Origin: Mobula hypostoma
Taxonomy: Eukaryota
Length of the DNA stretch: 64,000 nucleotides
Direction: 5' to 3'
Assembly: GCF_963921235.1 (NCBI RefSeq)
Contig: NC_086114.1
Span: forward strand, 61,566,001 to 61,630,000
Shown here: positions 1 through 64,000 of the stretch, one piece after another
Layout: the number at the start of each line of letters is the position of its first letter
Position numbering within the stretch: position 1 is the stretch's first letter
The notes under the pieces: generated by a model
Databases searched by the model: none
What the model saw: only the letters and a program-made list of their open reading frames with translations
What the model was told of the DNA's origin: nothing
Translations under genes and position numbers: made by a program

Positions 1-56
1 GTAACATCTTAAAAATGTGAAGTAACAGTGTTGGCAATACAAGATTATCAAAGTAT

Positions 57-505
57 CACACATAGCCCTCTATTTTTCTAAGCTCCATGTACCCATCCAG
101 GAATCTCTTAAAAGACCCTATTGTATCCGTCTCCACCACTGTCGCTGGCAGCCCATTCCACACACTCACCACTCTCTGCATAAAAAACCTACCCCTGACA
201 TCTCCTCTGTACTTACTTCCAAGGACCTTAGAACTGTGCCCTCTCGGTGTTAGCCATTTCAGTCCTAGAAAAAAGCCTCTGACTATCCACATGATCAATG
301 CCTCTCATTATCTTGTACACCTCTATCAGGTCACCTCTCATCCTCTGTTGCTCCAGAGAGAAAAGGCCGAGTTCACTCAACCTATTCTCATAAGGCATGC
401 TCCCCAATCCAGGAAACATCCTTGTAAATCTCCTCTGCACCCTTTGTATGGTTTCCACATCCTTCCAGAACTGAGCACAGTACTCCAAGTGGGGTCTGAC
501 CAGGG
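57..505 (-). mobile_element. CR1 LINE 3' ORF2 fragment (same subfamily as 40206-43720 and 60910-63840)
   Basis: EYCAQFW...RVQRRFTRM...[13 protein letters not shown]...ELRKIEGY C-terminal CR1 ORF2 motifs. Confidence 0.85.
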
Positions 506-567
506 ATGATTAGACAAGTGGACTAAATCTCTAATTCAAGACGACTGATCTGAAGGGTCCCTAAATT

Positions 568-1500
568 TCATAGAACATAGAACAGACAACACAGGAACAG
601 GCTCTTTAGTCACAATGTTGTGCCAAACTGATTAAATTAGTAACAAAATGGCCAACTAAACTTCTCTCTTCCACCTATACACCCATATCCTTCCATTTCC
701 ATCACATCCATGTGCCTATCTAAACATCTCTTAAGAGTCCCTAATATGTCTGCCCCTCAGGCAGTGCATTCCAGGCACCCTCCACTCTCAGTGTAAAAAC
801 CTTGCCTCTCACATCTCCTTTGAACTTATCCCCACTCTCCTTAAATGCATGCTTCTGGTATTAGACACTTCAACCCTGGGAAAAATAAACTCTCTGTCTA
901 CTCTCTCTATGCTTCTTACAATCTTATAAAGTTCTATCAGATCTCCCCTCAGCATCCGTCACTGCAGAGAAAACAACCAAATCAACCTCTCATTGTAGCA
1001 CGTGCCCTCTAATCAAGGTAGCATCCTGGTAAACCTCTTCTGCACGCTCTCAAAACCTCGATATCCTTACTGTGATGGGGGTGACCAGAGTCCTGAACGC
1101 AATACTCTAGATGCGATCGAAAGCTGCAACATAACTTCCTGACTTTTGACCTCGGTGCCTCAACTAATAAAGGCAAGCATGCCATATGCCTTCTTAATCA
1201 TTCTATCACCCTTAATCACCCCATGTAGCCACTTTCAGGGATCTCAAGACCCCCTGCTCATCAACACTGTTAAGGGTCTTACCTTTAACAGTGTACTGTC
1301 TCTTCACATTTGACCTACCAAGGTGCAAAAACTTCTCATTTGTCCTGGTTAAGCTCCACCTATTTCTCTGTCCAAATCTGCAACTCATCTATATCTCACT
1401 GTATTCTTTGCCAGTCTTCTACACTATCCACAACACCATATGATTGGCAAACTTACTAACCTACCCATCTACATTTATATCCAGATCATTTATACACATC
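568..1500 (-). mobile_element. Old degraded CR1 LINE 3' fragment
   Basis: catagaacatagaaca tail and degraded RT C-terminal sequence similar to other CR1 copies here. Confidence 0.65.
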
Positions 1501-1593
1501 AGAAGTGTGAACTTAAATGTAAATTTTAAATTATATATATTCCAAAGCCAACCCAAAATAGCAGTGGTCAAGCTATACAAGTTAAAGATATTA

Positions 1594-1716
1594 TTTATTT
1601 TATTTGAATAATCAGAATGGTCGTTCATAATTCAATGTTCTGTAAACGTGACTAGTTGTAGTGTATTTGAGATCAGATAAAAAAGACAAAATTCAAATAC
1701 TCAGTTTTATTTTATT
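1594..1716 (-). terminator. Candidate polyadenylation signals of VPS13C 3'UTR (two overlapping AATAAA doublets)
   Basis: tttatt on + at 1706-1711/1711-1716 and 1594-1599/1599-1604, each followed on the - strand by U/GU-rich sequence. Confidence 0.55.
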
Positions 1717-1998
1717 TGCAATGTATTATATAAATTCAATTCGAGCAAATAGATCAATTTTGATAGTGCAAAAATGAGCATAAAATTATTGACTGAATTC
1801 CACAAAATACAGAGGCACAATGTACACTGATTTTGATACCAATCCATCTCTCTATGGATGGAAGAGAACACAGTATTAATACTTCTGAGAATTTGTATTT
1901 CATTAGAGTAAGAAAATAAAATTGCAGCGCAAATGAAAATGTAATAGAAAAGAAGTGGATATTAATCCCAGTGCAACACAGAGGCTGTGCAAAAAAAG

Positions 1999-2088
1999 TC
2001 AAGGTTTAGAAAACCTGAGCGATTTCTGTTTCACCAGACGTTGCTGTTGTCTTGCTAGTCGAGCTTCTTCAAGTGTATCAAATATCAT
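1999..2088 (-). CDS. VPS13C: VPS13C last coding exon MIFDTLEEARLARQQQRLVKQKSLRFSKP*
   Basis: ttgtttcag acceptor, 90 nt to TGA; RQQQ.L.KQ.S.R matches the VPS13C C-terminus. Confidence 0.92.
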   Translation of the reverse strand: MIFDTLEEARLARQQQRLVKQKSLRFSKP

Positions 2089-2298
2089 CTGAAACAACAC
2101 AAACACACTCATATTAAATTGTCCTTTTAAACTAGAGAAATTCAAGAATCAACACATAATTCATAGATGTATTGCAAAGTCAGAAGTTCAATTGTTAATC
2201 ATTTTAAAATACAACAATAAGAATGCTCTAGACGCAAGCTGTTATTTGACAATGTTTAAGAAATTTGAAGTTTCGAATTGCACACAAATAAATTAAAA

Positions 2299-3325
2299 GC
2301 AACACACAAAATGCTGGAGGAATTCAGTGGGTCAGGCAGCATCTGTGGAGAGAAATTTCCAGCCAAGACCCTTCATCAGAACTGAAAGAAAGATGGAAGA
2401 TAGCCCATGTAAAATGCTGGGGAGGAGTGGAGCAGGAGCTGGCAAGTGATTGGTGGATCCAGGTGAGGAGTGATAAGGTGTGGAATGAGAACAAGGTAAG
2501 AAGCTGTAAGGGTTGTAAGGGTGGAAGTGAAAAACAGTTGAAGAAGATAGAATCTGATAGAAGACGATGGTAGATCATGGAATAAAGGGAAAGTGATGGG
2601 GAGGGTTAATGGCTGGAGGAAGCTGTGGGCAATAGGCAGATGGAAAGGATAAGTAGAGGAAAGGTATCATGATGATGGGGATGGTGGGATAAAGGAAAAA
2701 AGGTAATGGACAGAGGAATTGGTTACTGGAAATTAGAGAAATCAATGTTGGAAACTGCCAAGGGGAATATGAGGTGCTGTTCCTCTAATCTGTGTCTGGC
2801 CTCAACTCAGCAGTGGACGAGGTTGTGGACCAACATGTTGGTGCGGGAATTGAAATGGCTGGCCACTGAAGATCCCAGCTGGCACAGCGAATGGAGCGAA
2901 GGTGTTCAGTGAAGCAGTCCTCCAGTCTGTGTTAGGTCTCACTGATGTAGAGGCTGCACTGGCAGCACTGAATGCAATGAATGACACTGATGGATTCGCT
3001 TGGGAAGGACAGCTTAGGGCCCTGAATGGTGGCAAGGGCCTCCTCCTCACCTTTATTCCACGGTCCCCACCTATCACCTCCCAGTGTGTTACATCAATCC
3101 CACTCTCTCCCCCTTCCACATTCATATCTACCCATCACCTGCCAGCTCTTGCTCCACCATTCTCTCCACCTTTTTACACCAGCTGTCTCCCCTCTTTCAT
3201 TCCAGTCCTGATGGCCTGAAATGTTGACTATCCATTTCCCTCCATAGGTGTTGACTGACACACTGAGCTCCTCCAGCATTGTGTATGTTGCTCCAGATTT
3301 CTGTAGTCTCTTGTCTCTCCTCAAA
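2299..3325 (-). mobile_element. Penelope-like element remnant with inverted terminal segment
   Basis: Minus-strand GIY-YIG remnant CIQCCQCSLYISET*HRLEDCFTEHLRS (~2895-2975); terminal repeat with decayed hammerhead on - (2352-2384) and inverted copy on + (3203-3230). Confidence 0.75.
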
Positions 3326-6314
3326 CAAATTTAATGTCCCTCTGTGAACATCTTGACTTCAGTATCTACATACTGCACTCCAGGTGACTTGCACAGTACA
3401 GGACAAACCAAAAAAGCTGCAGGGAAGTTCAGGGTATACTTCATTCTTGGTTGGTGCAACTGTAACGAAAACCAGTTTCCCTTGGGATCAATAAAGTATG
3501 ACTATGACTATGACTACTATAGGTTAACCATGAACCTTACTTGGACAGATCACAACCCTGTTACTGGACCAGTTTCATGGAATATCCCACCAAACACTTT
3601 CTGGGTACACATATCCGGGTGCTAAAGGTCCATTAGACACCCTTCATGAGGAGTTCCAAACATCAAAACTGGCAGCATCACCTATAACCCCGAAACATTC
3701 CTTCCTAAATAACCACGATAGTTGTGATTTTTTGAAGATTACAATTTTTAAAAATTCTATTTGAGAATTGATCCAAGTCTGAGCACATCACTGTTGTTAA
3801 CGTCATACTCTCTGAAATGAGTACAGATAAACGATCGAAAAGAAATCCACAGTGCAGTGCTGTAGATTGTAATGCTGCTGTTCAAAGGGACCAACTCCAA
3901 ACCTGTACAGAGCTCGTGTCAGAAGGCACACAGCGTAGAACTTGCAGTAAATGATCGGGGTAAGCAAGGAGTATGAAAAGAAATTTCACTCATTCACTTT
4001 ATCCAGCCAACTCCATTGTGCCTCAGACCCAGGAGACAGTTTCCCAATTAGAACCAACGAAGCCATTCAAATATTAAGAACATAACAGAGAAAAAGAACC
4101 ATATTGCCCGTCAAGCCTCCCATTCCATTCAACAAGCTCAGAGGAAATGATGACCTTCGAACCAGACCAGACAAACATGGCACAGGAGGATGTTCTCAGT
4201 GGCTGGAGGCAAGTCCCCAACTGCCAATCACAACCTCAGCAAACAGAGATCAGGAGAAATTACTTCAACCTGTAGCATAGGAACCTGTGGAAGCCAAGCC
4301 ATTTAACATAGTGAAACATTTTTCTACCAAAGGGATTCCAGAATAAGGTGATGGTGGGGTAGGTATGGGAGGTGGTTATCAGCCATGGCACTGCTGCCTG
4401 GTGGAGCAGGTCTGAAAGGACTGCTCTACTCTCATTTTCTGTTTTATCTCATCACCACTCTGTTGCCTAATCCCCACATCAACTCAGGCCTTTCATTTCT
4501 AGAAACCCTATTGGATTGGAATTGGTGACTAAGTCCCCTGAGGATGAAAATTCCTAACATTCACTGCTCTGCATCAAGGCATCACCCCTGGTTTCCATTT
4601 CAAAGGCCAACTCTTCATGTTGAGATTGTGGCCCATGATTCAAGATTTCAGTGAGAGAAACACCTTCCCTGTTGAGCCTCCTCAGTTTCAGTAAGTGCCA
4701 TGTTATTTTAAACCGGAGAGAGTACAGGTCTGGCATTTTCAGTATCTCCTCATGTGACAGATGTACCATTTCTGGTGAACTTTTGCTACTCTCCCTTCAT
4801 TACAAGTGTATCTTTTTCAGGTAAGGAGACCCATACAGTACACAATACTGCCAGAATGGTCTCACCAGAACCCCACACAACTGTAGTAAGACACCTCCTG
4901 TACTCAAGTGCAAGTATTTTCTTTTACACAGCATGGTGAGAGCCTGGAATGCACTGCCGGGGGGGTGGGGGGGGGTGGTAGAGGTAGATGGCATAAGAGA
5001 CTCTTAGTTCAGCACATGATATGGACAGAAGTGGGGGGCGGGGGGCTATAGCCAATGTGCAGGGATGAAGGATTAGATTAACGGGAGTCTAAATGGTTTA
5101 ATTAGTTTCAGAAAACATCAAGGGCTGAATGGCCTGGCCTGTCCTGTGCTGTACTACGTTCAGTGTTAACTCTGTACTCAAGTGAAGGCCAAAATACGAT
5201 CTGCCCTTACAACTGCCTGCTCCACCTACATGTTAACTTTCAGTGACTTTGAAGCTCAACACTGCCCAAACTCTCACAAACACTATGCCTTCTGTCAAGT
5301 GCACAGTGGATAACCAGACTAATTCTCCACATTATACTCCACCCGCCACACTCTTTCTCCTTCTCTCAGCTTGTCTGTATCCCCTTGAAGCCCCTTTACC
5401 TCCTCCTCTGCACTCACAGCCCACCCAGTTTACTATCATCAGCAAACTTGGAAATTTAACTTTTCACTGATCAGCCAAATCACCGACAGAAATGTTAAAC
5501 AGCTGTGGCCCAAGCACTGACACCAGGATTTCCCTGCTGGTCACTCTGACAATTGCTCCTACCCTTTCTCAACCTGGCTAAAGGATCAAGGATCAACTTT
5601 ATTCCTCCATATGGGTACATTTATATGTAGGAATTTGCTGTGGTGTATTGTCAGGGCACGGCATGCAACAAAACCATTTAACAATGATAAAGAATAAAGA
5701 ATTATATAAAAATACACCACGGGTTAGAACTGAGCTAGAAATACTGGCAGCAAGTCACCAGTGTACATTGTGAGCAGATGAGACTGAAGCACTGATCACT
5801 GTAGTGCCCTTCTGACCTCTGATCACAGCAGGACACTTTGGAAGAATCGTCAATTCCCGGTCTCCAATTCCTGCCTGTAAACTAGTTTACAATCCAGGTC
5901 GGTATATTTCCCCAATTCCACATTAGCCTCATGTGCGCCTTTAATAAAGGCCAAAGAGCCAGAAGTGAAATGCGGATGTTTTTAAGTAGCATGTTTGGGA
6001 CTGGTATACGTTGCCGGAGTAGATAGGGAAGCTGATGCAATTCTATTGGTTCAGAAGGCAGCTGGATCACTCCTGGGGGGAAGGAATTTACAGGACCATG
6101 GGAGAGGGCAGGACGTGCGATTATTTGGAATGCTCTTACACAGATCTCACTGCAGCCTCCCGTTGTGTAACCACTCTGTGAAGAAGAACATTAATTGGAT
6201 CTTGTGCAGTCCCACCAGCAGAGGGAGTGTGTCACTGTAACACAATAAACTTACAATGATCTTGAATGTGGCTGAAATCTGCATGGGGGAATCAGCAAGA
6301 AATCAGAGTGGGCC

Positions 6315-6970
6315 AGAACAGAACAAACAGAAACAGGCCCTTCAGCCCACCGTGTCCATGCTGATCCTTTTGCCCATCTACTTGAACCCAATTGCCTACA
6401 TTACAATAGTATACTTAAATACCTTGCATGTTTAAGTGTCTGTCTAAATGTCTCTTAAATGTAGTAATTGTAAGCATGTGTGTCACCTTCTCTGACAGCA
6501 CATTCTTGACATCAACCACTCTGTGTGTGAAAAGAAATTCATCCCTCAGGTTCCCTATAAATCTCCTACCACTCACCTTAAATCTCTGCCCTCTGTAGTT
6601 TTTGATAACCCTTATGCCCTTATGATGGGAAAAAGATTTTAACTATTCACCCTATCCATATCTCTCCTAGACACGTAATTCCATCAGATCACTCCCTCCC
6701 ACCCCCCCCCCACCGAGTCTCCTTCACCCCAGGGAAAACAGTCTATCCAATCTCTCCATGGAGCTAATGTCCTCCAATCCAGGTAAATCTCCTCTTCATT
6801 CTCTCCAACATAACCACATCCTTCCTAAAGCGTAGTGACAGGAACTGAACAGAACATTCCAGTGAGAGCTCATAAGTATTTTATAAACATGCAAATTACT
6901 GCCCCAACTCCTATATTCTAAAATACACCCATTAAGACAAGTGTGCCATGTACTTTCTTCACTACCATGT
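6315..6970 (-). mobile_element. Degraded CR1 3' fragment
   Basis: agaacagaac tail, ggcccttcagccc 3'UTR motif, decayed RT C-terminus. Confidence 0.6.
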
Positions 6971-7026
6971 CAACTGTGAAAAACCCAGTTCAAAGCAAAT
7001 TCATTATCAAAGTACATATATATGTG

Positions 7027-7866
7027 CAGTACTGCGCAAAAGTCATAAGCACACATATATAGCTAAGGTGCCTAAGACATTTGCAAAGTACTGTTGCAAT
7101 TTTCTGTATTGCACTGTACTGCTGCCGCAAAAAAATATTCATGGCATAGCTGAGTGATGGTAAATCTGAATCTGATAGATAGGGGTCTCTACCATGGACT
7201 GAGAGTGGGAAAAAAGCAGGGAGAAGGGAATCATAGTTGGGAAAAGTGGACGGGGAGAGCATGGGAGCAGCACAGAGTCATTCTGTTTTGGAAAAATAAA
7301 CCAATTGCTTGGAATCAAATAACCTTGTCTGGTGTCTCAGGGCTGGTGCCACCCGTGTCACCTCCTACCCTCTGGCACTCCTTCTCTGCCACCTGTCCCA
7401 CAGCGCTCTACCCTTGCCATTCCCAACATCCTTTGCTCCTGTCAGATTTACAAACAAGCTTCATGTTCACAAATACAGTATAGTGCAAAAGTCTTTTAAG
7501 GCATCCGTTAGTCTTACGAGACCATGGATCTGTGCCTGGAAAGTCTTCACTCTCCAGGACGCAGGCCTGGGCAAGGTTGTATGGAAGACCAGCAGTTGCC
7601 CATGCTGCAAGTCTCTCCTCTCCATGACACCGATGTTGTCCAAGGGAAGGGCATTAGGACCCATACAGCTTGGCATCGATGTTGTCGCAGAGCAATGTGT
7701 GATTAAGTGCCTCGCTCAAGGACACAACACGTTGCCTCGGCTGGGGCTCGAGCTCATGACCTTCAGGTCGCTAGCCCAATGCCTTAACCACTTGGCCACA
7801 TGCCCACACAAAAAGTCTTAGGCACCCTAGATATACATATGTGTCTAAGACTTTGGCACTGTACTG
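7027..7866. mobile_element. Non-autonomous Tc1/mariner-type MITE with hairpin ends, interrupted by a SINE
   Basis: Terminal palindromes cagtactgtgcaaaagtc...gacttttgcacagtactg at both ends; second copy inverted at 28523-29025. Confidence 0.7.
7499..7809 (-). mobile_element. tRNA-derived SINE
   Basis: Minus strand begins gtgggcatgTGGCCAAGTGGttaagg (A box)...gagctcgagcc (B-box-like); flanked by aaaagtctt duplication. Confidence 0.75.
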
Positions 7867-10316
7867 TATCACCATATACAACTCTGAGGTTCTTCTCCTT
7901 GTGGGCATACACAGTAAATCCAAGAAATACAATAGAATCAATGAAAAACCGCACCCAACAGGATGGACAAAGAACCAATGTGCAAATACAATAAATATTG
8001 AGAACATGAGATGAAGAGACCCTGAAAGTGGGTCCATAGGTTCTGGAAACAGTTCAGTGATGGGGCGAGTGAAGTGAACTCCTCTGGTTTAAAAGCCTGA
8101 TGGTTGAGGGGTCATAACTGTTCCTGATCTTGGTGGTGTGGGTCCTGGGACTCCTGTACTTTCTTCCTGATAGCAGCAGCGAGAAGCGAGTATGGCCTGG
8201 GTGGTGGGAGTTTTTCATGATGGATGCTACTTTCCTGCAATTGCGCTCCAGGTAGACGTGCTTTACCTGTGATGGAGTGGGCCGTATCCATTACTTTTAG
8301 TAGGTTTTCTGTTCAAGGCCATTGGTGTTTCCATACCAGGCTGTGATGCAACCAGTCAATATACTCTCCACCACACATCTATGAGAATTTGTCAAAGTTT
8401 TAGATGTCATGCCGAATCTTCACAAATCTCTAAGGAAGCAGAGGCACTGCAGAGCTTTCTTTGTAATTGCACATGTGCTGGGCCCAGGATATATCCTCTG
8501 AAATGATAACACTGAAGAATTTAAAGTTGCTAACCCTCTCCTCTTCTGATCCTCAAATGAGGACTGTCTCATCAACCATCCGTTTCCTTCTCCCGGAGTC
8601 TATAATCAGCTCTTTGGTCTTGCTGACATTGAGTAAGAGGTTGCTGTTATGACACTACTCAGCCTGATTTACAATCTCTCTCTTATATGCTGTTTAATCA
8701 CCAACTTTGATTCGGCCTATGACAGTGGTGTTGTCAGCAAATTTAGATATGGCATTGAAGCTGTGCACTGTACACTTAGTCATAAGTACACTGCAAATAG
8801 AGCAGGAGTCTAAGTACACAGCCTTGTAGTGCACCTGTGCTGATGAAGATTGTGGAGATGTTGCCAATCCAAACTGACTGGGGTCTGCAAATGAGGGATT
8901 CGAGGATGCAGTTGCACAAGGAGGTATTGACGGTTAATGATTAGCTTTGAAGGGGATGATAGTATTGAATGCCAAGCTGTAGTTGACAAGAAGCATCCTG
9001 ATGTATACATCTTTGTTCTCCAGACGTTCCAGGGTTCAGCGAAGAGCCAATCAAATAGCATCTACTGTGGACTGGTGCCAGTAGGCAAACTGAAGCTAAT
9101 CCAAGTTGTCTGTCAGGCAGGAGTTGGTATGTTTCATCAACGAGCTCTCAAAGCACTTTGTCATTGAGCTCATCTGGGAGCGAAGCCTCGTTATCACCTA
9201 TGTTGCCTGCTTTCACTTTGTAAGAGGTGACAGCATTGAAGCCCTGCCACAGCTGTCAAGCATCCTTCAGTGATTCGAGTTTGGCCCAGAATTGTCACTT
9301 CACACATGAGGTGGCTTTCTGGAGATCTCGTATCTTATTTGTTCATCATTATTGAATGGCAGTGATCTGGTCCTCAGCAGATTGTGGATCTCATTGTTCA
9401 TCCAGAGCTTCTGTTCAGGGAAGACTCTAAATGATTTTGTGGGGACACACTCATTTACGACTGCTTTTATAAAGCACATAACAACTGCGGTGTATTCATT
9501 CATATCCTCTGATGAGTCCTTCAACACAGTCCAGCCCACCAACTCGAAGCAATCCCGTAGACACTCCTCTGTCTCCCTTGACCATCTCTATGTTGTCTTT
9601 ATATCAGGAACCCTGCTCTTTAGCCTCTGCCTGTATGCAGAGAGGAAAAGGACAGTCAAGTAATCTGATTCCCAAATGCAGTCTAGGCATGGAATGGTAG
9701 CAGTGATCGAGTGTGTTGGGACTCCTGGTGCTGTCGCTTATATGCTGTTGATAATTGGGCAGGGATTTCTTCAAACAAGGCTGATTGAAGCCCTGAACTA
9801 TGATATGAAATGTGTTGGGATAGGCTGTTTCTTGTTTGGTGATGGCAGCATTCAATACCTCGAGTGCCTGATTAATGTCGGCTTTTGGCAGTATTTAAAC
9901 TGCAGTCAGAATCATGGAGGAGAACTCTCTTGGTAAATAGAATGGTCAGCACTTAATCATTATATGTTCCAGGTCAGGGGAACAATGGTAAAAGACCACC
10001 AAATCCAAGCACCACAGACCCTCATCCTTTCCTTTTTCTGAATCAGCAGTCTGATCTATCCAGTGTATCAAGAAGCCTTGAGATCTTACCAACGCATCTG
10101 GGGTGAGCCATGTCTCCGTGAAACACAGAACACAACAATTCCCCATTGTCCTCCAATACAGCAATTTTGCCCTTAGGTCCTCAATCTTACTTAAACTAGA
10201 AACTCATTTAAGATTGGAACATGGCTGGGTATACACAGTAACTAATAAAGATATCTTCCAAAAACAAATTGCACTAACATAACATGTCAAATCTCTGTTG
10301 AGATGAAAATATTTAC

Positions 10317-10406
10317 CTGAGCCATATTCTCATCCTGGAGAGCCACTTTCTTCACAAAGCTTTCAGTCTCACTTTTTGCGCTTGTAAAACTGATTAATGT
10401 TTGATC
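10317..10406 (-). CDS. VPS13C: VPS13C coding exon DQTLISFTSAKSETESFVKKVALQDENMAQ
   Basis: ttttacag acceptor, 90 nt, gtaaat donor; resembles human EQGLF...VRKVYLKDTATAE (recalled). Confidence 0.85.
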
Positions 10407-10849
10407 CTGTAAAACCACCCAAATACATCATTGTCATTGTTAATGTTGGTTCCATTTTTGTACATTTCTCATGGAAATATTTCAGATCTGTATTTTAAAT
10501 GGACTGACATGCCACAGCTGAGATAGTGGAAGAGCAGATAATGCACAGCAGGAAGATAGTCCCTGATAACCAGACCTCCAGTTCTGGGACCAGCAAATGG
10601 ATTATGGGTACATAGAGCTCTAAACCTTGTCAGAGGAAGTAAAAGGGAACAGGTAAGATCCTCCTTCTTTCATAAAACAAACTCCAGATTTCTCATACTG
10701 ACAAGGCCACATTTTGTCACTGACTGTCTACAATTCCTACTGAACAATGATTAATACTTCAATGTGCTTTATTTCACTGGCTGATTTTGGAAGTTGGTGA
10801 CTCCATTTAAATAACATAAGTCAAGATTGTGCAATTAACTTGCTGATCA

Positions 10850-11390
10850 GACCATAAGATATAGGAACAGAATTAGGCTATTGGTCCCATTGAGTCTGCT
10901 CCACCATTCAATCATGGCTTTTGTTTTAATCTTCTTCTCCACTTCTTCCCATAACCCTTAACCCCTTCACCAATCAAGAATCTATCATAGAGTCACCACC
11001 CTCTGGTTGAAAAAATGTCTTGTCATTTCTGTTTTGAAAGGACATCCCTTTATTCTAAAGCTGTGCCCTTGGATCCTTGATGTTCCTATTGGTGATAATG
11101 TCCTCTCCATGTCTACTCTATCCAGGCCTTTCAGTATCCAGTAGGTACCAATGAGATCCCTTTTCATCCTTTTGAGCCCTGTCAAGCACAGACCCAGAGG
11201 CATCAAACACTCCTCATACATTAAGTGTTTAATTTCTGGGATCATTCTTGTGAACTTTCTCTGGAACCTCCCCAGGGTCAGCACATCACTTTCTAGATAT
11301 GGGGCCTAAAGTTGCTCACAATATTCCAAATGTGGTCTGACCAATACCTTAGGAAGCCTCGACAGTACACCCTTGGTTTTATATTCTACA
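10850..11390 (-). mobile_element. CR1 LINE 3' fragment
   Basis: ORF 10985..11284 QRKFTRMIP...ILKGLDRVD...FFNQRVV; ccataagatatagg tail. Confidence 0.8.
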
Positions 11391-11757
11391 TATACTCATC
11401 TTGTAACTTAGACAGACCACTGTTCTAATTCTCACACAGATGAACCATTCATAGCGGCATATATTTTTTGATTCTTTATGTATTCTTGCAGGAAAGATTA
11501 AAAAAAAAGTTCAAAGACTTCTCTATTTATGATGAAAGCTCTCAATTAAATTTTAAATCACAAGACTTGAAAAGTTCTGACCAGGAACACTGGAGGCCTA
11601 TGTTTACTTTGAAAAGACAATGGCCCCTTGATTGTCACTTATTAAAATTCACTTAGCATCATAATTAACAATGTAATATCATGTAAAGGATGTTAATTCA
11701 TGCTTCCATCAAACATCAAGTGATGCCACATAAAGATCCAGTATCCCACACACGTAC

Positions 11758-11878
11758 CTTGATATACAAGCTCAGTACATTCCCTTCCAAAGTTGGTGGT
11801 TGAATAAACTCATCAAATACATAATTCCAATCACAACCAAGATGGCAGAGAATCTCATCGGATGCGCAGATCACTCTC
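11758..11878 (-). CDS. VPS13C: VPS13C coding exon (R)RVICASDEILCHLGCDWNYVFDEFIQPPTLEGNVLSLYIK
   Basis: ttcttttag acceptor, 121 nt, gtacgt donor; DW..F..F..PP pattern conserved; phases fit. Confidence 0.92.
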
Positions 11879-13185
11879 CTAAAAGAACAAAGTATTTGAA
11901 AACAAGAGGAGAAGAGGTCACTGCATATGTGGAGTCAAGGACTCACACCAGTTGACAGTTGTTAAATATTTGGGGTTTCATTTATTCTAATAATTGTCAC
12001 TTATAGTAGTTTTATAAAAATGAATTATTACCAATTTTCTAAAAGCTCAAGTGTATATTTAATCATAAAATTAAATTTAAACTTATTTTATCCAATATGA
12101 ACTTAATAAATTAAGCTATATTTATTTTTTTAACTCAAGTTGCAGGCACTGTACAACAGTAAATACCCTCAACTTGACACTTTTTCCAGTCTCTGTGTTC
12201 TTAATGTTTAATTTCAGTAGTGTGTGCCTCACTGGTGCTGACAAATTTGTAAATAATGCTCTTACATTTTTCCTTCAAACAGGCTTAGTTATTCTTCACC
12301 AAACAGTTAATAATTTCTGGCTTTCTGACATAGATCTATAAAAAACCTTGGAGCTACGTTCAGAATGGTGCTCTAATGAGTGTAGAATCAGCTCTTCAGA
12401 CAAGTGCTACCTTTTCTAACAAGCTATTAACTTAGTCCCATAACTTGAAATGCTCCTGCAGTTCCCTTCAGAAAGATATCACTAAACCAACTTCCATTCC
12501 CTTTAAGAAAGTACTTCTAATTCACAATTCATTACTTAACCCCTCTTTCTTCATAAGGCAAAATGGCATGAGCCATTTCCTTCCACACTTCGATCTTGAC
12601 TGCAGACTGGTGTTGCTGTAACTACTGCTGAAATGGAATTCCCATTCTCAAAGCCTCCGGATCAGTTAAATCCCTGAGACAGTTGAAAATTAGCTTGAAG
12701 TTTTGAGGTGCAGCTGCTGCCAAACGTGCTTTTGACTTTGTATGATGAGTTCAAAGAACAAACACATTAAACACAAACTGCAAATCAGTAAGAAATGAGT
12801 CCATGTTGTCCAAGCTCTTCCAGCACCAGAACCAGGAAAACAGAGGGAAGGGCCAGGAACAAAATTGATAAGATTGAAGATGGACATTAAAGCAGGAAGG
12901 AATGAAACTAAGTTTCAAAAAGCTGTTATTAGCCACAAAGACATACAGCTCCCTTGTCCAACCCTATTCTAAAATCCGCTCTGCCACTACCAACAATGAT
13001 CCATGAACAGCCTTCCTGACTATAAACACTAGAAATTCTGTGACTGTAATCAAACAAGGACAGGCTGTTGGTGAAGCTACAAGAAATTATATTCTGTAGC
13101 AGAAAATCCTGGGAATAGCAGAGATTGTTTCCTGTAGCTGTGAACATCACATGAAAGGATATTAAGTGAGCGAAAGGGAAATATA

Positions 13186-13772
13186 CAAGGGGTGATTGAT
13201 AAGTTCGTAGCCTAAGGTAGAAGGAGTCAATTTTAGAAAACCTAGTACATTTATTTTTCAACATAGTCCCCTCCTACATTTACACACTTAGTCCAGCGGT
13301 CGTGGTGCATATGGATCTTGGACCTCCACAGCAGGGGTGATTGATAGGTTCATGGCTTAAGGTAGAAAGAGATGAGTTATACAGCTCTCGTTACATGCAC
13401 ATGTAGGTCAACTCCTTGAGTGATTATGCAGAAAGTTTGAAGTTAATCACTCATCAGGGATGATTGATAAGTTCATAGCCTAAGGTAGAAGAGATGAGTT
13501 ATTAACTTCCAACTTTCTGCATGATCACTCAAAGAGTTGACCTGTATGTGCATGTAACGAGAGCTGTATAACTCATCTCCTTCTACCTTAGGCCATGAAC
13601 TTATCAGTCACCCATCTGTGGACACTTTCTGGAGGTCCAAGATCCGTATGCTCCACTACCGCTGGACTAAGTGTGTAAATGTAGGAGGGGACTATGTTGA
13701 AAAATAAATGTGCTAGGTTTTCTAAAATTGACTCCGTCTACCTTAGGCCGGAAACATATCAATCACCCCTCG
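13186..13772. mobile_element. Mariner-derived palindromic MITE (587 bp)
   Basis: TA|caaggggtgattgat...atcaatcacccctcg|TA; ~270-bp inverted arms; TIR motif repeated internally. Confidence 0.88.
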
Positions 13773-14121
13773 TAATCGACCAGTTTCTGAAATTGTCCTT
13801 GAGACACTACACTTTGGCCCATCTTGAAAAAGCATATCAAAGCCCATCCCTTTCTCCAAAACTCAGCTAGCTCACACTGTGAACCAAAAAACACAAAGGT
13901 TAAGAATGGGAGGAAGTCATTCAGCCCTTTGAATTTTCTCTGACATTTAATGATCATGGCTAATCACTCTAATCTAATATCCTGGTCTATCCCGCCCCCC
14001 CCATATCCCTTGACCCCTTTGGTATTAAGAAATTTATCTGCATTCTTTATGATCACATTTAATGACTTGCTCCCTTGTCTTGTCATTCTGGCCCCTCGAT
14101 CAAGATGATTATTTTCTGTAC

Positions 14122-14213
14122 CTGTTTGTGATGAGCAGATTTGTTCTTTTCTTCCCATACAAAAGACAATGCGAACGATATCGCTCTCCATTAAGCTTTG
14201 CAATCTCCAACCT
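14122..14213 (-). CDS. VPS13C: VPS13C coding exon RLEIAKLNGERYRSHCLLYGKKRTNLLITN(R), start of C-terminal PH region
   Basis: ttcttgcag acceptor, 92 nt, gtacag donor; aligns with human NHIKKLEGETYRYHCAIPGSKKTILMVTNR (recalled). Confidence 0.92.
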
Positions 14214-14859
14214 CTGCAAGAAAAGTCAGATTATTTTCTCCAGCAACACTTAATCAAAGGTGAGAATTTAAATATGGTGCATACAACTCACTGACATCAT
14301 GTGCAGTCAGTAGCTTGTGTCAGAATGGGTAAGTCTTAGCTTCAGCCACACAACCACATGTAAGTTGAAAGTTAAGGTGAGGTATTTGATGTGTTGTAGT
14401 AAACCATCAGAGCCAAATAACTGAGACACAGACTCCATCCCTACCAGTTCCTGCTCTCACCAAAATTCTGTTTGATTAGGCATTGTGTACATTGGCAAGA
14501 GTTGAGGAAAATTGATTTTGCAATGCATCACATAATTCCCAATGACTGCATGCAAATTAACTACTTTTAAAATATTTCTTCCCTGTTAATCAAATCCGTC
14601 ACACACAAGTCAAGTATTAAAATATGTTTATTTAAAAATAGCTATATTCAAAGCAGGTTTTGTACAAAAGATGCAAACTTAGAGGAAGGACCCATGCTGA
14701 TGAAAACTGCCATAAAATTAGATTTGAAATAGAGGCACTGTTGTACCATGGGAAACGCAGCAACACACTCATACACAAACAGCAGTGTTCCACTACAATT
14801 GGAACCATCAAACATTAATTATAATTAGGCACATTTGCCAAGTGATCAAGATCAAAATG

Positions 14860-15835
14860 GGTATTGATATTAACAGACTGAATTGTTAGAGCAACAGTCA
14901 GTGGTCTGAAGGGAATTAATATTAGGTAATGGTTGAAGCCTTGAGCAATGATTTTCTGCAGGTCTTCATTGTGAGGACACATATTAACATACCAAAGGGA
15001 GATGTTATGGATGCAGTGGGAGGTGAGGATCTCAATACAATCACTGACACTAAAGAGGGAGTGATGAGCAAAAAGGTAGACAAGTTCTTTTGTCCTAATG
15101 AAACACATTCCAAGGTACTGAAAGTAATGGCGTAAGTTAGACGTGTTTGTGATAAGTTACCAAAATTCTCTGCATTCTGTGCAGGTCCCAGCAGAATGAA
15201 ACACATACAATGACATGGCACTGTTTAAAGAAAAGTTGTAGGGAATAAGTGGGCAAATATAGCTAGTTAGCTTAACGTCTGTAGTTGAGAAAATACTTGA
15301 AGTTATCATCACAGTGAGACATCGGGATAGAAGTTCCATCAGGCAGACACAACACGGATTCATGAAGGACAGGTTCTGCTTGACAAGCTTAGTGGAGTTC
15401 TTTGAGAAGATAAGCAGAGTGAACAGAGAACAGGTGGATGCTGTACACTTGGACTTCCAGAAGGTATTCGATAAGGTGTTGAATAAAAAATACATCGAGT
15501 TAGAGGTAATGTGGTTAACCAGTGGAAGACAGATTATGATTAATGGCATTTCTCTTGTTTCAAGTAGTGAGCAGAGTGCCATTGGGCTGGGTCCTGGGCC
15601 AGCAATATTTATACATTAACTAAGATTAGGAAGAGAGGACAGAGTGTAATGCACCCAAGTTTGATGATGACACTAAACTGAGTGGAAAAGCAAATTTGTG
15701 CAGAGATGTTGAGAGTCTACAAGAAACATAGATAGGTTAACTAAGTGGGCAAGGGTCTGGCAGATGGAGTACTATGTGGGTAAATGACAGATCATCCACT
15801 TTGGAAGGAAAAATAGAAGATCAGATTACTTACTT
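14860..15835 (+). mobile_element. Old CR1 ORF2 fragment
   Basis: QHGFMKDRFCLTSLVEFFE...DAVHLDFQKVFDKV in ORF 15314..15619. Confidence 0.75.
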
Positions 15836-15886
15836 AATGTCCATACAGTATTCAGCCCCCTTGAAAGTTTTCGTGTTTTATTGTTT

Positions 15887-18800
15887 TAGAAACAAGGAAA
15901 ATAGGTGCAGGAGTAGGCCATTCGGCCCTTCGAGCCTGCACTGCCATTCAGTATGATCATGGCTGATCATCCAACTCAGAACCCTGCACCTGCCTTCTCT
16001 CCATACCCCCGATCCCTTTAGCCACAAGAGCCACATCTAACTCCCTCTTAAATATAGCCAATGAACTGGTTTCAACTGTTTCCTGTGGCAGAGAATTCCA
16101 CAGATTCACCACTCTCTGTGTGAAGAAGTTTTTCCTCATCTCGGTCCTAAAAGGCTTCCCCTTTATCCTTAAACTGTGACCCCTCGTTCTGGACTTCCCC
16201 AACATCAGGAACAATCTTCCTGCATCTAGCCTGTCCAATCCCTTTACAATTTTATACATTTCAATAAGATCCCCCCTCAATCTTCTAAATTCCAGCGAGT
16301 ATAAGCCTAGACGATCCAGTCTTTCATCATATGAAAGTCCTGCCATCCCAGGAATCAATCTGGTGAACCTCCTTCATACTCCCTCTATGGCAAGAATGTC
16401 TTTCCTCAGATTAGGGGACCAAAACTGCACACAATACTCCAGGTGTAGTCTCACCAAGGCCTTGTACAACTGCAGTAGTACCTCCCTGCTCCTGTACTCG
16501 AATCCTCTTGCTATGAATGCCAGCATACCATTCGCCTTTTTCACCGCCTGCTGTACCTGCATGCCCACTTTCAATGACTGGTGTGTAATGACACCCAGGT
16601 CTCGTTGCACCTCCCCTTTTCCTAATTGGCCACCATTCAGATAATAATCTGTTTTCCCTTTTTTGCCACCAAAGTGGATAACCTCACATTTATCCACATT
16701 AAATTGCATCTGCCATGAATTTGCCCACTCACCTAACTTATCCGAGTCACCCTGCATCCTCTTAGCATCCTCCTCACAGCTAACACTGCCGCCCAGCTTC
16801 ATGTCATCCGCAAACTTGGAGATGCTGCATTGAATTCCCTCATCTAAGTCATTAATATATATTGTAAACAACTGGAGTCCCAGCACTGAGCCTTGCGGTA
16901 CCCCACTAGTCACTGCTTGCCATTCTGAAAAGGTCCTATTTATTCCCACTCTTTGTTTCCTGTCTGCCAACCAATTCTCTATCTACATCAATACCATACC
17001 CCCAATACCGTGTGCTTTAAGTCTGCACACTAATCTCCTGTGTGGGACCTTTCAAAAACCTTTTGAAAATCCAAGTATACCACATCCACTGATTCTCCCC
17101 TATCCACACTACTAGTTACATCCTCAAAAAATTCTAAGAAATTCGTCAGACATGATTTTCCTTTCACAAATCCATGCTGACTTTGTCCGATGATTTCACC
17201 GCTTTCCAAATGTGCTGTTATCACATCTTTGATAACTGACTCTAGCATTTTCCCCACCACCGATGTTAGGCTAACCGGTCTATAATTCCCCGGTTTCTCT
17301 CTCCCTCCTTTTTTAAAAAGCACGGTTACATTAGCCACCCTCCAATCCTCAGGAACTAGTCCAGAATCTAAAGAGTTTTGAAAAATTATCACTAATGCAT
17401 CCACTATTTCTTGGCCTGCTTCCTAAAGCACTCTGGGATGCAGACCATCTGGCCCTGGGGATTCATCTGCCTTTAATCCCTTCAATTTACCTAACACCAC
17501 TTCCCTACTAACATGTATTTCGCTCAGTTCCTCCATCTCACTAGACCTTCTGTCCCCTACTATTTCTGGAAGATTATTATGTCCTCCTTAGTGAAGACAG
17601 AACCAAAGTAGTTATTCAATTGGTCTGCTATGTCCTTGTTCCCCATAATCAATTCATCTGTTTCTGTCTGTAAGGGACCTACATTTGTCTTAACCAATCT
17701 TTTTCTTTTCACATATCTATAAAAGCTTTTACAGTCAGTTTTTATGTTCCCTGCCAGTTTTCTCCCATAACCTTTCTTCCCTTTCCTAATTAAGCCCTTT
17801 GTCCTCCTCTGCTGGACTCTGAATTTCTCCCAGACCTCAGGTGTGCCACTTTTTCTGGCTAATTTGTATGTTTCTTCTTTGGAATTGATACTGTCCCTAA
17901 TTTCCCTTGTCAGCCACGGGTGCACTACTTTCCCTGGTTTATTCTTTTGCCAAACTGGGATGAACAATAGTTGTAGTTTATCCATGCGATCTTTAAATGC
18001 TTGCCATTGCATATCCACCGTCAACCCTTTAAGTGTCATTTGCCAGTCTATCTTAGCTAATTCACGTCTCATACCTTCAAAGTTACCCTTAAGTTCTGAA
18101 CCGTTGTTTCTGAATTAATTATGTCACTCTCCATCTTAATGAAGAATTCCACCATACTATGGTCACTCTTACCCAAGGGGCCTCTCATGACAAGATTGCT
18201 AATTAACCCTTTCTCATTGCTCAATACCCAGTCTACCTGCTCTCTAGTTGGTTCCTTGACATGTTGGTTCAGAAAACCGTCCCGCATACATTCCAAGAAA
18301 TCCTCTTCCTCAGCACCCTTACCAATTTGGTTCACCCAATCGATACGTAGATTGAAGTCACCCATTATAACTGCTGTTCCTTTATGGCACGCATTTCTAA
18401 TTTCCTGTTTAATGTCATCTCCAACCTCACTACTACTGTTAGGTGGCCTGTACACAACTCCCACCAGTGTTTTCTGCCCCTTAGTGTTATGCAGCTCTAC
18501 CCATATCGATTCCACATCCTCCCGGCTAATGTCCTTCCTTTCTATTTCGTTAATCTCCTCTCTAACCAGCAATGTTACCCCTCCTGAATATTAAATATCC
18601 CTGAATGTTGAGCTCCCATCCTTGGTCACCCTGGAGTCATGTCTCTGTGATCCCAACTATATCATAATCATTAATAACTATCTGCACTTTCAATTCATCC
18701 ACCTTGTTACGAATGCTCCTTGCATTGACACACAAAGCCTTCAGGCTTGCTTTTACAACACTCTTAGCCCTTATACAATTATGTTGAAAAGTGGTCCTTT

Positions 18801-19943
18801 TTGATTTTTGTCCTGGGTTTGCCTGCCTGCCACTTTTACTTTTCACCTTACTACTTTTTGCTTCTACCCTCATTTTACACCCCTCTGTCTCTGCACTTGT
18901 TCCCATCCCCTGCCACATTAGGCTTCGTCCACACTACTCTGGATAATTTTGAAAACACCGGTTTCGAGTAAAAATGACAGGCGTACACACTAAGCGTTTT
19001 TCAAAATATCTCTGTCCACATTACACGGATATTCGGGTGAATCTCCTCTACTGGGCACACGCAGGACACACAGAAAACAAGCGAAGAGGGAACGGTATAC
19101 TTGGAGCGCGTTTGTCCAGTTACAGACTAGAAAAACTTAAAAGGAATTGCTCTTGGTTCTCGCGCAGGAGGACTTAAAACTTAAAAAAAACAAATACTGG
19201 AGTGTACAGAGGCAACCGACAGGGAGTTCACGGACAGTATGACCCGGCTGACGACGAACATTGAAAAACTGACCAACTTTGTTGCATTAATAAAGCACCT
19301 TGTTAAATGTATAAAACATGTCTGCATCAGTGTTATCTTGTATTTCCATACAATATTACATTAGGCTGTTACACATCTATTGTCAGAGAAGTACTTGCAT
19401 AAATGGGTAAACCACCTTCATACAAGCAAGGACAGAAAACAGGGCAAAGTGAGTATACTTATTTATTCAGTAAGCTATTGGTCAAAGTATTTGGTGAGTA
19501 CGTTTCTAACTCTTGCTTCAGTCTCGTTGCTGTCCGTTCTGAAATTGTTTGGTTCTGCAAAGCGCAGAATCAAATATCGCTGTGATGATTGTACACTCTA
19601 GTATCAATTGTTTGACGACAATAAAGTAGTAGTAGTAATAATAATAATAAGAAGAAGAAAACAATGAAATGCCGCGCTGTCTCCATCTGTTGCGGCACGT
19701 CATGACAGCGGTTTTAAAAAGCTCCGGTTACCCCGTACACACTGCAACGGATATTAGGTGTCTTCAGATTTATTCACTCTGGAGACCGTTTCTGAAAATC
19801 TCCGTTTTCGGGGGATGAAAACGCTGTTTTAGTGTGGACAGAGGGTCAAAACGAAGAGAAAAAGTTTTGTTTTCAAAATTATCCAGCGGTAGTGTGGACG
19901 TAGCCTTAGTTTAAATCCTCCTGAACAACAGTAGCAAATGCTC
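15887..19943 (-). mobile_element. Relatively young CR1 LINE, near-complete ORF2 (APE + RT) broken by frameshifts; interrupted by Harbinger MITE
   Basis: Successive ORFs: NARSIRNK/GITET, YRPP/GDFN/SDH (APE), NYRPVSLTS, DFQK, GVPQGSVLG, FADD, EYCVQFW. Confidence 0.93.
18921..19905. mobile_element. PIF/Harbinger-type non-autonomous element (985 bp)
   Basis: TTA|ggcttcgtccacactac...gtagtgtggacgtagcc|TTA (TIRs plus 3-bp TTA TSD); removal restores the CR1 sequence. Confidence 0.88.
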
Positions 19944-20704
19944 TGAATAACAATGTGTATTGAATAACAGTGGATTTAATTTGAGTTTTTTTGAACTGAT
20001 CAACAGAAAGACTCTTTTGTGTCAAAGTGTAAACAGATCTCTACAACGTGATCTAAATTAAATACAAATATAAAACACAAAATAATTATTGTATAAGTAT
20101 TCACCCCCTTCAAGTCAGTATTTAGTAGCTGCACCTTTGGCAGCAATTACAGCTTGAATCTGTGTGGATAGGTCTTTATCAGCTTTACACACCTGGACAC
20201 TGCAATTTTTCCCCATTCTTCCTTACAAAAGGGTTCAAGCTCTGTCAGATTGCCTGGGGAACTTGAGTGAACAGCCCTTTTCAAATCCAGCCACAAATTC
20301 TCAATTGGATTGAGGCCTGGACTCTGACTTGGCCACTCCAGGACATTAACTTTGTTGTTTTTAAGCCATTCCTGTATAGCTTTGGCTTTATGCTTGGGGT
20401 CATTGTCTTCCAGGAAAACAAATCTACTCCCAAGTCGCAGTTTTCTTGTGGACTGCATCAGGCTTTCCTCCAGGATCTCCCTGTATTTTGCTGCAAATCA
20501 TTTTACCCTCTTCACAAACCTTCCAGGGCCCACTGCAGTGAAGCATTCCCACAGCATGATGCAGCCACTACCATGATTCATGGTAGGGATGATGTGTGCT
20601 GTTTGGCTTAACCAAAGATATCGTTTAGTCTGATGGATAAAAAACTCAATTTTGGTTTCATCATACCATAGAATCTTCTTTCAGCTGATTTCACAATCTC
20701 TAAA

Positions 20705-21285
20705 TAATATATATTTTTAAAACTGTACATAAGACTCCTGGATAACAAGGTTTTGTACAACTGTACTACCACATCTTGTGCATATGCCCAAGCCTTTTGC
20801 ATTGAAGGCCAACACTTCAATTGTTTTCTTTACTGTCTGGGGCACTTGTATGTTTACTTTAAAGTGTGCTGCACAAGGACACCCAGAGCCTTTTGTTCCA
20901 CATTTCTCAATCAGTCACCATTTAAATAATACACTGCTTCAGAAGCTATGCTCACCCTTATCCGCAGTGTACCCACTCTGCCATGTACCTGCCCACATAC
21001 GTAGCTTGTGGAATCATGTTCAGATCTGTTTGCACCCCATCGTCTCATGTTGTTGGTAAAGACGTTGCAAAACTTCATACATTTAACGTATACGGTGATT
21101 AGTGGGGTCACAAGCACTGATCCCTGCAGTACTTCACTAGTCACCACTTGCCATCCCCACAAAGCCCCATTTATTACTGTTCCCAATTTCAAGTCGGTTA
21201 ACCAATTTTCATTCTATGGCAATAAAGTACCCCCAATCCCACAGGCTCACATTCACCATTAATGTGGGACTTTATAAAAGGTTCC
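20705..21285 (-). mobile_element. Old CR1 RT fragment
   Basis: WQVVTSEVLQGSVL in ORF 20911..21192. Confidence 0.65.
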
Positions 21286-22469
21286 GTTAAGATGTCGGCG
21301 CATTGGATCGCAGCAGGTTCTACAGGGTCAACAAAAAGTGTTATTATCCTTTTTAAACGTATTTTTTATGATCGCCAGACCCGTTAGACATTAAGAACTT
21401 AAAAGTACTGTAGGTCTACCCCATCAGCGAGTTGCTTATTAGTAGAGAAAATGAGGGAGCTGTGCATCATGCTGCTGCCTGTGTCGAAGGCGGCATAAGG
21501 TCTAATGGCAATTTTGGTCGTCTTGGTCAATTTTGACCATCTTGGTTGCAAGATTTGGATATTGTTAATATGGTATGCCACAAGTTCAATTCACTGATTT
21601 ATTGGCAAAGCGTAGGGGCCATTTTTTTTTTGCATGATTGTATTTTACTGATAACTTAATATGCTTGTTATATCGTATGTACGAGGACTAAGCCTCAAGC
21701 TGCGGTGACGCCTGTTTACAACAGGCAGGAGAGAGGGATCGGAGCCAGTGCACTCCCCCAAGGGCAGTGTGGTGCCGCGTCCAGATTGGAGTTGGTGCTG
21801 CTACCTAGCGTTCACTTGGCAAAAGACAAATTGTGTTGTAGTCAACTGCAGATTTTGGCAGCATTCATGGCTAAGGTCTGGACTATTTTTAAATTGTGTG
21901 GCTGAATCTCACAAATATCTTTATGTGAGTAAAATGGTTGAATGACAATTAAACTTGAATCAAATGGAACTGAATTGAAAACCCAAATGCGCCATGCCCA
22001 CTGGTTCTCCATCATCTATTTCACCACATACATGCTCAAGTAACTCTAGGAAGTTTGTCCAACACAATTTCCCTTGCATGTTCCATCTCATGCCTCTTCA
22101 TCAGGAGTCAGCCTCAGGATGCTCATCCAACAGCCCAACATTACACTGACATATGACAGTGCCAGGAAATTACAGAATTTAGTTTTTGACAGTAGACTTG
22201 CTGGTTCAAGAAGAACCAATACACTAAAATGTGAACAGAAGTAATGCATTTTAAAGATAAGATTGAAGGTTTTTATTTTGTTTTGGCAGTTGTATATATG
22301 AACAGAAAATGCACCTATGCTATCTAATTTCAAATTTATTTCCAAATATAAAGGAATCACTGATTGTTTTCAATGGCCAAGGTCTTAAATGAATATATAA
22401 TATTATCAAAATTTACTGTGGAAAAGATCAAGGAAGCAGACAGTAATGTCCTAACATATAGGCATGAAA

Positions 22470-23900
22470 GTGGAGGAGTTGGCAGTGTTGAGGCACATAA
22501 AAGTGGATAAATCCCTTAAGTTTAACCAACTCTGGGATTCTTAACCTTACAATCTACCTCATTATGATTTTGCACTTTATTGTTTACCTGCACTGCACTT
22601 TTTTGGCAGCTTTTACATTTTATTCTGCATTGTTATTGTTTTTCCTTATTCTGGCTCAATGTATTGTGTAATGATTTGATCTGTACAAACAGTATGTAAG
22701 AGAAGGTTTTCACTCCATCTTGATACCAATAACTATATACTATGACATTATAGGAAGCAAGGTAAATCTGCTGGGATCCTGGCAGAGATCTTTACAACTT
22801 GTTTAGCCACAATTGAAGTAATGAAAGAGTGGCGGGACCTGAAAGTTGGCCCTTCATTTAAGACAGCGTACAAGAACAAAAGAAACTAATATCAGTGGTG
22901 GGAAAGTTACTGGGCAGAATCAGAGATAAGATCTTTCTGCATTTGGGAGGGCAAGTACTGATCAAGGATAATCCGCATAAGTTTGTGGGTGGGAAATAGT
23001 GTCTCACAAGTTTGAATGAACTTCTTTCAAGAAGTGATCAAGAGGATTGATGAGGGCAGGGCAGTAGTCATTGCAATGGACTTTACAATGTAAAGCCCTA
23101 CATGGACTTTAGCAATGCTTTGGACAAGGTGCAGCATGCTAGGCTGGTCCAGAGCAAAATCATGACCTGGCCAACTGGATACAGAATTGGCTTGATGGAA
23201 GTAGTCAGAGGGCAGTAGAGGAGGGTCACTTTTCTGAATGGTGGTCTGTTACCAGTGGTGTGCTGCAGAGATCAGTGCTGGGTCTTCTGTTGTTTGTCAT
23301 ATATATTAATGACTTGGATGAGAATGTATGTGACACAAATAGTCATTTGAAGATGACACCAAAATTGATGGCTGTCTAAGTTTACAACAGAATCTAGATT
23401 AACTGCAAAAGTGGGCAAAAAAAAACAGGAATGGAATTTGTTGTGCATTTAATGTTTCAATAATATTTGAGTAATATTGTAAGTATGTTGTTGATTAAGC
23501 ATTCTTTGTTTAAATAATTTATTACTGTTTTATATGTAAAAATAAGTGAATTGCATATATCATGACACTACCACATGATTGTGTGCACATCGCTTAAAGT
23601 AAACACAAAATTAAAACTCGAATTCCCTGCTCTGTGTATTTTTGCTTTTAATTAATTTTATGTTTTGGATTTACAAAACATAACAGAGTTTAAGTCAGAC
23701 AACTATCAATTTATGCATTTTGGAAAGCTACACAAGGCAGAACATTCACAGTGGTCTTGGGGAATACTGCAGAACAGAAAGACTTTGGGGTAAAAGGGCC
23801 TGGAGACAAAGGTAAACAGGGTGGGGAAGAGAGTATATTGCATGCTTGCCTTCATTGGAAAGGGCATTTGGCACGATAGCTGGGATGTCATATTACAGCT
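22470..23900 (+). mobile_element. Old degraded CR1 ORF2 fragment with small internal insertions
   Basis: Decayed DFSNALDKV, TSGVLQRSVLG, INDLD motifs. Confidence 0.65.
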
Positions 23901-24818
23901 GTAAAGTTTTCTGATAATTTTTAAGTTTTTCCAAGCTTTTTATAAAATACTCCTCAGGGTCATTTTAAAAAACCTCACATAGATTTCAAAGTAGTTATGG
24001 AAATAAGACAGTGATACACACAAAACGCACATTATGTGTTGCTTCGTATTTCCTGCAATTTTCTCATGTTTAAGATAGTGATATATCAGGAATAAAATGA
24101 GGGAAGGTCAATTTGATTAAAATAAGCAAGAGCTCGCAAAGGTAGACTGGGAGCACCTACTTGCAGGGAAGTCTACATCTGCAGTGTAAGCATTTAAAAG
24201 AAAAGTAATGACTATTCGGGTAAAAGTTTTCCTGTAAGGGTGAAAATCCTGGCTAACAAGTACAGGAAATCTTGGTTACTGAACATAAAAAAACATATAG
24301 CAGGCATAGAGGGGGAGGCTGGTCAGGAGTGTAAAGGTTATAGGGAGATGCTTGGAAAGGAAATTAGCAAGTCCGAGAGGGGTCATGAAATATCACTGGC
24401 AGGTAGGATTAAGGTAAATTCAAAGGTATTTTATAATTATAAAAAAGAAAAATGACTAACGAGACAAAAAGTAGAGTCTGTTAGGAACAATGCAAGCAAG
24501 AACTAGAAGGTATGGGTGAATACTATTCACAAGGGGCACAGACTTTATAGTTGGAGGATTCAGCAAAGGGGAAGGTGAAACTCAACTGAAAGTCTACATG
24601 AAGAGAGGAGGTATTCAATACCTTAGATAAATAAATCCCTTGGGCCCAATGAGGTTTATCCCAGACTTATGAGAGGTAAGAGAAGAGATTACTTGCACTC
24701 TGCTGAGATTTTTAAACCTTTGTTGAGCACAACTGAGGTATCAGTTTGACTGGAAGACTGTTCTCTACTTTCAAGGCAACAGGTAAAAGCCTTGTAATTA
24801 TAGACCAGACATCAGTGG

Positions 24819-25077
24819 GAGTGGTACAGAAGTGTAGTAGTAAGCACGATGCTTTACAGTATCAGCGACGCGGGTTCATTTCCTCCTGCTGTCTATGAGG
24901 AGTTTGTACGCTCTCTTCATGACCTCTTGGGTCTCCTCTGGTTTCCCCCCACAGTCCAACAACGCACTGGTTTGTAGGTTAATTGGTTATTGTAAATTGC
25001 CCTGTGATTAGTCTAGCATTAAATTGGGACATTGCTGGGCTCAAAGGGCCTACACCACACTCTGTCTCAATAAATAA
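24819..25077 (+). mobile_element. tRNA-derived V-SINE/HE1-like SINE
   Basis: tRNA-like head (gggttcatttcc B-box-like), central ggtttcc...cacagtcc...ggttaattgg domain, aataaataa tail; atcagtgg TSD at 24811-24818 and 25078-25085. Confidence 0.75.
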
Positions 25078-25641
25078 ATCAGTGGTAAGGGTTTCTGGAA
25101 AAGATTTCCGAGGGAGAGGATTAATGATCATTTGGAAAGGCAGGGAATAATCAGAGACAGCATGACTTTTTCAAGGGCTGATTTTGTTTGACCAATCTGA
25201 TTGACTTTGATAAAAAGGTAAAGAAGTATATTGAAGAGGGCAGCGCAGTAGATGTGTCTGCATGAACTTCAGTAAGACCTTCAACAAGCTCCACATGGGA
25301 GACTAGTTGAAAAGGTCAAGGCCCATGGGATCCAGGATAGGTTGGCAGATCCAATCCAAAAATTGGTTTAGTGACAGGAGACAGAGGGTGATGGTAGAGG
25401 GTTGTTTTTGTGATTGGATGGCTGTGACTGTTGGTGTATCACAGGTATCAGTGCTAGGACCCTTACTGTTTCTAATATACGTGAATGATTTGGATGTGGA
25501 TGTGGGAGGAAGGATCAGTAAGTTTACAAATGACATGAAGACTGGTGGATTGTTGAAAGTGTGTATGGTGGTCTTAGGCTACAGGGCGATATTGATGTGT
25601 TGGTGAAGCACGATTAATGAGGTAGTGTATTCTGGGAGCAC

Positions 25642-26234
25642 TAATAAAGCTGGTCGAAGAACACTGAGGCTGTCTACAAGAAGGGTCAGAGCCGTCTCTA
25701 TTTCCTGCCGGACGATGCTGAGGATGTTCTACAAGGTCTGTGGTGCCCAGTGCTATCATGTTTGCTGTTGTGTGCTGGGGCAGCAGGCTGAGGGTAGCAG
25801 ACACCAACAGAATCAACAATCTCATTCGTAAGGCCAGTGATGTTGTGGGGATGGAACTGGACTCTCTGACGGTGGTGTCTGAAAAGAGGATGCTGTCCAA
25901 GTTGCATGCCATCTTGGACAATGTCTCCCATCCACTACATAATGTTCTGGGTGGGCACAGGAGTACATTCAGCCAGAGACTCATTCCACCGAGATGCAAC
26001 ACAGAGCATCATAGGAAGTCATTCCTGCCTGTGGCCATCAAACTTTACAACTCCTCCCTTGGAGGGTCAGACACCCTGAGCCAACAGGCTGGTCCTGGAC
26101 TTATTTCATAATTTACTGGCATAATTTACATATTACTATTTAACTATTTATGGTTTTATTATTATTTATTATTTATGGTGCAACTGTAACGAAAACCAAT
26201 TTCCCCCGGGATCAATACAGTATGACTATGACTA
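25642..26234 (+). mobile_element. Rex1/Babar LINE 3' fragment with (tatgac)n tail
   Basis: VVCWGS...RKASDVVG...SHPLH...KSFLPVAIKLYN; nearly the same as 43749-44551. Confidence 0.85.
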
Positions 26235-27198
26235 CGGCTAGGACATACATCACAAATGGTAAGGTCCTACAGAGTATTGAGGAACAGATGGACCTTGGTG
26301 TGCAAGTCCAAAGTTCCCTGTAGGTGTCAGTACAGAGATAATACAAAGCCGCATATGGGCTACAGGCCTTTACCAGTTGAAGCATTGAATACAAGATCAA
26401 CAAGGTTATGCTCCCATTTCACAAGATCTTTGTCAAACCTCAGATGGAGTACTATGTACAGTTCAGTTCACCACATTACAGGAAAGATATGACACTGCTG
26501 GAGAGGGTGCAGAGAAGATTCATCAGGAAGTTGTCTGTGATGGAAATGAGGACTGACTGTTTTCTTTGGAAAGAAGGAGGTTAACAGCAAATATGATTGA
26601 GGTATATTTAATTATGAAGTGTATAAGGCATATTACAGGAAACTTTATCCCTTATTGAAGGTAGGTAAAATGAGAGGACACAGATTTAGTTTTGGGGTAA
26701 GAGAATTAGAGGAGATTTGAGGGAGACTCAGTGAGTGATGAGTACCTGAACTGCATTGGCTGAGAAGCAGAGTCACTGAAGTGTGTAAACAAACATTTGC
26801 ATTGCCCCTGATAGAAGGCAATAGGCCAAGTACTGGAAGATGGGATTAATGTGGATGGGTGCCCACTGGTCAGCATGAGCCAAATGGTCTGTTTCTGCAT
26901 TGTCTGACTTAATCATCTAAATGTCATTTTACAATATTTCAGATCATGTAAACATTGGTCTATTATTCAACTGTAGAGCAAGACCAACAAAATAAAGATA
27001 TTTCTCAAAAAAATCAAACTATAACTGAATACAATAAAGCAAACTATAGAATCACAATTAAAATACAATCCATGTTTATTTTAAATATAGGTGATGATTA
27101 TTATTCATACAATATATGTGGAAATTAATAACCAGAATAGAAAAAGAACCAGCCAGACAGGAGGGTCATAAGATTAACTATTAGTGTTTCAGAATATA

Positions 27199-27976
27199 CA
27201 ATGGATTCCAGTTAATTAGGACACTTCATGACCAGTACATTTTGGCCCCGTTAAGTTTCATGGAAAGAGATACAAGGGTATTAACATTTAAAAGAGTAAC
27301 AAATTACATATTTAAATGAAATACAGAACAAATAAGAACATTACAATGCTACTGCAACATTATAAAACTGTGTATTGACTCTTAATAGTTATCCATGGAG
27401 GAATTCATTCAGTGTATGCTGTCATGTTCTTTTGATTGACTATAATTATCAAAATCAGCACAAACACCTAGTGCAGAAAATGGACTACCTTCATACAATG
27501 CTTTCAACGACTGCATCATCCAAATCTTAATCTTAAAGATGATTGTTGACACCTTTATATTCTTTGTAGATCCTACTTGTTGAAGTAGTGAAATTGTTTC
27601 ATTTTCACTCCTGGCCATTTCTGGCATTTCCAAGCCTGAATGCTTGAAGCCACGGTGAGCAAATTAGTTCTGAGTTGTCTTCCTGTTTATTTCTTTCCAA
27701 CTATCAGTGATGAAAATCACTGCTTTTTTAATGCAAACACATGCAACTAATGCTATTTAAAAACTGTTCACTCTAAGCACAGTGTAGTGTCTAACAGTCA
27801 CACAAGTGCATGCAAGTGATGCTAGTTAGAAACTGGTCGACAATCATCTCATGTTCCAATTTAGCACCATAGTGTCCCAAATAAAACAAAGGGAATCCCA
27901 GCTATTTTCTCAATTAGTTTTGTTCTTTAAGAGTTGGCCTAAATAAGCGGCTGCCCCAATTAACTAAAATCCACTG
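27199..27976. mobile_element. Tigger/pogo-type internally deleted DNA element
   Basis: TA|caatggattccagttaattagg...cccaattaactaaaatccactg|TA terminal inverted repeats. Confidence 0.7.
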
Positions 27977-28230
27977 TATTTCCTTCATGGAATTTCTTTC
28001 ATGGACTTTACAATTGGAATGTTTACTGTTGAGATGACAGATTCGTTTGTTTTGTCAAGTTTATCCAAAATGCAGAGTGACTCAAAATGGAATATAACAC
28101 TGTAATATATGATAGATTCAATAAATTTATATATTACAAATCTAAATGTATTTACATTTGGTGCCAATATGCAAAAATAAACAGATTACGAAAAGCAGAA
28201 AGGTAAAAAGTCTGAAAGACATTTGAAATC

Positions 28231-28245
28231 TCAATCCATATCGTG
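28231..28245 (-). CDS. VPS13C: Candidate alternative terminal exon of VPS13C (coding part HDMD-stop; short isoform lacking PH region)
   Basis: CTAAT branch-like motif (28275-28279), pyrimidine tract tctttcccttttctcttt, atgcag acceptor, then CAC GAT ATG GAT TGA in phase 0; non-repetitive context. Confidence 0.55.
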   Translation of the reverse strand, partial: HDMD

Positions 28246-28522
28246 CTGCATGTGTAAAGAGAAAAGGGAAAGACATTAGAATTTTGCCATATTAAAAGGT
28301 AAAGGATCATACGTTTTTCATTCAGCAATTTTTGGCAGAAGTAAAATAAACAAGGATTCAAAGTGAAAAGAAAGCTATTTATGTTGGGGCAGAGAGAGAG
28401 ATCGTTTAGAAGGGGAGGCACAAGAAGGCATTAACCATAACAAAGCAGCCTCCCATCTATTCCCATGATCATTGTAAGTCGCATTTAATTTCTAATACTA
28501 GCAATTACACTGTTAAGTATGT

Positions 28523-29025
28523 ACAGTACTCTGTAAAGTCTTAGGGTGCCTAAGGCTTTTGCACAGTACTGCATTTGTCAACGTGGAGTGGAGATCAGGC
28601 TTGTAAATCTGGTAGGAGCAAAGGATATTGGGGATGGCGAGGGTGAAGCACCACAGGAGGGGCAAGGGACAGGTGGCGAAGGACTGCCAGTGGCAGGGCG
28701 TGGCATGGGTGCAGACATACCCAGCCCCAAGGCACCAGGCAAGGTCATTTGATTCCAAACAATTGGTTTACTGATCGTTGCAGAATGTGTCTTTGGTGCT
28801 TCCCACAACCTCTCCTCTCCTTTCCACTTTTCCCAACCATGATTCCCTTCTCCCTGCCCCTTCCAACTCTCAGTCCACAGCAGAGACCCACATCAGAATC
28901 AGGTTTATCATCACTCATATGATTTTTTTTTTTTGCAGCAGTACAGAGCAATACATAAAATTACTACAGTACTGTGCAAAAGTCTTAGGCACCCTAGCTA
29001 TATTTTATATATGTATGTGTGTGCC
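28523..29025. mobile_element. Second copy of hairpin-ended MITE (inverse of 7027-7866, without the SINE)
   Basis: Reverse-complement similarity over ~450 bp; cagtact..taaagtcttagg..cctaaggcttttgcacagtactg terminus. Confidence 0.7.
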
Positions 29026-29379
29026 TTTGAACAAAATAAAAATAAACTACAAATGTGAAAAATCTAATAAATATAAAATACAACAAACCCATCAGACTAA
29101 ACCGTGACAGGGCTCGAAGTGTCAATCCTCTGTACTGTAACCTCACTTGTAACCTGCGTGTTCCTTTTTTGGCAGCTTTTATATCCTCTTAACAACTTAC
29201 TTTTTTACCACCTTTGTTTAATCAACATAATTAGCAATGGTACCTTTATTGCCTTCATGAATATCATGAATAAATAGAGGTCCCAGCAACAATCCTTACA
29301 GTAAACCATTTGTTATATCTCATCAGCCAGAAAAAAAGACTCATTTATAACTCTGGTACCACAAATCTCTGGTAGTCAC

Positions 29380-30190
29380 AAGGGATTACGATATGCAGGT
29401 ACAGGTAGATTGGGAAAATCAGGTGGGTGCTTGTTGCCAAGAAAGAGACGGTAATAGGGGATAAGGAAATAAGGAAATGGCAGACGAACTAAATAAGTAT
29501 TATCTTCACTGTGAAAGACACTAACAGAATGCCAGAAGATTGAGAGCATCAGGAGACAGAAGTGAATGCAATTGCTATTACTAGAGAGAAGGTGCTTGGG
29601 AAGCTGAAAGGTCTGGTTGATAAGTCACATGGACCAGATGGACTACACTTCAAGCTTCTGAAAGAGGTAGCTGAAGAAGTTGTGGAAACATTAATAAAAG
29701 TCTAGTTTCTGTCAAGGTTCTGGAGGACTAGAAAATTGCAAATTCACTCTTTCAAAAAGGAGGCAGAGGAAAGGAAATTATAGGCCAGTTAGCCTGACAA
29801 TGGTTGGAAAAATATCGGAGTTGTAGGCACATGATAAAATAGACCAAAGTTAGCATGGCTTCTTTAAGGAAAAATCTGTGGAAATCTTTGAGAAAATAAT
29901 AAGCAGGATAGACAAAGGAGAATTGGTAGATATTGTGTACTTGGATATTCAGAAGGCCTTTGACAAGGTTCCACACGAGGCTGCTTAACAAGATACAAGC
30001 CAAGGGTATTACAGGAAAAACTAGCATAGACAAAGGATTGGCTGATTGGCAGAAGTTGAAGAGTAGGAATAAAGGAAGCATTTTCTGGTCGACTGCTGGT
30101 GACTAGAGATTGGTTCTGCAGGGGTCGATATTGGGACTGCTCCTTTTTACATTATATGCCAATAATTTGGATAATGGAATTGATGGCTGA
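29380..30190 (+). mobile_element. Old CR1 ORF2 fragment with internal deletions
   Basis: NYRPVSLT, VYLDIQKAFDKV remnants. Confidence 0.7.
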
Positions 30191-31639
30191 GATGAAGATC
30201 TTATCTAAGTAAAAATGTTTTTCATCATTGAAGTCTATCCATCAGTAGGTTCAGGGGGTATGATGTGGAACATTTATTTCTCATTTGAAATAGAGGAGGC
30301 CCTTAGCCCAATGAGTATTTGTTGGCTGTCAGGGAGATTGCATCAGTCACTTTCTCTGCATTTCTTATAAATATTCTCTCTCTCACAAGACAATCAAGAC
30401 CACCCAATTCTCCTGCAACCCACCTGTTACAAGATCAACTTGAAGTTAATCTAATAGCGCTCTTTGAAGCGTTGAAGAAAACTGGAGCACTGGAGGAAAA
30501 TAACAGTGAGAACCGATTGCTGGGCCACCCTAATGCTACATTTTCTTAAACAGGAATAAATTGCATTTTGAACTGTTTTATGAGAGAAGTGAGCTTATGA
30601 TGGAATAAAGTGAGGAAAACAGAGTGGTGAAGGAATCGTTGGAAATGCTTGAGATGGCAGGCTACAAATTTGGGTGCTGAAGGCCTACATCACAGAATGG
30701 AGAATATTAAGTAGCAGAAGAAACTGCAGATGTACATATAGAGCAACAAACAGTCTGCTGAAGGAAGGTGTGTCAAGCATGCTGTGGGGGGTGTGGAGGT
30801 AGGAAGGATCTGTCTAAATGTAGGAAAATTCATTTCCTCCCACAGATGCTGCTTGACCCACTGAATTCCTTCAGTAGATCGTTCGTTGAATTTCAAGTGA
30901 TGGCAGAGACACATTATGTTCTATTTTACAGAGAAAGGCATCACAAAACTGTGACTTAGAAGAAAGCAGAGTGGTGCCACTTTGTGGTCTGTGACCACAG
31001 TACCAGTCCCATTGGATTGAAGGAGAGAAAGCCCTTTTTTTTGGGAAGAAGACTGAGAAAAGGATTCTGAGAACAAATGCGCACTGGTTTCTCCACTCAC
31101 TATGATCCTGCCAGACACAATGCATTCCTATCATATGTATTCAAAGACTCAAAGTACATTTATTATCAAAGAATACATAAATTATACAACCTTGAGATTT
31201 ATTTTGCTTACAGGTAGCCACAAAGGAAGAAACACGAAAAAAATCCAAATTAAAGAAAAAAATAGAAAGTCCAACACCCAATGTGCAAAAGAAAGTGAAA
31301 AAATACAAACCATGCAAACAACTGAAGTGAGCAACAAGTGTATTGCAACAAGTGATATATTACAATAGCCAATGTCTAGAGAGAAAGATACAGAGGACAA
31401 TAGATACTACTCAACAAAATACACTGCTATGGTACTGGGACTTCCCAGGTGTAGACTGTGTGGCATGGATTTTGAGTTAATGACCCTGTTTTTAAGATGG
31501 AATAGCTCATATTCCACATTCTGTGTGCCACTGCAGAACTGTCAAACATGGGGAGAGCACTCAGCAACAATTAGAGGGCAGCATTCGAGGATATAATACA
31601 TGCCCAAAGTTAAATCCATTATAAAAGTGTTAGAAGCTA

Positions 31640-33080
31640 ATCACAAACAAGAGAAAATCTGCAGATGCTGGAAATCCAAACACACACAAAATGCTGGAGG
31701 AACTTGGCATCTATGGAAAAGAGTACAGTTGACGTTTTGGGGCCAAATCCTTCATCAGGACTGGGGAAAAATATGAGGAGTCAGAGTAAGAAGATGGGGG
31801 AGAAGGGAGGAAGAAACACAAGGTGATAGGTGAAACTGGGGGGGAAGGGGGGACAAGGGGAAGGGAGGGGGGAAGGGAGACAGGGGAAAGTAAAGAGCTG
31901 GGAAGTTGAATGGTGAAAGAGATACACGGCTGGAGAAGGGGGAAACTGATTGGAGAGGGCAGAAGGCCATGGAAGAAAGAAAAGGAGGAGGGGCACCAGG
32001 AGGTGATGGGCAGGTAAGGAGATAAGGTGAGAGGGGGAAATGGGAATGGGGAATGGTGAGGGGGGGGGAGGCATTACTGGAAGTTTGAGAAATTGATGCT
32101 CATGCCATCGGGTTGGAGGCTACCCAGATGGAATATAAGGTATTGCTCCTCCAAACTGAGTGTGGCCTCATCGTGACAGTAGGGGAGGCCATGGACTGAC
32201 ATGTTGGAATGGAAATGGAAAGTAGAATTAAAATGGGTGGCCACTGGGAGATCCTGTTTTTTCTGGCAGACAGAGCGTAGGTGCTCAGTGAAGCAGTCTC
32301 CCAATCTACGCGGGGTCTCACTACACCAGGAGCACCGCACACCGTAGATGACCCCAACAGACTCACAGGTGAAGTGTCGCCTCATAGTAGTGAGTGAGAA
32401 GGTGAGTAGTGAGCAGGTGTAGTACTTGTTCTGCTTGCAAAGAAAATGCCAGGAGGGAGATCAATGGGGAGGGACAAACGGACAAGGGAGTTGCATAGGG
32501 AGCAGTCCCTGCGGAAAGCAGAAAGCAGGGAGAGGAGGGTGGAGGTAAAGATGTGCTTGGTGGTAGGATCCCACTTGAGAAGGTGTAAGTTACAGGGAGA
32601 ATTATGTGCTGGACGCGGAAGCTCGTGGGGTGGTAGGTGAGGCCAAGAGGAACCCTGTCCCTGGTGGGCTGGCGGGAGAATGAAGTGAGGGCAAACGTGC
32701 GCGAAGTGGAAGAGATGCGGTTGAGGGCAGCATTGATGGTGGAGGAAGGGAATCCTCTTTCTTTGAAGGAGGAGAACATCTTCTTAGTTCTGGAATGAAA
32801 AGCCTCATTTTGAGTGCAGATGCAGGTGAATCGGAGGAATTGAGAGAAGGGGATGGCATTTTCACAAGTTACAAGGTGGGAAGAGGTATAGTCCAGGAAG
32901 CTGTGAAAGTCAGTGGGTTTATAATAGACATCAGTAGAAAAGCTGTCTCCAGAGATAGAGACAGAGAGATCGAGAAAGGGGAGTGAGGTGTCAGAAATAG
33001 ACCAGGTACATTTGAAGGCAGGGTGGACTGTTGGCTTCTGATGGCCTGCTGATCTCCTCCACCATTTTGTGTGTGTTGCA
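31640..33080 (-). mobile_element. Penelope-like retroelement, 5'-truncated, with GIY-YIG endonuclease pseudogene and decayed 3' hammerhead
   Basis: FTCESVGVIYGVRCSWC..ETPRRLGDCFTEHLRSV..PVATHFN..EQYLIFHLGSLQPDG (32074..32385); FKERGFP..PLGLTYHP linker; short inverted end 33026-33080. Confidence 0.88.
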
Positions 33081-34323
33081 TAAATGTGTTAGATACTGGA
33101 GAAGGAATCACCTAGGAAGAGAAAGTTAGGTCCAAGAACATTTTTAGTAGGACAGATAGAAGAGGTTTCAACAGATGAGTGCTTGCTACATAGAGATAGA
33201 GAGCCACAGGCCACATGGATGAGCTGTCAGCAACAGGAAAGGAGCTCATGGGGGCAGTGCTGCTGGCTGGATCCTCCACTGTGGTGGCAGAACTGGTGGC
33301 TCTAAAGGGGGCTAATGTCATGGGAAGGGTTGACATTAAACTAAAATTAAAGTTGTCTTGCTGGATTAGTGCACAAATGAAATACAACAATTAATGGAAA
33401 TTGCACAAGATAATTGGTAACTGACATCTTCCACTGTCCCAGCAAATCAGCTAACAATTTACAATTAATGGTGAAATCCCAACAACAGACTTTTGAGCAA
33501 TATCTTGGGACATAATGAGAGTGGTCAGATTCATAGATATTACTAAAATGGGAGCACTTGTGATCAGCAAACAAAACATCAAAAAAAATGAGGGCAATTA
33601 AAGAAATAAAATTCTCTTCAAGCAGTACGTCAGAACTTCAGCAAATGAAGCTAATGACAGTTTTTAGGTTGTGGAAATATGCCCTCAACAGAGTCACAAA
33701 TCTCTCCCCAAAAATGAGATACAGAACAAAAGTCAAGAAAATTGTATGGATGAAAAGGTAAATACATCAACACAAAATTTATTTTAGCAACCTGCATTTC
33801 CTGGTGCATGCACAGATGATATCGTTGTACTCTGGAAAATCACCACCAGTACAGGTGCCACACATGAGAAAAATGAGACATAAAATCTATGGTGATATTA
33901 CACTCAGCCATGACCAAGCACACCCATTCCACAGCAGCAGTCAAAGCAGGGAAAATGCAGAAAAAGGCTATTCAACCTTTGATGGTATGAACAAACACAG
34001 TTCAGAGAAAGGGGCAGCGGGGATGGACCCAACTAAATGAGAGGACAACGGGAATGGAACCAGCTCAGAGAGGGCAGTGGAAACACACCCAGAGAGGGGA
34101 GCGGAAATACACCCAGAGTGCAGAGCTGGGAAGGACCAATCAGCAAGTTCAAAGCAGTCAATGCCATCATGTGTTTCACTTATGCCATTTTAAATGCCAG
34201 AATTTGATGGCAGAACAACTTGAGAGTTGAAGCTTCATGTTTCAGAAAACTCAGATTTTATATATCTATTATAATTCAGCAATTTAATTTTTCTGCTTTT
34301 CGATGATTAGCAGCTCAGCTTAC

Positions 34324-34438
34324 CTCAAACAGGTGACAACCCTCAGATTCTCTTCGATTGTAGGGCCTGATAATCCCATCCTCACGAATATATCGAGGAG
34401 GGCGGAGTTTACTCACATCTTCAGTTGATTCCGCCACC
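34324..34438 (-). CDS. VPS13C: VPS13C coding exon (K)VAESTEDVSKLRPPRYIREDGIIRPYNRRESEGCHLFE
   Basis: tatacag acceptor, 115 nt, gtaagc donor; conserved RPPR...DGIIRPY motif. Confidence 0.96.
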
Positions 34439-34739
34439 CTGTATAAACAAGTGATGGTTAACTCTAATTCCTAGTCCCATGAACACTACCTCATCCATGA
34501 ACACTACCTCACTTTTTGAACATATTATTTGTTTTTGCAGGATTTTTAATTTATTCAATATACATATACTGTAATTTCTTTCTTTCTTTCTTTCTTTTTA
34601 TTTTATTTTTCTTCTATATTATGTATTCTATTGAACTGCTGCTGCTAAGTTAACAAATTTTACGACACATGGCGGTGATAATAAACTTGATTCTGTTTAA
34701 CTCTATTTTATTTAAACTAACTTTAAATTGCTTTTTTAA

Positions 34740-36600
34740 AAAAGAGATAATTACACAAAATTACAACAATAATTACACAAAAGGGATACTTCAAAAGCAG
34801 AGCCACTGAAGACAGTAACTAAGAGACTAAGGCCAGCTGTCTTCACGTCTGCCATAAGGAATTAAAAAGAAGCCATTATTAAAGATACAGGGTACTTTGA
34901 AAAATTCAAATGGGAAATTGTCTTCGGCCTATTTATTTGAGCACTTTTCAGAAATAAATGTAGCAAAAAATGACTTGTGGATGTTCTATACATTGATAAG
35001 GTGTTAAAGTTCATGGAAGTTACATACGGGTGTGAGTTCAAGATTAACAAGCTAATAGGGAAGTATAGGCACAAATGTCTTTCTTCTGTAGTTGGCAAAA
35101 TTAACCAGTGTGTAGCACAGCCACCTTTTATAACTTAGATGAACGTGTTGGATGAAGGAAACTAAGTTGTGAAGAGGACACATGGAGGATACTAAAGCAA
35201 TATTGATAGGTTAAGCCAATGGGAAAAGATCCAGGAAATTAAATATAATGTAGGAAGACTTGAAACTACCCAATTTGGAAGAAAAATAAATTATTAGTTT
35301 ATTTTTGAAATGGTGAGAGACTGCAGAGCTCTGAGATACAGACGGATCTCAGTGTTTCCTATTCATGGATCTCAATGTCAGCAAAACAAAAGAGCTCGTC
35401 ATTGACTTCAGTGAAAGGGGGGAGTGCAGCCATTCCCATTTATATTAACGGTGCTGAGGTGGAGAAGATTGAGAGCTTCAAATTCCTAGGAGTGAACAGC
35501 ACCATAGCCTGCCTCGGTTCATAAGACCATAAGAGACTGGAGCAGAATTAGGCCATTCAGCCCATCTAATCTGCTCCACAACCATGTTGAAGCCACAGTC
35601 ATCAAGCTTACCACCATCTCTACTTCCAAAGAAATTTTACATGTCCTCCTTCAACCCTCAGATTTTTATTGATGCATCATAAGATTCTATCTGGAAACAC
35701 AATGGCTTGGAATGGCAACTGCTCCATACATGACCACAAGCTCACCGCTTAGCACATCACGAAAACCACCCTCCACTAAGTGAACTCTGTCTATTCTTCT
35801 CACCCGCTCTGGAAGAGAGCTAGTATAAATCAAAGAAACCACCCACCCTGGACATCTCTCTTCTCCCCTCCCATTGGGCAGAGGATACAAAAACCTGGAA
35901 GCACATACCACCAGGTTGAAGGACAGCTACTATCCCACTGTTATAAGACTACTGAACTGTTTCACAGTATGATTAAACAAATTCTTGACTTCGCGACCTA
36001 CTTTGTTTTGACCTTGCACTTTACTGTCTACTTGCATTGCACTTCCACTGTAACACGTCATTGTGCAGTTTGTTACTGTTTTACCTTGTGCTACCTCAGT
36101 GCACTGTTAAAATGAATTGATCTGTATGAATGGAATGCAAGACAAATTTTCACTATACCTCAGTATGTGTGACAATAATAAACCAAATTAGAGTAATTTA
36201 CAAGTAATTAAAAAACTAACAAAACATGATTATTTATTGCTATGGGATTTGCATAAAAATAGGAACGGTATATTGAGTACTGTGAACAGTATAAAAGTGT
36301 CCTTATTTAATTATAACTTGAAAAGCATTAGATTTAATAATCTAATACCGGGAATGGCTGGAATAGAGGTCATACAAGGAAAGGTTGTACAAGCCAGGCT
36401 TGTATCCACTAAAGTCTGGAAGAAGGATTGAAACATAAAGTCCTGAGGGGTCTTGACAGGGTGGGTATGGAGAGGACATTAGTCACTGCTTAAAAATAAG
36501 GGGTCACCAGCTGAAGACACACGAGGAAACACATTCTCTTGGAAAATATGAGCTTTTGGAACACTAACTCAGTTGGCACTAGAAGCAGAGTCTTTTAAGG
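34740..36600 (+). mobile_element. Highly degraded CR1 with nested Rex1-like 3' fragment (~35378-36190)
   Basis: Decayed KTKELVIDF/ESFKFLG and HPGHLSSP..GRGY motifs inside CR1-like flanks. Confidence 0.55.
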
Positions 36601-37356
36601 TAGAGGGGGCCTGATAGCCTGAAAGCCTGGACATAGGGCGTGAGTCCATGATGGACTTCATTACTTCTCTCCAACTGAGGCAAAGTTGAGGTCAATGATG
36701 ATGAGAGCAGAGGATGTTCAGGTGTTTAGCGCCCTCTGCCTAAGTTTGACCAGTCTTCCTCTCCCTCTCGCTAGCTGCTGTTAGAGGAAAGATTCTTGGG
36801 ATCCATGTTACCAGGATTAATCGATGAGGCTGTGGACTCGTTTTGAGAGATTTTGGGGTTCATATTGCATGTGTTCCTGGATTACGATTATTCTTCCGTT
36901 TGCTGTTTTTGAGCGGTTTGATGCGGACTGGGGCACTTTGGCGAAGAATGTCCCTGTGGCCTGCAGTGGGCTTGTGGCATGGCGCTGAACTGAACTAAAC
37001 TAAACTGATTACTACTTGTGTCCTGGTTTGACGTTTGATATTCCATGTGTTGTTTGCTCATTTTTTGCTGTTTGTGCAATTTGTTCTTATTTTTAGGTGT
37101 TTGATGTTTTCTTTGAACAGGTTCCATTGTGCTTCTTTGTTTTGTAGCTGCCTATGGGAGGACGAATTTCAGAGTTGTATTCTGTACTTTGATAATAAAT
37201 CTACTTTAGTCAGCAAGAGGCAGAAATGCTTTGTGGGCTGTTAAAGCTTACAATCAGATCAGTAATGCTTGAGGGAATGGTTTCAGGGGCCAAGTGGCCA
37301 TCTCCTGTTCTAAATTCTATCATCTGAATGGACTCTGTTGGTGCAGCACATCTTAC

Positions 37357-37480
37357 TTTTTGATTCCCTGGAAAGTGCTGCTTGCCATGTCAATGATTCC
37401 ACCAGTTGGCCGTGCAACGACTCCAACTAGACCTTTGCCAACCCCTTTAAAGAAACCAGCTGCACCTTCTTTCTTGGCAC
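37357..37480 (-). CDS. VPS13C: VPS13C coding exon (G)AKKEGAAGFFKGVGKGLVGVVARPTGGIIDMASSTFQGIK(K), ATG2_C-like amphipathic region
   Basis: caacag acceptor, 124 nt, gtaaga donor; seen in ORF 37353..37610. Confidence 0.97.
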
Positions 37481-38124
37481 CTGTTGAGGGAATTGTTGCA
37501 AACTGGTCAGCATTGCTCTTCCTCCCATCTGTTCTCACACAAATGTAAAACATAGTGGTTAATAAAAATTGGTTTAATGGCATAAAATGCAAAACTATTA
37601 ATATGAACACTACAGATTAAGGCCCAGACTAATCCTGGACAGGAAACATAGTTCAGGAAAAGAGATTTGCATATTTTCTGTACTCAATGAATTTAAAGTG
37701 GTAATTCATTCAGCAGGTCAAGGAAAGATGTTTTATGCCCTCAAGGGTCGAACTCCGGTGGTCTGAAAGCAAAGTCCATAAGATAGATGGACAGGTTAAA
37801 GGCCAGGTCCTCCATGGAAGAAAAACTACCTGACAAATTGGTCTGTTTTGTTGACGTTATAACTAGCAATAATATTGGGGAGACAAATAAAATGGAAAAC
37901 AAATTAAATAATATGAAAGAACACAGAATTGGAGCCAATATACTGGATGATTGCTTATCAGATGGCAAGCCTGTCAAGTCATCTTTTTCACTTGAAGGGC
38001 CATGATAATAGAGGGTCATAGAGTTACACAGCATAAAAAAGGTGTTTTCCCGAGGTAGTTTCATTTGCCTGTATTTGGCTTACATACCCACAAATCTTTT
38101 CCATCCAAAAGTCTTTTACACATA

Positions 38125-39300
38125 CAGAGCCCATAAACAGTATTCACCCCTTGAAAGTTTTCATGTTTTGTTTTGCAACACTGAATCACAGAGGATTCAA
38201 TTTAGCTTTTTTTGACACTGATCAACAGAAAAAGACTCGTTCATGTCAAAGTGAAAACAGATCTCTACAAAGTGATCCAAGTTAATTACAAATATAAAAC
38301 ACAAAGTAATTGATTGCATAAGTATTCGGCCCCTTTAAGTCAGTATTTAGTAAATGCACCTCTGGCAGCAATTACAGCCTTGAGTCTGTGTGGATATAGA
38401 CACTGTAATTTTTCCTCATTCTTCTTTACAAAACTGCTTAAACTCTGTCAGACTGCATGGGGATAGTGAGTGAACAGCCCTTTTCAAGTCCAACCACAAT
38501 CCTCAATTGGATTGAAGTCTGGACTCTGACTTGGCCACTTCTAGGACATTAACTTTGTTTTTAAGCCATTCCTGTGTAGTTTTGGCTGTATGCTTGGGGT
38601 CACTGTCTTCCTGGAAAATCTTCTCACAAGTCACAGTTCTCTTGCAGACTGCATCAGGTTTTCCTCCAGGATTTCCCTGTATTTTGCTGCATTCATTTTA
38701 GACTCTACCTTCACAAACCTTCTGGGGCCTGCTGCAGTGAGCATTCCCACAGCATGATGCAGCCACCAACATGCTTCATGGCAGGGATGGTGTTATTTTG
38801 AAGATGTACGATGTTTGGCTTATGCCAAATATAGTATTTAGTCTGATGGCCAAAGAGCTTAATTTTGGTTTCATCAGACCATAGAAACTTCTTCCAGCTG
38901 ACTTCAGAATTTTGCACATGCCTTCTGACAAACTCTGGCGGAGATCTCATGTGAGCTTTTTTTCAACAGTGGTTTTCTCTTTGCCACTCTCCCATAAAGC
39001 TGACTGGTGATGCACCTGAGCAACAATTGTATGCACAGTCTCTCTCATCTCAACCATTGCATCTTGTAACTCCTCTAGAGTTGGTGGCTTCAGTCACTAA
39101 TTCCCTTCTTGCACAATCATTCAGTTTTTGAGGATGGCCTGCTCTAGGCAGATTTACAGCTGTGCCATATTCTTTCCATTTCTTGATGATTGACCTAACT
39201 GTACTCCAAGGGATATTCAGTGACTTGGAAATTTTCTTGTATCCATCTCCTGACTTGTGCTTTTCAATAACCTTTTCGCAGAGCTGGCTTTTGCCTTCAG
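38125..39300 (-). mobile_element. Tc1-like transposon, 5'-truncated transposase pseudogene
   Basis: TA|cagagcccataa..tattcacccc end; GYKKISKSLNIPWSTVRSIIKKWKEYGT (paired-like HTH), LWSDETKI, KHVGGCIMLW. Confidence 0.88.
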
Positions 39301-40205
39301 GACGAGGAAAGAGGGTAACCGTGCACTTGTATGCATTGGGGGATTGGTGGTGTAGAGAGTCAGCAGCTTTAAACTCCAAAGCATTAACATACCAGATGGC
39401 TTGTACTGGGGCTAACATATAGTTGAGTCACAAGGGAAGTGTGCCAATGTCTTTCCTTTCATACAAGGTGGAGGTTCAGCTTTTCGCTGAACACTCTAAC
39501 AAACTTTCACATAAGCATTGGGAAAGTACCCTGATGGTTGCATCATGGACTGTACAGTGATTTGAATATAAGGTCCAGTGACACCCGAATTTAGAGGACA
39601 AATATCTTTATGGGCAGATTTGCTACAGCTCTTCAGGAGGGTTTAAACTAATTTGGGAAGGAAATGGAACTGCAGTGATAAAGGCAGAAGATGGGGCAGT
39701 TGGTATACAAGTAGATACAGCATGTAGTGAGACTGTGAGGAAGGATAGCCAGTTTTTTGGCTCAATTGCAGTCAGTGGGACTGTGTGTCTTTAAAATAAA
39801 TAGTAAGGATTGGGTTCGACAGTTCTGAAAAGTGAGGATAAAGTAAAAGGGAAGGAGAGTGCAGGAGAAGTTATGAAATTCTCCAGATGAAATAAAAAGA
39901 CAGTTTAGAAAGGGATAAGAATTTAACTTCTGGTGATGTGGAGGCAAAATTGAAAGGGTAATCAATATTGGAGATAGAAAAGGTATGTAAAAAGAACAAT
40001 GTTTCGATAGTCATGGGGATTTCAATATGCAGGTAGATTGGGAAAATCAGGTTGGTGCTGGATCTCGAGAAAAGGAATTTGTAGAATGCCTGCAAGATGG
40101 CTTTTTAGAGCACCTTGTGCGAGGCCACTTGGGAAATGGTAATTCTGGATTGGGTGTTGTGTAATGAACCATATTTGATTAGGGAGTTTAAGATAAAGGA
40201 ACCTC

Positions 40206-43200
40206 AGAAGGGTAGGGAAAGGAAGAGGATGGCAGCAGTGATAGGGGACTCTCTGGTTAGGGGGTCAGATAGGCGATTCTGTGGATGCATGAAAGAAACG
40301 CGGATGGTAGTTTGCCTCACAGCTGCCAGGGTCCAGGATGTCTCTGATCGTGTCCATGATATTTTGAAGTGGGAAGGAGAACAACCAGAGGTCGTGGTAC
40401 ATGTTGGTACCAACGAATTTGGTAGGAGAAGGGAGGAGGTTCTGAAAAAAGACTTACAGGGAGTTAGGAAAGAAGTTGAGAAGCAGGACCTCAAAGGTAG
40501 TAATCTCGGGATTACTGCCTGTGCCACGTATAGGAATATAGGAATAGAATGAGGTGGAGGATAAATGCGTAGCTGAGGAATTGAAGCAGGGGGCAGGGAT
40601 TCAGATTTCTGGATCATTGGGACCTCGTCTGGGGAAGATGTGGCCTGTACAAAAAGGGTGGGTTGCACTTGAATCGGAGGGGGACCAATATCCTGGTGGG
40701 AAGGTTTGCTAAGACTGTTGGGGAGAGTTTAAACTAGAATTGCTGGGGGGTGGGAAACGAACTGAAGTGACGGAGGAAAGGGAGGTTGGCTCACAAATAG
40801 AGAAAGTTTGAAGACAGTGCGAAAGGGAGGACAGGCAGGTGATAGAGAAGGGATGTGCTTAGTCCGATGGTTTGAAATGTGTCTATTTTAATGCAAGGAG
40901 TATCATGAATAAAGTGAATGAGCTTACAGCGTGGATCAGTACTTGGAGCTATGAAGTTGTGGCCATTTGCAGAGACTTGGATAGTGTAGGGGCAAGAATA
41001 GCTACTTCAAGTGCCAGGCTTGAGATGTTTCAGAAAGGGAGGCAAAAGAGGTGGGGGCGTGGCACTGTTGATCAGAGATAGTGTCACGGCTGCAGAAAAA
41101 GAGGAAGTCATGGAGGGATAGTCTCCGGAGTCTCTGTGGGTGGAAGTTAGGAATAGGAAGGGGTCAATAACTCTACTGGGTGTTTTTTAATAGACCACCC
41201 AACAGTAACAGAGACATCGAGGAGCAGATAGGGAGACAGATTCTGGAAAGGAGTAATAATAACAGGGCTGTTGTGGTGGGAGATATAAATTTATCAAATA
41301 TTGATTGGCATCTCCCTAGAGTGAAGGGTTTAGATGGGGTGGAGTTTATTAGGTGTGTTCAGGAAGGTTTCTTGACATAATGTGTAGATAAGCCTACAAG
41401 AGGAGAGGCTATACTTGATCTGGTATTGGGAAATGAACCTGGTCAGGTTTCAGGTCTCTCAGTGGGAGAGCATTTTGGAGATAGTGATCACAATTCTATC
41501 TCCTTTACCACAGCATTGGAGAGGGATAGGAACAGACAAGTTAGGAAAACACTTAATTGGAGTAAGGGGAACTATGAAGCTATCAGGCAGGAACTTGGAA
41601 GCGTTAATTGGAAACAGATATTCTCAGGGAAATGTACCAAAGAAATGTGGCAAATGTTTAGGGGATATTTGCATGGGGTTCTGAGTAGGTAGGTTCCAAT
41701 GTGACATGTAAAGGATGGTAGGGTACAAGATCCGTGGTGCACAAAGGCTGTTGTAAATCTATTCAAGAAGAAAAGAAGAACTTACAAAAATTTCAAAAAA
41801 CTAGATAATGATATGAATCTATAAGATTATAAGGCTAGCAGGAAGAAGCTTAAGAATGAAATTAGGAGAGCCAGAAGGGGCCATGAGAAGGCCTTGGTGG
41901 ACAGGATTAAGAAAAACCCCAAGGCATTCTACAAGTATGTGAAGAGCAAGAGGATAAGACGTGAGAGAATAGGACCAATCAAGTGTGACAATGGAAAAGT
42001 GTGTATAGAACAGGAGGAAATAGCAAAGGTATTTAATAAATACTTTGCTTCAGTATTCACTACGGAAAAGGATCTTGGCGATTAGAGGGATGACTTGCAG
42101 TGGACTGAAAAGCTTGAGCATGTAGATATTAAGGAAAAGGATGTGCTAGAGCTTTTGGAAAGCATCAAGTTGGATAAGTCACCAGGACTGGACGGGATGT
42201 ACCCCAGGCTACTGTGGGAAGTGAGGGAGGAGATTGCTGAGCCTCTGGCAATAATCTTTGCATCAGCAATGAGGAAGGGAGAGGTTCCAGAGGACTGGAG
42301 GGTTGCGGATGTTGTTCCATTATTCAAGAAAGGAAGTAGAGATAGCCCAGGAAACTATAGGCCAGCGAGTCTTACTTCAGTGGTTAGTAAGTTGTTGGAG
42401 AAGATCCTGAGAGGCAGGATTTATGAACATTTGGAAAGGCATAATATGATTAGTAGTCAGCGTGGCTTTGTCAAAGGCAGGTCATGCCTTACGAGCCTGA
42501 TTGAATTTTTTGAGGATGTGACTAAGCACATTGATGAAGATAGAGCCGTAGATGTAGTGTATATGGATTTTAGCAAGGCATTTGATAAGGTTCCCCATGC
42601 AATGCTTATTGAGAAAGTAAGGAGGTATGGGATCCAAGGGGACATTGCTTTGTGGATCCAGAACTGGCTTGCCCACAGAAGGCAAAGAGTGGTTGTAGAC
42701 AGGTCATATTCTGCATGAAGGCCGGTGACCAGTGGTGTGCCTCAGGGATCTGTACTGGGACTCCTACTCTTTGTGATGTTTATAAATGACCTGGATGAGG
42801 AAGTGCAGGGATGGGTTAGTAAATCTGCTGATGACACAAAGGTTGGGGGTGTTGTAGATAGTGTGGAGGCCTGTCAGAGGTTACAGCGGAACATTGATAG
42901 GATGCAAAACCTGGGCTGAGAAGTGGCAGATGGAGTTCAACCCAGATAAGTGTGAGGTGGTTCATTTTGGTAGGTCAAATATGATGGCAGAATATAGTAT
43001 TAAAGGTAAGACTCTTGGCAGTGTGGAGGATCAGAGGGATCTTGGGGTCCGAGTCCATAGGACACTCAAAGCTACTATGCAGGTTGACTCTGTGGTTAAA
43101 AAGGTATACAGTGCATTGGCCGTTATCAATCATGGGATTGAGTTTAGAAGCCGGGAGGTAATGTTGCAGCTATATAGCACCCTGATCAGACCCCACTTGG

Positions 43201-43720
43201 AGTACTGTGCTCAATTCTGGTTGCCTCACTACAGGAAGGACATGGAAACCATAGAAAGAGTGCAGAGGAGGTTTACAAGGATGTTGCCTGGATTGGGGAG
43301 CATGCCTTATGAGAAAAGGTTGACTAAACTTGGCCTTTTCTCCTTGGAGCGACGGAGGGTGAGAGGTGACTTAATAGAGGTGTATAAGATAATGAGAGGC
43401 ATTGATCATGTGGGTAGCCAGAGGCTGAAGCGGCTAGCACGAGAGGGCATAGTTTTAAGGTGCTTGGAAACAGGTTCAGAGGAGATATCAGGAGTAAGTT
43501 TTTTTACGCAGAGAGTAATGAGTGCGTGGAATCGGTTGCCGGTGGCAGCAGTGGAGTTCGAAATGATAGGTTCTTTTAAGAGACTCCTGGATGGCTGCAT
43601 GGAGCTTAGAAAAATAAAGGGCTACGGGTAAAGCCTAGGTAGCTCTAAGGTAGAGACATGTTTGGCACAGCTTTGTGGGCTGAAGGGCCTGTATCATGCT
43701 GTATGTTTTCTAATTTTTAT
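40206..43720 (+). mobile_element. CR1 LINE with ORF1 SGNH/GDSL esterase portion and complete but disrupted ORF2
   Basis: VIGDSLVR...VVHVGTNE (ORF1 esterase); NARSI, RPP, GD.N, SDH (APE); RT motifs DFSKAFDKV, GVPQGSVLG, ADD, EYCAQFW. Confidence 0.93.
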
Positions 43721-43748
43721 GAACCCTGAGGATGCAGTGTTCATAATA

Positions 43749-44551
43749 CTGAGGCTGAGTACAGGGCTACGGGAGGAAACTTTGTCACATGGTATGAGCA
43801 GAATTATCTGCAGCTTAATGTGAAAAAGACTAAGGAGCTGGTGGTAGACCTGAGAAGAGCTAAGGTACTGGCGACCCGTTTCCATCCAGGGGGTCAGTGT
43901 GGACATGGTGGAGGATTACAAATACCTGGGGATACGAATTGACAATAAACTGGACTGGTCAAAGAACACTGAGGCTGTCTACAAGAAGGGTCAGGGCCGT
44001 CTCCATTTCCTGAGGAGACTGAGGTCCTTTAACATCTGCCGGACGATGCTGAGGATGTTCTACGAGCCTGTGGTGGCCAGTGCGATCATGTTTGCTGTTG
44101 TGTGCTGGGGCAGCAGGCTGAGGGTAGCAGACACCATCAGAATCACAAACTCATTCATAAGGCCAGTGATGTTGTGGGGATGGAACTGGACTCTCTCATG
44201 GTGGTGTCTGAAAAGAGGATGCTGTCCAAGTTGCATGCCATCTTGGTCAATGTCTCCCATCCACTACATAATGTACTCGTTGGGCACAGGAGTACATTCA
44301 GCCAGAGACTCATTCCACCGAGATGCAACACAGAGCGTCATAGGAAGTCATTCCTGCCTGTGGCCATCAAACTTTACAACTCCTCCCTTGGAGGGTCAGA
44401 CACCCTGAGCCAATAGGCTGGTCCTGGACTTATTTCCTGGCATAATTTACATATTACTATTTAACTATTTATAGTTTTATTATTACTATTTAATTATTTA
44501 TGGTGCAACTGTAATGAAAACCAATTTCCCCCGGGATCAATAAAGTATGAC
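43749..44551 (+). mobile_element. Rex1/Babar LINE 3' fragment
   Basis: KTKELVVD, YKYLG..IDNKLDWS..RLHFLRRLRSF; aataaagtatgac tail; taata TSD (43744-43748 / 44552-44556). Confidence 0.88.
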
Positions 44552-46581
44552 TAATATGATAGAATTCACACTGCATGTTGAGAGGGAGAAGCTAATATCA
44601 AACATATTAATTTACAGTGGAGTAAAGGGAATTACAGCAGCTAGCCAAGGTTGATTGTCAGAGGATACTCCCAGGGATGACGGCTGGAGTTTCTGGGAGC
44701 AATTCAGAGGGTAATTCATAGATACATCTGAAAGAAGTAGTATTGTAATGGGGGTATATGATAACAGTGGCTGACAAGGGAAGTCAAAGACAGCATAAAA
44801 GCAAAAGAGAGGGCGTATAATTTAGCAAAAAAAATAGTGGGAAAGTAGAGGATTGGGAAGCTTTTAACAACCAACAGAAGGCAATTAAAACAAAATAAGG
44901 AGAGAAAAAATGAAATATGAAGGTAAACTAGCCAATGATATAAAAGAGGATACCAAAAGCTTTTTTTCTGATAAATAAATAGTGAGAAAGGAAAGATTGG
45001 AAATCAGACCATTGGAAAACGTGGGACGAAGAAATGATGGACAAACACAGTAAGCATTTTGTGTATTCTTCACTGTGGAAGGCACTAACAGTATGCCAGA
45101 AATTTGAAAGTGTCAGGGGGCAGGAGTGAGTGATGGTGTCTATTGCTAAGGAGAACGTACTTGGGCAGCTAAAAGGTCTAAAGGTAGACAAGTCACCTGG
45201 ACCAGGTGGACTACATTGCAGAGTTACGGGCCAGTTAGCCTGACTTCAGTGGGTGGGAAGATGTTGGAGTCCATTATTAAGAATAAGGCTTCAGGGTACA
45301 TTATAAAATAGGCCAAAATCAGCATGATTTCCTAAAGGGGAAATCTTGCCTGACAAATCTTTTGGAATTCTTTGATGAAATAACAGGCAAAATCAACAAA
45401 GGGAAATCAGTGGATGCTGTTTACTTGCATTTTCAGAAGAAGTTTGACAAAATGTTATAATGCTTCTTTCAAGATAAGAGCCAATGATACTACAGGAAAG
45501 ATACTCGCATGGATGGAAGATTGAGTGACTAACAGAAGGCAAATAGTGGGAATGAAGGGAGCCTTTTCCGGTTGGCTGCTGGTGACTACTTAAGTTCCTC
45601 GGTCATTGATACATAACGTGAAAAGAAGCTGTCCCAACTCAGGGGGTCAAGGTTGGGACCGCTTCTTTTCACGTTATATATCAGTGACTTGGATGGCAAA
45701 ATCATTAACTTTGTGGCTAAGTTCGCAGATACAGAAATAGGTCAGACCACACTTAGAATATTGTGAGCAGTTTTGAACCCCTTATCTAAGAAAGGATGTG
45801 CTTGTATTGGACAGGGTCCAGAGGAGGTTCATGAGAATGATGTCAGGGATGAAAAAGTTAATGCATGAGGAGCTTTTGATGACTCTGAGCTGTACTTGCT
45901 TTGAGTTTAGAAGGGAGGGGGTGGGGGGGGGTTATCTCACTAAAACCTATCGAATATTGAATATTAAGTGGATGTGGAGAGGATGTTTCCTATAGTGAGG
46001 GTGTTTAGGACTAGAGGGCACAGCCTCATAATATAGTGCCGCCCCTTTAGAAGATAAGACGAATTTCTTTAGCCAAAGAGTGGTAAATCTGTGAAATTCA
46101 CTGACACAGACAGCTCTGGGTGCGCAGTCACTGGATATATTTAAAGTGGAGGTTGATAATTTCTTGATTAGGACGGGTGTCAAAGGGAGAAGGCAGGAGA
46201 AAGAGGTTGAGAGGGATAATAAATCAGCCATGATAGATTGGCGAAGCATAATCCTGCTCCTATGTGGTATGGTCTTATATGATGGTATGTGCCAATGATG
46301 CTACTGCACCTATGCACACATGCACTTATATATATGGCAATAAACTCAAGTTGTGCAGCAGAATTGAGGAATTCATTAACACAAAGGATCAATTTATATC
46401 AATATCACAAACACAAGAAAATCTGCAGATGTTGGAAATCCAAAACAACACACAAAAACATGCAGGAGGAAAAATGCTTGAAACGAGCTAACAGTCAACA
46501 TTACGGGCTGAGACCCTTCATCAGAATTTATATCAATAATACATTTCAATTATCTACCACAATTCACACCTGGACACGTAC

Positions 46582-46627
46582 CTTCGACTGGCTTTGTGAC
46601 TATTCCTGTAAATCCTCCCACTACTCC
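46582..46627 (-). CDS. VPS13C: VPS13C coding exon GVVGGFTGIVTKPVE(G)
   Basis: ttttttcag acceptor, 46 nt, gtacgt donor; phases match both neighbours. Confidence 0.95.
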
Positions 46628-46789
46628 CTGAAAAAACAAACATTTAGAAATAATTTTTTTACATGATGCAATATTGCAAACAACATAATGAGCCATCATG
46701 GAAAGCGGCTCAAAATATATATATGATAAGTTTTATAGAGCAATGAAAAAAAATAAGTCTCAAAACAAGGGAAGATAATGAAAATTTTC

Positions 46790-47970
46790 TGATTGACAGA
46801 ATTAATGTTGGGTTGGAAAGGCAAGGCCTAATCAGGGACAATCAACATTGCTTTGTCAAGGGAAGATCCTGTCAAGTTAAGTTGACTAAATTCTTTGAAG
46901 AAATAACAGTGTATTGATGAGGTAAGTAGATGTGATGTGACAGACTTTGATTAGGTCCTACATGGAAGACCGGTTTAAAAGCTTAGGGACTATGAAATCC
47001 AGGGAAAGTTAACAAACTGGATCCAAAATTAGCTTGGCATTAGAGAAAGATGTGATGGTAGAGGGCTGTTTTGTAATTGGGTGCCTGTAATTAGTAGTGT
47101 CCCATACGGACCAGTGCTGAGATCCAAGCTGTTCATATTTCCAAATGTGAATATGGGGAGGATGATCAATAAGTGTGCAGACAACACAAAGACTGACAAA
47201 ACTGTTGATGGAGTAAAAGGCTTAGGCTGTCGAGACATACTGATGCATTACAGAAATGGCTGAACAACGCAGCTGGAGTGTAATCCAGACATTTTGAGAG
47301 TACAAATGAGGCTCAGATATACACCATGAGTGGTAGGGTCTTGGAGAGCTTTAAGGAACAGTAGGACCTTGAAGCAAAAGCCCAGAGATCATTGAAGGTA
47401 AAAATGCAGACAGACAACGTGGGTAGGAAGGCTTATAGGATACTGGCATGGGATTAATGGAATACAGAAGTAGGGAGGTTGTGCTTCAACTTCATAAAAT
47501 CTTGATCGCATTTCATCTGCGAACTGTTCATTCTTCTGGTAATCAAACTACAGATGATGCAGAGGAGATTCAACAGGATATTGCCTGGGATGGAGCAGTT
47601 TGATCTGTTCTCCCTGGAGCAGAGGAGTTTAATAGGGGAATGACTAAGGTATATAAAATTGAGGGGTAGGGTAGGCTGCAGGATAATTATCTCTATATTT
47701 GATGCAGTTAAAATTGAGGACATATTTAGGGTAAGGAGGAAGAGACTTGGAGTGGATCTCAAGAGGACAATACCTGGAATGCACTGCCTGTGAGAGTGGT
47801 TTAAATTGGGACACAAACCCTATTTAAGGAATGTATAGATGCATGTTTCAGACATAGAAGGCCTTCCACTTGCTAGGATGAAGTGCAAGGAGATGGAAAG
47901 TCCCTTACTAGTCAACATGAATAACTAGGGCCGAGTGACCCATTTCTATGCTGAATGATTCTATGACTAT
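46790..47970 (+). mobile_element. Old degraded CR1 RT/3' fragment
   Basis: QHCFVKGRSC, SSVPYGPVL, KCADNTK remnants; tctatgactatga tail. Confidence 0.65.
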
Positions 47971-48789
47971 GACCCCATGACAAAAAAAACTTTAATAACT
48001 TCGAAATGAAGATTGATTAGTACAGTTGTCCTGCTCAATGATCTGCATGAGCTGTTCTTTGGCCTGTAGAACAGTATCAGCTATACCACTGAAGGGAGTG
48101 GAAATGGGAAGCAAAAAAAAACCAAAGGTCTGAAATAGTTTTGAATATTTTGCCATGTACTCTAATTAAGTTCAGATACCAAAAATAAAAACCTGTCCTC
48201 TAAGAAGCTCCCTGCCAAAGTTTAAGGTGCAGGTTGCTGTTTTACTGATGTTACATAGGCTAACAGTCTAAAAGCGAAAACTCCTCCTTGACATGTTGCA
48301 TACAAAACACATTTTGACCATTCTTTGTACTTCAAATGACATGAAGTCAGTGCTTTCCCACGAAGAAAAAAGGGTACTAAGGTGCCTTCCATTCCTGAAG
48401 AAGGAGGCAAGGTAACTTAAGGCAACACAAAGCTAGTAACTTCAGACCAAATTATACTGTCGGCACTGATTCAGTATCTTGGAACATATAACAGCAACAA
48501 AGAACAAAGAAATGCAGTCAACTAATAAAATAAGTCACCTCCCATAACAGCTAATTTCCACCCTAGTAAGATAGTGATGCAAAGTCTTCTGAAGAGCACC
48601 AGTGATTTCTCAGTTTCATTTGCATCTCTCCAAGAGCTGGAAGTCATAAGTAGTGTATCGGGGGGGGGGGGCGTGGAGTGGAGGGGAGCGCGGGATAGCT
48701 AGCTGCGGATAGGCCAGATTTTCTCAGCTACGCAGGCATGGTAAGTGTCGCTTCAGATGCCTAAACACAGCAGCAAGTAAAAGGAAGGT

Positions 48790-49130
48790 AGGGTCAAGCG
48801 GAGCAGCCATTGTCGAAATGTGTCAATGTTAGAGTGGGAAGGCTTTGGTTTAACAGGCTTTGGCAAGAACAGATGAGAAAATGCAAGATTTTTTTTTCCA
48901 TTGACTGTAAAGTTCTGTATTTTTTTTTTGGTACAGAGTAGTCAGGATGGAATGCTCCTCCTGTCGCTATTTGGGAATTCAGGATATCTGGTGGTTTCCC
49001 TGATAAATACATCAGTGGGAAGTGCACCCAACTTCAACTCCTGACTGATCAAATCAAGGAACTGTAACTGGAGTTGGATGTACTCAGGGTCGTCTGGGAA
49101 GCTGAAGACATTACAGATGAGACTTTTGAT
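48790..49130 (+). mobile_element. CR1 5'UTR/ORF1 N-terminal fragment (zinc finger plus leucine-zipper remnant)
   Basis: Translates with frameshift as MECSSCR.WE...PDKYISGKCTQLQLLTDQIKEL*LELDVLRV. Confidence 0.6.
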
Positions 49131-49225
49131 TATACCCAGAACACATTAGAGAACTTTAAGAGACACTTAGATAAGCACATGAATATGAGGAAGATGGAGA
49201 GATATGGACATTGTTTAGGTAGGAG

Positions 49226-49384
49226 GAACACACACAAAATGCTGGTGGAATGCAGCAGGCCAGACAGCATCCATAGGAAGAAGCACAGTCGACGTTTCAG
49301 GTCGAGACCCTTCGTCAGGACTAACTGAAAGAAGAGATAGTAAGAGATTTGAAAGTGGAAGGGGGAGGAGGAGATCCAAAATGA
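49226..49384 (-). mobile_element. Penelope-like element 3' terminal fragment
   Basis: Same terminal sequence as 31680-31800 (acacacaaaatgctgg...gcagcatc...gacgtttc...ccttcgtcaggact). Confidence 0.8.
49286..49323 (-). ncRNA. Minimal type-I hammerhead ribozyme motif, intact core
   Basis: Minus strand: uaguc-CUGACGA-agg[gucucga]ccu-GAAA-c-GUC-gacug; helix I uaguc/gacug, helix II agg/ccu, palindromic ACGU in place of helix III. Confidence 0.8.
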
Positions 49385-49574
49385 AAGGAGAAGACACTGG
49401 GTTACAGCCACCCAGGGGAGATGACACCGTAGGCAGTGTGGGAAAGAGCAGAAGCACAGCAGGTGCACTGACGCCATGCCCCAGGACCAGGCCCTGGCCC
49501 TCATGCCACAGCATCGCCCGTAATAGCTACCCACCAACATGGCTAGAGGACACTATCAAACCAGGCGCTTTTAT

Positions 49575-49830
49575 AGAGATACAGCGCAGAACAGGCCTTT
49601 CTGGACCAACAAGCCGTACCACCCAGCAACACACATTTTTAACCTTAGCCTAATTACAGGACAATTTCCAATGTCCAATCAACCTACTAACCGATACACC
49701 TTTGAAGAATGGGAGTAAACCGGAGCACCTGGAGGAAACCCACACACTCTCAGGAAGAACATGACATTAAAACTGAACTCCAAACTCTGATGCCTTGAGC
49801 TGTAATAGCATCTCATTAACTGCTACGCTA
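49575..49830 (-). mobile_element. V-SINE/HE1-like SINE
   Basis: Minus strand tagcgtagcagttaa head, gggtttcctccaggtgctccggtttactccca central domain. Confidence 0.7.
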
Positions 49831-49851
49831 ATACTATTTTATATGTGCTAA

Positions 49852-50021
49852 ACAACAGGAATTCTACAGATGCTGGAAATTCAAGCAACACCCATAAAAG
49901 TTGCTGGTGAATGCAGCAGGCCAGGCAGCATCTCTAGGAAGAGGTGCAGTCGACGTTTCAGGCCGACTGCACCTCTTCCTAGAGATGCTGCCTGGCCTGC
50001 TGCGTTCATCAGCAACTTTTA
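49852..50021. repeat. Fold-back mini Penelope-derived insertion (59-bp inverted arms) with 14-bp TSD
   Basis: Arms 49894-49952 / 49964-50022, 2 mismatches, 11-nt loop; tttatatgtgctaa at 49838-49851 and 50022-50035. Confidence 0.88.
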
Positions 50022-50559
50022 TTTATATGTGCTAATATTATTTTGTGACTATATGCACTATTGTGTGGTTGTATGTACTGTGTTTTGCACCTTGGTGCTG
50101 GAGGAACACTGTTTTGTTTAGCTGTATACATGTGTATGGCTGAATGACAATTTAACTTGAACTAGGTTAATAATGGGCACACCACCAATATCTGTGCAGT
50201 TTTGAGATATATCAAAAAAGAAATCAAAGTAATTAGTGTTGATATGATTAATATTGTTAATATACCGGGGCCTGATGGGGCAGTCACGGAGAGGAAGACA
50301 CAATCTTCAAGTACAAATTTAAAATCTTACTTCAAGACAGCACTTGATGCTGTGTCAATTGTTGACTTTAAACTGGAGTTGACTTTGAAGCTATTAACCA
50401 GAGGGACTAGGGACATGGGTAGAAGATGGCGTAAGGATTCACGGTTTCATCCAATGACACAACTGGACCAAAGACCAGATCGTCTTTGCTGTTGTCCTCA
50501 ACTTTTACAATTAGTGTTGCACAAAACTGTCCTCTTTGAAAAACAGGAATTCTACTTGC

Positions 50560-50723
50560 CCGTAAAAAGCCTTTTCCTCCTTTGGCCAAACTTTCCCCAA
50601 AGTCCTTGGGTTGACGGTTCATTTCTTCCCTACGTTTCTGCTGATACTCTTTATCCATTGTGATAGCAGCTAAACCTTTTCCAACTGAGCCTGTGATTCG
50701 CGATACCACACCAGCTGCACCGC
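50560..50723 (-). CDS. VPS13C: VPS13C coding exon (G)GAAGVVSRITGSVGKGLAAITMDKEYQQKRREEMNRQPKDFGESLAKGGKGFLR
   Basis: ctgcag acceptor, 164 nt; ends at non-canonical GCAAGT donor; overlaps ORF 50407..50709; phase 0 joins GVVGG exon. Confidence 0.95.
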
Positions 50724-50894
50724 CTGCAGAGAATGAAACAACATGTATTCTGCATCAGCGTTGTGGCAGAAGTTAGGTTCAAATCTAGTGTACAATAGAG
50801 TGATTATGAAACTATCTGAGAGACACAGATTTCAAATATCAGCTCGGAAATGCATCTGAGCTGAAGGCTTATTCAGTAGAATTCTGCCACTTAC

Positions 50895-50970
50895 CCAATG
50901 TGTGCCCAAGCAAACTCCTCACTCCTATAACAAGGCCCTCAGCAAATTCTTCTGGTCCCTGAACTGCACC
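50895..50970 (-). CDS. VPS13C: VPS13C coding exon [25 protein letters not shown](G)
   Basis: ttgcag acceptor, 76 nt, gtaagt donor; 89-nt upstream intron; phase consistent. Confidence 0.97.
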
Positions 50971-51059
50971 CTGCAACATTTACAATGTACATGAGCATTA
51001 AAACATAAACAAACTTCTCAAAATCATAGACATTTTCAATTCTTTTCTCACGGACTTAC

Positions 51060-51173
51060 CTGGAAGGGTTCATAAAAAAATGCTTCTACACCTTCTGAAA
51101 GTCCTCTAATAAGGCCAAATGGGTTTCCAAGAACATCCAATCCCAGAACAAGCACATACATTTGTTTTAGAAA
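51060..51173 (-). CDS. VPS13C: VPS13C coding exon [38 protein letters not shown]
   Basis: ctcccag acceptor, 114 nt, gtaagt donor; contains the VPS13 [10 protein letters not shown] motif. Confidence 0.97.
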
Positions 51174-51848
51174 CTGGGAGAAACCATGAGAAAGTTCTGT
51201 TAGTGATTTTTAACCAGTTTAGATCATGTACACTGTAATAGCAAGACTGTTCTGCACATTTTGGAAAGCAGCAAAAGTAGGTGAGTGTAAGTGGTAGCAT
51301 CCAGGGAAAGTAAAACTAGATGAATATAAATAGGTGGATCATGGTCAGTAGATACTCAGTGAGCTGAACAGCCGGTTTCCATATCATAACATAATGCAGG
51401 TCAGACAGTAGTTGGTGGCCTTCTCAAAGACAGTAGTTCTGGTGAAAGTTCACCAGCCTAAAATGTTAACTTTCTCTATCCACAGATACTGCTTGTGGAG
51501 AGGCATTAATGCTGAGCGTTTCTGGCAGATACTGCACTAGTTAAATTGTTCACCAACACTGGTCAGAACATAAACATTCATTGGGGCTTCTGCATCAACC
51601 CGACAAGAGGCAGGACCTGTACATTCTATCATTCTATCTGAATACAGCACCTTTGGCTGCGTGAATGTTTTATGTTCATGAGGTTTGACAGGGATGATGA
51701 AATATCTCTGCCGTCATTTAGACAAAACTGATAAGGTTCAGCACAACTTTTTGCTTCTCTTTTTAGACTGACTGGTCTTGCTTCAATTCTGAAATTTATT
51801 CTCTTGCTCAGTTTAACTCTTACTATAATGCACATATTAAAGTTCTTA

Positions 51849-53595
51849 CAATGGTGTTAGCAAGTTTGTGAACCCTTTAGAATGTTCTCTATTTCTGCAT
51901 AAATGTGACCTAAAGTGTAATCAGATCTTCACACGTCCTAAAAACTAGATAAGAGAACCCAGTTAAATAACACAAAAGAACCAACGTACTTGTTCATGTA
52001 TTTATTGAGAAAAATGATCCAATATTACATGTATTTGTTGGAAAATGTACGTGAACCTTTAGGATTATCAGTTCATTTAAAGGGGCAATTACAGTCAGGT
52101 GTTTCAGTCAATGGGATGACAATCAGGTGGGGGGGGGTTGTGTATGTGTAAGTGAAAGGCCCTGCCCTATTAGTGAGAATATAATATTCTTATTAAGGCC
52201 CTATTAAGAATATAAACCTGGATCTTCACTATCAAAGTCTGATCTTCACAACACAGGCTTTTGGAAATGTTCCATGCCTTGATCAAAGGAGATTTCTGAG
52301 GACCTCAGAAAAAAAGTTGTTGATGCTCACCAGGTTGGAAAAGGATACAAAACACTTTCGAAAGAGTTTGGGCTCCACCAATCCACAGTCAGGCAGTCAG
52401 TGTACAAATGGAGGAAATTCAACACCATTGCCACTCTCCCCAGGAGCAGTCGACCAACAAATCACCTCAACAGCAAGGTGTGTAATATTCCAGGAGCTCA
52501 CAAAGAACCCCAGGGTAACATCTAAGGGGTCTCTCTTGCATTGGCTAATGCTCATGAGTCTACCATCAGGAAAACACCGAACAACAATGGTGTGCAGGGC
52601 AGGATTGCAAGGAGGAAGCCACTACTCTCCAAGAAGACCACTGCTGCCCATCTAAAGTTTGCTAAAGACCACGTGGATACGTCAGAAGGCTTTAGGAAGA
52701 ATATTCGTGGATAGATGAGTCCAAAATAGAACTTCTTGGCTTAAATGAAAAGTGTCATTTTGGTGAAAAGTAAACTCTGCATTCCAGCATAAGAACGCCA
52801 TCCCATCTGTGAAACATGGTGGTGGCAGTGTCATGGTTTGGGCCTGCTTTGCTGCCTCGGGACCAAGACAGCTTGCCATCATTGATGAAACTATGAATTT
52901 TGAATTGTACCAGCAAATTATACAGGAAAATGTGAAGGTATCCATCCATGAACTGAAGCTCAAGAAAAAGTACCCTAAATGCACAAGTCAGTCTACCACT
53001 GTATTTCTGTTATATTGACTGTCCTGTTGTACATACTATTTATTATAAATTACTATAGAGATGGAGATGTAACATAAAGATTTTTAATCCTCATGAATAT
53101 AAGGATGTAAGTAATAAAGTCAATTCAATTCAATTCAGAGAATGTTTACAGCAGAAGAAACTTCACATTTGGGAATGGCTGAGTCACAGTCCTGACCTTA
53201 ATCCTATAGGAATGTTGTAGAAAATCTGAAGAAAGCAGTTCATGCAAGGAAGCCCACCAACATCCCAGAGTTGAAGCAGTTTTGTAAAGAGAAATGGCCT
53301 AAAGTTCCTCCAAACCGATGTGCAGGACTGATCAACAGTTACTGGAAATGTTTGGTTGAAATAATTGCTTAGAAGTTACTGAAGACAAAGGTTCACATAC
53401 TTTTCCCAACAAATACATGCAATATTGGATCATTTTTCTCAATAAATAAATGAACAAGTATAATGTTATGTTTGTGTTATTTATTTGAGTTCTCATCTAG
53501 TTTTAGGACACGTGAAGATCTGATCACATTTTAGGCTATATTTATATAGAAATAGAGAAAATTCTAAAGGGTCCACAAACTTTCTAGCACCACTG
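51849..53595 (+). mobile_element. Full-length Tc1-like transposon, transposase pseudogene
   Basis: TA TSD, ~200-bp TIRs (caatggtgttagcaagtttgtgaaccc / ggtccacaaactttctagcaccactg); MP*SKEISEDLR start at 52273, KHGGGSVMVWACF; small LINE-tail insertion ~52999-53136. Confidence 0.9.
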
Positions 53596-53598
53596 TAT

Positions 53599-54255
53599 AT
53601 CAGAAGAATCAGAATCAGGTTTATTATCACTGGTGTATGATGTGAAATTTGTTAACTTAGCAGCAGCAGTTCAATGCAATACATAATATAGAAGGAAAAA
53701 ATAATAAATAAATAAGTAAACCAATTACAGCATATGTTAATGAATATATCAAAATGGTGCAAAAACATAAATAATATATATTTTAAAAGTCAGGTAGTGT
53801 TTACAGGTTCAAGGTCCATTTAGGAATTGGATGGCAGACGGGAAGAAGCTGTTCCTGAATCGCTGAATGTGTGCCTTCAGGCTTCTGTACCTCCTACCTG
53901 ATGGTAACAATGAGAAAAGGGCATGCCCTGGGTGCTGGGGGTCCTTAATAATGGATGCTGCCTTTCTGAGACACCGCTCCTTGAAGATGTCCTGGATACC
54001 TTGTAGGCTAGTACCCAAGACAGAGCCGACTAAATTCACGATCCTCCGCAGCTTCTTTTGGTCCTGTGCAGTAGTCACCCCATACCAGACAAGGATGCAG
54101 CCTGTAAGAATGCTCTCCATGGTACATATATAGAAGTTTTTGAGTGTTTTTGTTGACACACCAAATCTTTTCAAATTCCTAATGAAGTGTAGTCACTGTC
54201 CTGCTTTCTTTCTAGCTGCATCAATATGTTGGGGCCAGGTTAGGTCCTCAGAGAT
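53599..54255 (-). mobile_element. Rex1/Babar LINE 3' fragment
   Basis: NFYICTMESILTGCILVWYG...IIKDPQHPGHALFSLLPSGRRYRSL...NSFFPSAI; (ctgatt)n tail. Confidence 0.85.
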
Positions 54256-54924
54256 GTTTAGTGTGCTTTATTAACCAATTGAATGTATTTTTAAATTGCG
54301 ATGAATCATCATGTTAGAGTTGCAAGGAATGGAAACAGGCCTTTAGGTTATCAAACACCCATCTACACTCATCCTACTTTGTTCCTTGTGGAGCTTCATT
54401 AAACGTCCCCATGATTCTTCTGCCATCCACTTATGCAGGGGCTTAAAGTTTGGGAGTTCTGAAAATTAATCAGATCATACTTTCAAGTACATAGAGACAA
54501 ACAACTTTCACAAAAATAGTTTTGATGGTGGAGGCAGGTAAATGTGGTGAACAATGCAAATTAAATGAAGTTAAGGAAACTGATTATGGTAATCAAAGTA
54601 CAAAATGAGGATTTAGATCACATTTGTTGCTTGTTTCTATGGTCAAGTTGCTCAGCATTGCTTGCTAACTGCTTACAGCCCCAGTTAATTAAGACACGTT
54701 GCTACCTGCCATCATGTGGATGGAACAGGGGAGTCCATTGGTTAGTGTAAAGGTGGAAGACAAACAACAGCCACTTCCTGTCACAAATCTTTCTTGTACT
54801 AACGAAGAACAACGTACAAGGAAACCATCAGGAATGTCAGCATCCGTGGACATTTATACCGAGGCAAAGTGATCGTTCTGACAGCAGAAAACTGCTGGTG
54901 CAATTGGAAAGAGAAAGCACTTAC

Positions 54925-55006
54925 TTGTTCACCATAATGTCTACCTGCAGCAAGCATCAACTCATTTCTTTTGTAGAACTGGCATTTAATTTCAAAGAAT
55001 GCAAGC
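54925..55006 (-). CDS. VPS13C: VPS13C coding exon (first in window; upstream exons not found, probably beyond 64000): (x)LAFFEIKCQFYKRNELMLAAGRHYGEQ
   Basis: ttacag acceptor, 82 nt (1 nt + 27 codons), gtaagt donor; resembles human VPS13C KLAYYEIRYQFYKRDQLIWSVVRHYSEQ (recalled); phase 0 fits next exon. Confidence 0.9.
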
Positions 55007-55394
55007 CTGTAATCCAAGACACTTGTTAAGTATTTCTTCAAAACTGACAGACGTAAATACTTGATCACACATATTTATAAAACAACTGGTTCTTTCAATC
55101 GACAGACACGCTATCTAACGCAAATGCTCTCCGTATTGTTTAACCCGAGTTACACCAACAGAATATCCAAGAAATTAAAACTTTAACAACTGATCCTGCT
55201 GAAGTGTAAGAAGAGCAAAAATTCCCAATCAGCCGGAAGACTTGAAGCCCAGCTACCTCATTCCCATCTGTATGCTAGTCCAAGGTCATCCTGAAGGCAG
55301 AGATAGCCCTCACCACCTTTCCTTTCTTCCTCCCAACACATGGCCCTCGGTTGGTCGAGGCCAACCATGGATGTTGCATCTTATCTATCTATGT

Positions 55395-56315
55395 TGTTGG
55401 TGCAGCACCGTCTGTGGCTGATGAAAACTTAAAGGTCACATCTAAAAGTTGTCTCAGCTCTGCTGGAGGTGCAGCATTCCTTTCTGTAGGCCTGCTTGTC
55501 TTCTGCTGCTTTCAAGAATTTTTTCTTGCCTGACTTAAGGTGTTGTTTCAGGGAGCTTCTCCATTTGGTGCAGTTGGCTGCAAGTTTCTCCTACAACTCT
55601 ATGTTAACATCCAGCACTTTCATACAGACTTGCAGTGCAGTTGCGTGCGGACAGCGCTTCTCTTGCCTGAAGCCAGCTCACTAAAGAAGATGGCTTTTGG
55701 CATTGGGCCATCCTGCATGGGGCAGACATGGCCCAGTCAGCTCAGCCTACACTGCCTGAGCAGGGTGTAATACTAGGGAGGCCAACATAATAGAGAACCT
55801 CAGCATCGGGTACTCTACCTCTCCAAAAAATGCCCCAGATGTGATGAAGGCACCTTAAATAGAAAGTGTTGAGCCTTCTCTCCTGCTTAGCATATGTTGT
55901 CCAGGTCTCACTGCTGTAAAGATGCAGGAAGATTGTTCCCGATGTTGGGGAAGTCCAGAACGAGGATCACAGTTTGAGGATAAAGGCGAAGCCTTTTAGG
56001 ACTGAGATTAGGAAAAACTTCTTCACACAGAGAGTGGTGAATCTGTGGAATTCTCTGCCACAAGAAACAGTTGAGGCCAGTTCATTGGCTATATTTAAGA
56101 GGGAGTTAGATATGGCCCTTGTGGCTAGGGGGATCAGAGGGTATGGAGGGAAGGCTGGTGCAGGGTTCTGAGTTGGATGATCAGCCATGATCATAATAAA
56201 TGGCGGTGCAGGCTCGAAGGGCCGAATGGCCTACTCCTGCACCTATTTTCTATGTTTCTAAGTTTCTATGTATTGGCGAGCAAGCATTATACACTGCCAT
56301 CTTTGCTTCCCAACA
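55395..56315 (-). mobile_element. RTE-clade LINE 3' fragment interrupted by a CR1 piece
   Basis: Minus-strand remnants KMAVYNAC | LYSSETWTTYAKQERRLNTF...RLS*LGHVCPMQDGPMPK..FSEL. Confidence 0.65.
55921..56270 (+). mobile_element. Young CR1 3' end (same subfamily as 15887-19943)
   Basis: RIKAKPFRTEIRKNFFTQRVVNLWNSLPQETVEASS; 3'UTR with ttctatgt tail; near-identical in reverse complement to 15890-16225. Confidence 0.9.
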
Positions 56316-56317
56316 TA

Positions 56318-58093
56318 CCGTAAATTCCAGTGTATAATCTGAAAATTTGATCCTAAAATTAGGGGGTCGGCTTATACAGAGGGTGCCAACTTTGGAAAAA
56401 CAAATACATGGAAGACAGGTCGTATTTATTGGCTGTTTTTGAGTCAAATACAAAAGAAAAGATCTACAAAACACATTCTGTTTCTCAATTTACTTGTACA
56501 CACAGTTGTCGTCAAATGTTCAGAGCTTGAAACTTTCACCTTCTTCATTATCTGACTCTCCGAAAATCGTGTCCCATTCTTCGGCAGTCACCATATCATC
56601 GTAAGGATTGTCAATTTTTGCTTCGACATCATCATTTGCAGCTTTACTGGCTGCCAAATCTCCATCGTCTTCTTCCTAAAGCAAACGATCTTCAGTGCCA
56701 TCCACAGCATTGCTGATGCTGCACTTCTTGAAGGCCTTCACAAAGCACTCGGCCTTCGTTTTCTCCCACGATTGCACTATCCACTCGCCAACTGTAGCTA
56801 GAGATGTGGCCCTCATATTTCTCACTGGAGTGAATGACTGATTTCCAGACATCATCCATTCGTTCCACTATCGACGCATTAATTCTTTGAATGGTTTGTT
56901 TAAACTCACATCTAGTGGCTGGAGCATGGACGTCAAATCGCCGGGGATGACTGCAATGTCCGTATTTTTAGCTTTCAATGCTGCTTTTGTCTCACCTGAC
57001 AAGTGCGCTTTGAACATGTCCCAGACAAGTAGCGACTTTTCCTTCCTGAAACCTTCGGGATGTGGACGCCACACCTCTTTAACCCACTTCGTCCATCCAG
57101 CCGCATTCCTCAACGTAAACAACAACATCCCGTGGGAATTTTTCTTTCCTTGGGAATGTTTTCCTCTTAAAGATCACCATCGGTGGTAGTTTGGTCCCAA
57201 CAGCCATATACTTTAACACGACAGTAAAATGTTGCTTCTCGTGTCCAGTTGTTTTAACAAGGACTGTTTTCTCCCCCCTCTGATTGACAGTGCGGTTGCC
57301 AGCAAAATCAAAAAACATTGGTGTCTCGTCCACGTTACCAATCAGTGAGAGCGGGTAAGAATGTGCTTTTCGATGCTTGATTACAAACGACTGGAAGGCC
57401 GTAATCTTATTCTCAAGGTCGTTCGGCAACTTCTGAGCAATCTTTGTTTTTTGTCTCAACACAAGATCACATCTATTCATAAATCGGGTGCACCAACTTC
57501 ACGTAGCTTTGAAATTTTCGCTGACCTGACGGTGTTTTTTGTCCCATTTCAACACTTAACTCGAATCATTTCTCCGGTAACAATGTATCCAGACGATCGC
57601 TGGTGATTCACCCACTCTAAAACTTTTTCTTCCAGTTCTGGCCACTGGCATGTTTTCCCACAGTTTGCACATTTCTTTTTTGGCATTTCCCTCAGCATGT
57701 CCTCTGCCTTTCTCCACTCTCTCACTTGTTTCTCATTTACACTAAACTTCTTAGCAGCTGCAGAATTATTCGTTCCTTTAGCAAAATCAACAACGTTCAG
57801 CTTGAGCCAGCATCATATCGCATTCGTTTTAATCTTTTGTACATGGTGGTTGTAAACTCCATACTGAGTACACATACTGATCCCATCACCCCATGTTATG
57901 TTTTAACGAGATTACGATGGGTGCTAAATGGTTTCATGAGGGTTATATTTCAGAGGATTCTTTACCATTGGGAACCTAACCAAAAACTTCCCTCCCTGAT
58001 CCAAAACCTCTACAAAAGGGGTTGGCTTATACAAAGGTAACATGAAAAAGTCACTTTGTTAAGGGGGCTCGGCATATACACCGGAATTTACAG
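56318..58093 (-). mobile_element. Full-length pogo-superfamily (Passer-like, DD35D) DNA transposon
   Basis: TA|ccgtaaattccagtgtata...tatacaccggaatttacag|TA; transposase on - strand. Confidence 0.9.
56490..57862 (-). pseudogene. pogo/Passer-type transposase pseudogene (Brinker-like HTH, CENP-B HTH, DDE_1)
   Basis: YDAG.KLNVVDFAKGTNNSAAAKKFSVNEKQVREWRK; WPELEEKVLEWV; GNVDETP; VWD-35aa-PLD; several frameshifts and stops. Confidence 0.85.
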
Positions 58094-58283
58094 TACCTTC
58101 TTCAATCACCAATAATAATTAGGAGCTGGCAGATTTCTTTTTAACAAATAAAAGTTTAAGGTGAAAGTGTCAGACCTGTGGGGCAACTTCTCCACGTAGA
58201 TTTTGGTGTATACATGTATGGAACAAGTGACTGAGGCAGGTACAATAGTAACATTTAAGAGACATTCATACAGGTACATGTTA

Positions 58284-59433
58284 GAAGAAGAAGAAGAAGA
58301 ATATCTTTATTGTCATTGTTGTGGAGCAATGAAACACAGTTTAGCAGCTCAACATTTTGCAGCATGACAAAGAATATATACATAAAATAAACTCTAAAAC
58401 CTCAGGAGTGCAGTCCAAAATTAATAATATATGGATGGGGGGGTAGGACTATTGCACACCTGCCATTCCTGGAAGTGTGATGCATTTAGCTGCCATTGCC
58501 TTAGGAGGGGGGCAGGAGAAGGGAAGCGGGTGTTATACATCTCACTGCTTGTGGGTAGAAGCGGTTAAGGAGTCTCTTTGTTTTCATCCTTAATGCTCTG
58601 TATCTCTTCCCAGAAGGTAGAGGGGAAAACAGGTGATGTCCAGGATGAGTGGGATCCTTTGAAATACAAGTAGCCTTCTTTTGAAGTCTGCCAGTATAAA
58701 TGTCTCTGAGGGAGGGTAATGTTGTGCCAATAACCCGCTCTGCTACCCTCACCACCCGCTGCAAGTCCTTCCTGTTCTGTTCCGTGCAGCTGGTAAACCA
58801 CACTGCACAGCAATACGTCAGTAGGCTCTCTATAGTTGTCCGATAGAAGTTGATCAGCAGGTGATGAGGGAGGAGAGCATGCTTTAGCTTCCTTAGGAAG
58901 TAGAGCCTCTGTTGGGCCTTCCCCACCTGATAAGAGATATGGGCAGTCCAGGTGAGGTCAGCCGAGACGTGGACGCCGAGGAACTTGAAACTCTCTACTC
59001 TCTCCACCTCTTTCCCGTATATGTGCAGAGCAGAGTGCTCGACGCGCTTTGATTTCCTGAAGTCTACTATCAGCTCCTTGGTTTTTGTGATGTTCAAGTC
59101 CAGGTTATTATGACAACACCATTCTGTCAAATGCTGTACCTCCTCCCTATAGGCTGTCTCATCACAGTCTGATATGATACCCATTAGGGTGGTATCGTCA
59201 GCAAATTTGACAATGATGTTGGTGGAGTGAATGGTAGAGCAGTCATGGGTGAAAAGAAAATAGAGGATGGGGCTGAGAACACACCCCCGTGGTGTACCGG
59301 TGTTCAGGATGAAAGTAGATGATGTGTGTTCTCCCATCCTGACACTTTGGGGTCTGTTACTCAGAAAATCTAGTATCCGTGAGCACAGTGAGCTGCCAAG
59401 GCCCAGGTTGCTCAGTTTCTGCACCAGTTTGTA
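58284..59433 (-). mobile_element. Rex1/Babar LINE, 5'-truncated, with uninterrupted RT C-terminal ORF, inserted in a CR1 3' fragment (~58150-59550)
   Basis: ORF 58501..59460: [45 protein letters not shown]; aataaa plus (ttc)n tail. Confidence 0.92.
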
Positions 59434-59849
59434 GGAAAGGGTTAGAGGGAAATGGGCCAAATACTGGTAAATGAGACTAACTTAGATGGATATCTTGGTT
59501 GGCATGAATGAGCTGGGCTGAAAGAATTGCTTCTTTGCTATATCACTATAGCTTTATATAATACTTGGAATTTTCCCCTCTAGCCATTGTACCAACAATA
59601 CGCTATTTGACTATTTGGAAATTTTAATACTCTGGTACCTGGTTCACCCTCTGATCTTCACACCTTCTGTTCACCTGGACCTGGTTCCCGCACTCTCTTC
59701 TACTCACCCGAGTCTCCAGATCCCATTCTCCCCAGCCACTTGGTGGGCCCCAGATCCTACACTCGCTTTAGCTTACTGGGTTCTGTTCAGCCCTCCCTTG
59801 AAACTTACCTGGTTTTGAGAAAGGATCAGGTACTTTCCTGGCGTATAGG

Positions 59850-59978
59850 ACAAATAAAATCTCCTCGGGCTACCTCAAGTACAGCTATCGATAATTACTG
59901 ATGTTTCGTCATCTCTAATGAAGACGGTGAATTTGCCATCGAAACATCGGTTATAATTGTTAACTGTACCCGGCTTAC
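59850..59978 (+). mobile_element. Fold-back remnant of a second Penelope-like family with degenerate hammerhead
   Basis: CTAATGA-agacggtga..ttgccatc-GAAA-c-ATC (59915-59948); preceded by inverted partial copy actgatgtttcg. Confidence 0.55.
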
Positions 59979-60909
59979 TTGGTTTTGTTTCCTGCACTCT
60001 CTTGTGGCTTGAAAAAGTGAATTAAGTTTGTATAAGAATGTTATTAAAATAACATCTGATAGTCAAGAAAATCCAACACTAAAGTCTCAAATATTCCAGA
60101 TCAATGGAGCTACACTGGCATTAAATTCCCCATCATTCCACACAAAACTGGTTACCTATTCTACACTGTCTTCCGAACACAACCCCAAAATCTTATCCAT
60201 GTGGTTGGTTCCTTCAAATATGAACAGTCCACTTTAGTGATCCTGCCTCCTATTTTCATAAAATAAAACAAATAACTGCGTGCAGAAGAACTAAAAGTAA
60301 AACTTACTGTAAACACCTAACAGAAAGAGAAACAGTTAACACTTCAAACTGAAAGCCCCTTTGAACGAAATGGGAAGGACAGGGAAACAACTTAATTTCA
60401 AACTGCAGAGAGAATGGGAGAAGTATGGATAGACAGAACAGAGGAAATATATGACAGGGTGAGACTGGGTTCGCTATGGGGATAAATTGTAGAGATCATC
60501 CAGTTGATGAGTTTACAAGGAGATCTTGATCAGCTGGGGAAGTGAGCCAAGAAATGGCAAATGGCATTCAGTCAAGATAAATGCATCATGTTGCATTTGG
60601 GGAAGATAAATGAGGATAGGACCTTCACAGTGAACAGTAGTGCCCTGGGGAGGATTGGTAAACAGTGGGACCTAGGAGTGCAGGTACATTGTTCAAAAGT
60701 GGCATTACAAGTAAACAGGATGGAAAAGGAGGTGTTTAGCACTCTAGTCTTTATCAATTAGGTCAATAACTGCAGGTGTTGGGACATTATGTTGCAGTTC
60801 AACAAACATTGGTGAAGCCACGCTTGGACACTCCATTATTAGAAAGACAAAATTTAGGTGGAAAGATTGCAAAAAAGATTTACTGGAAGGTTGCAAGCAA
60901 AGTTGAAAA

Positions 60910-63840
60910 GGTGACGGTTACTTCTTCAGCAGTTTGAACTGTGCTAGCACGTGGAGGTCAGCCAGTGAGAACAGCGGGAAGAGTTTAAAAGGAAGACAGA
61001 TTTACAGAGTGGGCATCAGAGGAGTGGGTGATGGAGTAGTACAAAAAAGGACAGGTTGCACTTGAATCAGAGGGGGACTAATATCCTGGTGGGAAGGTTT
61101 GCTAAGGCTGTTGGGGAGAGTTTAAACTAGAATTGCTGAGGGGTGGGAACCAAACTGAAGTGACAGAGGAAAGGGAGGTTGGTTCACAAATAGAGAAAGC
61201 TTGGAGACAGTGCGAAAGGGAGGATAGACAGGTGACAGAGAAGGGACGCACTCAGTCCGATGGTTTGAGATGTGTCTATTTTAATGCAAGGAGTATCATG
61301 AATAAAGCGGATGAGTTTAGAGCGTGGATCAGCACTTGGAGCTATGATGTTGAGGCCATTACAGAGATCTGAATGGTGCAGGGGCAGGAATGGCTACTTC
61401 AAGTGCCAGGCTTTAGATGTTTCAGGAAGGATAGGGAGGGAGGTAGTAGAGGTGGGGGCATGGCACTGTTGATCAGAGATAGTGTCACAGCTGCAGAAAA
61501 GGAGGAAGTCATCGAGGGGTTGTCTACGGAGTCTCTGTGGGTGGAAATTAGGAATAGGAAGGGGTCAATAACTCTACTGGGTGTTTTTTTATAGACCACC
61601 CAATAGTAACAGGAACACCGAGGAGCAGATAGGGAGACAGATTCTGGAAAGGAGTAATAATAACAGGGTTGTTGTGGTGGGAGATTTTAATTTCCCAAAT
61701 ATTGATTGGCATCTTCCTAGAGTGAGGGGTTTAGATGGGGTAAAATTTGGTAGGTGTGTTCAGGAAAGTTTCTTGACACAATATGTAGATAAGCCTGCAA
61801 GATTAGAGGTGTACTTGATCTGGTATTGGGAAATGAACCTGGTCAGGTGTCAGGTCTCTCAGTAGGAGAGCATTTTGGAGATAGTGATCACAATTCTATC
61901 TCATTTACTGTAGCATTGGAGACGGATAGGAACAGACAAGTTAGGGAAACATTTAATTGGAGTAAGGGGAACTATGAGGCTATCAGTTAGGAACTTGAAA
62001 GCATAAATTGGAAACAGATGTCCTCAGGGAAACGTATAGAATAAATGTGGCAAATGTTCAGGGGATATTAGCATGGGGCTCTCAGTAGGTACTTTCCAAT
62101 GAGATATGGAAAGGACGGTAGGGTACAAGATCCGTGGGGTACAAAGGCTGTTGTAAATCTATTCAAGAAGAGCTTACGAAAGGTTCAAAAAACTGGGTAA
62201 TGATAGGAATCTAGAAGATTATAAGGCTAGCAGGAAGAAGCTTAAGAATGAAATTAGCAGAGCCAGAAGGGGCCATGAGAAGGCCTTGGGGGACAGGATT
62301 AAGGAAAACCCCAAGGCACTCTACAAGTATGTGAAGTGCAAGAGGATAAGACATGAGAGAATAGGACCAATCAAGTGTGACAGTGGAAAAGTGTGTATGG
62401 AACCGGAGGAAACAACTGAGGTACTTAATGAATACTTTGCTTCAGTATTCACTACGGAAAAGGATCTTGGCGATTGTAGGGATGACTTGCAGTGGACTGA
62501 CAAGCTTGAGAATGTAGATATTAAGGAAAAGGATGTGCTGGAGCTTTTGGAAAGCATCAAGTTGGATAAGTCAGCGGGACCGGATGGGATGTACCTCAGG
62601 CTACTGTGGGAAGCGAGGGAGGAGATTGCTGAGCCTCTGGCAATGATCTTTGCATCATCAAAGAGGACGGGAGAGAATCCGGAGGATTGGAGGGTTGCGG
62701 ATGTTGTTCTCTTATTCAAAAAAGGGAGTAGGGATAGCCCAGGAAATTATAGGCCTGTGAGTCTTACTTCAGTGGTTGGTAAGTTGATGGAGAAGATCCT
62801 GAGAGGCAGGATTTATGAATATTTGGAGAGGCATAACGTGATTAGGAATAGTCAGCATGGCTTTGTCAAAGGTAGGTCGTGCCTTATGAGCCTGATGAAT
62901 TTTTTGAGGAAGTGACTAAGCACATTGATGAAGGTCGAGCCGTAGATGTAGTGTATATGGATTTTAGCAAGGCATTTGATAAGGTACCCCATGCAAGGCT
63001 CATTAAGAAAGTAAGGAGGCATAGGATCCAAGGGGACATTGCTTTGTGGATCCAGAACTGACTTGCCCACAGAAGGCAAAGAGTGGTTGTAGATGGGTCA
63101 TATTCTACATGGAGGCCGGTGACCAGTGGTGCGCCTCAGGGATCTGTTCCGGGACCTCTACTCTTCATGAGTTTTATAAATGACCTGGATGAGGAAGTGG
63201 AGGGAAGGGTTAGTAAATTTGCATACGGTACATTGGCCTTCATACATCGTGGGATTGAATTTAAGAGCCAAGAGGTATTGTTGCAGCTATATAGGACTCT
63301 GGTCAGACCCCACTTGGAGTACTGTGCTCAGTTCTGGTCGCCTCACTACAGGAAGGACGTGGAAACTATAGAAAGGATACAGAGGAGATTTACAAGGATG
63401 TTGCCTGGAATGGGAAGCATGCCTTATGAGAATAGGTTGAGTGAACTTGGCCTTTTCTCCTTGGAGCGACAGAGGATGAGAGGTAACCTGATAGAGGTGT
63501 ATAAGATAATGAGAGGCATTGATCATGTGGATAGTCAGAGGCTTTTCCCCAGGGCTGAAATGGCTAGCACGAGAGGCCATAGTTTTAAGGTGCTTGGAAG
63601 TAGGTACAGAGGAGATATCAGGGGTAAGTTTTTTTTACGCAGAGAGTGGTGAGTGCATGGAATGGGCTGCCAACGGCCGTGGTGGATGCGGAAACTGTAG
63701 GGTCTTTTAAGAGACCCCTGGATGACTACATGGAGCTTAGAAAAATAGAGGGCTATGGGCAAAGCCTAGGTAGTTCTAAAGTAGGGACTTTGTGGGTCGA
63801 AGGACCTGTATTGTGCTGTAAGTTTCCTATGTTTCTATGT
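60910..63840 (+). mobile_element. CR1 LINE (subfamily of 40206-43720) with internal deletions
   Basis: Colinear with 40650-43720 from ~61040; APE and RT ORF fragments; RT deletion near 63220; ttcctatgtttctatgt tail. Confidence 0.92.
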
Positions 63841-64000
63841 TGCCAGGCACTGAAGACCTGAGTTACAGAGAAAGAGAATTTCATTCCTTGGAACATCAGA
63901 CTGAGGTGGTGACTTTATAGTGGTGTACAAAATCATGAGGGGCATAGATAGGATGAATGGAGGTAGTCTTTTGTACTGGGAAAGAGAATGAAAAAACTAG

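Follow-up and report, generated by a model that had tools for sequence, protein, structure and literature searches.

VPS13C is a bridge-like lipid transporter, the loss of which causes Parkinson's disease of early onset. Its short isoform has, to our knowledge, been ignored by almost all cell-biological work. As a type, this isoform is already known: annotation pipelines report short VPS13C proteins in dozens of species, and the human variants 1B and 2B were reportedly described in 2004 by Velayos-Baeza et al., in their Genomics article on the VPS13 gene family. Functional work on VPS13C uses long variants, such as variant 2A, and the C-terminal DH-like/PH region was found to bind lipid droplets, mainly via its ATG2-like helix (PMC6168267). 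This helix sits upstream of the splice junction considered here. According to a review, the splice variants of the VPS13 paralogues are still to be investigated (PMC8325632), and our literature search found no paper on the tail of the VPS13C short isoform or on its evolution. A comparable situation is described for isoform B of VPS13A, in which the alternative exon 69 gives a PH-less protein with an acidic tail; XK binding is lost while the protein is still located at ER-mitochondria contacts (PMC9436381).

The locus compared here with these systems lies in a window of 64,000 nucleotides from Mobula hypostoma (contig NC_086114.1, positions 61,566,001 to 61,630,000). Within a 20-kb intron of a VPS13C gene, the original prediction had placed a four-codon alternative last exon leading to a PH-less isoform. 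We estimate at about 80% the probability that the VPS13C gene of this cartilaginous fish has here a true alternative last exon, orthologous to the exon of the short ('B'-type) isoforms of bony vertebrates.

As in the short VPS13C isoforms of mammals, birds, frogs and teleosts, the switch would follow ...LF[EQ] and would use an alternative terminal exon located in the same intron; the tail would be very short and acidic, with four codons as in birds, frog and teleosts, and about 130 C-terminal residues would be lost. However, the tail of the window gene is HDMD, whereas those of the other species are QELE, QELD or PDEE, with three more codons in mammals (QELEIQE). Furthermore, the window exon is found 6.1 kb into a 20-kb, transposon-laden intron, whereas those of sandgrouse and swordfish are found 0.74-0.85 kb into introns of 3.5-5.3 kb, and its untranslated region (UTR) bears a lineage-specific repeat, unlike the other short isoforms. 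VPS13A isoform B also relies on an alternative terminal exon just before the PH-domain exons, with a short acidic stretch and a stop, but it belongs to a paralogous gene. The arrangement is also that of a generic alternative last exon with intronic polyadenylation, in which the distal splice competes with a nearer acceptor that is followed by a separate poly(A) signal. Unlike in such generic cases, the coding part is tiny (15 nt including the stop) and would have persisted for over 400 million years.

The identity of the gene was examined with the frog VPS13C protein P0015 (full length, 3,730 aa), which was reached via the conserved exon at 50721-50560. Its C-terminal part, used as tblastn query, detects collinear exons sharing 62-93% identity on the minus strand of the window (Table 1). 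Every one of the best database relatives of P0015 is named VPS13C. In the same way, the exons located after the junction follow the VPS13C pattern (IKKLxGE..., DW.Y.F..F), unlike the VPS13A-type pattern of protein P0038. By these sequence comparisons, the gene reads as VPS13C and not as VPS13A. The exon map is incomplete, with at least one further exon between 11758 and 2088. The 3' end of the exon 50723-50560 looks like a GC donor, CGG/GCAAGT (50554-50560, minus strand; here and below, a slash marks a splice junction); as the residues that come next (GVVGG...) are encoded near 46630, the intron in between would be of the GC-AG type.

The constitutive exon 34437-34324, hereafter exon E, is presumed to be the donor exon of both the long and the short isoforms. 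It encodes VAESTEDVSKLRPPRYIREDGIIRPYNRRESEGCHLFE and ends with ...GGT TGT CAC CTG TTT GAG/GTAAGC (...GCHLFE) in phase 0. An intron of 20,110 nt separates it from the canonical exon starting at 14213. This intron holds long reverse-transcriptase-like open reading frames on the minus strand (32366-33088 and 15960-18590). Transposon insertions would account for the distance of 6.1 kb between the donor and the alternative exon, compared with about 0.8 kb in bird and teleost. The junction falls within the PH-like C-terminal domain (Pfam VPS13_C): positions 1-36 of the profile are encoded before it and 37-107 after it, so that the short form would have a truncated VPS13_C domain.

Table 1. Features of the VPS13C gene in the window, in the order of transcription.
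Feature	Positions	Strand	Basis
VPS13C exon	51194-51060	minus	tblastn
VPS13C exon	50976-50893	minus	tblastn
Conserved VPS13C exon	50723-50560	minus	tblastn
VPS13C exon	~46630-46580	minus	tblastn
VPS13C exon	~37480-37356	minus	tblastn
Exon E, constitutive (...RPYNRRESEGCHLFE)	34437-34324	minus	sequence + tblastn, P0015 residues 3552-3598
GT donor GAG/GTAAGC, common to long and short isoforms	34322-34323	minus	sequence
CTAAT, branch-point-like	28279-28275	minus	sequence
Polypyrimidine tract, 18 nt, unbroken	28273-28256	minus	sequence
Acceptor AG in ATGCAG, context CACATGCAG	28247-28246	minus	sequence
Candidate alternative last exon, coding part CAC GAT ATG GAT TGA (HDMD + stop)	28245-28231	minus	sequence
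3' UTR of the alternative exon, ~1.16 kb	28230-27070	minus	exact X1 contigs
AATAAA poly(A) signal	27080-27075	minus	sequence
Canonical next exon (RLEIAKLNGERY...ITN), first base A	14213-14122	minus	tblastn
Canonical PH-like-domain exon (RRVICASDEILCHLGCDWNYVFDEF...)	11878-11758	minus	tblastn
Canonical last coding exon (...LEEARLARQQQRLVKQKSLRFSKP, stop)	2088-1999	minus	tblastn

All the elements listed by the original prediction (CTAAT, pyrimidine tract, atgcag, CAC GAT ATG GAT TGA and AATAAA) were found on the minus strand where it had placed them. The pyrimidine tract is followed by ACACATGCAG, and no AG lies between CTAAT and the acceptor. The claimed in-frame fit to the exon ending in ...GCHLFE is also correct: exon E ends in phase 0 at 34324 and the HDMD tail is in frame with it. 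Besides the AATAAA, other poly(A) hexamers are present in the UTR at 27732 and 27691. Contrary to the original prediction, the stretch is not repeat-free. An interspersed repeat occupies about 27172-28011 of the 3' UTR and draws hundreds of contigs sharing 90-95% identity, with a very high summed depth and many internal joints in all four RNA-like runs described below. A self-blast of the window did not find any second copy of this repeat.

The same switch was looked for in other vertebrate proteins, using as queries regions of frog, rodent short-isoform and teleost proteins that end at the junction and inspecting the C-termini of the matches. At least 40 database proteins stop 4-7 residues past ...LF[EQ]. 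With the frog query, these include Ascaphus truei X2 (...SLFE/QELD), Anser (...DLFE/QELE), Colius X2 (tail HLQE) and Peromyscus X2 (tail QELETQE). With the rodent short-isoform query, the tails of eutherians (tenrec, hamsters, vole, pig, squirrel, whale, rhinoceros, hyaena, seal, bears and canids) are QELEIQE, QELEVQE, QEPEIQE, QELGTQE or QELEIQD, those of marsupials QELEIEE or QDLEIEE, and those of Falco, Accipiter and Calidris QELE or QELD. With the teleost query, Micropterus X2, Xyrichtys X3 and Perca end in ...DLFQ/PDEE and Haplochromis in PEEE, while Iconisemion has a longer tail, PEEDSPCSGDGS. Thus, the tail beginning with QELE, given in the original prediction for human isoforms, is real for mammals in general (...LFE/QELE(I/V/T)QE) and starts at exactly the same junction. 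The four-codon tail is the state found in teleosts, frog, birds and the window gene, with mammals three codons longer, and tail positions 2 and 4 are repeatedly acidic in groups ranging from teleosts to birds. With a short in-frame tail predicted at the homologous junction, the window gene fits this pattern. Among the best 120 matches listed per query, no chondrichthyan VPS13C protein appears, tetrapods and teleosts being found throughout.

Some database models differ from this pattern. Read-through tails starting with V at the same junction (VGIVLLT, VRVV, V, VCSFYR...), seen in P0011, P0198, P0400, P0343, P0437 and P0447-P0449, are distinct from the true short isoform. For the window gene, donor read-through was rejected; it would yield ...LFE-VS-stop. 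Among the birds, P0259 (Colius striatus, HLQE) and P0253 (Buteo japonicus, LEFFGI) deviate from the QELE or QELD of the others, which could reflect lineage changes or model errors. In P0151, a VPS13C model of Acipenser sinensis, the block GVVGG...STFQGIQR is present twice (around residues 3440-3560), and this raised its score in all three protein searches; the second block stems either from faulty annotation or assembly or from a tandem duplication of exons.

At the genomic level, the sandgrouse gene (L001) has a 5.3-kb intron after ...DLFE, in which a pyrimidine tract precedes CGCAG/CAA GAA CTG GAA TAA, 847 nt from the donor. The 3.5-kb intron of the swordfish gene (L002) holds CACATGCAG/CCA GAT GAG GAA TAA, 740 nt from the donor. 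With these two genomic exons and the PDEE/PEEE tails of teleosts, the conserved short/long switch turns out to be wider than initially proposed. The 9 nt of the acceptor context CACATGCAG are identical in the window and in swordfish, and the branch-like element TTCTAATGT is identical in the window and in the region upstream of the sandgrouse exon. The contexts (-50 to +15) of the 1,178 intron AGs of the window were scored against the bird and fish exons. The candidate acceptor holds rank 1 in the comparison with the bird, rank 6 with the fish and rank 1 when both are combined. In the reverse comparison, the AG that best matches the window site is, in each of the two foreign introns, that of the four-codon exon. 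No similarity was found beyond about 60 nt around the acceptor, and a blastn comparison of the sandgrouse intron with the window exon and its UTR yielded chance-level matches only; this loss is expected given the evolutionary distance. Less probably, the window exon could have arisen independently of the bird and fish exons: the nucleotide likeness is confined to about 25-60 nt around the acceptor and the four tail residues differ (HDMD compared with QELE or PDEE). The similarity is short, and we regard the support that these comparisons give to orthology with the bird and teleost exons as moderate.

Taken on its own, the sequence of the site would exceed chance only marginally and is suggestive at most. 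Using a rough acceptor matrix, the acceptor ranks 18th among 1,348 intron AGs. Exactly four codons and a stop follow 44 of 1,179 AGs of the intron; within this set, HDMD ranks first in similarity to QELD (BLOSUM sum of 10) and second in similarity to QELE. The joint chance expectation amounts to a few hundredths of a site.

Evidence for transcription comes from public sequencing runs. Runs holding the sequence 27000-28300 were sought, and four small Logan contig sets (X1-X4), presumed to be RNA, were aligned to 26500-29000. Record 7 of X1 (384 nt, depth 26) matches 27892-28247 without any difference and carries 28 unaligned letters past 28247. In the same way, record 29 of X4 (369 nt) matches 27907-28247 without any difference, with 28 letters past 28247. 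In both cases the overhang differs from the local intron and is non-genomic there. The side of the overhang was set by the '-' record convention, which was checked on record 4, whose joint (27333/27581) fits only if the start of the record has the higher coordinate. Exact contigs from X1 tile 27070-27333, 27312-27436, 27598-27779, 27765-27913 and 27892-28247, with a gap at 27437-27597 inside the repeat; neither 28264-28515 nor 26584-27003 has any depth, and no contig extends below 27070. From this tiling and the empty flanks, the transcribed block extends from the predicted acceptor to a point 5 nt beyond the AATAAA. The acceptor at 28247-28246 is used in RNA, and the alternative exon has its own poly(A) signal, at which the transcript ends. 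The predicted use of the exon is thereby borne out, the contigs of X1 and X4 leaving the genome at the AG, with empty flanks in X1 and coverage stopping past the AATAAA. The unique 5' part of the exon (28012-28245) is complete in three RNA-like runs of one organism (A) and partial in RNA-like runs with two more organism labels from two other studies.

These contigs might instead be genomic DNA or unspliced pre-mRNA, with boundaries due to accidents of assembly. The RNA status of the runs is a guess, and low-depth contigs of X3 (27939-28333 and 28310-28484) run unspliced across the acceptor; such contigs probably stem from pre-mRNA or from some DNA present in the library. However, depth is zero in both flanks in X1 and X2, in X1 and X4 the departure from the genome falls precisely on the AG and the overhang measures 28 nt in both, coverage stops 5 nt past the AATAAA, and genuine DNA runs from these organisms exceed the present ones in size by a factor of more than 10. 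We consider this explanation extremely improbable, and genomic contamination was rejected as the source of the contigs. A poison cassette exon leading to nonsense-mediated decay was also rejected: coverage runs 1.16 kb to the poly(A) signal, and the exon is terminal rather than a cassette because no joint leads on toward 14213 or to any other downstream exon.

Exon E is probably the upstream partner of the alternative exon, judging from the length of the overhang and a shared AG. Exon E ends in GAG and the intron in CAG, so that a spliced match runs two bases past the junction, which places the junction at 28245. As Logan graphs are made of 31-mers, 28 + 2 gives 30, i.e., k-1. An overhang of k-1 is as expected from a graph branch at which a shared exon has two continuations with different first bases; indeed, the alternative exon starts with C and the canonical one at 14213 with A. 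Alternatively, the unit 28245-27070 could be part of another transcript, for instance an lncRNA within the intron or an RNA driven by a repeat, with an upstream exon other than exon E. The join to exon E is drawn from the number of overhanging letters and the shared AG rather than from their sequence, and the UTR contains an expressed repeat family. However, two runs have an overhang of precisely 28 nt, which fits a shared exon ending in AG but not in CAG, like exon E, and the reading frame gives a tail resembling the annotated VPS13C isoforms of other vertebrates. A separate transcript therefore seems very unlikely.

The exon could also be used only as noise of splicing and polyadenylation, at cryptic low-level sites, with a coincidental likeness to QELE and PDEE. 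The rank of the acceptor (18th of 1,348 by a rough score), the 44 AG sites giving a four-codon tail by chance and the large share of repeat in the UTR would all suit this explanation, and the contigs carry no abundance or isoform ratio. Against it, the k-mer depth of the X1 junction contig is 26 and the junction recurs in a second sample. Furthermore, the junction, the four-codon length and the acidic positions 2 and 4 are seen again in groups from teleosts through birds, and in comparisons between species the splice contexts pick each other as best match. We therefore judge mere noise unlikely.

Under the preferred reading, that of a genuine alternative last exon, two splice choices would be available after exon E: the distal exon at 14213 or the intronic acceptor leading to 28245. 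The distal choice would skip 20.1 kb and give the long isoform with the C-terminal PH-like domain (Pfam VPS13_C). The proximal choice would join ...CACCTGTTTGAG, at the end of exon E, directly to CACGATATGG, at the start of the alternative exon. The resulting short message would encode HDMD and a stop, followed by the 1.16-kb 3' UTR, with cleavage and polyadenylation after the AATAAA at 27080-27075. As the stop would lie in the terminal exon, nonsense-mediated decay is not expected. In the short product, the last ~130 residues, corresponding to about two thirds of the VPS13_C/PH-like domain, would be swapped for a four-residue acidic tail, while the lipid-transfer rod, the VAB domain and the ATG2-C-like region would be retained. 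The short protein may be made and be differently targeted, or have a changed partner. The acidic codons (GAT, GAA and GAG) could equally be kept as a purine-rich splicing enhancer.

What is new is the presence and the use of the short-isoform exon in a cartilaginous fish, as well as a four-codon acidic tail and a branch/acceptor sequence that appear common to jawed vertebrates. The persistence of the exon, of its branch and acceptor signals and of the acidic tail from sharks to mammals speaks for a function of the PH-less isoform and against mere noise of annotation. For genome annotation, the locus is an example of a coding exon that is beyond the reach of any method based on open reading frames. 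The conserved exon also provides a comparative handle on the sequences controlling the switch between the PH-less and the PH-containing forms. More speculatively, and with rather low confidence, this switch could be an ancient, selected device of all jawed vertebrates, perhaps shared with VPS13A isoform B and older than the duplication separating VPS13A and VPS13C, the x-[D/E]-x-[D/E]-COOH tail being itself under selection. If so, this tail (HDMD, QELE, QELD or PDEE) could be either a C-terminal motif or a splicing enhancer that sets the ratio of the two forms, and the short isoform of VPS13C would have its own site of action.

What the first reader, a model, noticed from the sequence alone, without database searches (positions are those of the whole stretch)
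49286..49323. Hammerhead ribozyme with an intact core, in sense orientation inside a VPS13C intron
Seen: the minus strand reads uaguc CUGACGA agg-gucucga-ccu GAAA c GUC|gacug. All conserved core nucleotides, helix I, helix II and a GUC triplet are present, with predicted cleavage between 49291 and 49290. Known: Penelope-like elements carry minimal type-I hammerheads that lack a stable helix III and are thought to cleave as dimers through a palindromic ACGU. Inference: it lies on the VPS13C transcribed strand, in the GC-AG intron 46628-50559, so it could cut the nascent pre-mRNA if a partner copy supplies helix III. It is the only copy in the window with an undamaged core.
Basis: partly seen in the sequence, partly recalled or inferred. 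Interest (0 to 1): 0.75.

Follow-up and report, generated by a model that had tools for sequence, protein, structure and literature searches.

The report
Penelope retrotransposon hammerhead copy in intron
The small self-cutting-RNA (hammerhead) motif is really there, but it is one ordinary, recently inserted copy of the tail of a hugely abundant Penelope-like jumping gene, and nothing indicates that it cuts the VPS13C transcript.

Summary
The minus strand 49323..49286 carries a complete minimal type-I hammerhead motif: helix I of 5 bp, CUGACGA, helix II, GAAA, the palindrome ACGU in place of helix III, and a GUC site at 49291|49290. It is the only such motif in the window. It lies in sense inside the GC-AG intron 46628-50559 of VPS13C.

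It is not a locus-specific ribozyme. It is the 3' tail of a Penelope-like retrotransposon (PLE). Summed contig depth here is about 2.9 million against about 11 on unique intron. Related copies, in the window and on an independent contig, sit just downstream of reverse-transcriptase/GIY-YIG ORF remnants.

The core is most simply intact because the copy is young. All four CpGs are kept, and the motif shows one difference from the family majority.

No other copy in the window has an intact core, so no partner in cis was seen. Energy models put the active dimer well above misfolded states. Published PLE hammerheads are inert as single motifs, and in the one case tested cleavage needed the element's own protein. 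No RNA data could test cleavage.

The scan has met this same kind of copy before on other DNA of this genome. This is an ordinary case of low interest.

The parts
49286..49323 (-). Minimal type-I hammerhead motif. Helix I is 49323-49319/49290-49286, CUGACGA 49318-49312, unpaired A 49311, helix II 49310-49299, GAAA 49298-49295, palindrome ACGU 49295-49292, C17 at 49291. The predicted scission is 49291|49290.
   Evidence: Sequence; exact pattern hit; the only descriptor hit in the window and 0 of 300 simulations.
49224..49400 (-). 5'-truncated retrocopy of a Penelope-like element's 3' end: upstream CT-rich untranslated part, the hammerhead, and an ~65-nt tail ending in GTGTGTGTT. The 3' end is at about 49224-49227. 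The 5' end is uncertain and lies somewhere between 49396 and 49500.
   Evidence: Alignment with other window copies. Summed depth is 2.9 million in 49220-49359, 0.29 million in 49360-49499 and 942 in 49500-49639, against about 11 on unique intron, with loose ends at 49227 and 49396. It matches L001 4351-4441 at 79% over 91 nt, E 6e-18, and the tail ends at the same point.
46628..50559 (-). The VPS13C intron that holds the copy (donor GCAAGT, acceptor CAG).
   Evidence: The reading frame runs ...GFLR | GVVGG across the junction. No RNA contig was available to confirm the junction.
50560..50723 (-). Upstream VPS13C exon (matches residues 3473-3526 of the solved VPS13C chain).
   Evidence: 49/54 identical, E 3.2e-26; VPS13A gives 2.2e-15.
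46581..46627 (-). Downstream VPS13C exon (GVVGGFTGIVTKPVEG).
   Evidence: Read from the sequence. Further exons were seen at about 37.4 kb and 34.4 kb.
49884..50014 (-). Neighbouring fold-back copy of the same tail in the same intron. It has two inverted arms, keeps GAAACGUC and GACUG, but lacks the CUGANGA box.
   Evidence: The hairpin has -126.8 kcal/mol, z -18.75.
46492..46524 (-). Decayed sense copy of the hammerhead in the next intron (GAAA has become GUAA, CGUC has become UGUU).
31731..31758 (-). Decayed hammerhead copy (G12 changed to A) at the 3' end of a 5'-truncated Penelope-like element.
32077..33088 (-). Penelope-like ORF remnants upstream of the 31.7-kb hammerhead copy. The reverse-transcriptase C-terminal / HTH_animal region is 33088-32366, and the GIY-YIG endonuclease region is 32460-32077 with the YIG part deleted.
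   Evidence: 97 homologues, rays first, carrying PF26215 with RVT_1 or GIY-YIG. BLASTP to the GIY-YIG region of P0027 gives E 8e-14. Colinear with L001 3127-4098 at 72% over 984 nt, E 2e-160.
2352..2379 (-). Another decayed copy of the hammerhead with its tail (tail runs to 2302).

Best explanation
The motif is part of a dead-on-arrival, 5'-truncated retrocopy, about 180-270 bp long, of the 3' end of a Penelope-like retrotransposon. It happened to insert in sense orientation into a VPS13C intron of a ray genome.

In the parent element the minimal hammerhead sits downstream of the RT/GIY-YIG ORF. There it is thought to process the element's own multimeric or tandem RNA as a dimer, probably helped by the element's protein.

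In this lone intronic copy the motif is intact because the insertion is young, not because it is selected here. As a monomer it cannot form helix III. It most likely does nothing to the VPS13C pre-mRNA and is removed with the intron. The structure, the family membership and the youth of the copy are shown. The lack of activity is inferred.
For: 1. The copy belongs to a massively amplified family. Summed contig depth is 2.9 million over 49220-49359 against about 10-12 on unique intron, in two DNA runs of two organisms.

2. The Penelope link was tested.
- A related decayed copy at 31758-31731 lies about 320 nt downstream of ORF remnants. Their homologues carry HTH_animal with RVT_1 or GIY-YIG.
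- On an independent contig, L001, the same ORF remnant (E 2e-160) is followed by a hammerhead plus tail. That stretch matches this very copy at 79% over 91 nt (E 6e-18) and ends at the same GTGTGT.

3. The architecture matches the published PLE min-hammerhead (PMC4209133): no helix III, palindromic 15.2/16.2, helix I of 4-5 bp, and an unpaired base before helix II.

4. The copy looks young.
- All four CpGs of the motif are kept, while older copies in the window have lost them.
- The only listed family-majority difference inside the motif is at 49302. It turns a U.G pair of helix II into U-A.

5. Inactivity is the expected state.
- No partner with an intact core exists in the window.
- The motif's lowest-energy fold (-10.7 kcal/mol) pairs GACG of the core with CGUC of the site. 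The helix I plus helix II state is only -6.7, and the double-hammerhead dimer is -10.9 against -21.4 for two monomers.
- In its native context the fold has no excess stability, z +0.30.
- Single PLE min-hammerheads gave no detectable cleavage (PMC4209133).
- The Anolis PLE hammerhead needs the element's protein, and no RNA-seq reads end at its site (PMC11167929).

6. About 44% of the related Xenopus retrozyme copies are intronic (preprint 10.64898/2026.07.22.740005), so an intronic copy is commonplace.
Against: - No RNA evidence either way. The only candidate RNA runs are Logan contigs, guessed to be RNA, and they show no exon depth, so cleavage at 49291|49290 was not tested.
- The genome holds a very large number of near-identical copies. 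A partner RNA in trans, or an expressed Penelope protein, cannot be excluded.
- I could not resolve whether the copy is present at the orthologous site in the related organism B, because repeats break the contigs. Its age and any constraint on it rest on CpG retention and closeness to the family majority.
- The 5' end of the copy is not defined.
Confidence: 0.88

Rival explanations
1. The copy is a working ribozyme on the host transcript. It pairs with another family copy (in cis or in trans), or is assisted by Penelope protein, and then cuts the VPS13C pre-mRNA in this intron, lowering or tuning VPS13C output.
For: - All catalytic-core letters, helix I and helix II are intact and in sense.
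- The family is extremely abundant, so partner RNAs may exist.
- PLE hammerheads do cleave as dimers, or with the element's protein, in vitro (PMC4209133, PMC11167929, review PMC6765202).
Against: - No copy with an intact core lies elsewhere in the 64 kb, and the nearest copy is locked in a hairpin.
- Intermolecular contacts would be only 4 bp (helix III) plus 5 bp (helix I), and the active dimer is energetically disfavoured.
- Reported dimer activity is low (PMC4209133).
- No RNA-seq ends were found at the site in Anolis (PMC11167929).
- A slow hammerhead placed in an intron does not prevent splicing (work of Dye et al. and Bentley et al., as summarised in PMC2995048).
- At least four sense copies sit in introns of this one gene (49.3, 49.9, 46.5 and 31.7 kb), which argues that sense copies are tolerated.
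Confidence: 0.05
2. It is a unit of a non-LTR retrozyme: a non-autonomous, tandemly repeated hammerhead element that makes small circular RNAs, not a plain truncated Penelope copy.
For: - Animal retrozymes are derived from Penelope terminal repeats and share type-I hammerheads (PMC7229834; preprint 10.64898/2026.07.22.740005).
- Many family contigs begin exactly at the 5' edge of the hammerhead (loose ends at 49322).
Against: - There is no head-to-tail tandem here. The copy is single, with unique flanks.
- Retrozyme hammerheads normally keep a short helix III with a loop, whereas this one has none.
- The same hammerhead plus tail follows a Penelope ORF remnant at two loci.
Confidence: 0.05
3. 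It is a chance resemblance to a hammerhead in CT-rich intronic sequence.
For: No Rfam hammerhead model matches, even at E up to 10.
Against: Zero of 300 simulated windows give such a motif. The motif is inherited from a repeat family that carries it at several loci. The Rfam models require a helix III, which this class lacks by design.
Confidence: 0.01

Closest known systems
Minimal hammerheads (min-HHR) of Penelope-like elements (Cervera & De la Pena 2014, PMC4209133; Lunse, Weinberg & Breaker 2017, as cited in PMC6765202)
   Same: Type-I topology. No helix III, with a palindromic ACGU that can only pair between two copies. Short helix I of 5 bp. An unpaired base between A9 and helix II. Position in the terminal repeat or 3' tail behind an RT/GIY-YIG ORF. 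Mostly dispersed single copies from truncated elements.
   Different: Helix II is short (4-5 pairs, against 7-8 in the Schistosoma families). In this copy and its close relatives it closes with G.U (or A-U) and not G10.1-C11.1. Position 7 is C. The host is a ray, and the copy number is very high.
Hammerhead of the Anolis carolinensis Poseidon element PAc (PMC11167929)
   Same: A vertebrate Penelope-like element with a hammerhead made of stems I and II only. Genomic copies end in a defined 'tail' downstream of it.
   Different: For PAc, cleavage was shown in vitro, only with the element's protein, and was abolished by C3 or G8 mutations. Nothing was assayed here. Sequence similarity to PAc was not examined.
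Non-LTR retrozymes of animals (PMC7229834; preprint 10.64898/2026.07.22.740005)
   Same: Derived from Penelope terminal repeats. Type-I hammerheads that work as dimers. Many monomeric copies are scattered in introns (about 44% in Xenopus).
   Different: Retrozymes are head-to-tail tandem units that give circular RNAs. This is a single unit with no tandem partner.
Conserved intronic ribozymes of amniotes (HH9/HH10 hammerheads, the CPEB3 HDV-like ribozyme; PMC10919898)
   Same: A self-cleaving motif in sense inside an intron of a protein-coding gene.
   Different: Those are single-copy and orthologously conserved, fold stably as monomers, and have measured self-scission. This is one copy of a very abundant repeat, lacks helix III, and matches no Rfam hammerhead model.

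Membership tests
Hammerhead ribozyme (catalytic core) | Conserved boxes C3-U4-G5-A6-N7-G8-A9 and G12-A13-A14, the A15.1-U16.1 pair, and a cleavable N-U-H triplet | tested here: met
   CUGACGA at 49318-49312, GAAA at 49298-49295, GUC at 49293-49291. The A15.1-U16.1 pair can form only between two copies.
Hammerhead ribozyme (catalytic core) | Helices I and II flanking the core, with helix II closed by G10.1-C11.1 | tested here: inconclusive
   Helix I has 5 bp and helix II has 4-5 bp. However, the closing pair is G49310.U49299 (or A49311-U49299), not G-C. Older copies at 46.5 and 31.7 kb have C at this place.
Hammerhead ribozyme (catalytic core) | A helix III that forms within one molecule | tested here: not met
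   A15.1-C15.2 is followed directly by G16.2-U16.1 with no loop, so an intramolecular helix III is impossible. The lowest-energy fold is a misfold.
Hammerhead ribozyme (catalytic core) | Match to the curated covariance models (Rfam Hammerhead_1, _3, _II, HH9, HH10) | tested here: not met
   No hit at gathering score in the window, and none at E up to 10 in 49000-49600.
Hammerhead ribozyme (catalytic core) | Site-specific self-cleavage that gives 2',3'-cyclic phosphate and 5'-OH ends | not testable with these tools
   Only Logan contigs are available and no raw RNA reads.
Penelope-like element min-hammerhead | No helix III or loop 3; palindromic 15.2/16.2 that allows a double-hammerhead dimer | tested here: met
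   ACGU at 49295-49292. The dimer structure can be drawn without crossing pairs, energy -10.9 kcal/mol.
Penelope-like element min-hammerhead | [quoted passage not shown] | tested here: met
   Helix I of 5 bp and unpaired A49311, as described in PMC4209133.
Penelope-like element min-hammerhead | Located in the terminal repeat or 3' tail of an element that encodes RT plus a GIY-YIG endonuclease | tested here: met
   Not at this truncated copy itself, but at homologous copies. In the window, 33088-32077 (HTH_animal and GIY-YIG remnants) is followed by the hammerhead at 31758. In L001, the ORF remnant at 3127-4098 is followed by hammerhead plus tail at 4351-4441, which matches this copy at E 6e-18.
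Non-LTR retrozyme | Head-to-tail tandem repeats of a hammerhead-bearing unit | tested here: not met
   There is no tandem copy. The nearest family copy, about 660 nt away, is an inverted fold-back without the CUGANGA box.
Conserved functional intronic ribozyme (HH9/HH10/CPEB3 type) | Single-copy, orthologously conserved, stable monomeric fold | tested here: not met
   It is a member of an enormously repeated family, has no monomeric fold and has no Rfam match. Orthologous conservation could not be resolved.

The most novel reading that the evidence does not exclude
The genome carries an enormous number of near-identical Penelope tails and probably has recently active elements. Under those conditions intact sense-strand min-hammerheads in introns, such as this one, might be cut in vivo. 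That could happen by pairing in trans with other family RNAs or with help from the Penelope protein. Penelope expansion would then impose a widespread ribozyme 'tax' on host pre-mRNAs, VPS13C among them, or a form of regulation.
Probability: 0.04. Interest if true: 0.6.

Novelty: new member of a known kind. Interest (0 to 1): 0.15.

Why it matters
As it stands it matters little. It is one more copy of a known ribozyme-bearing retrotransposon tail, in a genome that holds a vast number of them.

Its use is as a clean example: an intact core, sense orientation, and defined exons on both sides. That makes it suitable for a question that is still open, namely whether Penelope min-hammerheads ever cleave in vivo, and whether dispersed intronic copies affect host transcripts. 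End-mapping at this site, or a genome-wide comparison of intact and broken copies in sense and antisense within introns, would address that question directly.

Tried and rejected
- Rfam, at gathering scores over the whole window and at E up to 10 over 49000-49600, gave no hammerhead family. The only hits were weak chance matches to mir-378, TeloSII_ncR30 and SMAD5-AS1_2.
- Searching papers for the motif's letters found nothing.
- Exact-pattern scans of metagenome contigs (two) and viral contigs (one) for the family's hammerhead found nothing.
- Pfam on ORFs of 130 aa or more found only LINE-type RT and endonuclease, none next to this copy.
- Pfam on the ATG-started ORFs upstream of the 31.7-kb and 2.3-kb copies, and on the stop-to-stop segments, gave nothing. 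The Penelope nature of these remnants appeared only through the homologue search and BLASTP.
- The long ORF 49540-49130 that runs through the copy is low-complexity and was rejected as a gene.
- Sequencing runs: no run is on record as RNA. The 'RNA?' runs X24 and X15 show no depth on either exon and only sparse unique intron pieces of depth 2-4. I treat them as uninformative, whether they are low-coverage DNA or filtered, so there is no statement on expression, splicing or RNA ends.
- Orthology of the insertion in organism B could not be resolved, because k-mer contigs break at the repeat.
- The Lunse et al. paper (PMC5785218) is not held.
- No target-site duplication or exact 5' boundary could be defined from the window alone.

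Full report
**What is in the sequence**

On the minus strand, 49323..49286 reads UAGUC CUGACGA A GGGUCUCGACCU GAAA C GUC GACUG. This has every element of a type-I hammerhead except a helix III.

- Helix I is 49323-49319 paired with 49290-49286. It has five pairs, the outermost U.G.
- The CUGANGA box is 49318-49312, with C at the free position 7.
- A49311 is unpaired.
- Helix II is 49310-49299: G.U, G-C, G-C, U-A around a CUCG loop.
- The GAAA box is 49298-49295.
- C-G-U-C follows directly, so A15.1-C15.2-G16.2-U16.1 forms the palindrome ACGU (49295-49292). C17 is 49291.

The fixed pattern CTGANGA-N13-GAAACGTC has a single exact hit in the window. Two further hits appear at up to 2 mismatches, against 0.33 expected. 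A descriptor of my own required both boxes, a palindromic 15.2/16.2, UH, and at least 3 pairs in helices I and II. It finds only this site on either strand, and nothing in 300 first-order Markov simulations of the window.

**Gene context**

The exon 50721-50560 (minus strand) translates to 54 residues. Of these, 49 are identical to residues 3473-3526 of the solved VPS13C chain (E 3.2e-26), and VPS13A scores 2.2e-15.

The exon ends ...GFLR and is followed by GCAAGT. The next exon, 46627-46581, begins GVVGG after a CAG acceptor. So 46628-50559 is a GC-AG intron of VPS13C and the motif is in sense.

Later exons lie at about 37.4 kb and 34.4 kb. No RNA contig was available to confirm the splice junction.

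**It is a copy of a repeat**

The motif and about 65 nt downstream of it, ending in ...CCAGCATTTTGTGTGTGTT at about 49224, recur in the window on the same strand.

- 31762-31679 is a copy with G12 changed to A.
- 2379-2302 is a copy in which the CG of the palindrome is lost.
- 46524-46492 is a copy that reads GUAAUGUU.
- 50014-49884 is a fold-back that lacks the CUGANGA box.
- Tail-only pieces lie on the plus strand at 33042-33077.

I laid Logan contigs at 90% likeness or better. Summed depth was 2.9 million over 49220-49359 in a DNA run of the source organism and 2.4 million in a related organism. Unique intron gave about 10-12. The tool warns that this figure is not a copy number, but it does show an enormously amplified family.

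Depth falls to 0.29 million in 49360-49499 and to 942 in 49500-49639. The copy's 5' end therefore lies between about 49396 and 49500. Its 3' end is at 49224-49227, where many family contigs diverge.

**The repeat is the tail of a Penelope-like element**

This link was tested here, not assumed.

Upstream of the decayed copy at 31758-31731, on the same strand, lie two stop-free segments.

- 33088-32366 has 97 homologues (best E 6e-65), led by rays: Hypanus sabinus, Mobula hypostoma and Leucoraja. These carry Pfam HTH_animal (PF26215), some with RVT_1 and some with GIY-YIG.
- 32460-32077 aligns to the GIY-YIG region of P0027 at E 8e-14, with the YIG part deleted.

An independent public contig, L001 (ENA assembly ERZ21784934), shows the same order.

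- L001 3127-4098 is colinear with window 33025-32096 (72% over 984 nt, E 2e-160).
- About 250 nt further on the same strand, L001 4351-4441 is a hammerhead plus tail. It matches the copy under study (49320-49230) at 79% over 91 nt, E 6e-18.
- That tail stops at the same GTGTGT.

An RT, then a GIY-YIG endonuclease, then a short untranslated stretch, a min-hammerhead and a short tail is the published layout of Penelope-like elements (PMC4209133, PMC6765202, PMC11167929). The neighbouring fold-back and the inverted tail pieces at the 5' ends of the truncated elements (window 33042-33077; L001 2869-2769) fit the inverted, 5'-truncated insertions I recall being described for Penelope elements.

**Why the core is intact**

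The only family-majority difference listed inside the motif is at 49302, where this copy has A and the family has G on the RNA strand. That turns a U.G pair of helix II into U-A.

C at position 7 and U at 11.1 are traits of the close family. A loose-end consensus reads AGTCCTGACGAAGGGTC, and the fold-back copy also has CCTGAAAC.

All four CpGs of the motif survive, whereas the older copies in the window have lost them. The simplest reading is youth, not selection at this locus.

**Would it cut the VPS13C pre-mRNA?**

The hammerhead needs A15.1-U16.1 and helix III. Here these can form only between two copies.

In a double hammerhead the catalytic core of one copy cuts the GUC of the other. For 49291|49290 to be cut, a partner with an intact core is therefore required. 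None exists in this 64-kb stretch of the gene.

The closest sense copy, about 660 nt upstream, lacks the core, and its GUC is inside a hairpin of -126.8 kcal/mol, z -18.75.

Nearest-neighbour energies ignore tertiary contacts. They give:

- -10.7 kcal/mol for the isolated motif's best fold, a misfold in which GACG of the core pairs with CGUC of the site;
- -6.7 for the helix I plus helix II state;
- -10.9 for the double-hammerhead dimer, against -21.4 for two monomers and -31.5 for an alternative duplex.

In its native context the region folds no better than shuffles, z +0.30, and the hammerhead is not in the optimal fold.

The published experiments point the same way.

- A single Penelope min-hammerhead gave no detectable cleavage, and dimers and trimers cleaved poorly (PMC4209133).
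- The Anolis Poseidon hammerhead cleaved only when the element's protein was added. Core mutants did not affect insertion. No RNA-seq reads began or ended at the site (PMC11167929).
- Even a working but slow hammerhead placed in an intron did not impair splicing, whereas a fast ribozyme did (summarised in PMC2995048).
- About 44% of the related Xenopus retrozyme copies are intronic (preprint 10.64898/2026.07.22.740005).

**What could not be tested**

- No raw RNA reads exist for this organism in the tools.
- The runs guessed to be RNA show no depth on either exon and only sparse, low-depth unique intron pieces. They say nothing about expression, splicing or RNA ends.
- It could not be resolved whether organism B, whose intron flanks differ by about 1.5-2.3%, has the insertion at the orthologous site.

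**Comparison with known families, and verdict**

The element works like, and is a member of, the Penelope min-hammerhead class. Its particulars are a short helix II, a G.U (or A-U) closing pair in place of G10.1-C11.1, and C at position 7.

- It fails the Rfam hammerhead models, as expected for a class without helix III.
- It is not a retrozyme, because there is no tandem.
- It does not resemble the conserved intronic ribozymes of amniotes, because it is a multi-copy repeat with no monomeric fold.

Its functional inference is unsupported and improbable.

Other agents of this scan have reported the same kind of Penelope tail copies elsewhere in this genome. I treated those notes as leads only. 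Interest is low.

Noticed in passing
window 49884-50014 (both arms; see 49840-50040): A fold-back copy of the same Penelope tail, about 660 nt upstream in the same intron. It forms a near-perfect hairpin of about 60 bp (-126.8 kcal/mol, z -18.75). The inverted arm ends at the C-G step of the hammerhead's GUC|G site. It is the subject of another first-stage note (s1-144788). As sense-strand double-stranded RNA in a pre-mRNA it could be a substrate for editing or dicing.
   Followed up: partly
window 31640-33090 (minus strand): A 5'-truncated, decayed Penelope-like element in another VPS13C intron. It has HTH_animal and GIY-YIG ORF remnants (the YIG part is deleted), a hammerhead with G12 changed to A, and an inverted tail piece at its 5' end (33042-33077, plus strand). 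The independent contig L001 shows the same layout, with an inverted tail at 2869-2769.
   Followed up: yes
window 49299 compared with 46502 and 31739: The young, highly amplified subfamily has U at hammerhead position 11.1 (CCUGAAAC). Older copies have C (CCCGUAA, CCCCAAAA). This looks like a CpG transition in a master copy that broke the conserved G10.1-C11.1 pair without stopping amplification. It hints that ribozyme fitness is only weakly constrained.
   Followed up: partly
window 49322 and 49227 (loose ends): Many family contigs diverge exactly at the 5' edge of the hammerhead (49322) and at the end of the tail (49227). Others run on past 49227 with GCTTGAATTTCCAGC..., as in the copies at 49.85, 46.4 and 31.64 kb. 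The family therefore has two tail lengths and a preferred 5' truncation point at the ribozyme edge.
   Followed up: no
window 49021-49084 (+): A weak Rfam match to the mir-378 precursor (23.9 bits against a gathering score of 80; E 0.02 for a 600-nt search). Most likely chance.
   Followed up: no
window 40651-43657 and 61044-63788: Two copies, about 90% identical, of a 3-kb LINE (RVT_1 hits), about 20.4 kb apart on the plus strand. A second pair at 25738-26228 and 44068-44553 is 95-97% identical.
   Followed up: no
window 50554-50559 (minus strand): The intron has a GC donor (GCAAGT) and not GT. This was read from the sequence and the protein frame only, with no RNA support available.
   Followed up: partly
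runs X24 and X15: Runs labelled 'RNA?' give no depth on the VPS13C exons but sparse, low-depth pieces of unique intron, and a high repeat-to-unique depth ratio of the same broad order as the DNA runs (roughly 4-fold lower). They behave like low-coverage DNA, or their exon contigs were filtered out.
   Followed up: no
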